A stretch of 64,000 bases of DNA from Candidatus Sumerlaeia bacterium (GCA_019634695.1 JAHCAW010000001.1:48328-112327); one strand, 5' to 3'. Numbered from the stretch's first letter, positions 1 through 64,000 are shown. Numbers and translations are program-made. The notes: generated by a model from the letters alone, not told the origin.

Positions 1-2
1 TC

Positions 3-110
3 CGCGACCACCGCGAGATCATGGTGATCGACACGAAGGACGATCAGGAAGCCGTCGCGCAGGCGTGGATGCTGGCGCGGGCGCTGAACGTGCGCGTCAA
101 CAATCGCTGA
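3..110 (+). CDS. 3' end of an unidentified gene (partial; ...ARALNVRVNNR*)
   Basis: The frame is open to the left edge with strongly G/C-biased third positions. TGA lies at 108-110, just upstream of the next gene's start. Confidence 0.4.
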   Translation, partial: RDHREIMVIDTKDDQEAVAQAWMLARALNVRVNNR

Positions 111-126
111 GCCGCAAGGGAGCACC

Positions 127-1254
127 ATGCCGCACGTCGTTCATGTCTACAAGGACACCTGGCCCCCGGTCGTCGGGGGCATCGAACGGTGCATCTCGTG
201 GATGGCCGAGGGGCTGGTGCGCGACCATGGCTACGAGGTGACGGTGCTCGTGAATGCGCGGTCGCGCACGACGCGCGAGCGCGAGCACGACGGCGCGCGC
301 ATCATCGAGGTGGGCGAGTGGGGGCGCGCCTTCTCCGCGCCGCTGTCACCCGCGTTTCCCCTCGCGATGCGCCGCCTCAAGGCCGACATTTGGCACTTCC
401 ACCTGCCGAACCCAACCGGCGACGTCTCGTGGCTGATGGCACGGCCCAAGGGCGCCGTCGTCGCCACGTATCACAGCGACATCGTGCGCCAGCGCTGGGC
501 ACTGGCGGCCTACCAACCGTTCCTGAACGCCTTCCTGCGGCGGTGCGACGTCATCATGCCGACGTCGCCGCGGTTGATCGAATCGTCGCCGACGCTGCAA
601 CACTTCCGCGACCGCTGCGTGCCGGTGCCGCTCGGCATGCCGCTGGCCAAGTACGAACGCACGGCCGAGGCCGCCGCCCGCGCCCGCGAGGTCAAGCGCG
701 CCCACAAGGGCTTCCCACTTCTCGTCTTCGTCGGCGTGCTGCGCTACTACAAGGGACTTCAGTTCCTCATCTCGGCGCTTCGTGGCCTGCCGCACGTGCA
801 TGCAGTGCTGATCGGCGACGGCCCGGAGCGCGAGGGGCTCGGCAACCTCGCGCGCGAACTCGGCGTCGACGACCGCGTCTCCTTCACCGGCTTCCTCGAC
901 GACGAGCAGATGATCGCGCACCTGCACGCCGCCGACGTCTATGTGCTGCCCAGCCATCTGTCGGCCGAGGCGTATGGGCTCTCGCAAATCGAGGCCATGG
1001 CCGCCGGCCTGCCCGTCGTCTGCTGCGACCTGCCGACCGGTGTGCCGTTCGTCAACGTGCACGGCGAAACCGGCCTCGTCGTGCTGCCGGCCAGCGACAC
1101 CGCGCTCGCCGAGGCCATCGCCGAGCTCCTCTCAAACCAATCACGCCGCCTCCGCATGGCCGAAGCCGCCTGGCGCCGCGCCCACGAGGAGTTCAGCGTC
1201 GACCGCATGATCTCCCGCCTCGTCGACGTGTACGCCGGCCTGAAGAAACGATAG
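127..1254 (+). CDS. Glycosyltransferase family 4 (GT-B fold)
   Basis: 375 aa. The N-terminus HVYKDTWPPVVGGIE and the C-terminal EAYGLSQIEAMAAGLPVV..GETGL (E-x7-E region) are typical of GT4 enzymes. Confidence 0.85.
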   Translation: MPHVVHVYKDTWPPVVGGIERCISWMAEGLVRDHGYEVTVLVNARSRTTREREHDGARIIEVGEWGRAFSAPLSPAFPLAMRRLKADIWHFHLPNPTGDVSWLMARPKGAVVATYHSDIVRQRWALAAYQPFLNAFLRRCDVIMPTSPRLIESSPTLQHFRDRCVPVPLGMPLAKYERTAEAAARAREVKRAHKGFPLLVFVGVLRYYKGLQFLISALRGLPHVHAVLIGDGPEREGLGNLARELGVDDRVSFTGFLDDEQMIAHLHAADVYVLPSHLSAEAYGLSQIEAMAAGLPVVCCDLPTGVPFVNVHGETGLVVLPASDTALAEAIAELLSNQSRRLRMAEAAWRRAHEEFSVDRMISRLVDVYAGLKKR

Positions 1255-1322
1255 CGCCGCCTCCGCATCGCGCACTGCCGGGAAGCGCAACTGTAGGCTG
1301 CGAGAGACCAAGAATGAATAGG

Positions 1323-1350
1323 TCTTATGGGTCCCATGGGACCCATAAGA
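1323..1350 (+). terminator. Perfect 28-nt palindrome (tcttatgggtcc catg ggacccataaga), possible terminator hairpin
   Basis: 12-bp arms and a 4-nt loop read directly, about 70 nt after the GT4 stop. No T-tract follows, so terminator function is uncertain. Confidence 0.35.
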
Positions 1351-1634
1351 CACCGTCGGAGAGTAGACTTCAGTACTCCGAGCGTCAGCGAGGTGGCCTG
1401 TCTGCGCCATCCAGTTGCTCCTCGTCACTCCCAACCACCACCTGCCAACTGTTGCTGAATCCCCGAGATTGTACAAAAACTATTCGATAGTCACCCGGCG
1501 GATACTCATCAAGTCGCGCAATACCACACTTCGACCATCGGCCTCGGCCGTCCTCGCCGAAGCGCCCCCAAACCGGGCATCCCCCAGACCCAGAACACCA
1601 AGAATCAAGAACTCCAGCATCAAGCATCTCCATA

Positions 1635-1698
1635 GCCAAGAACCCCCAGAGCCAAGCACCCCCAGAGCCAAGAACCCCCAGACCCAAGCGCCCCCATA
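1635..1698. repeat. 16-bp tandem repeat x4 (GCCAAGMACCCCCAGA), with degenerate copies upstream from about 1581
   Basis: Read directly: gccaagaacccccaga / gccaagcacccccaga / gccaagaacccccaga / cccaagcgcccccata. It sits in a lower-GC convergent intergenic region. Confidence 0.8.
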
Positions 1699-1893
1699 AT
1701 CACGCATCCCGAGACCAAGGAAACCTCAGATCGCGACACGCCCTCAGCGTGCTTCAGCACGCTCTTCCTTGCCCCCGGGTTCACCCGGTGGGGAAGAAGA
1801 CACAATTCCCTATTTGGAAGCACGCTTCAGCGCGCTTCCCTTTCGGAGATTCAAGTCATAATCAGGATGGCTCGGACAAACAATTCCCGATTC

Positions 1894-3417
1894 TCACGCC
1901 CGGGCGCGAGCTGCAACCAAGGACCACAGGTCTTCGAGGCTGCGCTGCCAGGCGCTTGCCCGGCTGGCAGCCGTGGCGGCGGCCGCCGCGGACTCGGTCC
2001 GGATGCGCTCGACAGACTCGCGGACGCGGTCCGGATGCGGCGAGCCGGTTTGCCCGCGCGTTGCCACCAGCAGCTTCGGATCCTCGAGCGTCCGCATCTC
2101 CGCGTCCGTGACAGGCGCCACGCCCGCATCGAGTTCCCGCAGGTGCGCATTGATGGCCTCGCCGGTGAGCACGCCGGTCGCCTCGCAGGCGCGCACCGCC
2201 CGACCCAGCACGCGATAGCAGTCCCGGAACGGCACGCCGCGCGTGCGCGCCAGAAAGTCCGCCACGTCCGTCGCGTTCAGAAAGCCCTGCGCGCAGGCCG
2301 CGTGCATGCGGTCCGCGTGCACGACAAGGCCGGCGACCACGCCGGCGAACACACGCGGCGCACCTTCGACATGCGCGGCCGCATCGAGCACGAGATACTT
2401 CGTCCACTGCGTGTCGCGGTTGTACCCCATCGGCGCGGCATGGGCGACGCCGAGCAGCGCCTGCACGACGGAGGCCGCCGCCGCGGCGCGCGCGCGCGTC
2501 ACCTCCGCGAAATCCGGATTCCGCTTTTGCGGCATGATCGAGCTGCCCGTCACGAAGGCCTCGGGCAGGCGCACCCACTCGCGCGGCGGCGAGGACAGCA
2601 GGATCAGGTCCTGGCCGAAGCCGGCCAGATGCGTCAGCAGCCGCGCGACCGCGAAGGCATACGAGGTCTCGGCCTCGCCGCGCGACCAGATCGCATCGAC
2701 GGTGCTCGCCGAGGGCTTGTCGAATCCGAGCAGGGTGGCGGTGCGCTCGCGATCGGTCGGCCAGCTCGATCCATACGACGCCGCGGCGCCGAGCGGGCAT
2801 TCGGCCACCTCGTCGAGCATCGCCGCGAACGCGCGCGTGTCGCGGGTAACGCGCGCCGCGACGGCCGCCGTCCAGTGTCCCCATGTCGCAATCATCGCCG
2901 GCTGCATGTGCGTGAAGCCCGGGCAGGGCGTCGCGACGTGTGCGAGTGCGTGATCCGCGAGCGCCTCGACGAGCGCGTGCGTTTCGGCCGCCGCCGCCGC
3001 GATGCGCTCGCGCAGCCACAGCCGCATGTCCGTCGCCACCTGGTCGTTTCGGCTGCGCCCCGTGTGCAGGCGTCCGCCCGCGCCGGCGCCGGCCAACTCG
3101 GTGACCAGTTCCTCGATGGACATGTGAATGTCCTCGGACTGCGGACGCAGCAACGGTTCGCCGGCGCGATGGCGGGCGCGCGCCTCAAGCAGCGCGGCCA
3201 GGATGCCCCGTGCCTCGTCGGGCCCGAGGATGCCGCGCTCGGCCAGCATGATCGCGTGCGCGGCGTTCGTCGCCAGGTCGTGTTCGACCAGTGCCGCGTC
3301 GGCTTCGGGCCGCGCGCGCACGTCCCACCCCGCGCAGAAGGCGACATTGTCGTCTGCGACGGCATCGTCGCCCACGCGCTTGGCCCACACGGGGCGACTG
3401 GTCGGAGGCACGCTCAT
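1894..3417 (-). CDS. argH: Argininosuccinate lyase
   Basis: 507 aa carrying the fumarate-lyase signatures GRLHTGRSRNDQVATD and GSSIMPQKRNPD. Confidence 0.95.
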   Translation of the reverse strand: MSVPPTSRPVWAKRVGDDAVADDNVAFCAGWDVRARPEADAALVEHDLATNAAHAIMLAERGILGPDEARGILAALLEARARHRAGEPLLRPQSEDIHMSIEELVTELAGAGAGGRLHTGRSRNDQVATDMRLWLRERIAAAAAETHALVEALADHALAHVATPCPGFTHMQPAMIATWGHWTAAVAARVTRDTRAFAAMLDEVAECPLGAAASYGSSWPTDRERTATLLGFDKPSASTVDAIWSRGEAETSYAFAVARLLTHLAGFGQDLILLSSPPREWVRLPEAFVTGSSIMPQKRNPDFAEVTRARAAAAASVVQALLGVAHAAPMGYNRDTQWTKYLVLDAAAHVEGAPRVFAGVVAGLVVHADRMHAACAQGFLNATDVADFLARTRGVPFRDCYRVLGRAVRACEATGVLTGEAINAHLRELDAGVAPVTDAEMRTLEDPKLLVATRGQTGSPHPDRVRESVERIRTESAAAAATAASRASAWQRSLEDLWSLVAARARA

Positions 3418-3433
3418 GGGGCGCCGGGCGATC

Positions 3434-4180
3434 CTATTCGAACAGCGACTTCTCGTGCAGCAGCGGCACCTTCTCGTTCAGGTGCTTGACGACGTTGTTC
3501 AGGAAGTTCTCGAGGTCGGCCGTGCTGAGGTCGTAGGGCTCCTCGGCCAGCGTGTTGATGTCCACCTTGATGCCGAGTGCCAGGTCGGGGCTGCCCTGCT
3601 GCTGGGTGCGGATCGGGTGGATGTGGATGCGGCGGTTGACGGACAGGCCGTCCTCCAGCGCGGGGCGTGAATGCGTCTGGATCTGAAGCTCGAGCAGGCG
3701 CTCGCCGAAGTGGTTGCCGGGGGCGAGCAGGGCGCGCTGCATGCGCTGGTTGGCGCTCGAGGCGGTGCCGGCGATGAAATCGGTCAGCACGCCGACGCGC
3801 GAGGCGGTGGCGCCGAAGTGTTCGCTCAGCGTGGTGTGGATGCGCATGGCCTGCGGGATGAAGCGCTCGAAGGACTCGACGAGGCCGAGGGTGCGCATGG
3901 TCGGCTGGCCCTGCTCGTTCTGGCCGATGTCGCCGGGCATCATGCGGAACTCGACTTTGGCGGGGCCGACATCGAGCACTAGGCGCTGGTCGCGCGAGGC
4001 GAAGCGCACGCGCGGCACGTCCGGCGGCGCGTTCGGCGGCACCTGCCCGAAGGCCGGCTCGGCGTCCAGCTCCGTCAGCCGCCACGGCAGCGCCTGGGCG
4101 AAGTTCTGCATGTCCTTCACGTCGAATTTGCGCAGAAAGAGGCCCAGAAGGATTCCGGTGACCTGGTAGTTCGGCAGCAT
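3434..4180 (-). CDS. Hypothetical protein (248 aa), function unknown
   Basis: Uninterrupted ORF with very high GC3, located 16 nt upstream of argH on the same strand. I recognise no motif. Confidence 0.7.
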   Translation of the reverse strand: MLPNYQVTGILLGLFLRKFDVKDMQNFAQALPWRLTELDAEPAFGQVPPNAPPDVPRVRFASRDQRLVLDVGPAKVEFRMMPGDIGQNEQGQPTMRTLGLVESFERFIPQAMRIHTTLSEHFGATASRVGVLTDFIAGTASSANQRMQRALLAPGNHFGERLLELQIQTHSRPALEDGLSVNRRIHIHPIRTQQQGSPDLALGIKVDINTLAEEPYDLSTADLENFLNNVVKHLNEKVPLLHEKSLFE

Positions 4181-4267
4181 GAGCGCCTCCTGGCGATGGG
4201 TGCCCCACCCCGCGGGGACGGGCGTCGGCAGTCAAGGAGCCGGCCCGCCCCCGGCGCAACCCCAACC

Positions 4268-5599
4268 TCACGCCGGCGGATGCACCATCGCCGCCGGAAA
4301 CCGCGCCGTGTGAATCGCCGCGTCCACCGCCGTCGCCAACACCGGCTGCCGCTCCAGAAACTTCGTGAACGTCGTGTGAAGCACGTAGTACTTCTCCACG
4401 TTCAGCAGCGCCTCCTCGACCGTCGCGTCGGAGGCCACCGTCTCGCCCCGCTCGGCCATCAGCCCCGTCAAGTACCACCGCACCAGCGCGAAGTGCAGCA
4501 GCATGAACCGGTGGCCCGCCCGGATCGTCTCCGCCAGGAGCAGGTCCTTGCGGAACAGCACATGGCGGAAGTAGCGCGTCAGCAACTCATCGGCGAAGGA
4601 CCCTGGCGTCAGGTCCGCCCGACGCGTGCGGAAATCGGCATAGTGGAACCGCCGCTCGAGCGGCAGCAGCCGAATGCCGGCGGCACCCGCCGCATGCAAC
4701 GTGTAGTGGCGCAGCAACGTCATCAGCGCCCGCGCCCGCGTGGCGTCGCGCCACAGCGCCTGGCGGAAGGTCGTCACCAGTCCGACGAACGCGCGGTGCA
4801 CCATCGGTGCCGGCTTGCGGCGCTGCGCCATCAGCAGCAGCGGTCCCCAGTTGTCGCGCCGGAATCGCTCGGTCAGCGCGGCGACCAGTTCGACGTCGCT
4901 GGCCGTGCCTGCCGCGCGCCGTTCGTCGTCCGTCAGCCGCACCGCCGCGCCGGGCATGGCGCGGGCCGTCTCGAGCGCGCGCGTCGTCAGGTCGATCAGG
5001 ATCGACTGCGCCAGCAGGCGCAGCGGCAACGGGTGGCGGGGTTGGGCGAGGATCTCGTCGAGCGCGCGCTCGAGCTCGACGGCTGCCTCGAAGGCGATCT
5101 CCAGCCGCGCGGTCAGGCGCGGTTGCGCCGCCGTGCGCGAGACGTGCACGCGCTCGCGGTAGTTCTCCGCCAGCTCGTCGCGCTTCTCGACCAGCAGTCG
5201 GCCGCTGTTCCGCCGCACCGCCGTGCACGCGAACGTCACGCCGGCGAACGTGCCGCCCGGCGTGTCCACAAAGCGATACGGGAAGTCGATGCAGACCTGC
5301 GGCTTCTCCTTCGGCCCCAGCGCCGCGTGCAGCGCGCACGTGCGGTCGTCGCACAGGAAGGTGCAGAAGTCGCCGACGCGGCGCAGCGCGCGCCCGCCCT
5401 TGTCGAAGGCGCTGTCCACAAAGGGCGTCTCGCCCTGCGCGCGCTGCTGGTGCGCGGCAAGGTCGTGGCGTTGCAGGCGCCGTTCGGAATCCTCGTCGAC
5501 CGGAATCTCCCAGAAGTCCGTGCAGCCGCGCCCGCACTGCACGCAATCGTAGTGCTGGCCCTCGGGGATATGCAGGCGATCGGCGGATGGGCGTGTCAT
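4268..5599 (-). CDS. YkgJ-family Cys-cluster (CxxCxxCC-type zinc/iron-chelating) domain protein with a long C-terminal extension
   Basis: The start MTRPSADRL overlaps the upstream stop by 4 nt. It carries the motifs YDCVQCGRGCTDFWE and FCTFLCDDRTCALH..KPQVCIDFPYRF. This is the in-frame tail of the over-long 4268..7351 track ORF. Confidence 0.7.
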   Translation of the reverse strand: MTRPSADRLHIPEGQHYDCVQCGRGCTDFWEIPVDEDSERRLQRHDLAAHQQRAQGETPFVDSAFDKGGRALRRVGDFCTFLCDDRTCALHAALGPKEKPQVCIDFPYRFVDTPGGTFAGVTFACTAVRRNSGRLLVEKRDELAENYRERVHVSRTAAQPRLTARLEIAFEAAVELERALDEILAQPRHPLPLRLLAQSILIDLTTRALETARAMPGAAVRLTDDERRAAGTASDVELVAALTERFRRDNWGPLLLMAQRRKPAPMVHRAFVGLVTTFRQALWRDATRARALMTLLRHYTLHAAGAAGIRLLPLERRFHYADFRTRRADLTPGSFADELLTRYFRHVLFRKDLLLAETIRAGHRFMLLHFALVRWYLTGLMAERGETVASDATVEEALLNVEKYYVLHTTFTKFLERQPVLATAVDAAIHTARFPAAMVHPPA

Positions 5600-7311
5600 G
5601 TCGGTGGCGTCGCATCCATGCGGTTGCGCGCGGCAATCGGCCTGCCGCGCAGGAAGTTGGGCTCGGGTGCCGGCGCCGGCCGCGGACGCAGCAGGCGCCG
5701 CATGTGCCGCGCGAAGGACTTCACCGATGCCTCGGCGCGATACCACGCCTTCACCAGCAGTCCCTCGCGTGCCATGGCGTTCGCCGCGTTGCCCCCGTTG
5801 ATCCCCCATGCCACGAAGCACACGCGGCACTCGTGGCGCGGAATCGGGCTGTTCACCCGCCACCGCAGCAGGCGATACCGCCAGCCGTTCCAGATCGCGC
5901 GAAACGGACGTTCGGCCACGTTGCCCAGATACTGCCCGCTCGCGCAGCACGGCGTCACGCGCCCGTCCGTGTGAATGTAGGGCTCGCGCCACGGACTGTT
6001 GCAGCGCTGGGCGAAGCGATCGCGAGCCGGCAGCACGCGCCCGTCCGGCAACCACTTCCGCCAACCGCTCCTCGCCGCCGTGCCTGCATTCGGCGCTTCG
6101 TACGGCGGCGGCGTCGTCAGGTGCACACCCAACTCCGTCGCCACGCACCGCGCTTCGTCCAGCCGCGCATTCGCCCGCGCCGCGTCGTGCCGCAGCGACT
6201 GCTCGTCGTACTCGTTGGCGTTCGGCGCGTAGTCCGCCACGTGCACCTGGCCGATGCCGAAGCGATGCGCCAGCCGCACGACGTCGGGCAGCTCGTCGAT
6301 GTTGCGGCGCAACGCCACGAAGATGAACCCGAACCGCGAGAAGAAGCGCGACAGGTGGATGTCGCGCAGCTTGGCGATCATGGCCAGCTTCTCGATCGTC
6401 AGGTCGAAGCTCGATCCGGCGCGGATTTCCTCGAAGGTTCCGCGCGTGGCCCCGTCGATCGAGATCGAGATGTCCACCGGGCAGCGCGTCAGGTGCTCGA
6501 TGCGGTCGAAGTTCAGCAGCGACGCGTTCGTCACGAAGTGCACCAGCGATCCGTTCTCGATCGCCAGGCTCAGGATGCCGTCGAAGTTCTCCGCCATCGT
6601 CGGCTCGCCGAAGCCTGTGATGCTGATGCGCCCGTTGGTCGGCATCACGTCGTCGCGCACGCGATCCATGATCGGCCCGCGCAGGTCCTCCGCGTGATAC
6701 GGGCCGTAGCCCTTCACGCAGGTGCGGCAGTAGAAGTTGCACTTCGTCGTGCTCTCCAGATACAGCGCGGGGGGCATCGACTCGAGGCGCAGGCGTCGCT
6801 GCGCGATTTCGCGGCGGTTCAGCTCCTCGTTCGTGCGCTGGAGGTCCGTCGGCTCGCGCCGTTGCGGCACGTAGCGTTCCGCCCGCCGCCCCGAGGCCGA
6901 CTCGCGCCGTCGCAGGTGCTGCACATAGCGAACGCCCATCGTGGCGTCGGCGCATTCGGGCATCTCGCCGAGCACCGCGCGGTAGGTTGCCTCGGCCTCG
7001 TCCAGCCGCCCGAGATTGACGAGGCGGTCGCCAATGCGCCAGCGCATCTCGAGGTCGCCCGGCCGCACGCGCAGGGCCTGCTCGTACAGTTCGATCGCCC
7101 GCTCGTGCCGGCCCGCGTGGGCCTGTGCCCACGCCAGATGCCCGATGACCTCGACGGCCCCCGGCGCCTCCGCCAGCAGCGCCTCGAGATCCGCGATTCC
7201 GTCGCTCTCGCCCGCCCGCATGCGCGCCAGCACCCCCTCCAGGCGCGCGCGCGCCTCGGGCGACAACTCCGCGGTGAGACAGGGTCCGGTCGTCACGATG
7301 CCCTCCGGCAT
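5596..7311 (-). CDS. Radical SAM / SPASM-domain enzyme with N-terminal TPR repeats
   Basis: Carries the CNFYCRTC (CxxxCxxC) cluster and GFGEPT. The C-terminal CNSPW..GRVTPCCAS..CRVC region is SPASM/twitch-like, and the N-terminal about 150 aa is TPR-like. The start at MPEGIV leaves a 109-nt divergent intergenic region; the alternative start at 7422 is less likely. Confidence 0.8.
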   Translation of the reverse strand: MPEGIVTTGPCLTAELSPEARARLEGVLARMRAGESDGIADLEALLAEAPGAVEVIGHLAWAQAHAGRHERAIELYEQALRVRPGDLEMRWRIGDRLVNLGRLDEAEATYRAVLGEMPECADATMGVRYVQHLRRRESASGRRAERYVPQRREPTDLQRTNEELNRREIAQRRLRLESMPPALYLESTTKCNFYCRTCVKGYGPYHAEDLRGPIMDRVRDDVMPTNGRISITGFGEPTMAENFDGILSLAIENGSLVHFVTNASLLNFDRIEHLTRCPVDISISIDGATRGTFEEIRAGSSFDLTIEKLAMIAKLRDIHLSRFFSRFGFIFVALRRNIDELPDVVRLAHRFGIGQVHVADYAPNANEYDEQSLRHDAARANARLDEARCVATELGVHLTTPPPYEAPNAGTAARSGWRKWLPDGRVLPARDRFAQRCNSPWREPYIHTDGRVTPCCASGQYLGNVAERPFRAIWNGWRYRLLRWRVNSPIPRHECRVCFVAWGINGGNAANAMAREGLLVKAWYRAEASVKSFARHMRRLLRPRPAPAPEPNFLRGRPIAARNRMDATPPT

Positions 7312-7420
7312 GTCGAGGACGGTAGGGCGGGCCGGACGGACGCGCAAGCACGGGGATGCGGACGAACCTGTCCTTGTCCCACGGCGGCTGACGGCGTCAT
7401 GCTGGCGGCGGAGGTTCGTC

Positions 7421-7825
7421 ATGGCGGCACCCCACGACGAGTTCGCCCCGTTCGCCCGCGCGCTGGTTGGCCAGGTGCCGGCGGCCAAGTTCCGCCAGCG
7501 CTACGTCGCCGGCTGCCGCGCCTGCTTTGGCGAGCCCGCCCCCGAGTCCGCCGCCCTGGCCCTTGCCCGCCGGCGCCCCTGGGCGGTCACGCCGCTCGAC
7601 GCCGCCTGCGGCATCCTGCGTCCCCGCGACCCGCTGCGCCAGCGCCTGCTGCTCCTGACGGCCATCCTCGAGGCCTCGCCCGAGTACGCCGACCACTTCC
7701 TGCCCCGCCGACTGTCGTGGTTCGGCCTGTTGGTGCTCCTGCCCGCCCGGGTCGCGCTCGCCGGCCTGCGCGCCGTCGTCGGGATCGCCCTGCTGCTCAC
7801 CGTTGCCGAGGTCCAGCGCCCGTGA
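7421..7825 (+). CDS. Small hypothetical protein with a C-terminal transmembrane segment (134 aa)
   Basis: ATG at 7421. It has a hydrophobic tail WFGLLVLLPARVALAGLRAVVGIALLL. Its stop overlaps the GTG start of the next gene (GTGA). Confidence 0.5.
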   Translation: MAAPHDEFAPFARALVGQVPAAKFRQRYVAGCRACFGEPAPESAALALARRRPWAVTPLDAACGILRPRDPLRQRLLLLTAILEASPEYADHFLPRRLSWFGLLVLLPARVALAGLRAVVGIALLLTVAEVQRP

Positions 7826-9444
7826 TCGAGGCCGATGTCATCGTCGTCGGGTCGGGCGCCAGCGGCGTTCAGGCGGCCTGGGCGCTCGCCGAAGCGGGCC
7901 ACGCCGTCGCCCTCGTCGATGTCGGCGAGCGCGACCGCCACTACGCCCCCCTCATCCCTCCACTCGACTTCCTCACCCTGCGCCGCACCGACCCGGACCA
8001 GCACCGCATCTTTCTCGGCGACGACTTCGAGGGGGTCCCGTTCGGTCCCGTCCGCGTCGGCGCCCAACTCACTCCGCCCCGCCAGTACCTGACCCGCCGT
8101 GCCGACGAGCTGGCGCCCGTGCTCGCCGACGATGGCTTCGCCGCCATGCGCAGCCTTGCCCTCGGCGGGCTCGCCGCCGGCTGGGGCGCCGCCTCGCTCC
8201 CCTGGCTCGACGAGGAACTCGCCGACTTCCCCTTCGGCCGTGCCGACCTGCAACCGCACTACGACCGCGTCGCCGCCCGCGTCGGCATCTGCGGCGCGTC
8301 CGACGACCTGCTTGCCGTGCTCGGGCCGCTCGATCCGCTGCTGCCGCCGGCGCCGCTCGATTCCAACGCCGCCGCCGTCCTGCGCCGCTACGGCCGCCGC
8401 CGCGCGAGCTTCCGCCGGCGCGGGCTCCACGTCGGGCGCGCCCGCCTGGCGCTCGCCACCCGCCCCTTCCGCGGCCGCGGCCCCTGCCCGCTCGACGACA
8501 TGGACTTCTGGGCCGACGGCGCCCGCGCGGTCTACCGACCCCGCTTCACTGTCGAGGAACTCGAGGAGCGCTTCCCGCGCTTCAGGTACCTCCCGGGGCT
8601 GTTTGCCGAAACGTTTCGCGAAAACACCGCCGAACAGTACGTGGAACTCGACTGCCGCGCCTTGCACGACGGCTCGCGCGCATGCCTGCGCGGCCGGCGG
8701 CTTGTGCTCGCCGGAGGCGTCTTCGGCACCGCCCGGGTCGTCCTCCAGTCCCTCGGCGCCGTCGGCCGGCCCCGCCCCCTGCTCTCCAACGCCTACACCT
8801 ACTTCCCGGCCCTCGATCTCAACCTCGTCGGCAAACCAGTCCGCGACCGTCGCCACAGCCTCTCCCAGCTCTGCATGGCCTACGACCCCGACGGCACCCG
8901 CCGCCATATGGTCAGCGCCCAGCTCTACTCGTACCGCTCGCTCCTGCTCTTCAAGCTCGTCAAGGAATCTATGTTGTCGCATGCCGACTCCATCCGCGTC
9001 CTGCGGCAACTGAGCGACCTGCTCGTGATCCTGGGTGTCCATCACGAGGACCGCCCCGAGCCGGGCAAGTGGCTCGCCCTGCGGCCCGCCGCCGAAGGGG
9101 CGGTGCCGGCGCTTGAAGTCCACCACCAGTCCTCCCCGCGCACCCTCGCCCGGCAGGCCCGGGACGAACGGCGCATGCGGCGCTTCCTGCTCGAGCTGGG
9201 CTGTCTGCCGCTCGGCGCCGTCCGTCCGGGCGCCGGCTCCAGCATCCACTACGCCGGCACCTTCCCGATGCGCACGCGCGGCGGACCGCTAACCTGCACG
9301 CCCGACGGCCGCCTGCGGGCCACGCGCCTGGTGCATCTGGCCGACGGGTCCGGGTTCCCGACGCTGCCAGCCAAGGGACTAACCTTGACGTTGATGGCAA
9401 ACGCGGACCGCGTCGGCCGCGCCGTGGCGGAGCAGCTTCCATGA
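7822..9444 (+). CDS. GMC-family FAD-dependent oxidoreductase
   Basis: Has the N-terminal Rossmann motif DVIVVGSGASGVQAAWALAEAG and a C-terminal GSSIHYAGT..ADGSGFP..LTLMANADR region typical of GMC C-domains. This is the in-frame tail of track ORF 4807..9444. Confidence 0.8.
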   Translation: MIEADVIVVGSGASGVQAAWALAEAGHAVALVDVGERDRHYAPLIPPLDFLTLRRTDPDQHRIFLGDDFEGVPFGPVRVGAQLTPPRQYLTRRADELAPVLADDGFAAMRSLALGGLAAGWGAASLPWLDEELADFPFGRADLQPHYDRVAARVGICGASDDLLAVLGPLDPLLPPAPLDSNAAAVLRRYGRRRASFRRRGLHVGRARLALATRPFRGRGPCPLDDMDFWADGARAVYRPRFTVEELEERFPRFRYLPGLFAETFRENTAEQYVELDCRALHDGSRACLRGRRLVLAGGVFGTARVVLQSLGAVGRPRPLLSNAYTYFPALDLNLVGKPVRDRRHSLSQLCMAYDPDGTRRHMVSAQLYSYRSLLLFKLVKESMLSHADSIRVLRQLSDLLVILGVHHEDRPEPGKWLALRPAAEGAVPALEVHHQSSPRTLARQARDERRMRRFLLELGCLPLGAVRPGAGSSIHYAGTFPMRTRGGPLTCTPDGRLRATRLVHLADGSGFPTLPAKGLTLTLMANADRVGRAVAEQLP

Positions 9445-10322
9445 CCGACCGGGTCCTTGTAATCACGGGCGCGACGGGTTTCGTCGGCGGGGCGCTCTGC
9501 CGGCGCTTTGCCGCGGCCGGTTGGCAGGTGCGCGCCGGCGTGCGCGACCCCGCCAGCGCCCGGTTCGACGATCCGGCGATCCGGCCGTTCCGGTGCGATC
9601 TGCCCGAGGCGCTCGATACCAAGGCCTTCCGGGGTGCCGAGGCGGTGATCCATGCGGCCTACGCCACGCAGGTGTGCTCGCCGGCCGAGGCGCGGGCGGT
9701 CAACGTGCGGGGCACGGCGCGGGTGCTGCACGCGGCGCGGCGGGCGGGCGCGCGATTCGTGTTCGTCTCATCGTGTTCGGCGCATGCAGGGGCGCAAAGC
9801 CTGTACGGGCGCAGCAAGTACGCCCTGGAGCGGCGGCTCGATCCGACGCGCGACCTGATTGTCCGGCCCGGGCTCGTGCTGGGCGGCGGCGGACTGGCCG
9901 CCCGGATGGCCGAGACCCTGCGTCGATCCCCCGTCGTGCCGCTCTTCGACGGTGGGCGCCAGCCGCTCCAGACCGTCCACATCGACGATCTGGTCGAGGC
10001 GCTGCTCCGGCTCGTGAGTGCTCAGGCGACGGGACTTGTGGTGCTGGCCGAGGCCGAGCCCCTCGCCCTGCGGGACTTCATGCGCCTGCTGGCCACCCAA
10101 GTCGGCGCCCGTCCGATCTGGCTTCCCCTTCCGAGCGGGCCGGTGCTGGCCGCCCTGGCCGTGACCGAGCGCCTCGGCCTGCGCCTGCCGATCGGCCGCG
10201 AGAACCTGCTGGGGCTGCGAGGTCTGGTGCGGCAGGACGCCGAGCTCGGAAGCCGGCTGACCGGACTGCGGATGCGCTCTGCGGCCGATTCGCTGCAACG
10301 GGGCTGGATCGGTTGCGCTTGA
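9441..10322 (+). CDS. NAD-dependent epimerase/dehydratase (extended SDR)
   Basis: Carries VLVITGATGFVGGAL (GxxGxxG) and YGRSK (YxxxK). Its start forms an ATGA overlap with the upstream gene. Confidence 0.85.
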   Translation: MTDRVLVITGATGFVGGALCRRFAAAGWQVRAGVRDPASARFDDPAIRPFRCDLPEALDTKAFRGAEAVIHAAYATQVCSPAEARAVNVRGTARVLHAARRAGARFVFVSSCSAHAGAQSLYGRSKYALERRLDPTRDLIVRPGLVLGGGGLAARMAETLRRSPVVPLFDGGRQPLQTVHIDDLVEALLRLVSAQATGLVVLAEAEPLALRDFMRLLATQVGARPIWLPLPSGPVLAALAVTERLGLRLPIGRENLLGLRGLVRQDAELGSRLTGLRMRSAADSLQRGWIGCA

Positions 10323-10393
10323 CATGGGCAATCCGCCCCCCCCACGATTCGCTTTGCCGCACCCATTTCGTGCACCAAGAAGGAGAGTGAATC

Positions 10394-11317
10394 GTGAAAC
10401 GATTTGCAGCGCTCGCAGGCGTTCTGGCCATCGCCTCGGCTTCGGTCGCCGTGGCTCAGGGACCCGTGGCGGCGAACTATGAAGCCACCCCGTTCTTTAC
10501 CGAGACCTTCGCCGGCGGCACGCCGACCGGTCTGTGGCAGCCCGATCCGGGCATGACAGTCCCGATGGTGGCGGCGACGTTCGTCACCGCGACTCCCGGC
10601 ACCATCAACGCGGCGTTCGTCACCGCCAACCCGCTGGCCACCGCCACCGGCGGCGGCGCGATGATGATGGGCAACCTCTCCTCGACGGCCGGCACGGACT
10701 TTGGCCTCAACTACATGCGCGTTGTGAACACGCTGGCCAATGGCAGCGGTCAGGACCTGAAGGGAATGACCGAGTACCGGATGGTCGCGCGGCTGTGGCT
10801 TCCTTCGGAAGCGCAGGTCGGCGGCAGTAGCGGTAGCGTCCGCTATCAGGTCGGGCCGTACGGCTACGGCGGCAGCCTGTTCCGCCCGGGCATCTGGTAC
10901 AACACCGGCAGCACGGGCCTCGGGCCGGGCTTCGGCCAGCGCGGCGATCAGGACGGCAACTCCGTCCTCGTCAGCGGTGCTCTGGCCACCGGGCGCTGGA
11001 CCAAGATGGAAGTCATGTTCATGGAAGACGGCGTGGACGCCAACCTCGTGAACATGTCGGTCGGCGTCGACACCAACGGCGACAACAACATCGACGAGAA
11101 CGACCCGAACGAGTTCTTCAGCACGGGACTGAACTTCCTCAAGACGGTCCGCGGCCTGGTCGATTTGCCTGCCACGGCGCCGGAGAACTCGCCCGCCCCG
11201 GGCATCTTCACCGTCGGCGTCGTCTCCAGCGACATCTTCCCGCTCTTCGTCGACTCCGTCGAACTCTACGCCAAGGCGACGGTCTCCAGCACCACGGGCT
11301 GGGAACTGTACAACTGA
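10394..11317 (+). CDS. Secreted hypothetical protein (307 aa)
   Basis: GTG start preceded by AAGGAGAG. The signal peptide is MKRFAALAGVLAIASASVAVAQG. The protein is Gly/Thr-rich, possibly a jelly-roll fold. Confidence 0.7.
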   Translation: MKRFAALAGVLAIASASVAVAQGPVAANYEATPFFTETFAGGTPTGLWQPDPGMTVPMVAATFVTATPGTINAAFVTANPLATATGGGAMMMGNLSSTAGTDFGLNYMRVVNTLANGSGQDLKGMTEYRMVARLWLPSEAQVGGSSGSVRYQVGPYGYGGSLFRPGIWYNTGSTGLGPGFGQRGDQDGNSVLVSGALATGRWTKMEVMFMEDGVDANLVNMSVGVDTNGDNNIDENDPNEFFSTGLNFLKTVRGLVDLPATAPENSPAPGIFTVGVVSSDIFPLFVDSVELYAKATVSSTTGWELYN

Positions 11318-11348
11318 TCGACCGATTCCGGTCGTCTGGTCGAACACC

Positions 11349-11380
11349 CGCCCCCCGCGGCCCTTGCGCCGCGGGGGGCG
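11349..11380. terminator. Bidirectional stem-loop between convergent genes
   Basis: cgccccccgcgg(c) ... (g)ccgcggggggcg forms a 12-13 bp perfect GC stem, read directly. Confidence 0.5.
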
Positions 11381-11383
11381 TTG

Positions 11384-12007
11384 TCATGGTCGGCGTGCGC
11401 GCGTGGGACTGGTGGGGGAGTCGTCGGCCTGCACGTCGGCGGTCAGCGGCGGCGGCACAAGGAACAGGCGTTCGACCTCCTCGCGGCGCACATCGACTTC
11501 GGCGATCACGTCGCGGGTGAGGTCGGCCGCCGCCGTGCCGAACAGCACGTTCTCGCCGCGCAGTACGATGTCGATACCCTCGCGGCGGGCGACGTCGGCG
11601 ACGACGTCGTGGATGAGTTCCATCAGCGGCTCGAGTTGGCGCTCGCGGATGCGGCGCTCGCGGTCGTAGGCCTGCGCCTGGCGGTCGAGTTCGGCGGCCA
11701 GCGCCTGATACTCCTCGCGGCGCTGGCTGGTGCCGTCGGACGACAGCAGCACGCGCTGGCGTTCGTACTCGGCGCGGAAGCGGGCCAGCTCGGCGCTGCG
11801 CTCCTCGATGCGCTCGCCCAGGCGGGCCAGTTCGGCGTCGGCCTGTTCGAGCGTCTCGCGCACCGCCACGCTCCCCGGCACGATGCGGTCCATGTCCACG
11901 AACGCCACCCGCATGCAGGGCGCGCGTTCCTCCTCGGCCAGCGACGGCGACAACGCCAGTCCCGTCGCCACTGCCACCGCGAACAGCCGGGCACGAACCT
12001 TCAGCAC
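11384..12007 (-). CDS. OmpH/Skp-family periplasmic chaperone
   Basis: GTG start with a GGAGGAG RBS. The signal peptide VLKVRARLFAVAVATGLALSPSLA is followed by a long charged coiled-coil (ELARLGERIEERSAELARFRAEYERQR). Confidence 0.7.
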   Translation of the reverse strand: MLKVRARLFAVAVATGLALSPSLAEEERAPCMRVAFVDMDRIVPGSVAVRETLEQADAELARLGERIEERSAELARFRAEYERQRVLLSSDGTSQRREEYQALAAELDRQAQAYDRERRIRERQLEPLMELIHDVVADVARREGIDIVLRGENVLFGTAAADLTRDVIAEVDVRREEVERLFLVPPPLTADVQADDSPTSPTRARRP

Positions 12008-12033
12008 GTCGCTCCTCCCGCGCCGTCCGCGGC

Positions 12034-13572
12034 TCACACGTAGCTGTGCAGGCCGGGCAGCAGGTAGTTGACTCCGAAGTAGGTGAACAGCACCGACACG
12101 AACCCGACGATCGCGACGATCGCCGCGCGGCGACCGCTCCAGCCCGCAAGGTAGCGCACGTGCAGATAGATCGCGTAGACGAGCCATGTGATCGCCGACC
12201 AGGTTTCCTTCGGGTCGAAGCCCCACGGGCGTCCCCATGCCGTCGCGGCCCACACGGCGCCGAAGATGATCCCGATCGTCAGCAGCGGGAAGCCGACGCC
12301 GATGATGCGATAGTTGAAGACGTCCATCGCGCGCAGGGTCGGCAGGCGGCGCGCCAGCAGGCCCGCGCCCTCGTCGCCGCCCAGCACGTACGACTTCACG
12401 AGATACAGGCCGGCGACGAAGAACGACAGCGCGAAGGCCGAGTAGCTGAGCATGATCGTCACGACGTGGTACGTCAGCCAGCTCGACTGGAGCGCCGGCA
12501 TGAGCGGGCGGATCTGGCTGTCGAAGATCGGCGCCTTGTGCGCGATCACCATGAAGATGAAGCCCAGGATCGCGGCGCCGAGCCCGACGGCGCGCACCAG
12601 TTTCATGGCCTCGAGGATCAGCGCGACGAGCACCATGCCGGCGATGGCGAAGGTGAAGGATTCGTACATGTTGGACAGCGGCGCGCGTCCGCCCAGCATC
12701 CAGCGCGCGACGATGCCGACGAGCTGCTCGACGAAGCCCAGCGACAGCAGGACGAACCCGATGCGGTTCCAGCGCTCGCGCGCCATCATCAGCGCCGCGC
12801 CGTAGACGAGCGCCGCGAGCAGGCAGAACATCGCGGACTTCTGGAAGGGCTTGTGCGTGTGGTAGAAGAGGTCGAGCTTCATGCGGCTGGTGGAGATGCC
12901 GTGGCCGAGCGCTGCGAGCTCGACGGCCTGCACGAGTTCGCGGGCGGCCTGGGTGCCGGCGGCGGCGTCGTCGGTCGCCAGGGCCCGCCGCAGCGCGCTC
13001 CACTGCTCGACGATGCGCTCGTCGAGCGAGTCGAGGTTGCCTTCGCGGGCGGCCTCGTCGGCGTCGAGCCACGTGCCCTCGCGCGGCACGATGGCGAACT
13101 CGCCGGCGACGTTCTCGATCAGGCCGGCGCGGTACTCGATGCTGTTGAGCACCTTGAGCCACTTGTCCTGGTCCTCGTGCAGCAGCGCCACGAGCGCGTC
13201 GCGGTATTGCATGTCGCGCCACTGGGCGACGGAGACGCGCGGCGCGTCGTAGAGGCGGACGAGCTCGGGGTGCGAGAGCTTGATGAGCGGCGCGTGCGCG
13301 CCCGCGTGCGGGTTGCGCATGAGGCCGAGCATCGTCTCGAGCGGCTCGCGCCCCTCGATGCGCGGGCGGCCGGCGATCGCCGAGATGTAGCTCTCGGAGA
13401 ACGTGTGCCCCGCGCGCACGAAGCCGGTGTCCTGCACCGGCAGGCGACGCAGCGCCGTCACCGCCTCGCGCCACTCGGGGCCAAGTCCCAGCGTGGCCGG
13501 CTGCGCGGAGGCGCCCGAGGCAAACAATACTGCCAGAATCAGTGCGACAAGGTGCGTGAACGTCGATTTCAT
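12034..13572 (-). CDS. ccsA: Cytochrome c biogenesis System II protein CcsA/ResC with an N-terminal periplasmic extension of about 230 aa
   Basis: Carries the Trp-rich heme-handling motif WGRPWGFDPKETWSAITWLVY and multiple TM helices. It follows ccsB with a 4-nt overlap. Confidence 0.9.
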   Translation of the reverse strand: MKSTFTHLVALILAVLFASGASAQPATLGLGPEWREAVTALRRLPVQDTGFVRAGHTFSESYISAIAGRPRIEGREPLETMLGLMRNPHAGAHAPLIKLSHPELVRLYDAPRVSVAQWRDMQYRDALVALLHEDQDKWLKVLNSIEYRAGLIENVAGEFAIVPREGTWLDADEAAREGNLDSLDERIVEQWSALRRALATDDAAAGTQAARELVQAVELAALGHGISTSRMKLDLFYHTHKPFQKSAMFCLLAALVYGAALMMARERWNRIGFVLLSLGFVEQLVGIVARWMLGGRAPLSNMYESFTFAIAGMVLVALILEAMKLVRAVGLGAAILGFIFMVIAHKAPIFDSQIRPLMPALQSSWLTYHVVTIMLSYSAFALSFFVAGLYLVKSYVLGGDEGAGLLARRLPTLRAMDVFNYRIIGVGFPLLTIGIIFGAVWAATAWGRPWGFDPKETWSAITWLVYAIYLHVRYLAGWSGRRAAIVAIVGFVSVLFTYFGVNYLLPGLHSYV

Positions 13573-15320
13573 TGCTCAGCCTCCTGAGGGGTGGGGGCGG
13601 GCGCGACGGCGTCGATGGCGGCGGTCGTCGTGCGGTCGAACTCTTCGGACGGGTGGCGATAGTGCGCCGCCACGAGCAGCTCCTGCGACTTGTCGTCGAC
13701 CAGGAACCAGACGTCGCGTCGGCGGACGAAGAAGCCCATATACAATCCGATCATCATCAGCGTGCAGCCGGCGTAGATGGTGGGGATGATCGGATTGCGC
13801 GTCAGCGACAGGACGGTGGCGTAGGCGGGGACGCGCGGGCCGGCGCGGACGATCCAGCCCGGCTCCTGCGCGGCCGCGGCCAGCGCCGCCTCCTCCGCTT
13901 CGTCTTCCGTCGGTTCGTTCGTGGCCAGCATCGCCTTCTCGCCCAGGCCCAGCACCACGCGCCCGAGCAGCACGTTGTCGTGTCCGTCCGTCACCTCGAC
14001 GACGAACACCGGCCCGTCGTCGGTCAGGTCGAAGTCGACCAGCTCCATGCGGAAGTGCGCGTCGGTCGCATGCGAGAAGCTCTTCATGTCGGCGCGATGG
14101 AACAGCCACTGGCGAGCGGCCGGCGCGCCGTCGCTCAGCAACGTGACGCGCACCGCGGGATTGTTCGGCTCGGTGGAGCGACTCGTCGCCTGCCGATCCG
14201 CGCCCATCACAAAGTCGGGCTCGTAGCGATCGACGAGCACCTCGAGTTCCGAGCCATGGCTGTGCGCCGCGCCCAGCGAACCCGCACCCACCTCGACGCC
14301 GCCCTGCATCACGCGCCAGCGCATCGCCGCGTCCACCGACAGCGTGTGCCCGGGCATCCCCGGCAACGCGCGCGTCTGGCCAAGGGTCATTTGCAGCACG
14401 ATCGGCGCGGACGATCCCGGCGGCGTCACCTCGACCTCGTGCCGCGCCACGCCCTGCATCTCTTGGTAACTCGTCTGGTGGGCCCGCCAGCCCAGCAGCC
14501 GCGGCGAGTGATTCACCTCGACCGGCCCCGCGTAGATCGGCTGCGTGCCGCGCGTCGCCGTGATCTGCGAAATGTAGTGCGACGGAATCCGCGTGCGCGG
14601 GAAGAAGCCCGTGTCGAAGTCGTCGATCGTGATCGTGAAGCCCAGCGGCACCTCGGCATTCGTGCCGCGCATCCGCATCGTCGTCGTCGATCCACCCTCG
14701 ATCACCTGGATGTAGCCCTCCTTCGCCACCCAACTGGCGACGAAGCCGGCCAGCAGCACGACGATCAGCCCGACGTGCGACACCGGCGCGCCCCAGCGCC
14801 CCAGCCACCCGCTGCGCGCCATCCCGGCGTTGCCCTCGACCTTGACCTCGAAGCCCCGGCGCCGAAACGACTCGGCCACCTCGGCGACACCACCGGTGTA
14901 TTGCCGGCGCATCGCCAGCGACGCCGCGCGGAAGAACGCCGGCTGGTCGTGCACCCGCAGCGTCCGCGACGGCAGCAACTTCTGAATGATGTTCTGCGTC
15001 GTCGCGCAGCCCATGTTGACGGCCAGCGCCAGCAGCAGCAGCTTGAACCACCAGGTATAGTAGATGACTGCCTGCGCCCGTTCGAGCGGATCGATGAGCG
15101 TGCCGACGATCGAGGCGATCGTCAGGATCACCAGCAGGACAATGCCGACCTTGAGGGAGAAGAACCACTTCCACGGCGACCGATACCAGATGCGGTCGGC
15201 GTCGACGGCTTGGCCGTTGCCGTTTGTTGGCAGGGGTGTCTGGCGCCGGCGGCGTTCGGGACGCGCCGGGGCCTGAGTGACGGGTTCGCTCGCAAGGGGG
15301 GGAGGAGGGGCGGCGCTCAT
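13569..15320 (-). CDS. ccsB: Cytochrome c biogenesis System II protein CcsB/ResB
   Basis: The segment WYRSPWKWFFSLKVGIVLLVILTIASIVGTLI plus a large periplasmic domain and C-terminal TM helices fit ResB. The start was chosen at MSAAPPPP. Confidence 0.9.
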   Translation of the reverse strand: MSAAPPPPLASEPVTQAPARPERRRRQTPLPTNGNGQAVDADRIWYRSPWKWFFSLKVGIVLLVILTIASIVGTLIDPLERAQAVIYYTWWFKLLLLALAVNMGCATTQNIIQKLLPSRTLRVHDQPAFFRAASLAMRRQYTGGVAEVAESFRRRGFEVKVEGNAGMARSGWLGRWGAPVSHVGLIVVLLAGFVASWVAKEGYIQVIEGGSTTTMRMRGTNAEVPLGFTITIDDFDTGFFPRTRIPSHYISQITATRGTQPIYAGPVEVNHSPRLLGWRAHQTSYQEMQGVARHEVEVTPPGSSAPIVLQMTLGQTRALPGMPGHTLSVDAAMRWRVMQGGVEVGAGSLGAAHSHGSELEVLVDRYEPDFVMGADRQATSRSTEPNNPAVRVTLLSDGAPAARQWLFHRADMKSFSHATDAHFRMELVDFDLTDDGPVFVVEVTDGHDNVLLGRVVLGLGEKAMLATNEPTEDEAEEAALAAAAQEPGWIVRAGPRVPAYATVLSLTRNPIIPTIYAGCTLMMIGLYMGFFVRRRDVWFLVDDKSQELLVAAHYRHPSEEFDRTTTAAIDAVAPAPTPQEAEQ

Positions 15321-15512
15321 GCACAAGGCTTCCGGGAGGGAGTCACGACCTGCGCCGGAAAGAGCAAGGACCGAACCCGGACCTGTCTTGTCTGTTTCTC
15401 CCGTCGCGCCGGGGTGTTTGCGTCGCGTGCCGCTGGATTTCGGACAACCGCGCAGCGCGCGATCGGAGGCGTCGCGCACGTCATTGGAACTGGCTTGTTT
15501 AGCGCCTCGCGG

Positions 15513-16571
15513 CTAGCGGCGGTAGTCGCGTTCGCGGTGACAGGGTGTGGCGCAGGTGCCCCCCGTCTCGGTGACGTCGAATCGCAGCTCACCCTCCCAG
15601 GCGCCGAAGGTAATCGAGGATCGAATCAGGTGTGGCGTGTCAGTCGCATGGGCAGTGTGACAGACGTGGCACGCTCGCCCGCGCTTGAGCTGCAGGACGT
15701 GGACGCGATGGAGGTTGTCGCGGCCGTTGCGGAACCGCGTGGCGGCGCCGGCCGGATGTGCTTCGACCAGGGACGGCTCGTGGCATTGCCAGCACAGCCC
15801 ATAGTTCTCGCGGCGGTAGGTCTCATAGGCACCGGTCGGGTAATTGTCCTTCAGAAGGCTCGGCTGCATCGACCCATGCGGCGTGTGACAGGCGTGGCAC
15901 AGTGCCTCGCGCAGCGGTGGATGCACGACGGCCAGCTCGCGGATTTCGCGGCCGACGTTTTCCAGACGGCGACCGTGCGACTGGATCGCCATGTCGTGGC
16001 AGGTGAGGCAGGTCTCTCCCAGATTGGCGCGCATGTAGCCGGAGCCGGCGCCCTGATGCGCATGGTGACAGGAGCCGCATTCGCCGGCCGGATCGAAGTG
16101 CCCGTGACGATGCGGGCGTTCGGCGGCACGGGCCAGGTCTTCGGCGTGGCACTCGGCGCAGGAAGTCAGGTGCTGCTCGGTGCGCAGCAGATTGCGGACG
16201 GTGCTGCGATGGGGCTCGTGACAGGAGGTGCAGGACTGGGCGCCGGGCGGGTGCGCGACGTGGTTCCCGGCGACTTCGATGTCGGTGTGACAGGCAAGGC
16301 ACACTTGGGGCTGTGGCTTGGTGATCGGGGCCTTGGAATCGGGCGCATGGTCGCCGTGGCAGCGGTCGCACCACTGCTCGAGGAAGGCGGGGTGATCGAT
16401 GGCGCCGGGCTGGCGCGGCGGTGTCGGATGACAGTCGCTGGCCGTGCAGGACTTGTTGTAATGCGTGTCGTTGGGGGCGCCGACGCCGCTGCGGGCAAGG
16501 CCCAGGGCGCCGATGGCGGCGGCCAGCACCAGCACGACGGCGCGCTTGCGCGGCCCGGCGGGGGTCTTCAT
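15513..16571 (-). CDS. Periplasmic multiheme cytochrome c with 11 motifs (9 CXXCH + N-terminal CX4CH + C-terminal CX3CH)
   Basis: Start at MKTPAG with a strong GGAGGGAGGGAGGAG RBS and a signal peptide. Motifs are CTASDCH, CDRCH, CLACH, CTSCH, CAECH, CGSCH, CLTCH, CHACH, CWQCH, CHVCH and CATPCH. It is a paralog of 31054..32391. Confidence 0.9.
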   Translation of the reverse strand: MKTPAGPRKRAVVLVLAAAIGALGLARSGVGAPNDTHYNKSCTASDCHPTPPRQPGAIDHPAFLEQWCDRCHGDHAPDSKAPITKPQPQVCLACHTDIEVAGNHVAHPPGAQSCTSCHEPHRSTVRNLLRTEQHLTSCAECHAEDLARAAERPHRHGHFDPAGECGSCHHAHQGAGSGYMRANLGETCLTCHDMAIQSHGRRLENVGREIRELAVVHPPLREALCHACHTPHGSMQPSLLKDNYPTGAYETYRRENYGLCWQCHEPSLVEAHPAGAATRFRNGRDNLHRVHVLQLKRGRACHVCHTAHATDTPHLIRSSITFGAWEGELRFDVTETGGTCATPCHRERDYRR

Positions 16572-16708
16572 CTCCTCCCTCCCTCCTCGGGGGAACCCTT
16601 CTTGCTCCTTGGGGGAGGCAAGCGGGTCCACGTCCGGTCAGTCCCCGTTCTTGTAGCAAGCCGCTCTCCATCGGGCGCGAACGGGGTCCACCCAAGGAAG
16701 GTCACGTG

Positions 16709-18289
16709 ATGAGCGAGAATCCCTCTGCCCCGTCCGCGAGCGCGCCGACTCCGGCGCCGCCGCCGTTGTCGCGCAACCTGATCAGCTATCTCGGCTGGGT
16801 CGTCGTGGTCGTCGTGACGGTGCTGATTGTCGTGTTGGTCACGTCGGACATCCTGTTCCATCGGGAGAATCCGTACAACAGCGTCGTGACGTATCTGGTG
16901 CTGCCGGGCGTGCTGGGCGGCGGCGTGGGGTTGATTCTGCTGGGGGTTCTGGTGGAATGGTATCGCCGGCATCGGCGGGAACCGGGCACGTACCCGACGT
17001 TGCCGACGATCGATCTGAACCTGCACTGGCAACGCCGTCGCCTGATGATCGGGGCGGTGCTGATGAGTCTGTTCTTCGGTGGCTCGGCCATCGGCGTCTA
17101 CCAGTCGTACCACTATACCGAGTCGCCCGAATTCTGCGGGCTCGTCTGCCATAGTGTGATGAAGCCCGAGTACGAAGCCTACCAGCACTCGCCTCACGCG
17201 CGGGTTCTGTGCACGGAGTGTCACATTGGCGGCGGGGCCGATTGGTACGTGAAGTCGAAGATGTCGGGGCTGCGGCAGGTTGTGGCGATGGTGACACAGA
17301 GCTACGAGCTGCCGATCAAGACGCCGGTGCACAACCTGCGGCCGGCGCGCGACACATGCGAGGAGTGCCACTGGCCTGGCAAGTTCAGCGGTTCGAGGGA
17401 GCGGGAGATCTGGCACTTCTCGCCGGACCAGTCGAACACGGCGTTGCGGTACAACCTGCTGATGAAGGTCGGCGGCGGCGAACCCGAGGTCGGCCAGGGT
17501 CACGGCATTCACTGGCACATCAGCTCGGCGGTGACGGTGCGCTACTGGCCGCGCGACGAGCAGCGGCTCGACATCCCGTGGGTCGAGGTCACGGTCGCCG
17601 ACGGCGCCCCGCGCATCTTCCGCTCGCCGGACTTCGCCGGTCAGGATCCCCCGGAGACCGAAATCCGCACGATGGACTGCATCGACTGCCACAACCGGCC
17701 GGCGCACATCTACAAGTCCCCGCGCCACCTGGTGGACCAGTCGCTGGCCGGCGGGCTGCTCGACTCCTCGTTGCCCTACGTTCGGCGCCAGGCGGTGCGG
17801 GTGCTCGAGGCGCGCCACGCCTCGACCGAAGAGGCCCTGGCCGCCATCGAAGCCGACTTCCGCGCCCAGTACGCGACCCGCATGCAGGGCGAAAAGGGAC
17901 GCGAACTCGTCGAGAGCAACATCGCCTGGCTTCAGCGCCTCTACGAGCGCAACTTCTTCCCCGAGCAGAAGGTCGACTGGCGCACCTACCCCAACCACCT
18001 CGGCCACTTCGAGTTCCCCGGCTGCTATCGCTGCCATGACGACAAGCACGCCACCGTCACCGGCGAGACCATCTCCAACAACTGCAACCTCTGCCACGAC
18101 ATGATCGATCAGGCCGAGGGCGAGGCGGCCTACCGCGCGTCCACCTACCACGCCGCCCCGTTCAATCACCCGCGCGGGCTCGGCGACGTCTGGATCGGCC
18201 GCAACTGCACCGACTGCCATGGGCTCGAAGGCGAGCCGCTCCGCGAAGTCACCCACCTGTCCTCCGGATCCCATCCCCCCGCCCGGTAA
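16709..18289 (+). CDS. ImcH-like inner-membrane multiheme cytochrome (3 TM helices, NapC/NirT-like region, 7 heme motifs)
   Basis: RBS AAGGAAGG. There are three N-terminal hydrophobic helices, followed by EFCGLVCH (CX3CH), CTECH, CEECH, CIDCH, CYRCH, CNLCH and CTDCH. Confidence 0.8.
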   Translation: MSENPSAPSASAPTPAPPPLSRNLISYLGWVVVVVVTVLIVVLVTSDILFHRENPYNSVVTYLVLPGVLGGGVGLILLGVLVEWYRRHRREPGTYPTLPTIDLNLHWQRRRLMIGAVLMSLFFGGSAIGVYQSYHYTESPEFCGLVCHSVMKPEYEAYQHSPHARVLCTECHIGGGADWYVKSKMSGLRQVVAMVTQSYELPIKTPVHNLRPARDTCEECHWPGKFSGSREREIWHFSPDQSNTALRYNLLMKVGGGEPEVGQGHGIHWHISSAVTVRYWPRDEQRLDIPWVEVTVADGAPRIFRSPDFAGQDPPETEIRTMDCIDCHNRPAHIYKSPRHLVDQSLAGGLLDSSLPYVRRQAVRVLEARHASTEEALAAIEADFRAQYATRMQGEKGRELVESNIAWLQRLYERNFFPEQKVDWRTYPNHLGHFEFPGCYRCHDDKHATVTGETISNNCNLCHDMIDQAEGEAAYRASTYHAAPFNHPRGLGDVWIGRNCTDCHGLEGEPLREVTHLSSGSHPPAR

Positions 18290-18295
18290 GCCGCC

Positions 18296-19914
18296 ATGGC
18301 ACCGATCGACAGCCGTCCACGCACCCGTCCGGCCAGCTCCCGCAGCAAGAGCGCTCCAAAGCTCTCCTTGCCTGAGGGGCCCGGTGTGACAGACAAGTCA
18401 CACCACGACGCCGCCAAGAGGTCCCGGACGGCCATGCAGGCTTCCCACGCTCCCGCCTTCGCGTCTCCCCATGGCATGATGGGCGAGCTGCCGCCGCCAT
18501 TGCGCCTCTATCTCGACGCCCAGCCGCGCCGCGTCCGCATGTTTGCAGAAGACCTTCGCGTAATCTGGTGCAACCGCCCCGACGGCCTCGAGGATCGCCT
18601 GCGCTTCCCCGCCCCCGACGGGCCGACCGTTCCGGCAACCGGCAGCGACCGCGAGCGCTGGCCGGTCACCCGGGTTCTGGAGGGAGCGCCTCGCGCCTCG
18701 CGCCTCTACACCGTCCAGCATCTGCCCGAAGGATGCCAGCGCCCCGAGTTCGCCTTCCTGCGCGTCACCGCCTGGCCGATCCAGACGCCGCATGGCCTGC
18801 TCGTCATCGAGGAGACCGAGACGGTCGACGCGCCCGAGGAGGACGCGCATCGTCTCGGCCACCTCGACCAGAGCATCGAGGATCTGCTGCACCATGTGTT
18901 GACCGGCTTGAACCGTGGGGCCGACGTGCCGCACCTGCGCCTGGAGAATCCGGCGGTCGAAGTTTGCGACGGCGTGCGGCGCTGCACGGGCGAATCGTGC
19001 GCCGGCAACGGGCGTTCGCGCTGCTGGGAGCTGTCCCAATTGACGGCGGCCGAGCGCGAAGCCGCCGGCCTGCTCGAGCACTTCGAGGCGTGCAGTCGTT
19101 GCCCGGTCTTCGGGGCTGCCTCGCCCGATCCGCTTATCCGCATCTCGGAGAACTTCAACCGGCTGCTGTCGCTGCTCGAGGTCAAGCACGCCGAGAGCCT
19201 GGACGTTCAGCACCGCATGCAGCAGGCCGACAAGCTGGCCATCATGGGCGAGCTGCTGGCCAGCATCGCGCACGAGATCAAGAACCCTCTGGGCATCATC
19301 ATCGGGCGGATCGACGTCCTGGGCCTTGAGATGGACGCCATCACGCCCGGAGAACTCGCCGGCGACCTGCGCACCATTCAGGACCAAGCCGACCGCGTGC
19401 GCCAGATCGTCGACCACCTGCTGCGCATGGCCCGCCCCGAGCCCCCGGACTTCCACCCGGTGAACCTCAATGCCGTCGTCAACGACTGCCTGGCGATGGT
19501 GCGCAAGAACCTCACCGACCGCCGCATAGCGGTCGTCACGCGGCTGGCACCCGAGCTGCCCGACATTCAGGCCGACCGCATCCAGATGCAGCAGGTGCTG
19601 CTGAACCTGATCCTGAACGCGCGCGACGCGATGGACGAGGGCGGCAAACTGACGATCGCGACCAGTCTCGACGTGCCGCATCCGGCAGGCGTGCGCGTGG
19701 TGGTGTCGGACACCGGCATCGGCATCCCGGCCGATCGGCTGACGAAGCTCTTCTCCTCGTTCCACACGACGAAGCTCGAGCGCGGCGGCACGGGCCTGGG
19801 CCTGGCGGTCTGCCGCCGCATCATGGCGGCGCATCATGGCCGGATTCACGCCGAGAGCGTCGCCGGCCGCGGCACGACGATGCGCCTGTGGCTGCCCGTC
19901 GACAGGAGGGTCGC

Positions 19915-19918
<4 letters not shown>
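18296..19918 (+). CDS. Cytoplasmic sensor histidine kinase with a Cys-rich sensory region
   Basis: Carries the H-box LLASIAHEIKNPL, N-box LNLILNARDA and G-boxes DTGIGI / GTGLGLAVCRRI, with no TM helices. The true start may be downstream (ATG 18434 or 18476), because the first about 45 codons are low-complexity and contain a palindrome. Confidence 0.8.
18383..18404. promoter_or_regulatory. Perfect palindrome GGTGTGAC-N6-GTCACACC (candidate operator/UAS)
   Basis: Read directly. The same TGTGAC-N6-GTCACA core recurs at 26871-26890 in clearly non-coding DNA. Confidence 0.4.
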
Positions 19919-21396
<1,478 letters not shown>

Positions 21397-21717
21397 GGCA
21401 CGCTCCCACGACCTCGCCCGCACGCGCCCGAAACCGGGTGAGGCTTTCCCGTCACAGTCCAGCCCCTCCACAGCCTCTGCTCCCTTTCGCGCGACTTCGG
21501 CCGGTCGTCGCAGCATTGCCGCCATTGAACTTGCGAATCGACCTCTCCCAAATTCCCCGTCGGGGAAGGATTTTGCTATTCTCTTCCAAGTGTTCGCTGC
21601 TTCGCGGGGGACGTGTGCCCGAAGACCAATCCGGTGTCGGTCGCTCGATCGGGTCCCATACCTCCGCCCCATTCATCGGGTCGTCGGAAACGTGTGCTGA
21701 GAGGGAGGCGCGCCGAG

Positions 21718-24700
21718 ATGAGAACCCTTCGAATCGCTCAAGCTGTCCGTGCGGTGATCCTGACCGTGCTGCTGGGGCTTCTGACCGCCCCGGCGCTGGC
21801 GCAGGCCATTGGCCGCGTGGAGGTTATGTCGGTTACACCGCGCATGGTCGCGGCGGATCCGAACGACATCTTCGACGAGGTCGCCTCGGGCCTCAACGTC
21901 GTGGGCGTCGAAGAGAAGGTCTACCTGTCGGCCATGGCGCTGCCCGGGCAGACGCTCGGCGGGGCGACCTGGGTGCTGCGCAGCCGGCCCGGCGAGTCCA
22001 ACGCCGCCCTGAGTGACACGACGGGCACACTCGTGACGCTGGTTCCCGACGTCTCGGGACTCTACATCGTCGAGCTGACTCCGCTCAATGCCTCGAACCA
22101 ACCGACCACCGTCGTTCGCCAGCGCATCTACGCCGGCGTCTGGGTCGGCGCCGGCGTCTTCAACACCCACGCCGATCCGAATCCGACGATCCCATCGTGT
22201 GCCAACGCCTGCTGCCACGCGGAGAGCAACGTCCCGCGCCTCAACGTCGTCGACCGCTGGCTCGACAGCAAGCACGCCACCACCCTGCAAGCGCACCTCA
22301 ACGGCGAGCGCGGCAACCACACCACCGAGTCGTGTCTGCCCTGTCACAGCGTCGGCTTCAAGAAGTCGGCCGACAACCGGGGCTTCGACGACATCGCCTT
22401 CGACCTTGGATTCGACCTCGCCCAGATCGCCACGCTCGTTCAGGACGCCGTCGCCAACGGCAACCAGAACTTCCACGTCCTTCCCGCCGCCCTTCAGAAC
22501 CACGCCTCCGTGCAGTGCGAAAGCTGCCACGGACCCGGCTCGCACCACCTCGGCGCGATCCTGGAACCGGACCGCGGCATCGCCGGCGTCAACCTCGACA
22601 CCAAGCAGTGCGCCCAGTGCCACGACTCGGCCTCGGGCTTCCAGCAGGGATTCTATCAGTGGAACGCCTCCTCGCATCCGATCACCGCGGACCTGAGCCA
22701 GGGCAACGTGGCGACGAACAACACGTGCCGGCCCTGTCACACCGGCGAAGGCTTCGTCTACGGCATGGTGCGCGGCGAGCCGATCCCGCAACTCGGCGCC
22801 GGCCAGTACCACGGCATCACCTGCTCGAGTTGCCATGACCCGCACGGCTCCGAGCACCCGCACCAGATTCGCATCTCGGGCGCCGTGACGCTGCCCAGCG
22901 GCCACGTCTTCGAGACCGCCGGCAAGGGCGGCCTGTGCGCCAAGTGCCACAACACGCGCTCGACCAACGGCGACAACACCGCCATCACCAGCTTCCGCGG
23001 CGCCCACTACGGCCCGCAGGCCGACGTCCTTCTCGGCGTCAACATGGCCCACTTCAACCTGCCCGTCTACGATAACTCCGCCCACACCACCATCGTGAAG
23101 GACACCTGCGTGACCTGTCACATGGCGCCGGGCGTCGGCGGTGGACCGGGCCAGACGACGCCGCCGCTCGTTGGCGAGCACACCTACTCCATGCGCGACG
23201 ACCGCGGCACGGCCGACCCGTCCGACGACATCATCAACGCTGCCAACGCCTGCGCCTCCTGCCATCCCGAGCTGACCGACACGTACAACCGGCTCGCCCG
23301 TGGCGACTATGACGGCGACGGCGTGCGCGAAGGCATCCAGACCGAGGTCGAGGGCCTGCTGGCCCTGCTGCGTCCCGGCCTGCTCGCCCTGCCCGGTGCC
23401 AGCTTGAGTGCCTCCGGCACGATCAGCGTCACCCAGGCCAACTGGAACACTTGGTCTCAGGACCAGCGCCGCGCGGTCTACAACCACAACATGGCCGTCA
23501 ACGACAAGAGCCGCGGCATCCACAACACCTCGTTCACGGTGCAGAGCCTCCAGCGTTCGTACTTCGGCGCCTACGGCCGCACGATCACGGACGACTTCCC
23601 CAAGATCGACCTGCGCGGCCCCGTGCAGCCGACCTCGATCGTTCCGCCAACCCCGTCGCCGACTCCTGTCCCCACGCCGACCCCGGTGCCGACCCCGGTG
23701 CCCGAATACCTGGCCGTGATCGACCTCGTCGGCGTGTCGCCGCGCACGGTGGACACCGACACCTCCGGCAGGTTCGACGAGGCCGCGACAGGCCTGCGGG
23801 CCGTCGGCGTTGGCGAGAAGGTCTACATGCAGGCGCGCAAGGTGGACAACGCGGTGATCTCGTACCGCTGGAGCATCCTGAGCCGTCCGTCGGGTTCGAC
23901 CGCCGGCCTCAGCGCCACCACCGGCGAGGCCATCACCTTCCGGCCCGACCGCCGCGGCGTCTACATCGTGCGCCTGACTCCGGAGACTTCCGGCAAGGCC
24001 GTCATCGACGTTTACGACCAGCGCATCTACGCCGCCGACTTCGTGGGTGTCGGCAAGATCGATCCCGAGTCGACCGTCGCGCCGCGGGCGCCGCAGTGCG
24101 GCACCGGCTTCTGCCACGGCGGAGACAGCGGCAACGCCGACCTCAACGTGCTGCAGGACTGGCTCCAGACCAAACACGCCAGCAAGCTGCAACGCGACCT
24201 CAACGGCGAGACCGTCGCCTTCTACTCGGTCTCGTGCCTGCCCTGCCACACGGTCGGCTTCAACGACCACTTCCAGGCGATCAACAACGGCTTCGACGAC
24301 ATCGCCACGCGGCTGTCGTTCGACCTGAACCAGATCCCGGCGCTCGTTGCCGACGCCCGCCAGAACGGCAACCGCAACTTCAACCAGTTGCCGGCCGAGC
24401 TGCAGGGCCACTCCTCCGTGCAGTGCGAGAGCTGCCACGGCGCCGGCTCGCTGCATCCGTCGAACCTGACGGCGGCCGACAAGGGCATCGACGGCGCGAA
24501 CCTCGGCTTCTCGGCGTGCGCCAAGTGCCACGACTCGGCCTCGGGCTTCCAGCAGGGCTTCTACCAGTGGAGCAGCTCGTCGCACCCGGTGACGGCGGAC
24601 CTGAGCCAGGGTAGCGTCGCGGCCAACAACACCTGCCGGCCGTGCCACACCGGCGAGGGCTTCGTCGCGGTGTATGGCGACGGCAAGCCGATCCCGCAGC

Positions 24701-25581
24701 TCGCCAACCACGAATACCACGGCATCACCTGCTCGGCCTGTCACGATCCGCACAGCGCGAAGAATCCGCACCAGTTGCGGGCGTGGGGCGACTTCGTGAT
24801 TCCGTCGGGCACGCGGCCGTACGGCTCCGGCACCGGCGGCACCTGCTTCCGCTGCCACAACTCGCGCATCGCCAACGCGGAGACCACTTCGCAGACGAGT
24901 TTCCGCGGGGCGCACTACGGAACCCAGGGCGACATGCTGCTCGGCTCGACCGGTGTGTCGTTCGGCCTGCCGTTCTCGCCGAACTCGCCGCACCTTGCCA
25001 CCGTGGACAACACCTGCACGGCCTGTCACATGGCGGAGACGCCGCTGTCCGGGCCGGGCATCATCGAGACGCCGCTTGTCGGCGGACACACCTACTCGAT
25101 GCGCGACACCCGCGGCACGGCCGATCCGTCCGACGACATCATCAACGTGGCCAACGCCTGCCAGCAGTGCCACCTGACGCTCGACAGCTACGACTATCCG
25201 GCGCGGGGCGACTACGACGGCAACGGCATCGTCGAGGGCACGCAGACCGAGGTCGCCGGGCTGCTGCTGATGCTGCGCACCGGCATCCTGGCCACCATGC
25301 CCGGGACGACGGCCAACGCCGCCGGGCGCATCAGCGTCACCACCGCCGCCTTCAGCCAACTGACTCCGGACCAGAAGCGCGCGCTGTACAACTACAACTT
25401 CGTCCATGCGGACGGCAGCCTGGGCGTGCACAACACGGCCTACGCGGTGCAGTTGCTCCAGCGCTCGTACTACGGCGTCTACGGGGTGTCGATCCTGGTC
25501 GACTTCCCGAACATCCACCTGCGCGGCCCCGTGCAGGAACCGATCCCGCGCCCGTCAAGGGACCAATGGCGCGTGCGCTGA
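21718..25581 (+). CDS. Secreted giant multiheme cytochrome c: 18 heme motifs, two homologous halves joined by a Pro/Thr linker
   Basis: The signal peptide is MRTLRIAQAVRAVILTVLLGLLTAPALAQA. Each half carries one CX4CH (CANACCH / CGTGFCH) plus 8 CXXCH. The linker is PPTPSPTPVPTPTPVPTPVP. Confidence 0.9.
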   Translation: MRTLRIAQAVRAVILTVLLGLLTAPALAQAIGRVEVMSVTPRMVAADPNDIFDEVASGLNVVGVEEKVYLSAMALPGQTLGGATWVLRSRPGESNAALSDTTGTLVTLVPDVSGLYIVELTPLNASNQPTTVVRQRIYAGVWVGAGVFNTHADPNPTIPSCANACCHAESNVPRLNVVDRWLDSKHATTLQAHLNGERGNHTTESCLPCHSVGFKKSADNRGFDDIAFDLGFDLAQIATLVQDAVANGNQNFHVLPAALQNHASVQCESCHGPGSHHLGAILEPDRGIAGVNLDTKQCAQCHDSASGFQQGFYQWNASSHPITADLSQGNVATNNTCRPCHTGEGFVYGMVRGEPIPQLGAGQYHGITCSSCHDPHGSEHPHQIRISGAVTLPSGHVFETAGKGGLCAKCHNTRSTNGDNTAITSFRGAHYGPQADVLLGVNMAHFNLPVYDNSAHTTIVKDTCVTCHMAPGVGGGPGQTTPPLVGEHTYSMRDDRGTADPSDDIINAANACASCHPELTDTYNRLARGDYDGDGVREGIQTEVEGLLALLRPGLLALPGASLSASGTISVTQANWNTWSQDQRRAVYNHNMAVNDKSRGIHNTSFTVQSLQRSYFGAYGRTITDDFPKIDLRGPVQPTSIVPPTPSPTPVPTPTPVPTPVPEYLAVIDLVGVSPRTVDTDTSGRFDEAATGLRAVGVGEKVYMQARKVDNAVISYRWSILSRPSGSTAGLSATTGEAITFRPDRRGVYIVRLTPETSGKAVIDVYDQRIYAADFVGVGKIDPESTVAPRAPQCGTGFCHGGDSGNADLNVLQDWLQTKHASKLQRDLNGETVAFYSVSCLPCHTVGFNDHFQAINNGFDDIATRLSFDLNQIPALVADARQNGNRNFNQLPAELQGHSSVQCESCHGAGSLHPSNLTAADKGIDGANLGFSACAKCHDSASGFQQGFYQWSSSSHPVTADLSQGSVAANNTCRPCHTGEGFVAVYGDGKPIPQLANHEYHGITCSACHDPHSAKNPHQLRAWGDFVIPSGTRPYGSGTGGTCFRCHNSRIANAETTSQTSFRGAHYGTQGDMLLGSTGVSFGLPFSPNSPHLATVDNTCTACHMAETPLSGPGIIETPLVGGHTYSMRDTRGTADPSDDIINVANACQQCHLTLDSYDYPARGDYDGNGIVEGTQTEVAGLLLMLRTGILATMPGTTANAAGRISVTTAAFSQLTPDQKRALYNYNFVHADGSLGVHNTAYAVQLLQRSYYGVYGVSILVDFPNIHLRGPVQEPIPRPSRDQWRVR

Positions 25582-25597
25582 CCGTGGAGAACCCCGT

Positions 25598-25626
25598 GGG
25601 GCGGGCGAGAGCCCGCCCCTTTCCTC
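25598..25626 (+). terminator. Intrinsic terminator-like hairpin after the giant cytochrome gene
   Basis: ggggcgggc gaga gcccgcccc followed by tttcctc: a 9-bp GC stem, a tetraloop and a T-rich tail. Confidence 0.6.
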
Positions 25627-25654
25627 AACACCCGGGAGGAGGCGAGGAAGCAAC

Positions 25655-26110
25655 GTGACACCGCGCGACCGCACTCGCTGCGTGCTGGTGGTCGGAGGCG
25701 ACGAGAAGCTTCGCACCCGCCTCTCCCGGTGCCTGCTGCATCTGGGCTGCAACGAGTGCGACTACGACCCGGACGAGGTCGCCTCGGCCGACTTTTGGCG
25801 CGAGCGTCCCTGCGCCCCCGCCGCGGTGGTCATCGATCTGCGCGAGGGCTTCGAGCCCGGCCGTGCCGTCCTGCAAGCTCTCAAGCGCGCCCGCATCGAC
25901 TCGCCCGTCATCGTCCTTACTCCCGACTTCTCCCGCGAGTTCGGAACGAAAATTGTATCTCTTGGCGTCAGTTACTGTCTGGCCCGCGACTGCGACGACG
26001 GCGAACTGCTCGAAGCGCTGACCGGTTTGATCGATCCGCCGGGAACCGACTCCCGGTCTTCCACCCGGAAGAACATCCCATCGTCCGAGCCCCCGACACC
26101 ACGGAGGTGA
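25655..26110 (+). CDS. Stand-alone atypical receiver (REC-like) domain protein
   Basis: GTG start after GGGAGGAGG. The beta1 strand is CVLVVGGDE, beta3 is AAVVIDL and beta4 is VIVLTP, but the conserved Lys-Pro of beta5 is replaced (YCLARD). Confidence 0.55.
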   Translation: MTPRDRTRCVLVVGGDEKLRTRLSRCLLHLGCNECDYDPDEVASADFWRERPCAPAAVVIDLREGFEPGRAVLQALKRARIDSPVIVLTPDFSREFGTKIVSLGVSYCLARDCDDGELLEALTGLIDPPGTDSRSSTRKNIPSSEPPTPRR

Positions 26111-26113
26111 CCC

Positions 26114-26764
26114 GTGCCCCCACTCATGAGACCCCTTTCGCGAGGCGCCCTGCTGGCCTCCGCCCTTGTCGTTGGGGCACTTCTGGTGCCGCGACCCACG
26201 CCGTCGGCCATCGAGGGATCCGCCCACGACTTCTCCGCCGTCGATCCCAGCCAGCAGATCTGCATCTTCTGCCACACGACGCACCGCGCCGACACCTCCG
26301 TCGTCGACGCCCCGCTGTGGAACCACGCGGTCACCAACCGCACGTACCAGCTCTACAACAGCCCGACGCTCGACGCGACGGTCTCGCAGCCCTCGGGCGC
26401 CTCGCGACTGTGCCTCTCCTGTCACGATGGCACGGTGGCCGTGGATTCCTACGGCGGACGCGCCGGCGTCATCTTCCTGGGCGGCCGGTTGGCGATCGGT
26501 GCCGACGAGTTGACCAACGACCACCCGGTCTCGTTCCTCTACGACGACGCGCTGGCGGCGGCCGACGGCGAGCTGCACCGCCCGTCCGCAACGCCCTCGG
26601 GTCTGGGCTCCACGATCGACGACGACCTGCTGTTCAACGGCCGGCTCGAGTGCTCAAGCTGCCATGACGTGCATAACGGCGCCTCGGCCGAGGCCATCGG
26701 CGAGAAGCTCCTCGTCATCACCCAAGTGGGCAGCCAACTGTGTCTCACCTGTCACGACAAGTGA
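26114..26764 (+). CDS. Periplasmic tetraheme cytochrome c
   Basis: Has a signal peptide and the motifs CIFCH, CLSCH, CSSCH and CLTCH. The N-terminal about 100 aa (CIFCHTTH..APLWNH..LCLSCHDGTVA) is homologous to the start of 36697..38394. Confidence 0.85.
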   Translation: MPPLMRPLSRGALLASALVVGALLVPRPTPSAIEGSAHDFSAVDPSQQICIFCHTTHRADTSVVDAPLWNHAVTNRTYQLYNSPTLDATVSQPSGASRLCLSCHDGTVAVDSYGGRAGVIFLGGRLAIGADELTNDHPVSFLYDDALAAADGELHRPSATPSGLGSTIDDDLLFNGRLECSSCHDVHNGASAEAIGEKLLVITQVGSQLCLTCHDK

Positions 26765-26810
26765 GGCGGCCCTACCCGCCCCAGTGCGCGAGGAACCCCG
26801 CGCGACGCGA

Positions 26811-26840
26811 CCCCGGCCCCCTTCTTCGGGCCGGGGTTTT
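26811..26840 (+). terminator. Rho-independent terminator
   Basis: ccccggccc-(8 nt)-gggccgggg followed by ttttcgc, located 47 nt after the stop. Confidence 0.7.
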
Positions 26841-26870
26841 CGCTCTGGGGGGGGCCGCGCACCAGAAACC

Positions 26871-26890
26871 CTGTGACCGGGCTGTCACAG
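26871..26890. promoter_or_regulatory. Perfect palindrome CTGTGAC-N6-GTCACAG upstream of the NHL/cytochrome operon
   Basis: Lies in the 466-nt non-coding gap between the terminator and the NHL gene. It has the same core as 18383-18404. Confidence 0.45.
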
Positions 26891-27230
26891 TCGCGGGCGC
26901 CGGCCTCGGGAATGGCCCGGGGCGGGTGCATGGAGAGGGCACGCTGGGCGGACGGCGAATTCTGGTTGGCCTCGCCAGGAGTCTCCGGGATCGCGTCGGC
27001 CCTGCTCCCGGGGGAACGACAAAGCCGCACCAACCGAAAGAGTTTCAACACTCGGCAAGGCGATTGAGGGGGTGGCCGGTGGCGAACGGGCCGGTCGCTT
27101 GTGACCTGCGGGCCTCCGGCGTTCTGCGCGCCCGCTCGTCCGCCACTGAATAAGGCCCGCAAGGGGGGACTTGGGCACGATCCTTTCAAGGAAATCGGAT
27201 AATCCAAGTATTGCTTGTCGGAGGCGCTCC

Positions 27231-28337
27231 ATGTCGGCGAAATCGGCCCCCCACAGCAGGCTCCTCGGCTGGGCCGTGGCGCTGGTCGCCATTGGCCTGC
27301 TGACGGGTTGTGCGGCCTCGTCGGCGCGGTCGGTGGCCGAGGCGACGCCCGTGGTCTTCCCGGCTCCGCCGGCCCCTGCGCGCGTCCAGTACCTGGGCGG
27401 CATCTCCACGCCGGACGACCTGCCGCGGGCCCGCAGCAAGTTCGCCGACTTCGTCCTCGGCCCGGAGCCGACCAGCTACCCGCTGGCCAAGCCGATCAGC
27501 GCGACGCTGCAGGGTTCCCGCCTGTACGTGTGCGACACGGTGCTGAACTCGGTGCTGGTCTACGACCTGGTCAGCGGGGAGGCGCGTCCGCTGGAGGGCG
27601 ACCGCGGGATCGGCAAGATTCGCCAGCCGAACAACCTGTGCTTCGACAGCGCCGGGCGCCTGTACGTGGCGGACAAGGTGCGGCAGGCGGTGGTGGTGTA
27701 CAATCCGGACGAGTCGTTTCTTGCGGCGTGGGGTCGGCCGGGCGAGTTCGCGCCGGTGGCCGTGGCGGTCCACGGCGACGAGATCTTCGTGTGCGATTCG
27801 AACCGGCACGAGATCGAGGTCTGGAGCCGGCAGGACGGGTCGCGGCTTCGGACGATCGGTGGACTGGGCAACGAGCCGGGCAAGTTCTTCATCCCGACGC
27901 AGGTGGCAGTGGACGCGGGCGGGGTGCTGCACGTGACGGATACGGGCAACTTCCGCGTGCAGCGACTGACACGGACGGGCGAGCCGCTGGCCGTGGTCGG
28001 CGGACCGGGGCGGGCGTTGGGCAAGTTTGCGTGGCCCAAGGGGATGGACCTCGACGGCCGCGGGCGCCTGTACGTGGCGGACTCGCGGTTTGCGAACGTG
28101 CAGATTTTCGACGCGCAGGGGCGCCTGCTGCTGTTCTTCGGCGGGCCGGGCCCGGACGGCGGTCATCTGGACCTGCCGGCCGGCGTGCGGCTGGTTCCTT
28201 GGCCGCGCGGCGTGCCGTGGCTCGAGCAACGCCTGATGGCGGGCTTCGATCCGGAGTTTCTCGCCGTCGTCGTCAGCCAGCAGGCGCAGTACTTCGTGAA
28301 CTTCTTTGCCATCGCGCGTGAGGAGGCGTCGCCGTGA
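27231..28337 (+). CDS. NHL-repeat (six-bladed beta-propeller) lipoprotein
   Basis: Has the lipobox LLTGC. Repeated blades are of the type P.g.a.D..G.lYVaD..n..vqvfd (for example GRLYVADKVRQAVVVY and GRLYVADSRFANVQIFD). Confidence 0.85.
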   Translation: MSAKSAPHSRLLGWAVALVAIGLLTGCAASSARSVAEATPVVFPAPPAPARVQYLGGISTPDDLPRARSKFADFVLGPEPTSYPLAKPISATLQGSRLYVCDTVLNSVLVYDLVSGEARPLEGDRGIGKIRQPNNLCFDSAGRLYVADKVRQAVVVYNPDESFLAAWGRPGEFAPVAVAVHGDEIFVCDSNRHEIEVWSRQDGSRLRTIGGLGNEPGKFFIPTQVAVDAGGVLHVTDTGNFRVQRLTRTGEPLAVVGGPGRALGKFAWPKGMDLDGRGRLYVADSRFANVQIFDAQGRLLLFFGGPGPDGGHLDLPAGVRLVPWPRGVPWLEQRLMAGFDPEFLAVVVSQQAQYFVNFFAIAREEASP

Positions 28338-28930
28338 AGCGAGCCCCGGCGCGGCATCGTGCGATTGCGGCGGCGGCTGTGGTGGCCGCCGCAGTGCTCG
28401 CGGCGTCGTGCTCGCCGGAGTCGCGCTATCGCGTGCTGAGCGCCGTGTTCGACGGCGTGCCGCCGCCGGCGGGATTCGAGACGCCCGCGCCGGGCATCGT
28501 CGTTCCGTCGGTCGAGGTGCCCGGCAGCGGATTCCTCGACGACCTGCGCACGCTGCGCGAGCAGCGCCCGCCGCGCGACACCACGCCCGTGATCCTGTCC
28601 GTCCACAAGCCGGTGGCCGAGCGCAAGTGCCGCGAGTGCCACGGCGATCCCGAGGACGTCGCGATCATCCCGCACGACGCCCGCCTGTGCGACAAGTGCC
28701 ACCTGGACCAGCGCCGCGAGCAGGGCTGGGACCACGGACCGATCAATCTGGGCACGTGCATTCCGTGTCACACGCCGCATCGCTCGCGTCACAAGAGCCT
28801 GCTCTCCGAGCCGCTGCCCGACCTCTGCCTGCACTGCCACAAGGACGTGTCGCCCGACGGGCCCGACTACCACGTCGTCGCGAACTTCGCCGACTGCAGC
28901 GCGTGCCACGATCCCCACCGGATGTATTGA
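28334..28930 (+). CDS. Pentaheme cytochrome c lipoprotein
   Basis: Its start forms a GTGA overlap with the NHL gene. It has the lipobox LAASC and the motifs CRECH, CDKCH, CIPCH, CLHCH and CSACH. Confidence 0.85.
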   Translation: MKRAPARHRAIAAAAVVAAAVLAASCSPESRYRVLSAVFDGVPPPAGFETPAPGIVVPSVEVPGSGFLDDLRTLREQRPPRDTTPVILSVHKPVAERKCRECHGDPEDVAIIPHDARLCDKCHLDQRREQGWDHGPINLGTCIPCHTPHRSRHKSLLSEPLPDLCLHCHKDVSPDGPDYHVVANFADCSACHDPHRMY

Positions 28931-28931
28931 G

Positions 28932-31031
28932 ATGCCCCAGGATTCCGTTCCACGCTCCCGTCACTCCGCGCCCGGCATGCACGCCGCCCTGGTGGGGCTT
29001 GTGTTGCTGCTGGTCGCCGCGGCATGGGCGGAGCCCTACGAGGACCGCTGCTATCGGTGCCATGGGCAGAGCTGGATCGCGCAGCGCAGCCCGACGGCGC
29101 TGGCCGCGATGGTGCGCGCGCCCGAGGGCGGAGAGCGCCGCATTCGCGACGTGTCGGAGATTCCGGGACTGCTGGTGACGGGCGAGGCGTTCGCCGCCTC
29201 GGCGCACGGCGGCCTGGCGTGCACGGAGTGCCATCCGGGCGTCGACACGCTGCCGCACAACCAGGTGGTCGCCAGCCTGTCCTGCGTGGCCTGCCATGCG
29301 GGCGCGGCGAACGACGTGGCCATGGGGATGCACGCGCCGACGGTGGAGGGAACGCCGAACTGCGCGCACTGTCACGGCGATGCCCATGCGATTCGCAAGT
29401 ACGGCGGGCCGCGGACGTACACGCGGGCGATCGAGATGGTCGAGCGCTGCTCGGCCTGTCACGGCGACGTGTCGCACGGCAAGTTCTCGCCGGCCGAGAC
29501 GTTCCACGACAGCATCCACGGCGAGGCGCTGTTCAAGAAGGGGCTGGTCTCGGCGCCGATGTGCACGGACTGCCACGGGCCGCACGCGATGTTCACGGCC
29601 GCGGATCCCCGCAGCCCCGTGCATCCGCTGAATGTTCCCGAGACATGCGGCGCGTGCCATCAGGGCGTGGTGCCGGTGTTCCTGAACAGCGTGCACGGGC
29701 GCAACCTTCTGGCCGGGCGCGCCGACGCGGCGTCGTGCACGAGCTGCCACCACAGCCACGGCGTGGCCGGCGCGGACACGACCTTCGCGATCGACGTGGT
29801 GGCCGAGTGCTCGCACTGCCACATCAAGCTGGGCGAGTCGTACCTGCGCAGCTATCACGGCAAGGCGACGCAACTCGGCGGGCGCAACGCGGCGGTCTGC
29901 TCGAAGTGCCACGGCGCGCACGACATCCAGCCGGCGTCGGATCCGACGTCGAGGATTGCCGCCGGCAACCTGGTGGCGACCTGCGGCGAGTGTCACCCGG
30001 GCGCCAACGAGAACTTCGTCAAGTACATCGCGCACGTCGACTACACGGATCGCTCGCAGAATCCGGTGGTCTTCTTCACCTTCTGGGGCATGACGATCCT
30101 GCTGTGCAGCGTGCTGCTGGTGTTCATCCCGCACTCGCTGCTCTGGTTCCAGCGGACGCTGGGCGAGCGGCTGCGCTCGAAGGGCCACGGGCACGGTTCC
30201 GGGCGAATGGTGCGCCGGTTCAACCGCATGCACCGGCTGACGCACGCGCTGATCATCATCAGCTTCATGGGCCTTGTGGCGACGGGCTTCCCGCTGAAGT
30301 ACAGCTACACGGGCTGGGCGCAGGCGATCGCCTCGCTCTTCGGCGGCATCCACGCGATGGGCATCCTGCACCGGTTGTTCGCCGTGGTGACGTTCGCCTA
30401 CGCGGGTCTGCACCTGGGCTTCCTTGCGTGGTTCTTCTGGAGGAAGTGCCCGGCGCCGCGTTGGCGCTACATCATCGGGCCGGACTCGATGCTGTTCTCG
30501 CTGAAGGACTTCAAGGACTTCATCGCGATGATGAAGTGGTTCTTCCGCCGGGGACCGCGGCCGCAGTTCGACCGCTGGGCATACTTCGAGAAGTTCGACT
30601 ACTGGGGCGAGATCTGGGGCGTGATCGTCATCGGCGGCAGCGGCCTGCTGCTCTGGTTCCCGACGCTGTTCACGAAGGTGCTGCCCGGCTGGATTCTCAA
30701 CGTCGCGATGGTGATTCACAGCATCGAGGCGCTGCTGGCCGCGTCGGTGATCTTCCTCGTCCACTTCTTCAACACGCACCTGCGGCCGGAACGCTTCCCG
30801 ATCGACCTGACGATGTGGAGCGGCCAGATGACCGAGGAGGAGATGAAGATCGAACGGCCTGCCGAGTACGCGCGGCTGGTCGAGTCCGGTGCGCTCGAGG
30901 AACGACTCGAGGAGCCCATCTCCGCCCGGCGCCGCCTGCTCGGCATTGTCCTGGGCATGACCGCCTTCCTGATCGGCATCGCCTTGATCGTCCTGGCGAT
31001 CCAGACCGAAATCCTCAACCTCGTCAAGTGA
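28932..31031 (+). CDS. CbcL-like fusion: 11-heme periplasmic cytochrome c domain + C-terminal His-rich integral-membrane b-type cytochrome domain (HydC/FdnI-like)
   Basis: There are 11 CXXCH motifs in aa 1-375. About 5 TM helices with conserved histidines follow (IPHSLLWF, MHRLTHALII, ILHRLF..GLHLGF, VIHSIEALL..LVHFFNTH). Confidence 0.8.
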   Translation: MPQDSVPRSRHSAPGMHAALVGLVLLLVAAAWAEPYEDRCYRCHGQSWIAQRSPTALAAMVRAPEGGERRIRDVSEIPGLLVTGEAFAASAHGGLACTECHPGVDTLPHNQVVASLSCVACHAGAANDVAMGMHAPTVEGTPNCAHCHGDAHAIRKYGGPRTYTRAIEMVERCSACHGDVSHGKFSPAETFHDSIHGEALFKKGLVSAPMCTDCHGPHAMFTAADPRSPVHPLNVPETCGACHQGVVPVFLNSVHGRNLLAGRADAASCTSCHHSHGVAGADTTFAIDVVAECSHCHIKLGESYLRSYHGKATQLGGRNAAVCSKCHGAHDIQPASDPTSRIAAGNLVATCGECHPGANENFVKYIAHVDYTDRSQNPVVFFTFWGMTILLCSVLLVFIPHSLLWFQRTLGERLRSKGHGHGSGRMVRRFNRMHRLTHALIIISFMGLVATGFPLKYSYTGWAQAIASLFGGIHAMGILHRLFAVVTFAYAGLHLGFLAWFFWRKCPAPRWRYIIGPDSMLFSLKDFKDFIAMMKWFFRRGPRPQFDRWAYFEKFDYWGEIWGVIVIGGSGLLLWFPTLFTKVLPGWILNVAMVIHSIEALLAASVIFLVHFFNTHLRPERFPIDLTMWSGQMTEEEMKIERPAEYARLVESGALEERLEEPISARRRLLGIVLGMTAFLIGIALIVLAIQTEILNLVK

Positions 31032-31053
31032 CACCCCACGGAGCGCCCCGACC

Positions 31054-32391
31054 ATGAACAGCCCCCTGACGCGATTCAGCCTCCTGCTGGCGATCACCCT
31101 GCTCGCGCTGGCGCTGCAAGGCCCGGCGCGCGCCAACACGCAGATCACGCTCGGCGCCTCGTGCGTGACCGGCGAGTGCCACGGCGACGTGACCGCGCAT
31201 CAGTTCCTGCACGGCCCCGTCAACCTGAAGCAGTGCCAACCCTGCCACGAACCCATCGGCGGCCGGCACGAGTTCGCACCGCTGACCGACAGTCGCAGCC
31301 TGTGCATCACCTGCCACGAGGTGGACCAACCGAAGGCCTTCGTCCATGGACCGTTTCAGACCGACTGCGTGGTCTGTCACAGTCCGCACGGCGACTCGAA
31401 CCGGCACTTCGTCAAGGGGGGCGAGGGAGCGGCCTCGTGCACCATGTGCCATGACAGCGTGACGCGCGGCATGACGCACCTGCACGGGCCGGTGGCCGTC
31501 GGCGAGTGCCTCGTCTGCCACGAGCCGCACCAGTCGAACCACAAGGGCCTGCTGATCGACGCGCGCCCGCAGCTCTGCATGGGATGTCACATCGACGTGG
31601 CGCACGAGATCGAGCGCGCGGTGGTCGTGCACCAGCCGGTCGAGATGGAATGCGCCGGCTGCCACAATCCGCACGGCGGCACGGCGGCGTTCTTCCATCC
31701 GGCCGAGGGCCCGGACCTGTGCCGCTCGTGCCATGGCGGCTTCCTCGAGGAGGCCATGCAGGCTCCCTTCCCGCACGGCGCGATGACCGAAGGCAAGGCC
31801 TGCCAGAATTGCCACGCTCCCCATGCCTCGGCCCAGCAGGGCCTGCTTGGCACGGACACGATGGACCTTTGTCTCTCGTGCCACAGCTCCGAGATTCGCC
31901 ATGCACGCGGCACGATTCCCAACATCGCGGCGCAGCTTTCCTCGGCGACGTTCCTGCACGGTCCGATCAGCGAGCGCAACTGCGTCGCCTGCCACAAGGC
32001 GCACGGCTCCGACGTCGCCAGCATCCTGACGAAGCCCTTCCCGCGCGAGTTCTACGCGCCCTACAAGGAGGGTGCCTACGACATGTGCTTCGAGTGCCAC
32101 GACAACACGCTTGTGCTGAACGAGCGCAGCACCGCCACGCAGTTCCGCGACGGCGACCGCAACCTGCACTTCCTGCACGTCAATCGCGAGAAGGGGCGCA
32201 CCTGCCGGGCCTGTCACTCCGAGCACGCCTCCGTGCAGCCCCACCACGTTCGCACCGAAGTTCCGTTCGGCCGCTGGATGATGAAGGTCCAGTTCACGAA
32301 GACGGAGACCGGCGGAACGTGCGAGACGGGCTGCCACATTCCGTACGGGTACGACCGCGTGCGGCCGGCGGCGGGGAGCACGACGCCATGA
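31054..32391 (+). CDS. Periplasmic multiheme cytochrome c with 15 motifs (13 CXXCH + N-terminal CX4CH + C-terminal CX3CH)
   Basis: Has a signal peptide, then CVTGECH, 13 CXXCH and a final CETGCH. The C-terminal block RDGDRNLHFLHV..CRACH..TGGTCETGCH parallels that of 15513..16571. Confidence 0.9.
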   Translation: MNSPLTRFSLLLAITLLALALQGPARANTQITLGASCVTGECHGDVTAHQFLHGPVNLKQCQPCHEPIGGRHEFAPLTDSRSLCITCHEVDQPKAFVHGPFQTDCVVCHSPHGDSNRHFVKGGEGAASCTMCHDSVTRGMTHLHGPVAVGECLVCHEPHQSNHKGLLIDARPQLCMGCHIDVAHEIERAVVVHQPVEMECAGCHNPHGGTAAFFHPAEGPDLCRSCHGGFLEEAMQAPFPHGAMTEGKACQNCHAPHASAQQGLLGTDTMDLCLSCHSSEIRHARGTIPNIAAQLSSATFLHGPISERNCVACHKAHGSDVASILTKPFPREFYAPYKEGAYDMCFECHDNTLVLNERSTATQFRDGDRNLHFLHVNREKGRTCRACHSEHASVQPHHVRTEVPFGRWMMKVQFTKTETGGTCETGCHIPYGYDRVRPAAGSTTP

Positions 32392-33218
32392 TGCGACTGC
32401 GCTCGGCGCGGAACCATCGCGAGGCCCTGCTCGCCGGCATGCTGGCGTTGCTGCTGGCCGTGGCGACGGGTCGGCCAGCCGTCGGCGATCTCGTGCCGCC
32501 ACTCGATGGCGCGGGAATCGTCGTGAAGGCGATGCCGAAGGATGCGCCGACGACCGGGCCGGTGGTGCTCGTCTTCCTGAAGCCGGGCGATGCGCACGCG
32601 GCTCGGATCGTCGAGGACCTGCATGCGCTGCGCGGGCGCGACGAGCGCCTGGCGCGGTCCAGCTCCGTTGTGGCGATCATCTCGCGCTTTCCGGGCGGGG
32701 GAGCGCCGGCTCTGCCGACCTTTCCGAAGGACTGGCGCGTTCTGCACGACACGCAGGACACGCTCTACACGGCCTATCGGATCATCGCGACGCCGAGCGT
32801 GGCAGTTGTCGGAAGCGACAAGCGGCTGGTCGGGTTCCACCCGGGATACGGACCGGCGCTGGCCGCGGCGATTCGGCGCGACCTGATGCTGGCGATCGAC
32901 GGTGCCGGTGCACTGGTGACTCCGACGCCCTCGCGCGACGGCATGAACGTGCAGATGGGTCGGGCACTGGCGCGGCGCGGTCTGTGGGAGCGCGCGCTGG
33001 GCTACTATCGCAAGGCGGCCGAGGAAGGCGAACTCTCCGCCGAGGCGCAGCTCGAGATGGCCACGCTGCACCTGGAGCTGGGCGAGCGCGACGACGCGCT
33101 GCGTCTGCTCGAGGCACTCGCGCCCGCTCACGCGAACCTGCCCGGCATCGAGGATCTGCGCCGCCGATTGACCGAGTCCGTGGAGACGCCGCTCCCGAAA
33201 CCGCCACCCGTGCCGTGA
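32388..33218 (+). CDS. Exported thioredoxin-fold (TlpA-like) protein lacking the CXXC site, fused to C-terminal TPR
   Basis: Its start forms an ATGA overlap. It has a signal/anchor segment. VVLVFLKPGDAHAAR occupies the position where redoxins have WCxxC, and the TPR-like tail is LARRGLWERALGYYRKAAEEG. Confidence 0.6.
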   Translation: MMRLRSARNHREALLAGMLALLLAVATGRPAVGDLVPPLDGAGIVVKAMPKDAPTTGPVVLVFLKPGDAHAARIVEDLHALRGRDERLARSSSVVAIISRFPGGGAPALPTFPKDWRVLHDTQDTLYTAYRIIATPSVAVVGSDKRLVGFHPGYGPALAAAIRRDLMLAIDGAGALVTPTPSRDGMNVQMGRALARRGLWERALGYYRKAAEEGELSAEAQLEMATLHLELGERDDALRLLEALAPAHANLPGIEDLRRRLTESVETPLPKPPPVP

Positions 33219-33254
33219 AGGGAGGATGGGACCTCGCGTCCCCGATGGCCGCCC

Positions 33255-35306
33255 ATGCTTCCCCGTCCACTCCTCGCGCTCGCCGCTGTCGTCCTGCTGC
33301 TCGGCATGACCAGCGTGGCCCGTGCGCAGGCGGACCGCTTTCGCCGCGAGTATCCCGTGCAGGCCCTTGCCGTCACGGACACCGACGCGGAACTGGGCAT
33401 CGAATACAACTACTTCGGCGAGACGATCCGGCGCTCCGGCGGCGGACGCCTGCGCTACTCGAACCACTTCCTGCAGGAATACTACCAGGGGCGCGCGCGT
33501 GGATACATCTACCATCCGCGGCTGCTCACCTACTCGGCGCAGGTGCGCCTTGGGCTTTCGCAGCAATGGCTGCGTCGCGACTCCGACGGCGACAGCTCCT
33601 CGTCGTTCGACAACGATGAGCTGCTGGGCTACGACCTGCGCCTGGACTTCTTCAAGGACCACCCGCTGAGCGGCAGCGTCTTCGCACGTCGCGACGAGCG
33701 CATCCTGATGGGCCTGTTCGTGGACCGCTATCTCGTGCGCACCGAAGCCCAGGGCGGCACGCTGCGGTGGAAGAACGACATCGCTCCGATGAACCTGAGC
33801 GTCACGCGCTCGAAGGTCGAGGAGTTCGGCATCAACAGCCACAGCACCACGCTGACCGACACGCTCGAGTACAACCTGCGCCACGACATCGGCCGCCGCA
33901 GCCGCACCGACGTGCAGGCGCGCGTGCAGAGCATCGAGCGCGACTTCGAGGCGGAAACCTTCCGTGGCCGCGTCGAGCGCGAGACCGAACTCGACACGCG
34001 CACCCTCCAGGCCACCAACCGCCTGAATCTCGACGCGCAGGGCCGCAGCACCCTGCGCTCCACAGTGCGATACCACCAGCAGCGCAACGGGCAGGACCTG
34101 ACCACGCTCTATTGGCAGGAGCGCCTCCAGCTCCAACACTCGCGCAACCTGCGCAGCTACGCCGAGGCGAGCTTCCTGCGCAACGAGTACTCCGACGGGC
34201 GCAAGAACGACACCTATCGCGCCGAGATCGGCGTCGATCACCAGCTCTACGAGAGCCTGCGCACGCACTTCGACATCCATGGCCGGCGCACGGTGGCCCA
34301 GATCACCGAAGAGGATCGCTACGGCGCGACGGCGCAGCTTCAGTACCGCAAGAAGACGGGGCTCGGCGTGTTCAGCGCCGGCTTCTCGAAGACGCTCGAC
34401 CAGGTGGAGCGCACCGGCGGCGCGGCCTCGGACGACATCCTCGACGAGGCGCTGACGCTCTTCATCGCCGTGCCGACGTTCCTCGGCCGCGGCGACGTCA
34501 TCGCCCCCAGCATCGTCGTCACCGACGTGACGAACACGATCATCTACACCGAAGGGTTCGACTACGAGATCGTGCGGCAGGGTCGGCGCACGGGCCTGCG
34601 CATCGTGCCGGGCGGCCTGCTGGCCGACGGCGACCAAGTGCTCGTGGACTATCGCATCGAGGTGGACGGCGACGTCTCCTACATCGCCGACGACCAGACG
34701 ATCTACCTGCGGCACGACTTCGAACGCGGGATCAAGGGACTGTCGCTCTACGCGCAGCGCCACGACCTGCGGGCCCGACGCATCGACGCGGCCGACGACT
34801 TCGGCATCGTCGAGTTCACCGACCAGATGGTCGGCCTGCGGCAGGAGTGGCGCCAGTTCGCGTTCGTGAGCGAGTATCAGGAGTTCGACGACGACCTCGG
34901 CGGGTTCACGCAGTGGCGCAACCGGCTGGAGGGAAACCATCGGCTCAGCTCGCGCACGCGCCTTGGCTGGAACGTCGGCATCAACAAGACGGACTACAGC
35001 TCGAACCGCGACATCAGCGGTCAGGACGAGAGCGACTATCGCTTCGCCGGCGTGTTCGTCGATGGGCGCTTCTCGAACCGCGGCTTCTGGCGCGTGGAGG
35101 CGCGGACGATGCGCGAGACGGGGCGGACGGAGAGCACCACGAACGGCGTGCTGGCGCGTGCGGGCTTCGAGTGGCGCCGCATGACCATCGAGGGCGGCGC
35201 GCGCTTCGAGCAGTACGAGGTCTTCGACACCGAGCGCGACCGCGTGCACGTCTTCGTGCGGATGCGTCGCAGCCTGGGCCGCCGCCCGATGGAGGGCCGC
35301 CGATGA
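33255..35306 (+). CDS. Candidate outer-membrane beta-barrel (porin-like) protein, 683 aa
   Basis: The signal peptide is MLPRPLLALAAVVLLLGMTSVARAQ. The protein has no Cys or heme motifs. It shows long runs of alternating hydrophobic/polar residues rich in Y, R, D and G (LRYSNHFLQEYY, TLEYNLRHD, AEIGVDHQLY), and its cluster context fits. The fold is not verified. Confidence 0.55.
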   Translation: MLPRPLLALAAVVLLLGMTSVARAQADRFRREYPVQALAVTDTDAELGIEYNYFGETIRRSGGGRLRYSNHFLQEYYQGRARGYIYHPRLLTYSAQVRLGLSQQWLRRDSDGDSSSSFDNDELLGYDLRLDFFKDHPLSGSVFARRDERILMGLFVDRYLVRTEAQGGTLRWKNDIAPMNLSVTRSKVEEFGINSHSTTLTDTLEYNLRHDIGRRSRTDVQARVQSIERDFEAETFRGRVERETELDTRTLQATNRLNLDAQGRSTLRSTVRYHQQRNGQDLTTLYWQERLQLQHSRNLRSYAEASFLRNEYSDGRKNDTYRAEIGVDHQLYESLRTHFDIHGRRTVAQITEEDRYGATAQLQYRKKTGLGVFSAGFSKTLDQVERTGGAASDDILDEALTLFIAVPTFLGRGDVIAPSIVVTDVTNTIIYTEGFDYEIVRQGRRTGLRIVPGGLLADGDQVLVDYRIEVDGDVSYIADDQTIYLRHDFERGIKGLSLYAQRHDLRARRIDAADDFGIVEFTDQMVGLRQEWRQFAFVSEYQEFDDDLGGFTQWRNRLEGNHRLSSRTRLGWNVGINKTDYSSNRDISGQDESDYRFAGVFVDGRFSNRGFWRVEARTMRETGRTESTTNGVLARAGFEWRRMTIEGGARFEQYEVFDTERDRVHVFVRMRRSLGRRPMEGRR

Positions 35307-35397
35307 GAGGGAAGCTCGATGGGATGCGCGGAATCGAACCTGGACTGTCGCCAGGTGAAGCATATCTCGCTGCAACTCAACGAATCCCGATGCCCTT

Positions 35398-35569
35398 AAC
35401 TGTGGCTCGGGCGTCCCGCCCGAGTTCCGCCACGCCACGCGCATGGTGCCGATGCCTGCGTTCTGGCGTACCTCCTCCTATATGGATTCCAACAGGCTGT
35501 CTTGTAGCGCGTGACGTCCACTACTTGGCGAGATTCCCGGAACTCGGGCGAGACGCCCGAGCCACAGTT
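35398..35569. repeat. 32-nt inverted repeats (31/32 match) flanking a 108-nt lower-GC spacer; each arm contains its own 8-bp hairpin
   Basis: The arm aactgtggctcgggcgtcccgcccgagttccg (35398-35429) matches the reverse complement of 35538-35569. The internal hairpin is ctcgggcg-N3-cgcccgag. Confidence 0.75.
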
Positions 35570-35629
35570 TTACCGCCTGCCGCCAGCGCATGCATTGGTC
35601 TAGTTCTTCCCTCCAACCTCCGAAGTCGT

Positions 35630-36700
35630 GTGACGCGCGCGCTGGCACTGCTTGCGCTGCTCCTCGTGCTGGCTTCGTGCGCCGGCACGCGTCGCGATCC
35701 GTTTGCGACGACGGCGGGAATCGCTCCCGTCTGGCCTCCGCCGCCCGAGCCGCCGCGCGTGGAGCATGTGCTGTCGATCGCCGACCATCGCGATCTGTTC
35801 GAGGAAGGTGGTTTCGGCCGGTCGCTGGCACGCCTTGTCGGTGGCCCGGTCGACTCGCGGCTTGTGCGGCCCTATGCCATCGCGGTGGATGCGAAGCTCG
35901 GGCTGCTGGTGACGGATCCGGGCAATCAGTGTGTGCATCGGTTCGACTGGGACTCGCGGCGCTATCGCCGGATTGGCGAGTCGTTGGCGGGCGGCCTGCC
36001 GTCGCCTGTCGGCGTGGCTGTCGCGCGGGACGGGTCGATTCTCGTGGCGGATTCACGCCTCGCATCGATCGAACGATTCAGCTCCGACGGGCGCCATCTT
36101 GGACGCTTCGCGCCGGGACATCCATTCCGTCGGCCGGCTGGCATCGCCGTCGATGAAGCGAGCGGCGAGGTCTACGTTGCCGACGTGCTCGCGCATCAGG
36201 TGCTGGTCTTCGGCGCCGACGGGGCGTTGCAGCGCGCGCTGGGCGGCAACGGCAGCGCACCGGGCCGGTTCAACTTCCCGACGCATCTCGGGCTGGACGG
36301 ATCGGGCGGGCTGCTGGTGGCCGACGGGATGAACTTCCGCGTGCAGCGCCTGGCGCGCGATGGCGCGGCGCTGACGGTGTACGGGCGCGTCGGCACGGCG
36401 CGCGGCGACTTCGCGCACCCCAAGGGCGTCGCCGCATGGGACGCGGAGACGTTCGTCGCGGTCGAGGGCCTGCACGACGCGCTGGTGTTGTTCGATGGAG
36501 AGGGCCGCCTGCTGCTGGCGATCGGCGAGGCGGGTTCGGGGCCGGGGCAGTTCTGGCTGCCGGCCGGACTCGCGGCGGACCGCGCGCGCGGCCTGCTCTT
36601 CGTCGCCGACAGTTTCAACAGTCGGGTGCAGGTGTTCCGCCTGCTGCCCGCGCCCGCCGTGTCCGACCCCGCGCAGGAAGAGAAAGGACCGACCCCATGA
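35630..36700 (+). CDS. NHL-repeat beta-propeller lipoprotein (second copy)
   Basis: GTG start and lipobox VLASC. Blades include GLLVTDPGNQCVHRFD, GSILVADSRLASIERF, GEVYVADVLAHQVLVF, GLLVADGMNFRVQRL and GLLFVADSFNSRVQVF. Confidence 0.8.
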   Translation: MTRALALLALLLVLASCAGTRRDPFATTAGIAPVWPPPPEPPRVEHVLSIADHRDLFEEGGFGRSLARLVGGPVDSRLVRPYAIAVDAKLGLLVTDPGNQCVHRFDWDSRRYRRIGESLAGGLPSPVGVAVARDGSILVADSRLASIERFSSDGRHLGRFAPGHPFRRPAGIAVDEASGEVYVADVLAHQVLVFGADGALQRALGGNGSAPGRFNFPTHLGLDGSGGLLVADGMNFRVQRLARDGAALTVYGRVGTARGDFAHPKGVAAWDAETFVAVEGLHDALVLFDGEGRLLLAIGEAGSGPGQFWLPAGLAADRARGLLFVADSFNSRVQVFRLLPAPAVSDPAQEEKGPTP

Positions 36701-38394
36701 ACCGCCTGCCGCTTCTCGCGCTGGGGGCGCTGCTCGTTGTCCTCGCAACGCGGGGCCTCACGCAGACCAGCATCGTCGATACGCCGCACAACCTCTCGTC
36801 GAGCGGCCCCGGCGCCATCCGCGCGCTCGACGAGGATCGCGTCTGCGTCTTCTGCCACACGCCGCACGGCGCGCGCACCGAGGCGCCGCTGTGGAATCGA
36901 CGCGACTCGAGCGCCACCTATCAGCCCTACGACAGCCCCACGCTCGTCGCGCGACCGGGCCAACCCACCGGCTCCTCGAAGCTCTGCCTCTCGTGCCACG
37001 ACGGCACCGTCGCGCTCGGCGATCTCGTCTCGCAGTCGACGCCGATCGACTTCGCCGGCGGCACGCGCATGCCGGCCGGTCGCTCGCTCATCGGCACGGA
37101 CCTGCGCGACGATCATCCCATCTCCTTCGCGTACTCCGACGCCCTGTCGGGCGGCAGCGCACGCCTGGCCGCGCCGCACTCCTGGGACCCGGCCATCCAG
37201 CTCGACGCCGCCGGCATGCTCCAGTGCACCACCTGCCACGATCCGCACGACAACCAGTGGGGGCGCTTCCTCGTCATGCACAACGCCGAGGCCCGCCTTT
37301 GCCGCGAGTGCCACATCATGCCCGAGTTCGACAACACGCCGCACGCGCTGTCGAACGCCACATGGAACGGCGTCGGCACGACGCCGTGGCCGCACACGGA
37401 GTTCGACAACGTGGCGACCAACTCGTGCCTGAACTGCCATCGCTCGCACCACTCGCCGCGCGGCCAGCACCTGCTGACCGGCGCCACCGACGCGGCCACC
37501 TGTCTGGCGTGCCACGACGGCAGCGTCGCGCGCTCCAACGTCCAGGTCGCCCTGCGCAAGCCCCATCGCCATCCGGTGCTCGAGACGTCGGCCGCGCACG
37601 TGCCGGGCGAGGTCCTCACCGGTTTCGCCGATCACGTCACCTGCTCGGACTGCCACAGCCCGCATCACATGACGACGTCGAAGGCCGACGCGCCGATGGT
37701 GCCCGGCACGATGACCGGCGTCTCCGGCGTGACGATCGACGGCACGCCGATCGCCGAGGCGATGTTCGGCTACGAGGTCTGCCTGAAGTGCCATGCCGAC
37801 GACGCCTCGGCCACCTTCCGCGGCATCGAGCGCCAGGTGCGGTCCAACGGCGTGCGCCGCGCGTTCGCCTCCGACAGCCCCTCGTTCCATCCCGTGGCGT
37901 TCACGGGCCGGAACCCGGACGTGCCGAGCTTGATCGCGCCGCTGAACGAGCAGTCCCAGATCGCGTGCACGGATTGCCACGGCGACGACGCGACGGCGCC
38001 GGGCTCGGGCGCCGCCGCCCCGCACGGCTCGCAGCACGAGTTCCTCCTGCGGCGCGAGTACCGCACCGGCTCGCGGGTCTCCGAGAGTCCGACGGCCTAC
38101 GCGCTTTGCTACGGCTGCCACGACCGGTCGGTCGTGCTCAGCGACCGCAGCTTCGTGGGCCATCGCCGCCACGTCGTCGACGAGCGCACGCCCTGCTCGG
38201 CCTGCCACGACGCGCACGGCATCGACGGCGCCGCCGGCAACGCGGTCAACAACGCGCGCCTGATCAACTTCGACCTGTCGGTCGTCTCGCCGCTGCCGCT
38301 GACGGGCGAATTGGAATACGTCTCGCACGGCTCGGGAACGGGCTCGTGCACACTCAACTGCCACGGCAAGGACCACAACCGGCAGGACTACTGA
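36697..38394 (+). CDS. Periplasmic/secreted multiheme cytochrome c with 12 motifs (11 CXXCH + terminal CX3CH)
   Basis: Its start forms an ATGA overlap with the NHL gene, and it has a signal peptide. Motifs are CVFCH, CLSCH, CTTCH, CRECH, CLNCH, CLACH, CSDCH, CLKCH, CTDCH, CYGCH, CSACH and CTLNCH. Confidence 0.9.
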   Translation: MNRLPLLALGALLVVLATRGLTQTSIVDTPHNLSSSGPGAIRALDEDRVCVFCHTPHGARTEAPLWNRRDSSATYQPYDSPTLVARPGQPTGSSKLCLSCHDGTVALGDLVSQSTPIDFAGGTRMPAGRSLIGTDLRDDHPISFAYSDALSGGSARLAAPHSWDPAIQLDAAGMLQCTTCHDPHDNQWGRFLVMHNAEARLCRECHIMPEFDNTPHALSNATWNGVGTTPWPHTEFDNVATNSCLNCHRSHHSPRGQHLLTGATDAATCLACHDGSVARSNVQVALRKPHRHPVLETSAAHVPGEVLTGFADHVTCSDCHSPHHMTTSKADAPMVPGTMTGVSGVTIDGTPIAEAMFGYEVCLKCHADDASATFRGIERQVRSNGVRRAFASDSPSFHPVAFTGRNPDVPSLIAPLNEQSQIACTDCHGDDATAPGSGAAAPHGSQHEFLLRREYRTGSRVSESPTAYALCYGCHDRSVVLSDRSFVGHRRHVVDERTPCSACHDAHGIDGAAGNAVNNARLINFDLSVVSPLPLTGELEYVSHGSGTGSCTLNCHGKDHNRQDY

Positions 38395-38471
38395 ACCGCG
38401 TCAGCACCCCTGAACGGAACGCTCCGTCCGGGTGTTACGTGGGGTCGTTCATTCAACATGAGTGAAATCAG

Positions 38472-38560
38472 TGGTGGACGGGAGTGGGTTCGAACCACTG
38501 TAGGGTGTTATACCCGCCAGATTTACAGTCTGGTGCCATTAACCACTCGGCCACCCGTCC
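38472..38560 (-). tRNA. tRNA-Tyr (anticodon GTA), class II with long variable arm, CCA encoded
   Basis: The reverse complement is GGACGGGTGGCCGAGTGGTTAATGGCACCAGACTGTAAATCTGG...AGTGGTTCGAACCCACTCCCGTCCACCA. The acceptor, anticodon and T arms all pair. Confidence 0.9.
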
Positions 38561-38588
38561 ACAAAGAGAAACAGACTCCGGAAGAGCA

Positions 38589-38664
38589 TGGTGCTGGTGA
38601 TGGGACTCGAACCCGCAACCGCCTGATTACAAATCAGGTGCTCTGCCAATTGAGCTACACCAGC
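38589..38664 (-). tRNA. tRNA-Thr (anticodon TGT), CCA encoded
   Basis: The reverse complement is GCTGGTGTAGCTCAATTGGCAGAGCACCTGATTTGTAATCAGGCGGTTGCGGGTTCGAGTCCCATCACCAGCACCA. It folds as a cloverleaf with one C-A mismatch in the T stem. Confidence 0.85.
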
Positions 38665-38778
38665 ATGGAAAGCCGTGCCTTGTCGGGGGTGCGGCTTTCC
38701 CCTTGGCGACTGTCGTCGCGAAGGAGGCAAGGAAGTAGGCCCGGGGCCGCCCGGCTGTCAACGACCAAGTGACCGGCG

Positions 38779-40071
38779 TCACGACCCGCGGGGGTCCGGG
38801 GTTTCGGCGGCCGGCAGGATCGGGGCGTCCACGTCGATCGGGTTGATCGGCGTGCTGTCCTGCAGCACCTCGAATCCGCGGACCACGACGCGGTCGCCGC
38901 TCTGGACGCCGAAGGTGATCTCGACCTCGTCCTTGCCCTCGAGGCCCAGCTCGACCGGGGTCATGCGGGCGACGGCATAGTCGGTGTCGGGCTGGCCGAC
39001 CGCGACGAAGACGACGTCGAGGTTGTTGCGGCGGGTCAGGGCGGACTTGGGCAGGCGGATGCGGTCGCGGCGGCGTTCGACGACGACGTCGCCGCGACCG
39101 AACATGCCGGGGCGCAGGGCCAGACCGGGATTCTCGAGCAGGATATCGACCTCGAAGGCGCGGGTGTCCGGGTTGACGTTGGCCGAGATGCGCTCCACCT
39201 GCCCGGTGGGGGTCATGTCCTCGGTGGCGTAGATGACGACGTCGGCCTGCTGGCCAAGGGCGATGCGGCCGATGTCGCGGCTGGTGACGTCGCAGCGCAT
39301 GAGGACGCGCGACAGGTCCACGACGCCGCAGACAAGGTGGCTGGCGGAGATCTGGCGGCCCTCGTGGCTGGTGACGGATTCCTGGCCGAAGCCGCGGGCG
39401 AAGCGACCGCTGCCCTCCAGGGTGGCGGGGGCGACGACGACGCCGGCGAACGGGGCGCGCAGGACGAGGCGCTCGACGCGGTTCTCGGTCTCGCGCAGGT
39501 TCGTCTGGGCCTTCTCGAGGTTGATGAGCGCCTGGCGTCGGCTGTTGCGCGAGCGCTCGAGTTCGAGCTCGGCGGCGTCGAGTTCCTTCTTGGCGGAGAT
39601 GCCGCGGGAGTACAGGCCCTGGACGGAGCGGAACTCCTCGGTGCGGAAGCGCAGGGCGCGGTCGGCGATGTCGAGGTTCTCGCGTTGGAGGTCCACGTCG
39701 GCGCGATTGAGCATCAGCTCGCGGGCGAGGTTGGGGCTCTCGATGCGGGCGATGACCTGGTCCTGCTCGACGAGGTCGCCCTCGATCCAGGGGCGCTCGA
39801 AGAAGAGGCGGCCGGCTTCCTCGCTGCGGACCGCCTGGCTGCGGATCGGGACGATGGACCCGGTGGTGGAGATGGTCGCGCGAATCTCGCCCCGCTCGGC
39901 CGTCTTCACCAGCACGGGCGTCAGGAAGGGCCGTTCCTTGCGGATGGTGGCGGCGGGCTTGTCGCCCGACGCGCCCTCCTTGGAGGCACCATCCTTCTTG
40001 CCGGGTCGGCAGCCCGACGCGGCAACGAGCAACAGCAGCAGGAGGAGGGCGTGGTGGCGGGAAACGGGCAT
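38779..40071 (-). CDS. Efflux transporter periplasmic adaptor (HlyD/MFP family) lipoprotein
   Basis: Has the lipobox VAASGC, a coiled-coil hairpin (DLQRENLDIADRAL...ELELERSRNSRRQALINLEKAQ), the segment LRAPFAGVV and a beta-barrel C-terminus. This is the tail of track ORF 38779..41433. Confidence 0.8.
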   Translation of the reverse strand: MPVSRHHALLLLLLLVAASGCRPGKKDGASKEGASGDKPAATIRKERPFLTPVLVKTAERGEIRATISTTGSIVPIRSQAVRSEEAGRLFFERPWIEGDLVEQDQVIARIESPNLARELMLNRADVDLQRENLDIADRALRFRTEEFRSVQGLYSRGISAKKELDAAELELERSRNSRRQALINLEKAQTNLRETENRVERLVLRAPFAGVVVAPATLEGSGRFARGFGQESVTSHEGRQISASHLVCGVVDLSRVLMRCDVTSRDIGRIALGQQADVVIYATEDMTPTGQVERISANVNPDTRAFEVDILLENPGLALRPGMFGRGDVVVERRRDRIRLPKSALTRRNNLDVVFVAVGQPDTDYAVARMTPVELGLEGKDEVEITFGVQSGDRVVVRGFEVLQDSTPINPIDVDAPILPAAETPDPRGS

Positions 40072-40235
40072 CGGGACTGTCAGGGGGTGACGTGGCCCCG
40101 ACGCCGTCCATGGGTTGGCGGGGCGGTGGGGGGGCGCAATGGCGAAAAGCGTTCGGTTGCCCGCCTCTCCGGAGGCTTGGGGGGACTTCCCAACCAAGAT
40201 GCGACAGTTCCGGGCGGCCGCAGGTTCCCGGTCGG

Positions 40236-41408
40236 TCAGGCGGTATCGGCGTCGGCCACCGGCTGGCTGGGGCTGCCCTTCTCCTGCCCGGGCCAGCGCT
40301 TCTTTGCCCGCAGGATGGTTTCGTACAGGGTCAGGGTCTCGGCGACCATGCGATCCACGTCGTATTCGCGGACGCGCCGGGCGGCGGACTCGGCGAGTTT
40401 GCGCCGCAGCGAGGGGTTGACCGCCAACTTGATGACGAGTTCCCGGAAGGCGGTCCTGTCGCCGGCGGGGACGAGGTAGCCGTCGACGCCGTCGCGAACC
40501 TGCTCGCGGGCCCCGCCGACGTCGGTGGCAACGACGACGGCGCGGTGGAGCATGCTCTCGAGGATGACGCTGCTGAAGCCTTCGCGGGTGCTGGGCAGGA
40601 TGGAGATGTCGGCGGCGGCGAGCAGATCGGCGACGTCGTCGCGCTGGCCGAGCAGGCGCGCCTGGGCCTGGAGCCCAAGTTCGCGGATGCGTTGCTCGAT
40701 GACAGCGTGCTCGCGGCCCGTGCCGACGAGCAGCAGGCGCGCGTTGGGGACGATCTTGAGGACGCGGGGGAACTCGTCGAGGAAGGCGCGGTGGTTCTTG
40801 TGCTCGTGGAGGCGCGCGACGTGGACGATGAGGACGGTGTCGCTGGGCAGGCGCAGGTCGTCGAGCAGGCGCGCGCGGGGGCGCGTCGGGGGTGGGGCGA
40901 GGTTGATGCCGTCGTGGATCACCTGGAGGCGCTCCTCGTCGACGGCGAGCTCGCGGGCGGCGCTCTGGCGGATGGCGCGGCAGGAGGTCAGCAGGCGGTC
41001 GCGCAGGGGCAGCAGGGTGCGGTCGACGAGGGCCTGTCGGCGGTGGGCGTAGGCGGGCAGGTCGTGGAGCTGCGAGACGATGCAGGGGACGCCGGCGAGC
41101 CGGGCAGCGAGGGTGCCCGCGACGTTGGCCGGCTGGTGGTGCGTGTGGACGACATGGAAGGCGTGTTGGCGGAAGAGCCGGCGGAGGGGGAGGATGCCGG
41201 GGGTGGCGATTCGGCGCGCGTCGCCCAGGACGGTGCAGGGGATGTCGGCCTTCTCGAGTCGGGCGAGCAGTTCGCCCTGGCCGCGCAGGACGACGACGTG
41301 GGGATCCCAGCCGTGCTCGCGCAGGCGTGGGAGGAACTCGATCAATCGCTGTTGGACGCCGCCGACCCACATCGAGTCGACGACGCGGCACACGCGCAGG
41401 CGTTCCAT
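40236..41408 (-). CDS. Glycosyltransferase family 4
   Basis: Starts at MERLRVCRVVDSMWVGGVQQ. It carries LPSTREGFSSVILESMLHRAVVVATDVGG (EX7E region). Confidence 0.85.
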   Translation of the reverse strand: MERLRVCRVVDSMWVGGVQQRLIEFLPRLREHGWDPHVVVLRGQGELLARLEKADIPCTVLGDARRIATPGILPLRRLFRQHAFHVVHTHHQPANVAGTLAARLAGVPCIVSQLHDLPAYAHRRQALVDRTLLPLRDRLLTSCRAIRQSAARELAVDEERLQVIHDGINLAPPPTRPRARLLDDLRLPSDTVLIVHVARLHEHKNHRAFLDEFPRVLKIVPNARLLLVGTGREHAVIEQRIRELGLQAQARLLGQRDDVADLLAAADISILPSTREGFSSVILESMLHRAVVVATDVGGAREQVRDGVDGYLVPAGDRTAFRELVIKLAVNPSLRRKLAESAARRVREYDVDRMVAETLTLYETILRAKKRWPGQEKGSPSQPVADADTA

Positions 41409-41481
41409 GGCCGGCAGGGTGCCACATCTGCACCCGACCAAGACAAGCGGGAAACGAATCGCAAGGATTATGACGATTCGG

Positions 41482-42567
41482 TTAGTGAGCGAGCAGGGAC
41501 TCGTAGAGAGCGACGGTGCGGTCGCAGGCGGCGGGGATGGAATGGGCGCGGCCGATGGCGAGTGCTTCGTCGGCCATGGGGCGAAGGCGGGCGGGGTCGG
41601 CGGCAAGGCCGGCGAGGGCCTCGGCCCATGGGGCAGGATCCGTGGTGGGCAGCAGGAGGCCGGCGGAGCGGCCCTCGAGGAGTTCGCGGTGCGGGTCGAT
41701 GTCGGAGACGACGAACGGTCGGCCGGCGGCGCAGGCCTCGAGCAGGGCATTGGGGAAGCCCTCGCGGAAGCTGGCGGAGACGAACAGGTCGGCACGCGCC
41801 AGCCAGGAGAAGACGTCGTCGGTCGCCCCGGGCAGTCGCACCCAGTCGGTGAGTTCCTTTTCGGCAACCAGGCGGCTGAGCTTGCTGTGGCCCGGGCCAT
41901 CGCCCAGCAGCGTGATGCGCGCGGGGACGTTGCGACGGCGGCACTCGGCGGCCACATCGACGAGGAAGTCCAGCCGCTTCTGCTTCACGAAGCGCCCGGC
42001 CCAGAGCAGTTCGAGCGGTTCGCCCGGGGCGCGCTCGGGCAGGGGCGCGACCGTCTCCGGCCCGACCACGCCGTTGTGAATCACGGTGATCCTGTCGCCC
42101 GGCACGCCGAGGCCCACGAGCACCTGGCGCACGGAGTCGCCGACGGCGACGAAGGCGTCCGGCCGGCCGGCCGTGCGGCGGATGCTGCGCTCCTGATGGA
42201 CGCTCGTCGTCGGAATCTGGTTGTGGTAGCCGTTGACCAGACGCACGCGGCCGCGGGCCATCAGGGCGAAGTTGGTGCTCATGTTCGCGCCGTACATGTG
42301 CGCGTGGACGATCTGCACGTCGCGTCGGCGGACAAGCAGGCGCAGGCGCAGCGCGCCGAGCGGATCGAGGCGCGAGCGGAACGGCACGTGATGGACGGCG
42401 AAGCCCTCGGCGGCGAAGCGCTCGGCCATGCGGCCCGGTTCGTCGATCGTGCAGACCTCGCACGTCAGGCCGCGCTGGCGCAACTCGCGGAAGGCCAGCA
42501 GCATCTGGCGCTGGACGCCCCCGATATCGAGGTTCGAGATGACGCGCAGCACGCGAATATCCGGCAC
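41482..42567 (-). CDS. Glycosyltransferase family 4
   Basis: N-terminus RVLRVISNLDIGGVQRQ. It carries VSASFREGFPNALLEACAAGRPFVVSDI. I chose a GTG start; the alternative GTG at 42552 is possible. Confidence 0.8.
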   Translation of the reverse strand: MPDIRVLRVISNLDIGGVQRQMLLAFRELRQRGLTCEVCTIDEPGRMAERFAAEGFAVHHVPFRSRLDPLGALRLRLLVRRRDVQIVHAHMYGANMSTNFALMARGRVRLVNGYHNQIPTTSVHQERSIRRTAGRPDAFVAVGDSVRQVLVGLGVPGDRITVIHNGVVGPETVAPLPERAPGEPLELLWAGRFVKQKRLDFLVDVAAECRRRNVPARITLLGDGPGHSKLSRLVAEKELTDWVRLPGATDDVFSWLARADLFVSASFREGFPNALLEACAAGRPFVVSDIDPHRELLEGRSAGLLLPTTDPAPWAEALAGLAADPARLRPMADEALAIGRAHSIPAACDRTVALYESLLAH

Positions 42568-42732
42568 GGCAGCGGGGTCCTTTGCGGGATGACGACGGCG
42601 CCTGAAGGGTGATCTCGGGTTCGGGATCGGACAGCCGCAACGGCAATTCCCCCGGGCTCTGCCATCGGCCGGATTGCCGACCGATGCGCGTCGTGCTTGT
42701 GTCCGGCGGCCGGTGCGGCATGAGGTGAGGAC

Positions 42733-44385
42733 ATGCGAGCCGACCTGCGCCAGCTTCCCCGCGTGCGCACCTACTGGGTGCTGACGGTCCTGATGGCCGT
42801 GGGGCTGTGGCTGCGCGGGACGGACCTTGGACTGGTGCCGTTCAACATCGACGAGGCGGCGCTGAGTGTGTTCGCCAACACGCTGGCGCACCTGCGCGGC
42901 CTTCCCATCGTGGGCGTGCGGACGAGCTTCGGGTTTCACAACCCGCCGCTGTTCGTCTACCTGATGGCGCCCTGCTTTGCGTTCACGCAGGACCCGCGGT
43001 TCGCCGTGCTGGCGTTGGCGATGGCGGGCACGCTGGCGATTGGGTTGGTGGGACTGACGGCGCGGCGTCTGTGGGGCGGCTGGGCGGCGGTGGTGGCGGC
43101 CGCGCTCGTGTGCTTCTCGCCCACGGCCATCGACCACAGCCGACGGCTGTGGGGGCACGACACGATGATTTTCTGGAGCGCGCTGGCGTTGTACGCGGCG
43201 GTGCGCGCGTCGCAGTCGAGTCGTCGCAAGTTCGCGTGGGTGGGTCTTGGGGCGGCGGCCGCCGCGCAGGCGTGCCATCTGTCGGGCGTGTTGCTGTGGA
43301 TCGTGCCGGTCGGGGCGCTCGTGTTGTTCCGTCCCTCGCACTGGCGGCGTTCGCTGGCGGTTGGTGCGCTGGTGCTGGGGGTGATCTATGCGCCGTGGGT
43401 GTTCGAGGAGGCGCGGGCGGGCGAGTCCGGGCGCCGCTTCGAGGAAACCCGCCTGATCGTGGGCCTGATGACGGGCCGCGCGGAGGTGGCGCGACGGGCC
43501 GAGGGGCCTGCTCCCCCGATCGAGTCCTGGGCGTTGCAGTTGGCCGATGCCGGGCACAACGACATGTTGGGGCTCGAGTACGAGCGGTTTCTCGCGGAGC
43601 GCCCCGCGCTGCGCAGGACGACACGCGCGGCATGGTGGCTGCTGGCGGGCTTGCAGGTGGCGGCGATGATCGCGTTGCTGGCGACGGCCACGCGCTGGCG
43701 GTCGATGCCCGTGTCGGCGCGCTGGGCGATGCTGTTGGCGGCGGGGGCGCTCGCGCCCATGGTGCTGTTCACCGTGTTGCCGGTGACCGCGGTGCCGCCG
43801 TATCAGTTGCCCGCGCTGGTGCCGTGCGCGTTGGCGGTGGCCTGGCTGGCGACGCGCTGGCCGGAGATCGTGCGGGGCGCCTCGTGGCGGGCGATGCGGC
43901 GTCGCCCCCTCGAGGCGCGCGCGTTGGCGGGCGCGCTCGTGCTCGTCCTGTTCGTCGCGGCGTTCGGCGTGTCGTACACGCGGGCGCAGCGGGGCTTCCT
44001 GCGGGCGGTCACACCGGCGGACCGCACGACGACGGCGCTCGCGCACAAGATCGACGCGATGGCCCTGATCGTCAGCTCCGCGGCGGCGAGCGGCGTGCGC
44101 ACCTCCATCTCGCAGGACGGGCGCACCGCGCGCGCCGGCCTGGACTACTGGGTGGTGTACCTGCACTACTACGTCTCGGGTAGCGAGACAGTCCCGGTCG
44201 ATCCGCTGGCCGAGCACCAGTTCGTGGTGCGCGACAGCAAGACGGTGCTGCGGCCCGAGGTGGCCGCATGGCTGGAGCAGTTCGACTCGACCGCGATCGG
44301 CAACCTGACCGTCACGCGCCTGATCGGCCCCGAAGCCGCCGAGTGGCGCCGCCTCACCGAACTCTTCCCGTCGGCAGGGGAGTGA
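42733..44385 (+). CDS. Polytopic membrane glycosyltransferase, PMT/ArnT-like (GT39/GT83-type)
   Basis: Has at least 10 hydrophobic helices, an N-terminal loop motif PFNIDEAAL..GFHNPPLFVYL, and a soluble C-terminal domain. Confidence 0.7.
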   Translation: MRADLRQLPRVRTYWVLTVLMAVGLWLRGTDLGLVPFNIDEAALSVFANTLAHLRGLPIVGVRTSFGFHNPPLFVYLMAPCFAFTQDPRFAVLALAMAGTLAIGLVGLTARRLWGGWAAVVAAALVCFSPTAIDHSRRLWGHDTMIFWSALALYAAVRASQSSRRKFAWVGLGAAAAAQACHLSGVLLWIVPVGALVLFRPSHWRRSLAVGALVLGVIYAPWVFEEARAGESGRRFEETRLIVGLMTGRAEVARRAEGPAPPIESWALQLADAGHNDMLGLEYERFLAERPALRRTTRAAWWLLAGLQVAAMIALLATATRWRSMPVSARWAMLLAAGALAPMVLFTVLPVTAVPPYQLPALVPCALAVAWLATRWPEIVRGASWRAMRRRPLEARALAGALVLVLFVAAFGVSYTRAQRGFLRAVTPADRTTTALAHKIDAMALIVSSAAASGVRTSISQDGRTARAGLDYWVVYLHYYVSGSETVPVDPLAEHQFVVRDSKTVLRPEVAAWLEQFDSTAIGNLTVTRLIGPEAAEWRRLTELFPSAGE

Positions 44386-44536
44386 GCGGGTTCCGGGAAA
44401 CAAACGACAGCGCCCGGCCGCGACGGCGCCACCCTGCACAGGCGACGACGAAACGCCAGACACCCGGGCGACTTCGGCCTCATGGAGCAACATGGACAAC
44501 CGGACACCCGCCAAGGACCGGTCCTTCCCGGCGAGC

Positions 44537-45070
44537 GTCCACCCCGTCCACCTCGTCCACTTCGTCCACTTTCCTAGTGGACGCAAAGTGGACAGGACAA
44601 AGTGGACGACCATCCGTCCACTTTGCACCCCCGTCCACCTCGTCCACTTTGTCCACTCACCTAGTGGACAACAAAGTGGACAGGACAAGTGGACGACCAT
44701 CCGTCCACTGTCCACCCCGTCCACCTCGTCCACTTCGTCCACTTTCCTAGTGGACGCAAAGTGGACAGGACAAAGTGGACGACCATCCGTCCACTGTCCA
44801 CCTCGTCCACTGTCCACTTCGTCCACTTACATAGTGGACGACAAACTGGACAGGACAAGTGGACGACCATCCGTCCACTGTCCACTCCGTCCACTGTCCA
44901 CCTCGTCCACTTCGTCCACTTACCTAGTGGACGCAGAGTGGACAGGACAAAGTGGACGACCTATCCGTCCACCGTCCACTCCGTCCACCGTCCACTCCGT
45001 CCACCTCGTCCACTTCGTCCACTCACATAGTGGACGACAAACTGGACAGGACAAGGTGGACGCCCTGTCC
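44537..45070. repeat. Six tandem hairpin units (79, 87, 86, 84, 94, 104 bp) built from GTCCAC / GTGGAC hexamers
   Basis: There are 31 exact GTCCAC copies, mostly at 9-bp spacing, and 16 exact GTGGAC copies. Every unit has the form (GTCCACnnn)n-YTAG-TGGAC-n5-GTGGAC-n8-GTGGACGACCATCC. The array lies between convergent genes. Confidence 0.95.
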
Positions 45071-45142
45071 GTCCGGTGACCACTCATGCGGTCTTGGGAG
45101 GTGGATGGCACCGCCCCGGCCCCAGTTGACGGGTTGGTGCTG

Positions 45143-46690
45143 CTAGTTGCTATCCGGGGTCGCATCGGACGGGCCGATGCGGGCGAGTCGTCGCGCGAGT
45201 TGAGCCTCGTGGAGGTTGGCGGGGGTCAGGAGATGCGCGGGGATCGCTTCGATCCAGAGTCCGTCGGACGTGGCGGCGGCCGGCTCCTGGAGCGCGAGGC
45301 CGACGAAGTTGACCAGATCGGTGCTCCAGCCCGCCTGGCGCTTCACGGCCTGCGGCGTGCGGATGCCCCAGAAGGTCTCCCATGCGGCGCAGTGGCGGCC
45401 GAGGTTGGCGCCGCCGCCGCTGCGCCACAGGCGTGTGGCGGCTCCGGCGTCGAGGGCCGTGAAGAGGTTGGCGTTCGGGGCGCGCTTGTGGTGGTCGAAG
45501 CACAGGTCCACGCCGCGCCCGTTGGAGAAGACGTTGGCGGCGCTGGTCGAGCTGACCGTCAGGTCGTGGATGAAGCGGTGGCGGAAGTCGAAGCCGGTGA
45601 TGAGGTTGTCGGTGCGCGAGATGAGCATGCCGTGGTGGCCGAAGTCGCCGCGAAAGGGGATGGCATCGTCGGTGGCGCGAAAGGTGACGTCGGCGAAGGT
45701 GCAGAACCAGGCGCTGGAGATGATGCCGCAGTCGGCGTTGACGATCTCGATGTCGCGGACCCAGCAGTCGCGCACGTTGGCGAAGGCGACCGCGTTGTAG
45801 CCCGCCTCGGTGAAGTGGCCCTCATAGGCGCGCGCGGGGAACTCGACGGTGAGCGACTCGATGCCGCTGTCGGAGACGGAAACCTCGAAGCCGCGAAGGC
45901 GCGGGCGCCATGCGCTGCGGATGTCGTAGCGCAGCGGGCGGTCCAGCACCGCGACGTCGGCCTCGAGGCGCAGGACGCGGACCACTTGCAGCGCGCGCGT
46001 CGTCGCGGGGCGGATCATGCTCGTGTCGCCCGGGTCGCCACCGTACAGGTAGTCGAGCAACGACTTGTCGTCGTCGTCGCGCAGTTCGACGGCGATCTCC
46101 ATGCCGTCGCGCAGCACGCCGGGCTTGGTCACCGTGAGGCGATCGTCCCCGCGACGAGCGGGCGCGGCGATGTCCGTCAGGACCTCCTCGCGAAACGTGC
46201 CGCGGATGCCGAGGAAGCCGTCCGACCAGGAGTAGCCGGAGAGCGGGCGACCGCCGCTGTTGGTGGTCGGCTTCGGGTCGATGTGCTCGAGGCCCTTGGG
46301 GAAGACGAGCACCGTGCGCCCCGGGCCCTCGCCGCGCAGCACAACGCCGGAGCGCCGGATCGAAACGCGATCCGTCAGGATGTAGCGACCGGCCGGAATC
46401 AGGATGGCGCCGGATTCGGTCTCGGCGACGGCGCGCTGGAAGGCGGCCGTGTCGTCGCCCTCGTCGTCGGGCACGGCGCCGAAGTCGGTCACGCGGGCGA
46501 CGACGGCGACGTCGGGGATGGGGCTCTCGCCGGAGCGATAGCCCGCGAACGAGAAGTCGGGCAGGCGCCCGGCGGGATCCCACAGTTCGCCCGCTTCACC
46601 CCAGAGCGCGGAGTGCGTCGGTTCGGCGGCGCCCAGCGACGCCGTCAGCAGGATCGCCGCCAGTCGGGGCAGCATCGTTGCCCGTGTCAT
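45143..46690 (-). CDS. Secreted right-handed beta-helix protein of the pectate-lyase superfamily (glycoside hydrolase/lyase-like)
   Basis: Starts at MTRATMLPRLAAILLTASLGAA with a GGAGGAG RBS. The N-terminal motif VTDFGAVPDDEGDDTAAFQRAVAE..GAILIPAGRYIL is typical of Pectate_lyase_3-type domains. Confidence 0.65.
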   Translation of the reverse strand: MTRATMLPRLAAILLTASLGAAEPTHSALWGEAGELWDPAGRLPDFSFAGYRSGESPIPDVAVVARVTDFGAVPDDEGDDTAAFQRAVAETESGAILIPAGRYILTDRVSIRRSGVVLRGEGPGRTVLVFPKGLEHIDPKPTTNSGGRPLSGYSWSDGFLGIRGTFREEVLTDIAAPARRGDDRLTVTKPGVLRDGMEIAVELRDDDDKSLLDYLYGGDPGDTSMIRPATTRALQVVRVLRLEADVAVLDRPLRYDIRSAWRPRLRGFEVSVSDSGIESLTVEFPARAYEGHFTEAGYNAVAFANVRDCWVRDIEIVNADCGIISSAWFCTFADVTFRATDDAIPFRGDFGHHGMLISRTDNLITGFDFRHRFIHDLTVSSTSAANVFSNGRGVDLCFDHHKRAPNANLFTALDAGAATRLWRSGGGANLGRHCAAWETFWGIRTPQAVKRQAGWSTDLVNFVGLALQEPAAATSDGLWIEAIPAHLLTPANLHEAQLARRLARIGPSDATPDSN

Positions 46691-46733
46691 GTCTGTGCTC
46701 CTCCCGGACGATGGCGCGCGGGCCGGTCCGTCG

Positions 46734-47321
46734 TCAGTAGGGCCCGTACAGGTCGGTCCACTTCCACGTGATGAAGAAGAGGATCGTGTGGCGGATGTAG
46801 CGCGCCTGGGCGCCGACCTCGGGGATTTCGAACAGCAGCGCGTTGTCGTCGGTGTCGAGGGCATGAGCGCCCATGCGCGCGCGCCCGAGCTGCCAGTCCT
46901 TCTTGAACAGACTGATCTCCGGCGTGTTGAGCGAGGCGCCGACGAAGCTGAAGTTGAACTCGGGGATGCCGACGAGGAGCTGGAAGTCGTCGATGCCCCC
47001 CGAGGCGGCGGTCATGCGGACGCGCACGTCGGACTCGTCGGCGTCGTGGGACTCGAGCATGCCCTGGCGCAGCAGGTACAGGCGCATCATGGCTTCGGTG
47101 TATTGCTGGTCCGGGAGGTCGAGCGACTCGGTGTCGAGGAAGTAGCGCTTGCCGGCGACGTTGTCGAGCGCGGGGAACTGGTCGATCGTCATGAGGGAGG
47201 ACTGGGCGATGAGCTGGCGCTCGACGGCCGTGCGGGGGGTCGTCGTCTTGCGCGACGAGACGCACCCGGCGAGGCTGGCGAACAACAGAGGCAGGACGAA
47301 CAGGAGGATAATGCGGTTCAT
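46734..47321 (-). CDS. Lipoprotein of unknown function (195 aa)
   Basis: The N-terminus MNRIILLFVLPLLFASLAGC contains a lipobox. The gene has high GC3. Confidence 0.6.
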   Translation of the reverse strand: MNRIILLFVLPLLFASLAGCVSSRKTTTPRTAVERQLIAQSSLMTIDQFPALDNVAGKRYFLDTESLDLPDQQYTEAMMRLYLLRQGMLESHDADESDVRVRMTAASGGIDDFQLLVGIPEFNFSFVGASLNTPEISLFKKDWQLGRARMGAHALDTDDNALLFEIPEVGAQARYIRHTILFFITWKWTDLYGPY

Positions 47322-47432
47322 GGGACGGACTCCGTGGCTGTTGTGGGCAGCACAATTGGCGCGAGCATGGATTCCGCGCCCCGGGATGTCCACCCAAAAC
47401 GGCCCGCTGGATTGCCGGCACCCGCGCCCACG

Positions 47433-48710
47433 TCAGTGCTCGCCGAGCACCTGCCAGCGATCGGGCGTGGCGACGGGTTCGAGTTCGAAGTAGCGCACGA
47501 GCGCGCGCGCCGTGGCCCGGCCGACATTGCGATGAACCTCCGGCGTCATCACGGCGCTCGGCGTCGGTCCGTCGTTGATGCGGTTGTAGCCGCCCTCGTA
47601 GATGAAGCCCAGCACGCCGTACTCGGCGGTCATGTACTGACGGGACAGGCTCGTGTCGGACGAGGTGCTGGCGCCGCGGAGGTGGTCGAAGTTCGGGTCT
47701 TCCTGATCGACCAGTTCGAGGAAGCGGCGCGTGTCGGCGTGATAGGTGTCGGGCGTGGGATACAGCGGCGGGCGGATGTTGGACGCCGCATGGAAGGCGA
47801 AGTGGGGATTGGCGCCCGAGGTGCTGTGCAGGTCGTTGAAGAAGTCGAAGGAGTTGCCGCCGCCATGCCAGGCGGCGACCTCGCGCACGATGGCGCGGAC
47901 CTCCGGCGAGGTGGTCGCCGACGGGTTGTTCCACACGCGGTTGAGGTTCACCCCGGCGAAGTTGTTGCGATAGTTGCCGGCAACGACGCCGTCGGGGTTC
48001 ACCATCGGGACAATCCAGGTGTCGGCCTTCTGGCGCAGCGCCAGGCCGTCGGGCGTGTCCGAGAGCAGCACTTCCATGATGCCCTCGAGCACGAAGTTGC
48101 CGGTGACTTCGGCGGAATGCTGGCGCGCGATCAGCCAGAAGCCCTTCTTGCCGCCCTCGGGCGCGACGGCCGGGTCGGTCACGCGCAGCAGGATGATGTC
48201 GCGGCCCTGCACGCTCTGGCCGATGGTGCGCCGCGTGACGTGCGGGTGCTGCTCCCACTCGGCAATGCGTTCGAGCGCGTCGCTCCACCGATACGGGAAG
48301 TGGAACGCGACCTCTTCCGGGTCCGCGGTGAACGAGTGCGTGAACGTGAAGACCGGCGAGGCGTGCGAGCGCGCGCCCGTCGTGTGGCTCCACGTCTTGC
48401 CGCCGTCCTGCGAGGCCACCGGCCATGCCGTTCCCCAATGCCCGGGCACATTGTGCGTGTTCGTGCCGAGCAACTGGAAGGTCAGCGTCTGACCGGCCGC
48501 TCCCGCGACGCGGAAGTGGAACCACTGGCGATCCGTCGAGTTCGTGTCGGGGCGGATGCGGAAGCTGTACGTCGACTCGGTGACCTTCGTGAAGTCGGTG
48601 CCGTTGCCGCACTCGAAGTCAGTGTCGAAGACGACCTGCGCCTGAACGGCCACCCCCCAGACCAGCAGGACCAGCAGGGCAACCAGGGGACGCAGACGGC
48701 TGTGGAGCAT
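47433..48710 (-). CDS. M14-family zinc carboxypeptidase (cytosolic-carboxypeptidase-like N-domain), secreted
   Basis: Has a signal peptide, the N-domain motif FECGNG and the segments ARQHSAEVTGNF, MVNPDGVVAGNYR and DLHSTSG. Confidence 0.75.
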   Translation of the reverse strand: MLHSRLRPLVALLVLLVWGVAVQAQVVFDTDFECGNGTDFTKVTESTYSFRIRPDTNSTDRQWFHFRVAGAAGQTLTFQLLGTNTHNVPGHWGTAWPVASQDGGKTWSHTTGARSHASPVFTFTHSFTADPEEVAFHFPYRWSDALERIAEWEQHPHVTRRTIGQSVQGRDIILLRVTDPAVAPEGGKKGFWLIARQHSAEVTGNFVLEGIMEVLLSDTPDGLALRQKADTWIVPMVNPDGVVAGNYRNNFAGVNLNRVWNNPSATTSPEVRAIVREVAAWHGGGNSFDFFNDLHSTSGANPHFAFHAASNIRPPLYPTPDTYHADTRRFLELVDQEDPNFDHLRGASTSSDTSLSRQYMTAEYGVLGFIYEGGYNRINDGPTPSAVMTPEVHRNVGRATARALVRYFELEPVATPDRWQVLGEH

Positions 48711-48807
48711 GGGAGGCTCTCCGACGAAGGACTGGGCAGGAGGGTGTCCGGGGCCGGGGCGCATGGCAAGCCGGGCCTTGGGGGGGTGGCGATTGGGCTT
48801 GCGTTGG

Positions 48808-48833
48808 CATCAGCATATCATGATACGTTGATG
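48808..48833. promoter_or_regulatory. AT-rich 26-bp palindrome CATCAGCATATCA|TGATACGTTGATG (candidate SahR operator)
   Basis: 11 of 13 arm positions pair and the TATCATGATA core is perfect. It lies 40 nt upstream of the regulator's ATG and stands out in GC-rich DNA. Confidence 0.45.
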
Positions 48834-48873
48834 TCCCCGGCGGCGAGAAGGCCCCGGGCCAAGGACCCCGGCC

Positions 48874-49836
48874 ATGCACGCCCCCGCCCTGAGCCGCCTC
48901 TTCAAGGTCCTGAGTGACCCGACGCGCCTGCGCCTCCTGCACCTGATGGCGCTGGAGGAGCTGTCGGTCATGGAGCTGGCCGAGGTGACGCAGTTGGCGC
49001 AGTCGCGGGTGTCGAACCACCTGAAGGTGCTGCGCGAGGAGGGGCTGATCGAGGAGCGACGCGAGGGGGCCTGGCGGCACTATCGGGTGGAGGCGGAGCG
49101 GCTGCCCGAGGGCCCGCGGCGGCTGTGGGACTCGATCCGCGCGGCCTGGGAGGCCGACGACGCGGCGCTGGCGGACCAACGTCGCCTCGAGGCGGTGCTG
49201 GCGCGGCGCACGGCCCGCGAGGGGCGGTTCTTCGAGACGATCGCCGACCGCTGGGACGCGGTGCGCGCCGAGCTGTTCGGCGACACGATCGGCCGGCTCG
49301 TGCTGCGCCCCTTCGTGCCCGCCGATGCCGTGGTGGCGGATCTGGGCTGCGGCACCGGATATGCGTTCGAGTTGTTCGGCGACCGGCCGCGGCGCCTGAT
49401 CGCGATCGATTCGAGCCCGGCGATGCTGGCGGTGGCCCGCCGCAAGGTGAAGGCGCTGGGGCTGCGCAACGTGGAGTTTCGCGAGGGCGACGCGGAGGCG
49501 CCGCCGCTGAAGGCGGGCGAGGCCAGCGTCGCGACGCTGCTGATGGTGCTGCACCATCTGGAGGAGCCGGCGCGGGCGCTGGCAGCGGTCGGACGCGCAT
49601 TGCGGCCGGGCGGCTGCGTGCTGATCGCCGACTTCGCCGCGCACCAGCAGACCTGGCTGCGCGAGACGATGCAGCACCGCTGGCTGGGCTTCTCGCGCCC
49701 GGCGCTGGAGGAGATGCTCGGCGCGGCCGGCCTGCGGACCACCTCGTGGTCCGTGATGCCGGGGCGCTCGTGGGTGACGGAGGAAAGCCGGCGCGTGCAG
49801 GTGCCCGATGGGTTCGTCTGCACGGCCACCAAGTGA
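48874..49836 (+). CDS. sahR: ArsR-type HTH fused to a SAM-methyltransferase-like domain (SahR-like regulator)
   Basis: The N-terminus is [50 protein letters not shown]. The C-terminal [10 protein letters not shown] is class-I MTase motif I. The gene lies directly upstream of ahcY. Confidence 0.65.
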
Positions 49837-49939
49837 GAGGAAATCCGACCGCGGGCCGACGGGCCCGTTGGATGAACAGCCGGACCGAAAGCGCGAAACC
49901 CGCAACACTCGACCCCAATTCCCTCGAAGGAGACGTCGT

Positions 49940-51373
49940 ATGACCACCGCACTGAAGACCGAGATTCCGCCGTACAAGGTGGCGAGCATCGACCAGGCCG
50001 CGTTCGGCCGGAAGGAAATCGCCATTGCCGAAACCGAGATGCCCGGCCTGATGGCCATGCGCGAGGAGTACGGCCCGCGCAAGCCGCTCAAGGGCGCCAA
50101 GGTCAGCGGCTCGCTGCACATGACGATCCAGACGGCCGTGCTGATCGAGACGCTCGTCGAGCTGGGCGCCGACGTGCGCTGGGCATCGTGCAACATCTAC
50201 TCGACGCAGGACCACGCGGCCGCGGCGATCGCCAAGGCCGGCGTGCCGGTCTACGCCTGGAAGGGCGAGACGCTGGCCGACTACTGGTGGTGCACGAAGA
50301 TGGCGCTGCTGCACGGCGACGGCGGGCCGGACCTGATCGTCGACGACGGCGGCGACGCCACCATCATGATCCACCGCGGCATCGAGCGCGAGCTCGAGTT
50401 CGAGAAGACCGGCCGCAAGCCGGCCGTCTGCACGGACAGCGAGGACGTCGAGGAGCTCGACAAGATCCTCAACGAGACCCTCGACGAGGACCCGTCGCTG
50501 TGGCGCCGCGTCGGCAGCAAGGTCGTCGGCGTCAGCGAGGAGACCACCACCGGCGTGCATCGCCTCTACGAAATGGAGGCCGCCGGCACGCTGCTCTTCC
50601 CGGCGATCAACGTGAACGACTCGGTCACCAAGTCCAAGTTCGACAACCTGTACGGCTGCCGCGAGTCGCTGATGGACGGCATCAAGCGCGCCACCGACGT
50701 GATGATCGCGGGCAAGAAGTGCGTGGTGCTCGGCTACGGCGACGTCGGCAAGGGTTGCGCGCAGGCCTTCGCCGGCCTCGGCGCCCAGGTCTCCGTCACG
50801 GAGATCGATCCCATCTGCGCGCTGCAGGCCGCGATGGAAGGCTTCAACGTCGTCACGATGGACGAGGCCTGCGCCTGGGGCGACATCTTCGTCACCGCCA
50901 CCGGCAACGTCGACGTCATCACCCGCGCGCACATGGACCGCATGAAGGACCAGGCGATCGTGTGCAACATCGGGCACTTCGACAGCGAGATCCAGGTCTC
51001 GGCGCTGGCCGACCTCGAGTGGGACGAGATCAAGCCGCAGGTCGACCACATCATCTGGCCGGACGGCAAGCGCATCATCATGCTCGCCAAGGGCCGGCTG
51101 GTGAACCTGGGCTGCGCGACGGGCCACCCGAGCTTCGTCATGAGCTCGAGCTTCACCAACCAGACCATCGCGCAGGTCGAGCTGTGGGAGAACCGCAAGA
51201 CGGGCAAGTACGAGAAGAAGGTGTACGTGCTGCCCAAGGCGCTCGACGAGAAGGTGGCGCGGCTGCACCTCAAGAAGCTGGGCGCGACGCTGACGACGCT
51301 GACCGACAAGCAGGCGCGCTACATCAACGTGCCCGTCGATGGGCCCTACAAGCCGGAGCAGTATCGGTACTGA
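49940..51373 (+). CDS. ahcY: Adenosylhomocysteinase
   Basis: 477 aa with RBS GAAGGAG. It carries [26 protein letters not shown], the NAD site [18 protein letters not shown] and a C-terminal KPEQYRY. Confidence 0.95.
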
Positions 51374-51502
51374 GCTTCGCTCTCAACCCGGCCAATCGAA
51401 TACTGGGCATAACCCTCTTGACCTGCGCGGGGGGGTTGTGCCCACTTCTTTGAAGCATGGGGGTTGGGATTCGGACCCGTTTCCAGTAGGGAGCACGCAC
51501 AG

Positions 51503-51733
51503 ATGCCTGTCGAAGCCCGGCAGCCTAACCACGCAGAATCCACCGTGAAGGAGGGGGCGCTCACACATTCGGAGCGAGCGGCGCTCGACCAAATTGTGGC
51601 CCGCATGTTCCAGCTCTGGATCTGTGATTCGCTCTCCAAGTCGATTCACGACCAACTGAATGCACGACTGGAACGTGAGATCGGCCACAAACTCTCGCAG
51701 CTCATCCGATCGGATGTTTCTCGCATCCTTTAG
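51503..51733 (+). CDS. Small hypothetical protein (76 aa; could start at 51464)
   Basis: The ORF lies in lower-GC DNA. Its TAG stop overlaps the TA target duplication of the IS element. I recognise no motif. Confidence 0.3.
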   Translation: MPVEARQPNHAESTVKEGALTHSERAALDQIVARMFQLWICDSLSKSIHDQLNARLEREIGHKLSQLIRSDVSRIL

Positions 51734-52861
51734 AGCGGTTGCCAGTATTCATGGCCGAATCGCGCAGGTCTGCGTGTTGAGCGTTTGGCGGTTCATAGCC
51801 CAGCAGAGGGCCTTGTCGAGCCGCTCCATCAGTTCGTCTCGCGTCTTGGCGACGAAATCGATGAACCAGTTGGCCTTGATGATCAGCCACAGGCGTTCGA
51901 TGGGGTTCATGTCGGGCGAGTAGGCCGGCAGGTACAGAGGCTCGAACCGGCCCCACCGAAGGCTCTTCGCGCGGTGCCACGAGGCGTTGTCCATGATGAG
52001 GATCTGGCGGGGACGCTTGAAGGCGATGTCCTTGTTCGCCTCGTCGAGGAAGACCTGGAAGACTTCGCGGTCGGAGTGACTGAACTCGAGGAGGAACGCT
52101 TCGCCGGTACGCGGGCAGATCATGCCGCAGACGTTCATGCGCAGGTGGTCGCCGTTCTTCGTGACGGTCGGTTTGCTCCCCTTCTTCGCCCAGCGCCGCC
52201 GCGGCCGCGGGTCGCCTTCGACACCCATTTCATCTTGAAACCACAGGTCGATCTGCTCGTCGACCATCAACTGCGCGAGCTTCTCGCGAAACGCCTCGCG
52301 GGCCTGCTCGTCCTGGCGGTCGGGCCACGGGCGCGGCACCTTGAGGGCAAAGCCGCGCTCGTGAAACAGCCGCACCACGGTGCGGTAGCTCACCTCGACC
52401 TCCGTGCAATCCTTCAGCCAGCCGTGGAACTTGCGGGCCGTCCAATGCGTTTCGTTGGCAAGAGCCGGGTCCTCGATCACCTTCTCAAAATAGGCGGCCT
52501 GCTCGGCCTGAATCGCCTTCGGCCGACCGGGATGACGGCGGTCGATCAGGCCATCGATGCCCTGGGCGTTGAAGGCCGCGACCCAGCGCCGCAGTGTCCG
52601 TTCGCTCGTGTTGAACAGGGCGCAGGTGAACTCGAAAGTCGCGCCGAGAATCAGTGCCTTCATCGCCAGCAGACGGCGCTTGGCCAGTTCCGACGCGCCC
52701 GCGTCCGCCGCCGTATCCAGATCGGCGGCCGAAGCGTTTTCGGGGTTCGGAAGGACTCGTTCGCGGCTCACGCGTGAGGTAAAACACAGACTCCTCCACT
52801 AAAAAAGGGAAATCTGCACCCAGAGCACACTTTTTTCGGCCAACTATTTTGGCAACCGCTC
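51733..52861 (-). mobile_element. IS630-family insertion sequence (1129 bp) with TA target-site duplication
   Basis: The terminal inverted repeats are GAGCGGTTGCCA (51733-51744) and TGGCAACCGCTC (52850-52861). Both are flanked by TA (51731-32 and 52862-63). The element holds a single DDE transposase ORF. Confidence 0.85.
51749..52771 (-). CDS. IS630-family DDE transposase
   Basis: 340 aa with an N-terminal HTH, followed by WFQDE, IMDNASWH and LPAYSPDMNPIERLW. Confidence 0.9.
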   Translation of the reverse strand: MSRERVLPNPENASAADLDTAADAGASELAKRRLLAMKALILGATFEFTCALFNTSERTLRRWVAAFNAQGIDGLIDRRHPGRPKAIQAEQAAYFEKVIEDPALANETHWTARKFHGWLKDCTEVEVSYRTVVRLFHERGFALKVPRPWPDRQDEQAREAFREKLAQLMVDEQIDLWFQDEMGVEGDPRPRRRWAKKGSKPTVTKNGDHLRMNVCGMICPRTGEAFLLEFSHSDREVFQVFLDEANKDIAFKRPRQILIMDNASWHRAKSLRWGRFEPLYLPAYSPDMNPIERLWLIIKANWFIDFVAKTRDELMERLDKALCWAMNRQTLNTQTCAIRP

Positions 52862-52884
52862 TAGTTCGGCGTGGAGTCCGCATC

Positions 52885-53352
52885 ATGTCGAATGAGCCAG
52901 GGTTCAAGTCTGACCAGAGTGCAAGTCTCGGGTCGGAAGCACAGCAAGAGCTGAGACCTGATCTGGCTGCCTCCGAGGAGTCGGACTCATCGGGCGCGGA
53001 CGTCGCGCTTCCATCCAGCCTCGTCGAGAACGCACCCAGATTCATCCGCGAGTTCATGGCGATTGCCAGCCACTCATCCGGTCCCTTGCCGAATCCGATC
53101 GCGAAGAAGTTTACTGCCGAGCATATTGACAAGCTGCTGGCCAACAGCTCGAAGGAAGAGGAGCACCGGCACAGCCAGTACCTGCATCGCAACTACACTT
53201 GGTTGATCGTGCTCGCTCTGCTCTTGGCCTTCTTGGTGTTCTGCATCCTGAAGATCGAGGACGCGGATTTGGTAAAGATGATCGTGGCGACAGTATTTGG
53301 CTTTCTTGCCGGTGGGCTTGGGGGTTTCGGGCTCGGTCGCGCCACCAGATAG
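52885..53352 (+). CDS. DUF2335-like membrane protein
   Basis: SGPLPNPIAKKFTAEHIDKLLANSSKEEEHRH followed by two TM helices matches the DUF2335 pattern as I remember it. Confidence 0.6.
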   Translation: MSNEPGFKSDQSASLGSEAQQELRPDLAASEESDSSGADVALPSSLVENAPRFIREFMAIASHSSGPLPNPIAKKFTAEHIDKLLANSSKEEEHRHSQYLHRNYTWLIVLALLLAFLVFCILKIEDADLVKMIVATVFGFLAGGLGGFGLGRATR

Positions 53353-53430
53353 TGGCTACGGGTCCACGTTCGCGCCACTTCGGTCCGGTCCATGATTGTG
53401 GGTGCCCTGGAAGGTCGCGGAGCAGCCAGC

Positions 53431-53685
53431 ATGACCACCGACCAGATTCACGAACTGGTGCAAGCCATTCAGACGCGCCTGACGACGCTCGGCAGGTCGC
53501 GAGGGATCGAGCTGGAGATTGCCGAGGACGCGACGACGTTCGAGGACGAGTGGCTCTATGTGGCGATCGCGTCGCCGCGCCAGAGTGTGCATGTCTCCGA
53601 GTACGCCGAGCTCCTGTCGGACGTCGAGAAGGCGCTGCGCGACGACGGCATCGGCAACGTCCTGTTGGTGCCGGCGCGTCCGTAG
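53431..53685 (+). CDS. Small hypothetical protein (84 aa)
   Basis: ORF starting MTTDQIHELV in the lower-GC islet. I recognise no motif. Confidence 0.35.
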   Translation: MTTDQIHELVQAIQTRLTTLGRSRGIELEIAEDATTFEDEWLYVAIASPRQSVHVSEYAELLSDVEKALRDDGIGNVLLVPARP

Positions 53686-53688
53686 CGT

Positions 53689-55704
53689 TCACCGACACTC
53701 GAGTCCCAAGAGTTGCAGCTCGGCGTCGAGTTCCTCGCGCGCGACGGTGCCGTGGGTGGCTTCGAGTTGGCGCGCCAGGGCGGTCGCCGCTGCCGTGTCG
53801 CCCTGCGTGCAGGCCAGGGCGGCGGCGGTCTTGAGCAGGCGCGCGGGCGCGTCGGGTCGCGGGGGCAGGTCCGGCGCGAGCAACGCCGCTGCGCCGGCCG
53901 TGTCGCCGAGGCGCAAGCGGGCGAACGCGGCGTGCCAGGCGCTGGCACGATAGCGGGCATCGCGCCGCAGCGCCTCCTCGAAGTGCGGGAGTGCCTGCTC
54001 GGCGCGGCCGAGATCGTGCAACAGAATCACTCCGATGTTCATCGGCGCGACGGGATCGCCGGGCTGGGCGTCGGCCGTCTCGCGAAAGCCCGCCAGCGCG
54101 CCGGCAAGGTCGCCTAGGCCATAGGACGCCTGCGCGCGGAGCTGAATCGCCTGCGCCACGCCGGGGCGCTCCGCCTCGGCCCGCCGCGCGAAGTCCAGCG
54201 CCTCGTCGTAGCGTCGCGCGAAGAACGCCGCGTTGCTCAGGCGCAGGAACTCGCCGTGTCGCACGTTCTCGCTGCGCACCCCCCACCAGTCGCCCCAGCT
54301 CATCGCGGCGCCAATCAGCACCAGCGCCCCGAAGGCCAACACGCGCGGACCGCGCACGCCGCGCGCCGCCACGTGCAGCGCCAGCACCGCCAGTCCCCCG
54401 CCCGCCAGCACAGCCGCCGGCAACACCAGCGGCATCCGCATCCGGCCGCTCGTGTAGTACAACCCGATCGCGCCGGCGGTCAGCACCGCATAGCCCCACA
54501 CCAGCACCATCGCGCGCCGCCGTCCGCGCGTCAGCAAGCCCGCCATCGCCAGCGACGCCAGCGCCCACGGCCACACGACACCGAACCGCCCGGGCAGCAG
54601 CCTGAGAAACAATGACAGTTCGCGCTGAACCGTATAGTCCTCAAAATTGTAGATTTCGCGGTCCGACACCAGGTACAGCGCCTTGCGCGCCATCAGGCCG
54701 AGCCATGCCGCCGGATCGGCGGCGATGGCCGTCCGCGCGCGACCGAACCACCACGCATCCACGGCGCCGAGGCGCCCGCCCGCGGGCGGCTCGGGCACGT
54801 CGCCACGCGCCACCGCCGCGGCGAACTCGTCCAGCGCGTGCCGCCGCGTCGGATTCCCCGCCGCGTCATACGCCCATCGCGCCTGCAACAGATAACGCCC
54901 CGACATGCCCGGCGCGTTCGCGTGATAGAAGTTGTACCCGCCCTGCCACGGCAGCACACGCCACTCGCCGCCCGCCGTCGCGTTGCGCAAACCCACCAAT
55001 CCCATCGCCGCCAGCGGCAACGCCAGAAACACGGTCGCATGGATCAGTCGCCGCACGTGGCCGCGTCGCCAACATCCCCATCCCATCCACACCGCCAGCA
55101 GCGGCAGCACCGGCGTCAGCGTCGGCCGCGTCAACCATGCCAGCGCCGCGAACGCGCCGGCCGCCAGCACCCATCGCATGCGCACGCGCGCCTCCGCACC
55201 CATCCCGCGCACCAGCGCCCACAGCAACGCCGACTGCCAGAAGACCGAGAAGAAGTCGAGCACCAGCCGGTTCTCGAGCCGCACGAGCGGGGCGTGCAGC
55301 GTCAGGAACGCCGCCGTCAACGCGCCGGCCAACTGCCCGCGCGTGCCCGGCCCCGCCAGCCGCCGCGCCACGTCGAACCCCAACACCACCAGCACCGCGC
55401 CGAGCACGTGCTGCACCAGCCGCAGCGCCCAGTACCACAGGTCCCCGGTCACGGCCATCGTGGCCGCCACGATCATCGAGTAGAGCGGCGCCTTGAAGAG
55501 CGGCTCGGCCCCGAAGCCCTCGCCGCGCAACAACCCCCGCGCCGTCTCGGCCGTCTCGCGCTCGTCCAGCAACTGGATCGAGAAGAGCACCGAATCGGCG
55601 CTCGAACTCAGATACGCCAGCCGCACGACGAACGCCACGCCGAACCAGAAGCCCGGATGCCCGAGCCAACCCAGCGGGGAACTGCCGCGCACGTGGGGTT
55701 GCAT
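53689..55704 (-). CDS. PMT/ArnT-like polytopic membrane glycosyltransferase with C-terminal TPR repeats
   Basis: The N-terminal half of about 450 aa has at least 10 TM helices (FWFGVAFVVRLAYL, APLYSMIVAATMAV...). The C-terminus has TPR repeats (EALDFARRAEAERP..., ALPHFEEALRRDARY). Confidence 0.7.
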   Translation of the reverse strand: MQPHVRGSSPLGWLGHPGFWFGVAFVVRLAYLSSSADSVLFSIQLLDERETAETARGLLRGEGFGAEPLFKAPLYSMIVAATMAVTGDLWYWALRLVQHVLGAVLVVLGFDVARRLAGPGTRGQLAGALTAAFLTLHAPLVRLENRLVLDFFSVFWQSALLWALVRGMGAEARVRMRWVLAAGAFAALAWLTRPTLTPVLPLLAVWMGWGCWRRGHVRRLIHATVFLALPLAAMGLVGLRNATAGGEWRVLPWQGGYNFYHANAPGMSGRYLLQARWAYDAAGNPTRRHALDEFAAAVARGDVPEPPAGGRLGAVDAWWFGRARTAIAADPAAWLGLMARKALYLVSDREIYNFEDYTVQRELSLFLRLLPGRFGVVWPWALASLAMAGLLTRGRRRAMVLVWGYAVLTAGAIGLYYTSGRMRMPLVLPAAVLAGGGLAVLALHVAARGVRGPRVLAFGALVLIGAAMSWGDWWGVRSENVRHGEFLRLSNAAFFARRYDEALDFARRAEAERPGVAQAIQLRAQASYGLGDLAGALAGFRETADAQPGDPVAPMNIGVILLHDLGRAEQALPHFEEALRRDARYRASAWHAAFARLRLGDTAGAAALLAPDLPPRPDAPARLLKTAAALACTQGDTAAATALARQLEATHGTVAREELDAELQLLGLECR

Positions 55705-55785
55705 GGGCTATGAGTTCTCCCCGGGAGCGCCGAGCCCCAGCATTGATCAGGCCGTCCGAAGCGCAAGGGAGAACGGGCATTCCGG

Positions 55786-58503
55786 TTGCCTGAGGGGCCG
55801 GGGTGGGGGAGGGTGCCGGCGGAACGCTTGGGACGGGGGTTTGGCGTGAGCTGGCACTCAGGAAAGCGAAGCACTGTAATACTGGCCGGGGTCTTTCTCG
55901 CGCTGGCGGCGGGGTTGTGGGCGCAGACGATTCCGGAGCGGCTGGACGCGGTCTTCAGCCGGTCGACGGTGATTGCGAACGACTGGAGCGTGCTGGTCGA
56001 GAGCGCCGACGGGGCGGCGGAGTATTACGCGCGCGGGGCGGACCTGCCGCTCATCCCGGCGTCGAACCAGAAGATGTTCACGACGGCGGCGGCGTTCGGG
56101 TTGCTCGGCGTGAACCATGAGTTCGAGACGCGCATCTACCACACGGGCACGCTGTCGGCCGGGGCGATCTCGGGCGACATCGTGATCCTGAGCGAGCACG
56201 ACCCGACGTGGAACACGTCGGTGTTCGGCAGCGGCAACTCGCGACGGGCGCTGGATCATATCGCGAACCGGTTGCACGGGCTGGGCGTGCGGTCGGTGGC
56301 CGGCAGCGTGCGCGGCTACGGCGCGATGTTCTACAATCTGGGATCCACGAACACGAACCACGCGCCCGCGAATCAGGTGGCGAGGAACAACGAGGCGGCG
56401 ACGGCGTTCCGCGATGCGCTGGTGGCGCGCGGCATCTCGGTGGCGGGCACGACGGTGTCGTCGGTGTACTCGTTCACGCCGCCGACGGGTTCCACGTTGT
56501 TGCTGACGCACCAGTCGGGCGATCTGACGTACAGCGGGCGCCGCTTGACGGTCGAGGTCGCCTCGATCGCGATCAACCGGCCGAGCCACAACCCGATGGC
56601 GGACTATCTGCTGCGGCACATTGGCTATCAACTGCATCCGCAGAAGCAGGACAGCTACGCGGCGGGTGGCGCGTTGGCATTGGCGTGGTTCCGCGACGTG
56701 GCCGGACTCGATGTCACGGGCATGGCGATCCACGACGGGTCGGGGCTTTCGTACAGCAACCGCGTGACGGCGCGCCAGACGCTGCACCTGACGCGGTGGA
56801 TGATGGCGAACTATCCGTCGTGGGGCGACACGCTGACGGTGAGCGGCGTGAACGGCACGATGGCGTCGCGGCTGACGGACTACTCGGGACGCTTTCTGGG
56901 CAAGACGGGTTCGCTGGGCATCTGCATCGCCTTGTCGGGCTTCTTCAACCATCCGGTGGACGGGCGTCGGTACTACATCGCGATGATCGGAAACCGCTCG
57001 TCGATCGACCAGACGGCGACGCGCGGCGCGGTGGACGATGCCGTGCGCGTGTTGGGCAGCACGCGGATCATGCCAATCTCGCCAGGCCTGCTGGCGGTGC
57101 GCAACGACGGCCCCGGCACGGTGCGCGTGGACTGGGCGGACAACGCGCTGACCGCGACCGGGTACGTTCTGCGCGGGAGCAGCGAAGGGGTCGCCTTTCC
57201 GTTCGTGCCGATGTTCCCCGTGCCCTACATCATCGAATCGTCGGCGCCGGGCTTGAACAACCAGGACTACACGGAAGTCGGCACCTGGCAGGCGAGCACG
57301 GCGCACAGCACGGCGCCGGGTCTGACGGCGGGCGCCGGTTCGCGGTTCACGGTGCGCACCTCGGGGACGGCGCAGGCGCGTTTCGCGCCGTCGGGGCTGG
57401 GCACGGGGCGCTATCGCGTGGACGTGACGTGCTACGACTTTGCGAGCGCGAGCGCGCCGGGCACGACGGTGCGTCTGGTCGATGCGCGTGGCACGCGCAC
57501 CGCGACGTTCGACCTGTCGAGCGACACGGCGGGCAACCGCTGGCGTTCGGTCGGCGCGGTCGAGTTCGTCGCCGGCGCGGGGCACTACGTCGAGTTCGAC
57601 AACAGCGCGCAACTGCTGACCGGCTCGAACGATCGGTTGAATCCGGCGGCGGTGCGCTTCGTGCCGCTGTTTCATCGCGAGACGGGGCTGGCAGCCGATG
57701 CGCGGCGGTACTATCGCGTTGCGGCGGTCGGGCCGTCGGGCGCCGAGGGCGAGCCGTCGAACACCTATGCGGTGCTGGTGGGCGACTCGCCGCGGGTGCT
57801 GGTGGTCGATGGCAACGACCGTTGGCGCACGCAGTCGGAGAACACGGGCCGTGGCAATCATGCGTGGGCGGCGATCAATGCGGCGGCCATCGCGGATCGT
57901 CCGCACGACGCGGCGGACAATGATGCCGTGATTGCCGGACTGGTGCGCCTGCACGACTACGGCGCGGTCGTCTGGGCGCTGGGCGAGGAGTCCACCGTCG
58001 ACCGCACCTTCGACGCCACCGAACAGGCGCTTGTCACCGACTACCTGACGAGTCGCGGCGGCGCGCTGTTCTTCAGCGGCGCCGAAGTGGGCTACGATCT
58101 GGACCGCGACACGAACTTCACGGACCCCGACAGCCTGTTCTATCGCACCGTCCTGCGCCACCGCTATGTGGCGGACAACTCGGGCATCCGGGTGGTGGAC
58201 AGCGTCGCGGACGAACTGTTCGCGGGCATCGACGGACTGGACTTCTCGCAGAGCCCGATGCAGGTGGACTGGCCGGACGTGGTGGCACCGATCAACGGCT
58301 CGGTGGTCGCGTTGCAGTATCGCGGCACGACACTGGGCGCCGGGGTGGCGTACCGCGGCGAGGGCGGCGGCTCGGTGATCGGGCTGGGCTTTCCGTTCGA
58401 GGCGATCGGCGACGCGGGCCAGCGCACGGCGCTGATGACGCGTGCGCTGGACTTCCTGCTGCCGGCTTCGCCGACGACGGGCTCGGGCTGGGTGCTGTAC
58501 TGA
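55786..58503 (+). CDS. PBP4-type D-Ala-D-Ala carboxypeptidase/endopeptidase (S13) with a C-terminal multidomain extension of about 480 aa
   Basis: Carries the SxxK motif PASNQKMFT, HDGSGLS and the KTG motif GKTGSL. The start is uncertain; a GTG at 55846 would give a cleaner signal anchor. Confidence 0.8.
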   Translation: MPEGPGWGRVPAERLGRGFGVSWHSGKRSTVILAGVFLALAAGLWAQTIPERLDAVFSRSTVIANDWSVLVESADGAAEYYARGADLPLIPASNQKMFTTAAAFGLLGVNHEFETRIYHTGTLSAGAISGDIVILSEHDPTWNTSVFGSGNSRRALDHIANRLHGLGVRSVAGSVRGYGAMFYNLGSTNTNHAPANQVARNNEAATAFRDALVARGISVAGTTVSSVYSFTPPTGSTLLLTHQSGDLTYSGRRLTVEVASIAINRPSHNPMADYLLRHIGYQLHPQKQDSYAAGGALALAWFRDVAGLDVTGMAIHDGSGLSYSNRVTARQTLHLTRWMMANYPSWGDTLTVSGVNGTMASRLTDYSGRFLGKTGSLGICIALSGFFNHPVDGRRYYIAMIGNRSSIDQTATRGAVDDAVRVLGSTRIMPISPGLLAVRNDGPGTVRVDWADNALTATGYVLRGSSEGVAFPFVPMFPVPYIIESSAPGLNNQDYTEVGTWQASTAHSTAPGLTAGAGSRFTVRTSGTAQARFAPSGLGTGRYRVDVTCYDFASASAPGTTVRLVDARGTRTATFDLSSDTAGNRWRSVGAVEFVAGAGHYVEFDNSAQLLTGSNDRLNPAAVRFVPLFHRETGLAADARRYYRVAAVGPSGAEGEPSNTYAVLVGDSPRVLVVDGNDRWRTQSENTGRGNHAWAAINAAAIADRPHDAADNDAVIAGLVRLHDYGAVVWALGEESTVDRTFDATEQALVTDYLTSRGGALFFSGAEVGYDLDRDTNFTDPDSLFYRTVLRHRYVADNSGIRVVDSVADELFAGIDGLDFSQSPMQVDWPDVVAPINGSVVALQYRGTTLGAGVAYRGEGGGSVIGLGFPFEAIGDAGQRTALMTRALDFLLPASPTTGSGWVLY

Positions 58504-58516
58504 CGGCCGTCGTGCG

Positions 58517-59593
58517 TTACGAATGCACCGCGATCCCGCGCATGCGCAGCCGCAGGTTGTTGGCGCTGTCGGCGAACTGGAAGGCGTCCTCCTCGGTGAC
58601 GAGGCCCTGCTCCCAGAGCTGGTGGATGTGAATATCGAAGGTCTGGTTGCCCTGGTTGGTGGTCTGGGCCATGGCGGACTTGATGGCCTTGATCTCGCCC
58701 TTCTGGACGAGTTCGGTGATCGTGGGCGTGGCGAGCATGATTTCGAGTGCGGCGACGCGGCCGCCTCCGCGCTTGGGCAGCAGGCGTTGGCTGATGATCG
58801 CCCTCAGGTTGAGCGACAGTTGCAGGAAGAGCTGCTCCTGATAGTCGTGCGGGAAGAAGTTGCTGATGCGCTCCAGCGTCTGGTTGGCGTTGTTGCTGTG
58901 GAGCGTGGCGAGCACCAAGTGGCCGGTCTCGGAGGCGTGCAGGGCGAAACCCATCGTCTCGGTGTCGCGAATTTCGCCGATGAAGATGACCTTGGGCGCC
59001 TGGCGCAGCGAGTTCTTCAGCGCCATGTGGAACGACTTGGTGTCGATGCCGACTTCGCGCTGGGTGATGATGCACTGGTTGTGGCGGTGGACGAACTCGA
59101 TCGGGTCCTCGATGGTGATGATGTGGCCGCCGCCCTTCTGGTTGCGGTAGTTGATCATCGCGGCCAGCGTGGTGGACTTGCCCGATCCGGTGGGGCCGGT
59201 GACCAGGACGAGGCCGCGTTCGGCCATGACGAGCTGGCCAAGGCGCGACGGCATGCCGAGTTCCTCGAGCGAGGGGATGTTCTCGGTGATGCGGCGAATG
59301 ACGAGGCCGACGGAGCCGCGCTGCGTGTAGATGTTGACGCGGAAGCGGGCGATGCCGGGCAGGGCGTACGAGAGGTTGACTTCGAGTTCCTGTTCGAACT
59401 CCTCGCGCTCCTGCTCGCGCATGATCTCGTAGGCGTAGGCGTGGCTGTCCTTGGGCAGGACGGTGAAGTTGGCGGCGCTGACGAACTTGCCGTGGAGCGA
59501 GAGCTTGGGCTCGGAGCCTGGGCAGATGTAGAGGTCCGATGCCTCCTTGGTCACCATGTCCTGGAGCAGGTCGTTCAGGGGAATGCGGTCCAT
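58517..59593 (-). CDS. pilU: PilT-family type IV pilus retraction ATPase, PilU-like
   Basis: Carries Walker A GPTGSGKST, Walker B VIFIGEIRD, GHLVLATLHSNNANQTLERISNFFP (PilU-like His box) and ITIEDPIEF. Confidence 0.8.
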   Translation of the reverse strand: MDRIPLNDLLQDMVTKEASDLYICPGSEPKLSLHGKFVSAANFTVLPKDSHAYAYEIMREQEREEFEQELEVNLSYALPGIARFRVNIYTQRGSVGLVIRRITENIPSLEELGMPSRLGQLVMAERGLVLVTGPTGSGKSTTLAAMINYRNQKGGGHIITIEDPIEFVHRHNQCIITQREVGIDTKSFHMALKNSLRQAPKVIFIGEIRDTETMGFALHASETGHLVLATLHSNNANQTLERISNFFPHDYQEQLFLQLSLNLRAIISQRLLPKRGGGRVAALEIMLATPTITELVQKGEIKAIKSAMAQTTNQGNQTFDIHIHQLWEQGLVTEEDAFQFADSANNLRLRMRGIAVHS

Positions 59594-59639
59594 CGTGGAG
59601 CTTCTCCTTTGGGGGCAGGCCAGTCAGGCGTGGGAGCGG

Positions 59640-61019
59640 TCAGGTCTTCTTGGGTCCGAAGGGGAAGGCCGGGTTGGGGCCGCCGGGCCCGCCGACGCCG
59701 GGAGGAGCCGGTGGTGCGAGCGGACGCGGGGGAGCCGCCTGCGGGGGGCGGGGCGGCATCGGGGGGGGCGGTCCGCCGGCCGGCGGGGGCCCGCCTGCGG
59801 GAGGCCGGGGCAGGGGCGGCCGGGGAGGAGGCGGCGGGGGCGGCGCGCCGCTTCCGGCACCAGTGGCGGCCATGTTGGTGGCCACCATTTGCCGGGCCTC
59901 GCGGGCCAGGTGCTCCTCGAGCTTCTGGACGCCGCCGCGCATGATGAAGTCCGGGTTGTTGGCGCGCGACAGGGCGTCGTATTCGGCGATCTTGCGCTCG
60001 GTCAGCAGGTCCTTGAGCGCCTGGTCCATCGACTGCATGCCGAGCTTCTGGGCGGTCTGGATGATCGTGGCGAGCTGGTGCGTCTTGCCTTCGCGGATGA
60101 GCGAGCGGGTGGCGGCGATGCCGAGCATGATCTCCATGGCGAGGGCGCGACCGGGGCGGTCGCACCGCGGCACCAGGTTCTGGCAGACGATCGCCTCGAA
60201 GGTCTCGGCGAACATCATGCGGACGAGCTTCTGTTGCTCGGGCGGGAAGACGTCGATCACGCGGTCGCAGGTCTTGGGGGCGGACTGCGTGTGCAGGGTG
60301 CCGAAGACGAGGTGGCCGGTTTCGGAGGCGGTCAGCGCGAGCGAGATGGTTTCAAGGTCGCGCATTTCGCCGACGAGGATGATGTCGGGGTCTTCGCGCA
60401 GGGCGCTGCGCAGGGCGGCGGCGAAGCTCTTGGTGTTGGGGCCGACCTCGCGCTGGTTGACCAGACAGCGCTTGTTCTGGTGAACGAACTCGATCGGGTC
60501 CTCGATGGTGAGGATATGGTCGTCGCGCGTCAGGTTGACGTAGTCGATCATGGCGGCCAGGGTGGTGGACTTGCCCGAGCCGGTGGGACCGGTGACGAGG
60601 ACGAGGCCGCGGGGACGGGTCGAGACCTTCATCAGGACGGGCGGCAGGCCGAGTTCCTGGAACGTGCGAATCTTTGTGGGGATGACGCGGAAGACGGCGC
60701 CCTCGCCGCGCATGGTGTAGAAGCAGTTCACGCGGAAGCGGCCGGCGGAGCCGAGCTGGAGGGCGAAGTCGAGTTCCTTGTTCTGTTCCAGGACGCGCCG
60801 CTGGTCGTCGTCCAGGATGTCGTAGAGCATGTGGTGCAGGGCGTCTTTGGTGAGTTCCGGCAGGGCAGTCGGGTTGATGGCGCCGTTGAGACGGTAGCAG
60901 GGCGGCTCGCCGACGGCCAGATGGATGTCGGAGGCCCCGATCTCGATGGCATGCAGGAGGATCGTGGCCAGGTCGTTGCCGGCCGGGACAGTGATGGCTT
61001 GCCGATGGAATTGACTCAT
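59640..61019 (-). CDS. pilT: Type IV pilus twitching-motility ATPase PilT with a 78-aa proline-rich C-terminal tail
   Basis: Carries GPTGSGKST, ILVGEMRD, GHLVFGTLHTQSAPKTCDRVIDVFP and AIRNLIREGK-like SLIREGKTHQ. The tail includes PPPPPPPRPPLPRPPAGGPPPAGGPPPPMPPRPP. Confidence 0.9.
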   Translation of the reverse strand: MSQFHRQAITVPAGNDLATILLHAIEIGASDIHLAVGEPPCYRLNGAINPTALPELTKDALHHMLYDILDDDQRRVLEQNKELDFALQLGSAGRFRVNCFYTMRGEGAVFRVIPTKIRTFQELGLPPVLMKVSTRPRGLVLVTGPTGSGKSTTLAAMIDYVNLTRDDHILTIEDPIEFVHQNKRCLVNQREVGPNTKSFAAALRSALREDPDIILVGEMRDLETISLALTASETGHLVFGTLHTQSAPKTCDRVIDVFPPEQQKLVRMMFAETFEAIVCQNLVPRCDRPGRALAMEIMLGIAATRSLIREGKTHQLATIIQTAQKLGMQSMDQALKDLLTERKIAEYDALSRANNPDFIMRGGVQKLEEHLAREARQMVATNMAATGAGSGAPPPPPPPRPPLPRPPAGGPPPAGGPPPPMPPRPPQAAPPRPLAPPAPPGVGGPGGPNPAFPFGPKKT

Positions 61020-61462
61020 CCGTGTATTCCTTGGGGGACTCGCGGTCGGGGCGATATCCGAACCGGGCCCCGGGAGTGCCGGAACGGCGGTTGGGGCGTC
61101 AGGATTCGCCTTGGCATGTGGGCATGGAAGGCAACGAAGACGCAAGCAAAGGATGGGCGAGTCATCGGGCGCTTTGTGCGGCCCCGGTTCGCCGTTCCAA
61201 GGCCCCTGTGCCCCGGCGCCCCCGTGCTGCCGTGGGTCAGGCTGTCGCAACTGGGTGCCTTGGGGGATACCGGCCGCGTGGGCGGGGGGTGGTCGCCCCG
61301 GGGCCTTGCCGTTCTTTCGCTTGCCCGGCAGGAGGCCGAACCTTTGAGTCTGGCGAACTTGCCGCTCCCGGCTGCTGGTTCCCCCGTCGCCGGCAGACCG
61401 GAACAGAAGTTGATTCACCGGCGAGCGCGACATTGTGCGCAGACTTGCGAGGTGCTCCTCCC

Positions 61463-62971
61463 ATGCTTTCCCCCCGATTTCTGATCCCGATGGCCGCCGT
61501 GGCGCTCTTCCTGACGCCGGCCCGACTCGTCACGGCCCAGTCCACCGACGCCGTCCTGACGACGAACACCTTCATTCGCATCGCGGAACGTACGCTGCCG
61601 GCCGTCGTCAGCATCGAAGTCACCGTCCCGGTCTCCCAGAGCAGCAGCGGTCAGGCCACCCCCGAGAGCATGGACGAGTTCCTGCGCCGCCTGCTGGAGG
61701 AACCCGGCGTCCCGCGCTTCCGCATGCCGGACATGGACCGCTTCGGCTACCGCGGCACCGGCTCCGGCGTCGTCATCTCCGAGCGCGAGGGCTGGGCCTA
61801 CGTCCTGACGAACCGCCACGTGGTCGGCACCAACGACACGGCGCAGTACAAGGTGACGCTGGACCCGTCGGCCGCGACCGAACCGGTCACCGTCGAGGGC
61901 GATTCGGTCGAGTGGGTCGGCGACGACTCGCTGACCGACATCGCGGTCCTGCGCTTCCGGGTGCCCGACGGCCTGGCGCTGCGCGTCATCGATTTCGCCG
62001 ACTCCGACGCCGTGGCGATCGGCGAGTGGGTGCTGGCGCTGGGCAATCCGCTCGAGCTCGGCAACAGCGTCTCGCAGGGGATCATCTCGGCCAAGAACCG
62101 CAGCCTCAACGCGCGCAACCGCATCGACAACCACTTGCAGACGACGGCGGTGATCAATCCGGGCAACTCGGGCGGGCCGCTGGTGAACCTGGACGGCAAG
62201 ATCGTGGGGATCAACAACGCGATCGCGACGGAGACCGGGCGCTGGGCCGGGATCGGGTTCGCCATTCCGGGCAACCTGGCGCGCGACGCGGCCGAGAAGC
62301 TGATCGCCGACGGGCGCGTGTCGCGCGGCTACCTGGGCATCGCGATGCGGGACGTGGTCGACATCAACAGCAGCGCCTACGATCTGCTCCTGAAGGAAGG
62401 CGTGTCGATCGAGGAAGTGCGCCCGAGCACGCCGGCCGAACTGGCCGGGCTGCGCCGCGGCGACGTGGTGGTCGCAGTCGACGAGCGGCGCATCCGCAAC
62501 TCGCAGGAATTGCTCGAGTCGATCGCGACCCGCACGGCCGGCGACACGATCGCGCTGACGGTGACCCGCCACACCGGCGGGGAAAAGCAGGAACTGCGGC
62601 TGGAGGTGGCCTTGATCGAGCGTCCCTCGGAGCAGGAGCTGGCCACGGCTTCGCCGCGCGAGACGACTCCGCGCGGCGGCAACTGGCCGCGATTGGGCCC
62701 ACGCTTGCAGGGCATCGGCGTCAAGCTGGCCCCCGCCACCGATGGCCCCCGCCCCGGCCTCCTCATCGAGGAAGTCGAAGAGGGCACGCCCGCCGCGCGC
62801 GCCGGCCTGCGACCCGGCGACATCCTCTACCAGGTGAATGCCTTCGACGTGCAGTCCTTTGCCGAACTGCGTCGCGCGCTGGCCAACGTCGATGCCGGCG
62901 CCGACCACGTCTTCGTGTTCGAGCGCGAGGGCAAGCAGCAGACCGCCACCGTGGAACAGCCCCGCAACTGA
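61463..62971 (+). CDS. htrA: HtrA/DegP-family periplasmic serine protease with PDZ domains
   Basis: Has a signal peptide and the catalytic triad context TNRHVV, DIAVLR and GNSGGPLVNLDGKIVGINNAI. Two PDZ-like segments follow. Confidence 0.9.
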   Translation: MLSPRFLIPMAAVALFLTPARLVTAQSTDAVLTTNTFIRIAERTLPAVVSIEVTVPVSQSSSGQATPESMDEFLRRLLEEPGVPRFRMPDMDRFGYRGTGSGVVISEREGWAYVLTNRHVVGTNDTAQYKVTLDPSAATEPVTVEGDSVEWVGDDSLTDIAVLRFRVPDGLALRVIDFADSDAVAIGEWVLALGNPLELGNSVSQGIISAKNRSLNARNRIDNHLQTTAVINPGNSGGPLVNLDGKIVGINNAIATETGRWAGIGFAIPGNLARDAAEKLIADGRVSRGYLGIAMRDVVDINSSAYDLLLKEGVSIEEVRPSTPAELAGLRRGDVVVAVDERRIRNSQELLESIATRTAGDTIALTVTRHTGGEKQELRLEVALIERPSEQELATASPRETTPRGGNWPRLGPRLQGIGVKLAPATDGPRPGLLIEEVEEGTPAARAGLRPGDILYQVNAFDVQSFAELRRALANVDAGADHVFVFEREGKQQTATVEQPRN

Positions 62972-62988
62972 AGGAGTCCGTCCGCCCC

Positions 62989-64000
62989 ATGACCGCCGCC
63001 GACATCCAGCAGACCCGTGAACTGGTCGAACGCGAGAGCGCGTTCGTCGCCGATCTCGAAGCCGAGGTTTCCAAACTCGTCGTAGGACAGAAGCGGCTCG
63101 TCGAACGCCTGGTCGTCGCCCTGTTGTGCAACGGCCACGTGCTGCTCGAGGGCCTGCCCGGCCTGGCCAAGACGCTGACGTGCAAGACGCTCGCCGCCTC
63201 CATCGACGCGACGTTCCAGCGCATTCAGTTCACGCCGGACCTGCTGCCCGCCGACGTCGTCGGCACGTTGATCTACAACGTGAAGGAGCAGACCTTCGAG
63301 CCGCGGCGCGGGCCGATCTTCGCGCACTTCGTGCTGGCCGACGAGATCAACCGCGCGCCGGCGAAGGTCCAGAGTGCCCTGCTCGAGGCGATGCAGGAAC
63401 GCCAGGTCACCATCGGCGACACGACGTACGCGCTGCCCGATCCGTTCATCGTGCTGGCAACGCAGAATCCGATCGAGCAGGAGGGCACGTACCCGCTGCC
63501 CGAAGCGCAGGTGGACCGCTTCCTGTTCAAGGTGCACGTGCCGTATCCGACGCGCGACGAGGAGCGCGACATCCTGGACCTGATGGCGGTGGCCGACTCG
63601 CGCCAGCGCGTCTCGACGCGCGACGTGGAGATTCGCCCCGTCGTGTCGCTCGACCGCCTGCGCGCCGCGCGTCCGGTCGTCGATGCCATCTACATGGACG
63701 AGAAGGTGAAGACGTACATCCTGGACCTTGTGGCGGCGACGCGCACGCCGGAGGCATTCGGCATCCGCTTCCGCGGGGGCTCGGGCGGCGGCGGGCCGGT
63801 GCTGGAGAAGGCGATCCAGGTTGGCGCCAGCCCGCGGGCGACGATCGCGCTGGCCGTGGCGGCGCGCGCGCACGCGTTCCTGCGGCGGCGCGGGTATGTC
63901 ACGCCCGACGACGTCAAGGCGATCGGCCCCGACGTGCTGCGCCATCGCATTCTGATTACCTACGAGGCCGAGGCCGAGGAACTGACGAGCGACGATATCG
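62989..64000 (+). CDS. MoxR-family AAA+ ATPase (3' end beyond the window)
   Basis: RBS GAAGGAG. It carries Walker A LLEGLPGLAKT, Walker B VLADEINRA, LATQNPIEQEGTYPLPEAQVDRF and VGASPRA. The frame is open to the window edge. Confidence 0.9.
   Translation, partial: MTAADIQQTRELVERESAFVADLEAEVSKLVVGQKRLVERLVVALLCNGHVLLEGLPGLAKTLTCKTLAASIDATFQRIQFTPDLLPADVVGTLIYNVKEQTFEPRRGPIFAHFVLADEINRAPAKVQSALLEAMQERQVTIGDTTYALPDPFIVLATQNPIEQEGTYPLPEAQVDRFLFKVHVPYPTRDEERDILDLMAVADSRQRVSTRDVEIRPVVSLDRLRAARPVVDAIYMDEKVKTYILDLVAATRTPEAFGIRFRGGSGGGGPVLEKAIQVGASPRATIALAVAARAHAFLRRRGYVTPDDVKAIGPDVLRHRILITYEAEAEELTSDDI

Follow-up and report, generated by a model that had tools for sequence, protein, structure and literature searches.

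A 534-bp segment at positions 44537 to 45070 of the window (by which we mean the whole 64-kb stretch of DNA analysed) is a non-coding tandem array built from a single hexamer, GTCCAC, and its inverted copy, GTGGAC. The array is lineage-specific, hypervariable in number and spacing among orthologous loci, and constrained in the hexamer. Non-coding arrays in which the two orientations are paired, with the same fixed polarity and the same 9-bp period, span at least 10 phyla. Our explanation is tentative: the locus may be a platform, prone to slippage, on which a sequence-specific DNA-binding protein recognises its sites; DnaA is a weak candidate for that protein. That a protein binds here, and what that protein might be, we infer.

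Anatomy and setting of the array

The array contains 31 exact copies of GTCCAC and 16 of GTGGAC (47 hexamers), plus two copies of CTGGAC. Dinucleotide-preserving shuffles gave 45.4 +/- 6.2 hexamers per 64 kb on both strands, that is ~0.38 per 534 bp, and the great excess over chance reported in an earlier, sequence-only reading of this DNA is confirmed by our recount. The window as a whole holds 105 copies on both strands; the 58 that lie outside the array are scattered, and no 9-bp-spaced pair occurs among them. Within the array neighbouring hexamers are spaced by 9 and 7 bp, and Tandem Repeats Finder returned periods of 9, 7 and 16 bp. GC content is 58% in the array region versus 69% in the window. 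The earlier figure of about eleven copies extended to TGTCCAC is also correct (six TGTCCAC and five GTGGACA).

The sequence-only reading cut the array into units with a (C/A)TAG centre. Its counts of direct copies per unit (4, 4, 5, 5, 6 and 7) were reproduced, as was its observation that one GTGGAC is degenerate to CTGGAC in units 4 and 6 of that division. The proposed centre did not survive: by comparison with other genomes, (C/A)TAG is best read as the junction between units, the natural unit beginning there; in orthologous arrays CTAG is replaced by CTTAG or CCTGG. Divided in this way the locus comprises five full units of 84-103 bp and two partial ones. Each full unit runs from a GTGGAC arm (three copies) through a linker of 8-9 nt to a GTCCAC arm (4-7 copies). 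The first part reads CTA, GTGGAC, N5-6, GTGGAC (CTGGAC in two units), AGGACA(A)A, GTGGAC; the second part reads GACC(T)ATCC, then four to seven GTCCAC at 9- or 7-bp spacing, then TTWC. At its 5′ end the array consists of a GTCCAC arm alone and at its 3′ end of a GTGGAC arm alone. The features of the locus are as follows.

42733-44385, + strand: upstream convergent gene, a GT39/PMT_2-type glycosyltransferase; stop codon 151 bp before the array
44386-44536, + strand: left flank, with the GGAC-core words CATGGAC and CCGGAC and a perfect palindrome, AAGGACCGGTCCTT, at 44513-44526
44537-45070, no strand assigned: whole hexamer array; 31 GTCCAC, 16 GTGGAC, 2 CTGGAC, and the degenerate GGAC-core word CAGGAC once per GTGGAC arm
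44537-44573, + strand: leading partial unit; GTCCAC arm only, 4 copies, 9-bp period
44574-44660, + strand: unit 1; CTA, GTGGAC arm (3 copies plus AGGACA), GACCATCC linker, 4-copy GTCCAC arm
44661-44746, + strand: unit 2; 5-copy GTCCAC arm
44747-44830, + strand: unit 3; 5-copy GTCCAC arm, spacings of 7 and 9 bp
44831-44923, + strand: unit 4; middle inverted copy is CTGGAC; 6-copy GTCCAC arm
44924-45026, + strand: unit 5; 7-copy GTCCAC arm, including 16-bp higher-order repeats
45027-45075, + strand: trailing partial unit; GTGGAC arm, then decayed sequence GTCCGTCCG
45044-45070, - strand: terminator-like hairpin with T-rich tail, formed from the last partial unit (consensus scan only)
45143-46864, - strand: gene converging from downstream, related to glycosyl hydrolase family 28 (pectate-lyase fold); stop 72 bp from the array

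Single-strand folding of the array is much stronger than that of shuffled sequence (z = -17 and -15 for the two strands), which follows trivially from the presence of inverted hexamers. In the predicted fold each unit forms two hairpins that alternate, one spanning each arm junction, in place of the one three-helix hairpin per unit suggested previously. The terminator-like hairpin, which comes from a consensus scan only, lies ~70 nt beyond the stop of the minus-strand gene.

The array is non-coding, as had been claimed, yet one frame is open through its entire length (44492-45079, 195 aa), and arrays in other genomes are translated as Ser-Thr-x linkers. A protein-coding repeat is nonetheless scarcely credible at this locus, because GC3 of the 195-aa ORF is 0.63 versus ~0.9 in the window's real genes. 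The frame changes with the unit lengths, which makes the repeat peptides inconsistent; orthologous arrays are distinguished by indels of 7 and 8 bp; and the translation has no homologue among 5.8 billion proteins. Six TAG triplets fall within the region on the + strand.

The position between convergent 3′ ends, noted in the sequence-only reading, holds for the two genes listed above; the GH28-related gene probably encodes a true product of 515 aa (45143-46690). A protein from a Candidatus Sumerlaeia MAG matches the flanking glycosyltransferase at 100% identity and the organism is therefore not an actinomycete, which removes the Streptomyces/Mycobacterium framing in which the hexamer had initially been placed. 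The window is ordinary chromosome: it carries a multihaem cytochrome cluster, cytochrome c maturation genes, a sigma-54 two-component system, glycosyltransferases, an SAH hydrolase, type IV pilus ATPases and one IS630 element. A comparison of ~38 window ORFs with Pfam revealed no dnaA, dnaN, RAYT/Y1 transposase, partition gene or phage gene, and no second array is present in the 64 kb.

Several origins for the array were considered and set aside. A plasmid or phage source is not indicated, blastn of the region against PLSDB and INPHARED having returned no similarity. Derivation as a MITE from the nearby IS630 element fails in that its inverted repeats (TAGAGCGGTTGCCA...) are unrelated to the array. 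An origin-proximal DnaA cluster was also rejected: there is no dnaA, no dnaN and no canonical box in the window, where a single TTATCCACA-like site within one mismatch lies outside the array. The sequence-only reading had proposed locating dnaA, dnaN and the GC-skew switch relative to the array; the skew does change sign near 38 kb, but inside ordinary coding sequence and tRNA genes, with no origin-like region adjoining.

Orthologous loci and the same hexamer in other genomes

Two JGI contigs (L257 and L258), with flanks at ~89.6% nucleotide identity to the window, carry this gene pair and have an array in the corresponding position. The array of L257 has two units, with 18/18 hexamers exact; that of L258 has at least 3.3 units, the contig ending inside the array, with 30/30 exact. 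A third contig (L259, from Logan), which encodes an identical GH28 protein, likewise ends in the array; its 5/5 hexamers are exact and it differs from the window array by one additional 7-bp module. Direct-arm spacings in L257 and L258 are 7, 8 and 9 bp, and the GTGGAC arm and GACCATCC linker are conserved in both. The comparison of array length between strains that had been proposed thus shows a difference (2, at least 3.3 and 6 units, all minimum estimates, as short-read assemblies can collapse repeats). The growth in direct copies along the array, noted previously for the window, is not conserved: the two direct arms of L257 have 6 and 6. Given its presence in four independent assemblies, the array is real. 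The left flank is ~95% identical to that of L257 (aligned strings counted by eye) versus ~89.6% for the flanking genes.

A more distant Sumerlaeota genome (L120; flanking protein 65% identical) retains synteny and lacks both the GH28-related gene and the array. No further array locus was found in L120 or in ~15 kb of orthologous sequence from the relatives. The idea that the array and the GH28-like gene travel as a cassette was discarded: homologues at 63-69% identity sit in other contexts without arrays.

A search of one genome per species with the query GTCCAC-N3-GTCCAC-N3-GTCCAC returned at least 119 loci; the scan demanded three exact copies, and the invariance of the hexamer in other genomes is partly a product of this ascertainment. 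The loci are of three kinds. The first comprises coding repeats, either perfect 9-bp tandems or collagen-like and Ser/Thr-rich stretches, and includes nearly all of the actinobacterial matches listed; loci with coding tandem-repeat features (L017, L136, L182 and L060) form a separate class. The second comprises at least about 60 non-coding arrays outside Actinobacteria, in which the hexamers are exact and the spacers vary and contain little G on the GTCCAC strand. Among the matches listed these arrays come from Planctomycetota, Lentisphaeria, Kiritimatiellia, Verrucomicrobiota, Chlamydiota, Hydrogenedentota and Sumerlaeota, and from Chlorobi, Desulfobacterota, Acidobacteriota, Nitrospirota, Zixibacteria and Chloroflexota. 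Neighbouring copies are spaced by 9 bp in 186 of 217 pairs among the matches listed; 7, 8 and 10 bp were also seen.

The third kind, a subset of the second, carries an additional, inverted arm, which was absent from the query, and is represented by at least 16 non-coding loci. In all 16 paired loci among the matches listed the GTGGAC arm stands 5′ of the GTCCAC arm. A Desulfobacteraceae MAG, for example, has five GTGGAC, 18 nt and five GTCCAC, and an Acidobacteriota MAG has 7+7 copies; loops between paired arms range from 5 to 77 nt. Complementarity of the spacers in the two arms is 39% versus 29% in shuffled sequence, with no covariation between arms. Spacers so poorly complementary indicate that it is the word, and not a continuous stem, that is under selection; a folded pair is a string of 6-bp helices and not a conserved stem.

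No neighbouring gene is shared: all-against-all BLASTP of ORFs from the at least 119 loci yielded only generic families. Among the matches listed 26 arrays lie between co-directional genes, 10 between divergent and 6 between convergent genes, and within 45 bp of arrays 3′ gene ends outnumber 5′ ends by 19 to 8. Where an array has one arm only, its orientation is not clearly biased with respect to the flanking genes. In two Sumerlaeota MAGs arrays lie in frame within genes (uvrC, at L060, and a dnaE-like gene) as Ser-Thr-x stretches; the intragenic in-frame loci are L060 and L041. The window-specific unit, TGGACAGGACAA...GTGGACG, is absent from 241 million metagenome records, where only chance or coding matches were obtained. 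Three further leads came to nothing: L182, the sole candidate among the matches listed for an autonomous element with arrays flanking a transposase, is a collagen-like gene; a literature search by sequence string found primers only; and a 'nonanucleotide' lead in Akkermansia is a poly-G tract.

Candidate explanations

The reading that we tentatively prefer takes the locus to be a small extragenic element that has been amplified in tandem, does not code for protein and is hypervariable; its constrained part is the hexamer (core GGAC/GTCC) and not the spacing, the spacers or the hairpin. Each hexamer would dock one DNA-binding domain on double-stranded DNA. Head-to-tail copies 7-9 bp apart, together with the opposed arm, might permit cooperative coating of ~0.5 kb, the outcome being a nucleoprotein platform or sink between the two convergent genes. 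The number of sites would shift fast by slipped-strand mispairing or unequal recombination, the units of change being modules of 7, 9 and 16 bp and whole units of 84-103 bp.

The data speak for a word recognised at the DNA level ahead of a conserved hairpin or a coding repeat. In favour of docking sites are the 47 exact hexamers against ~0.38 expected, the exactness of hexamers in orthologues that differ in spacing and unit number, and the 16:0 polarity, among the matches listed, of an inverted arm that had not been asked for. The varied gene contexts and the lack of a shared neighbour fit a trans-acting factor operating at the level of DNA. Other findings pull in different directions. No binder gene was found beside the arrays among the loci listed, and spacings of 6-7 bp leave scant room for most DNA-binding domains; both count against docking sites. 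In-frame arrays inside genes (uvrC at L060, and L041) are unexpected for a regulatory binding site, and the strong single-strand folding, with the 19 versus 8 excess of 3′ ends, makes a role as RNA or single-stranded DNA possible.

A bolder proposal, unlikely but with an appreciable chance of being right, is that paired arrays of the form GTGGAC(n)-loop-GTCCAC(n) constitute an undescribed class of chromosomal protein-loading module, read either by DnaA in a low-affinity, non-canonical mode or by a widely conserved nucleoid protein. Such modules would be conserved in the PVC group, Hydrogenedentota, Sumerlaeota, Chlorobi, Desulfobacterota, Acidobacteriota and others; if read by DnaA they would be dispersed regulators, DARS/datA-like, outside Proteobacteria; and the Sumerlaeota locus would be an extreme, fast-evolving expansion of one module.

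The sequence-only reading had offered a DnaA-titrating locus, a REP/BIME-type element or something new, and it is the last that gains, since paired arrays cross phyla. A selfish palindromic element of the REP/BIME/REPIN kind, its single-stranded hairpins copied in trans by an HUH/RAYT-type enzyme encoded elsewhere, is unlikely, though it deserves serious attention; the same holds for its corollary, that the tandem hairpins incidentally bar transcription in both directions and protect the mRNA 3′ ends of the convergent genes. The architecture and the variable copy number fit it: the array is extragenic, its inverted palindromes alternate in tandem as in BIME clusters, and its copy number differs between strains. 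Close relatives have the array and a syntenic genome at greater distance does not, GTGG stands at the 5′ outer end of both strands (REPINs carry GT[AG]G at this position), the last unit forms a terminator-like hairpin, and 3′ ends near arrays exceed 5′ ends. In-frame intragenic arrays suggest insertion, for which the in-gene insertion of Rickettsia palindromic elements is a parallel. Against it, the 64 kb contain a single locus, no other occurs in the relatives' ~15 kb or L120, no Y1/RAYT transposase was found in the window, and the unit-specific pattern is missing from the metagenome collection. Nor do the arms, poorly complementary outside the hexamers, the absence of visible target-site duplications flanking the arrays, or the location of 10 of 42 arrays (among the matches listed) in divergent promoter regions fit well; and the word is shared across phyla, whereas REPs are normally species-specific. 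A neutral minisatellite, in which a palindromic seed expanded by slippage and was homogenised by gene conversion, the hexamer being recognised by nothing, seems improbable. Higher-order repeats of 9, 7 and 16 bp with whole-unit duplications, the differences in copy number between near-identical strains, and the many other short tandem repeats beside these arrays in Lentisphaeria and Sumerlaeota genomes are what it would predict. Concerted evolution cannot, however, explain the same hexamer, period and 16:0 polarity across phyla with different spacers; ~0.9 Mb of flanking sequence contains few other hexamer arrays of 9-bp period, and between orthologues the hexamers stay exact while spacers and spacing vary.

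A cluster of low-affinity DnaA-box cores, set head to tail and titrating or remodelling DnaA in the manner of datA or DARS, has in our estimation a small chance of being correct. GTCCAC makes up positions 3-8 of TTGTCCACA, and one box length, 9 bp, is also the dominant period. In viral contigs the same query detected, besides collagen-like genes, modules of the form (TGTGGACAA)2, ~16 nt, (TTGTCCACA)2, the longer tandems of which adjoin AT-rich stretches and copies of TTATCCACA. By the established consensus these modules would be DnaA boxes; no annotated relatives of the contigs were found in phages or plasmids. Among the matches listed 163 of 257 viral boxes equal TTGTCCACA, with A at position 9 in 92% and T at position 2 in 82%, and 65 loci have the polarity of the bacterial arrays versus 5 with the opposite polarity only. 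Canonical modules of this kind suggest that a core in this phase and polarity is indeed read by proteins. The E. coli oriC, with R1 (TGTGGATAA) on the left and R4 (TTATCCACA) on the right, has the same polarity; DnaA is universal, which would account for the cross-phylum spread; and we know of no other protein whose site combines this core, period and polarity. None of the 47 window copies, however, equals TTGTCCACA, and two come within one mismatch; position 9 is A in 0/47 and position 2 is T in 11/47. In other bacteria the positions flanking the hexamer are at background frequencies, which argues against DnaA, and spacings of 6-8 bp (in the window, relatives and other genomes) make neighbouring 9-mers overlap. 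The window is without dnaA, dnaN or a TTATCCACA-type cluster, and no fetched locus contains a dnaA-like domain IV motif. Core, period and polarity agree with the DnaA proposal and the full box does not: DnaA is a weak candidate, and would act only in a non-canonical, low-affinity mode. A structured non-coding RNA, either an sRNA or a long 3′ UTR, whose GUGGAC/CAGGAC (GGA) or GUCCAC words would sequester an RNA-binding protein as a CsrB-type sponge does, is very improbable. The strength of folding, four GGA motifs per GTGGAC arm (CAGGAC included), G-poor spacers on the GTCCAC strand and a left flank more conserved than the neighbouring genes are consistent with it. Rfam, on the other hand, gave no family at gathering score for the window locus (only sub-threshold microRNA-like hairpin matches) and no match over the arrays of 18 loci; no sigma-70-like promoter was found; and neither spacer covariation nor an orientation bias of single-arm arrays is seen. 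Arrays also occur in Chlorobi and Chlamydiota, from which, as far as we know, CsrA has not been reported.

If the hexamer is a conserved recognition word, then the arrays provide ready bait, with a 6-bp word in fixed polarity, that could identify a DNA-binding factor common to many poorly studied, mostly uncultured phyla; they could also provide a test of whether replication initiation is under the control of dispersed DnaA-box-like arrays in bacteria other than the model Proteobacteria and Firmicutes. Should the element prove selfish and REP-like, it would be the first made of stacked hexamers and common to several phyla. Whatever its function, the array is a variable-number repeat that tells apart closely related Sumerlaeota populations, and it breaks short-read assemblies: two contigs end inside it.

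Comparison with known systems

Clusters of DnaA boxes (the oligomerisation regions of oriC, datA, DARS, and those of B. subtilis and Streptomyces) share with the array the core TCCAC/GTCCAC, a dominant 9-bp period, and two inverted arrays with the polarity of the canonical tandem boxes in viral contigs. They differ at positions 1, 2 and 9 (0/47 exact); here there are spacings of 7-8 bp, the array is not beside dnaA or oriC in the window, and its density is far above that of any known cluster. Ribbon-helix-helix proteins offer a looser analogy: the omega heptads of pSM19035, the ParG tetramer boxes, the pB171 parC hexamers and the MetJ metboxes are also abutting words of 4-8 bp in direct and inverted orientation, read in their case by small polymerising dimers, and the present arrays may be comparable in design. 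Those sites lie upstream of the binder's own operon, whereas here no such gene is adjacent and the arrays are chromosomal and dispersed.

BIME clusters are the nearest well-studied analogue. Like REPs and REPINs, the six units between convergent genes are extragenic, imperfect palindromes of alternating orientation in tandem, variable in copy number between strains; such elements are often found just past stop codons. Every GTGGAC begins with GTGG, 5′ outer by polarity (cf. GT[AG]G of REPs), but the motif is repeated inside the stem and not single. Here the arms are stacks of hexamers with non-complementary spacers, in contrast to a single stem of 20-40 nt. Many dispersed copies are typical of REPs; here no further locus was found in the window or in the relatives' sequence read, the unit pattern was not found in the metagenome collection, and no RAYT was found in the window. 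The word recurs across phyla, while REPs are species-specific.

The nearest published description is that of the paired tandem-repeat sites of Geobacter metallireducens, in three classes (GTTGCTYN x4, TCTCCGTS[Y] x3 and MTYCTGA x5; Aklujkar et al. 2009, PMC2700814). These are dispersed through the genome and paired on opposite strands at variable distance, related heptamer arrays occur within genes as well, and the authors proposed as binder an unidentified global regulator such as IHF/HU (PMC2700814). The resemblance is one of architecture: intergenic opposite-strand pairs, with 3-5 tandem repeats of 7-9 nt at variable distance, are common to both. The published words (GTTGCTYN, TCTCCGTSY and MTYCTGA) are not GTCCAC/GTGGAC; those families come from the description of a single genome, whereas arrays of GTCCAC are found in many phyla; and the Sumerlaeota locus is further amplified, to six units in tandem. 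The arrays reported here differ from the BIME and Geobacter systems in a word that recurs across phyla, in its fixed polarity, and in its six-fold amplification at one locus.

Flank of the array and its orthologues

Between the array and the stop codon of the glycosyltransferase gene lie 151 bp (window 44386-44536) that share ~95% identity with L257, a JGI contig from a close relative, the flanking genes being ~89.6% identical. This left flank contains GGAC-core words and one perfect palindrome:
window 44513-44526, AAGGACCGGTCCTT

Two independent short-read contigs from close relatives, L258 (JGI; 11550-11854) and L259 (Logan; 2839-2907), break off within the orthologous array. The repeat breaks short-read assemblies, and unit numbers drawn from such data are therefore minimum estimates.

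Hexamer arrays at other bacterial loci

Two other Sumerlaeota MAGs carry GTCCAC arrays of 9-bp period that are intragenic and in frame, translating as Ser-Thr-x; in uvrC they are adjoined by a further 9-bp repeat, GGTGAGAAG:
L060:3891-3924 and 5505-5529, within uvrC (N-terminal extension and internal linker)
L041:1373-1415, within a dnaE-like gene

Elsewhere, in Lentisphaeria and Sumerlaeota MAGs, other short tandem repeats (CTCGCCG/CTCGCCC, GTGCGGG, GGCGAGG, TAATTCA and 14-mers) directly adjoin GTGGAC arrays:
L007:4246-4364 and 7484-7819 (hexamer spacing 6-11 bp)
L031
L051:1777-1989
L105

Together with these repeats the arrays have the look of composite repeat modules.

The largest cluster of neighbour proteins shared among array loci spans six of them (L011, L023, L050, L069, L071 and L049). 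The one member that was read, from L023, has a putative C-terminal Fis-type HTH, as in sigma-54 activators, and the array lies 6 nt from its stop codon. The grouping of the six loci is probably due to chance.

Other features of the window

The window also holds an insertion sequence, a large cytochrome cluster and two tRNA genes:
51731-52863, IS630-family element flanked by TA and bearing inverted repeats of 29 nt (TAGAGCGGTTGCCA...)
51749-52771, minus strand, its DDE_3 transposase
12034-38394, multihaem c-type cytochrome cluster with Paired_CXXCH and MtrC/MtrF-like domains
21613-25581, 1322-aa protein of that cluster
38472-38664, minus strand, tRNA-Tyr and tRNA-Thr

The IS630-family element is absent from L258, where ~640 bp stand in place of window 51718-53413; its insertion in the window is therefore recent. 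Alongside the cytochrome genes lie a sigma-54 two-component pair, maturation genes of the ResB/CcsA kind and a protein with NHL repeats; this ensemble suggests extracellular electron transfer in this Sumerlaeota MAG. Beside the two tRNA genes, near 38 kb, cumulative GC skew turns from falling to rising (window about 36000-40000). Neither dnaA, nor a DnaA-box cluster, nor a long non-coding region was found at this switch, which may be caused by the composition of the cytochrome genes.

A putative DnaA-box module in viral contigs

At least 65 IMG/VR contigs (among L260-L323 and L125-L219) contain a module of two tandem TGTGGACAA followed, after ~16 nt in which an A run is often present, by two tandem TTGTCCACA, for example:
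L264:7766-7811

Several copies often occur per contig, adjoining other short tandem repeats. No similarity of these contigs to INPHARED phages or PLSDB plasmids was found. The module resembles an origin or regulatory unit that depends on DnaA and belongs to an uncharacterised mobile-element family.
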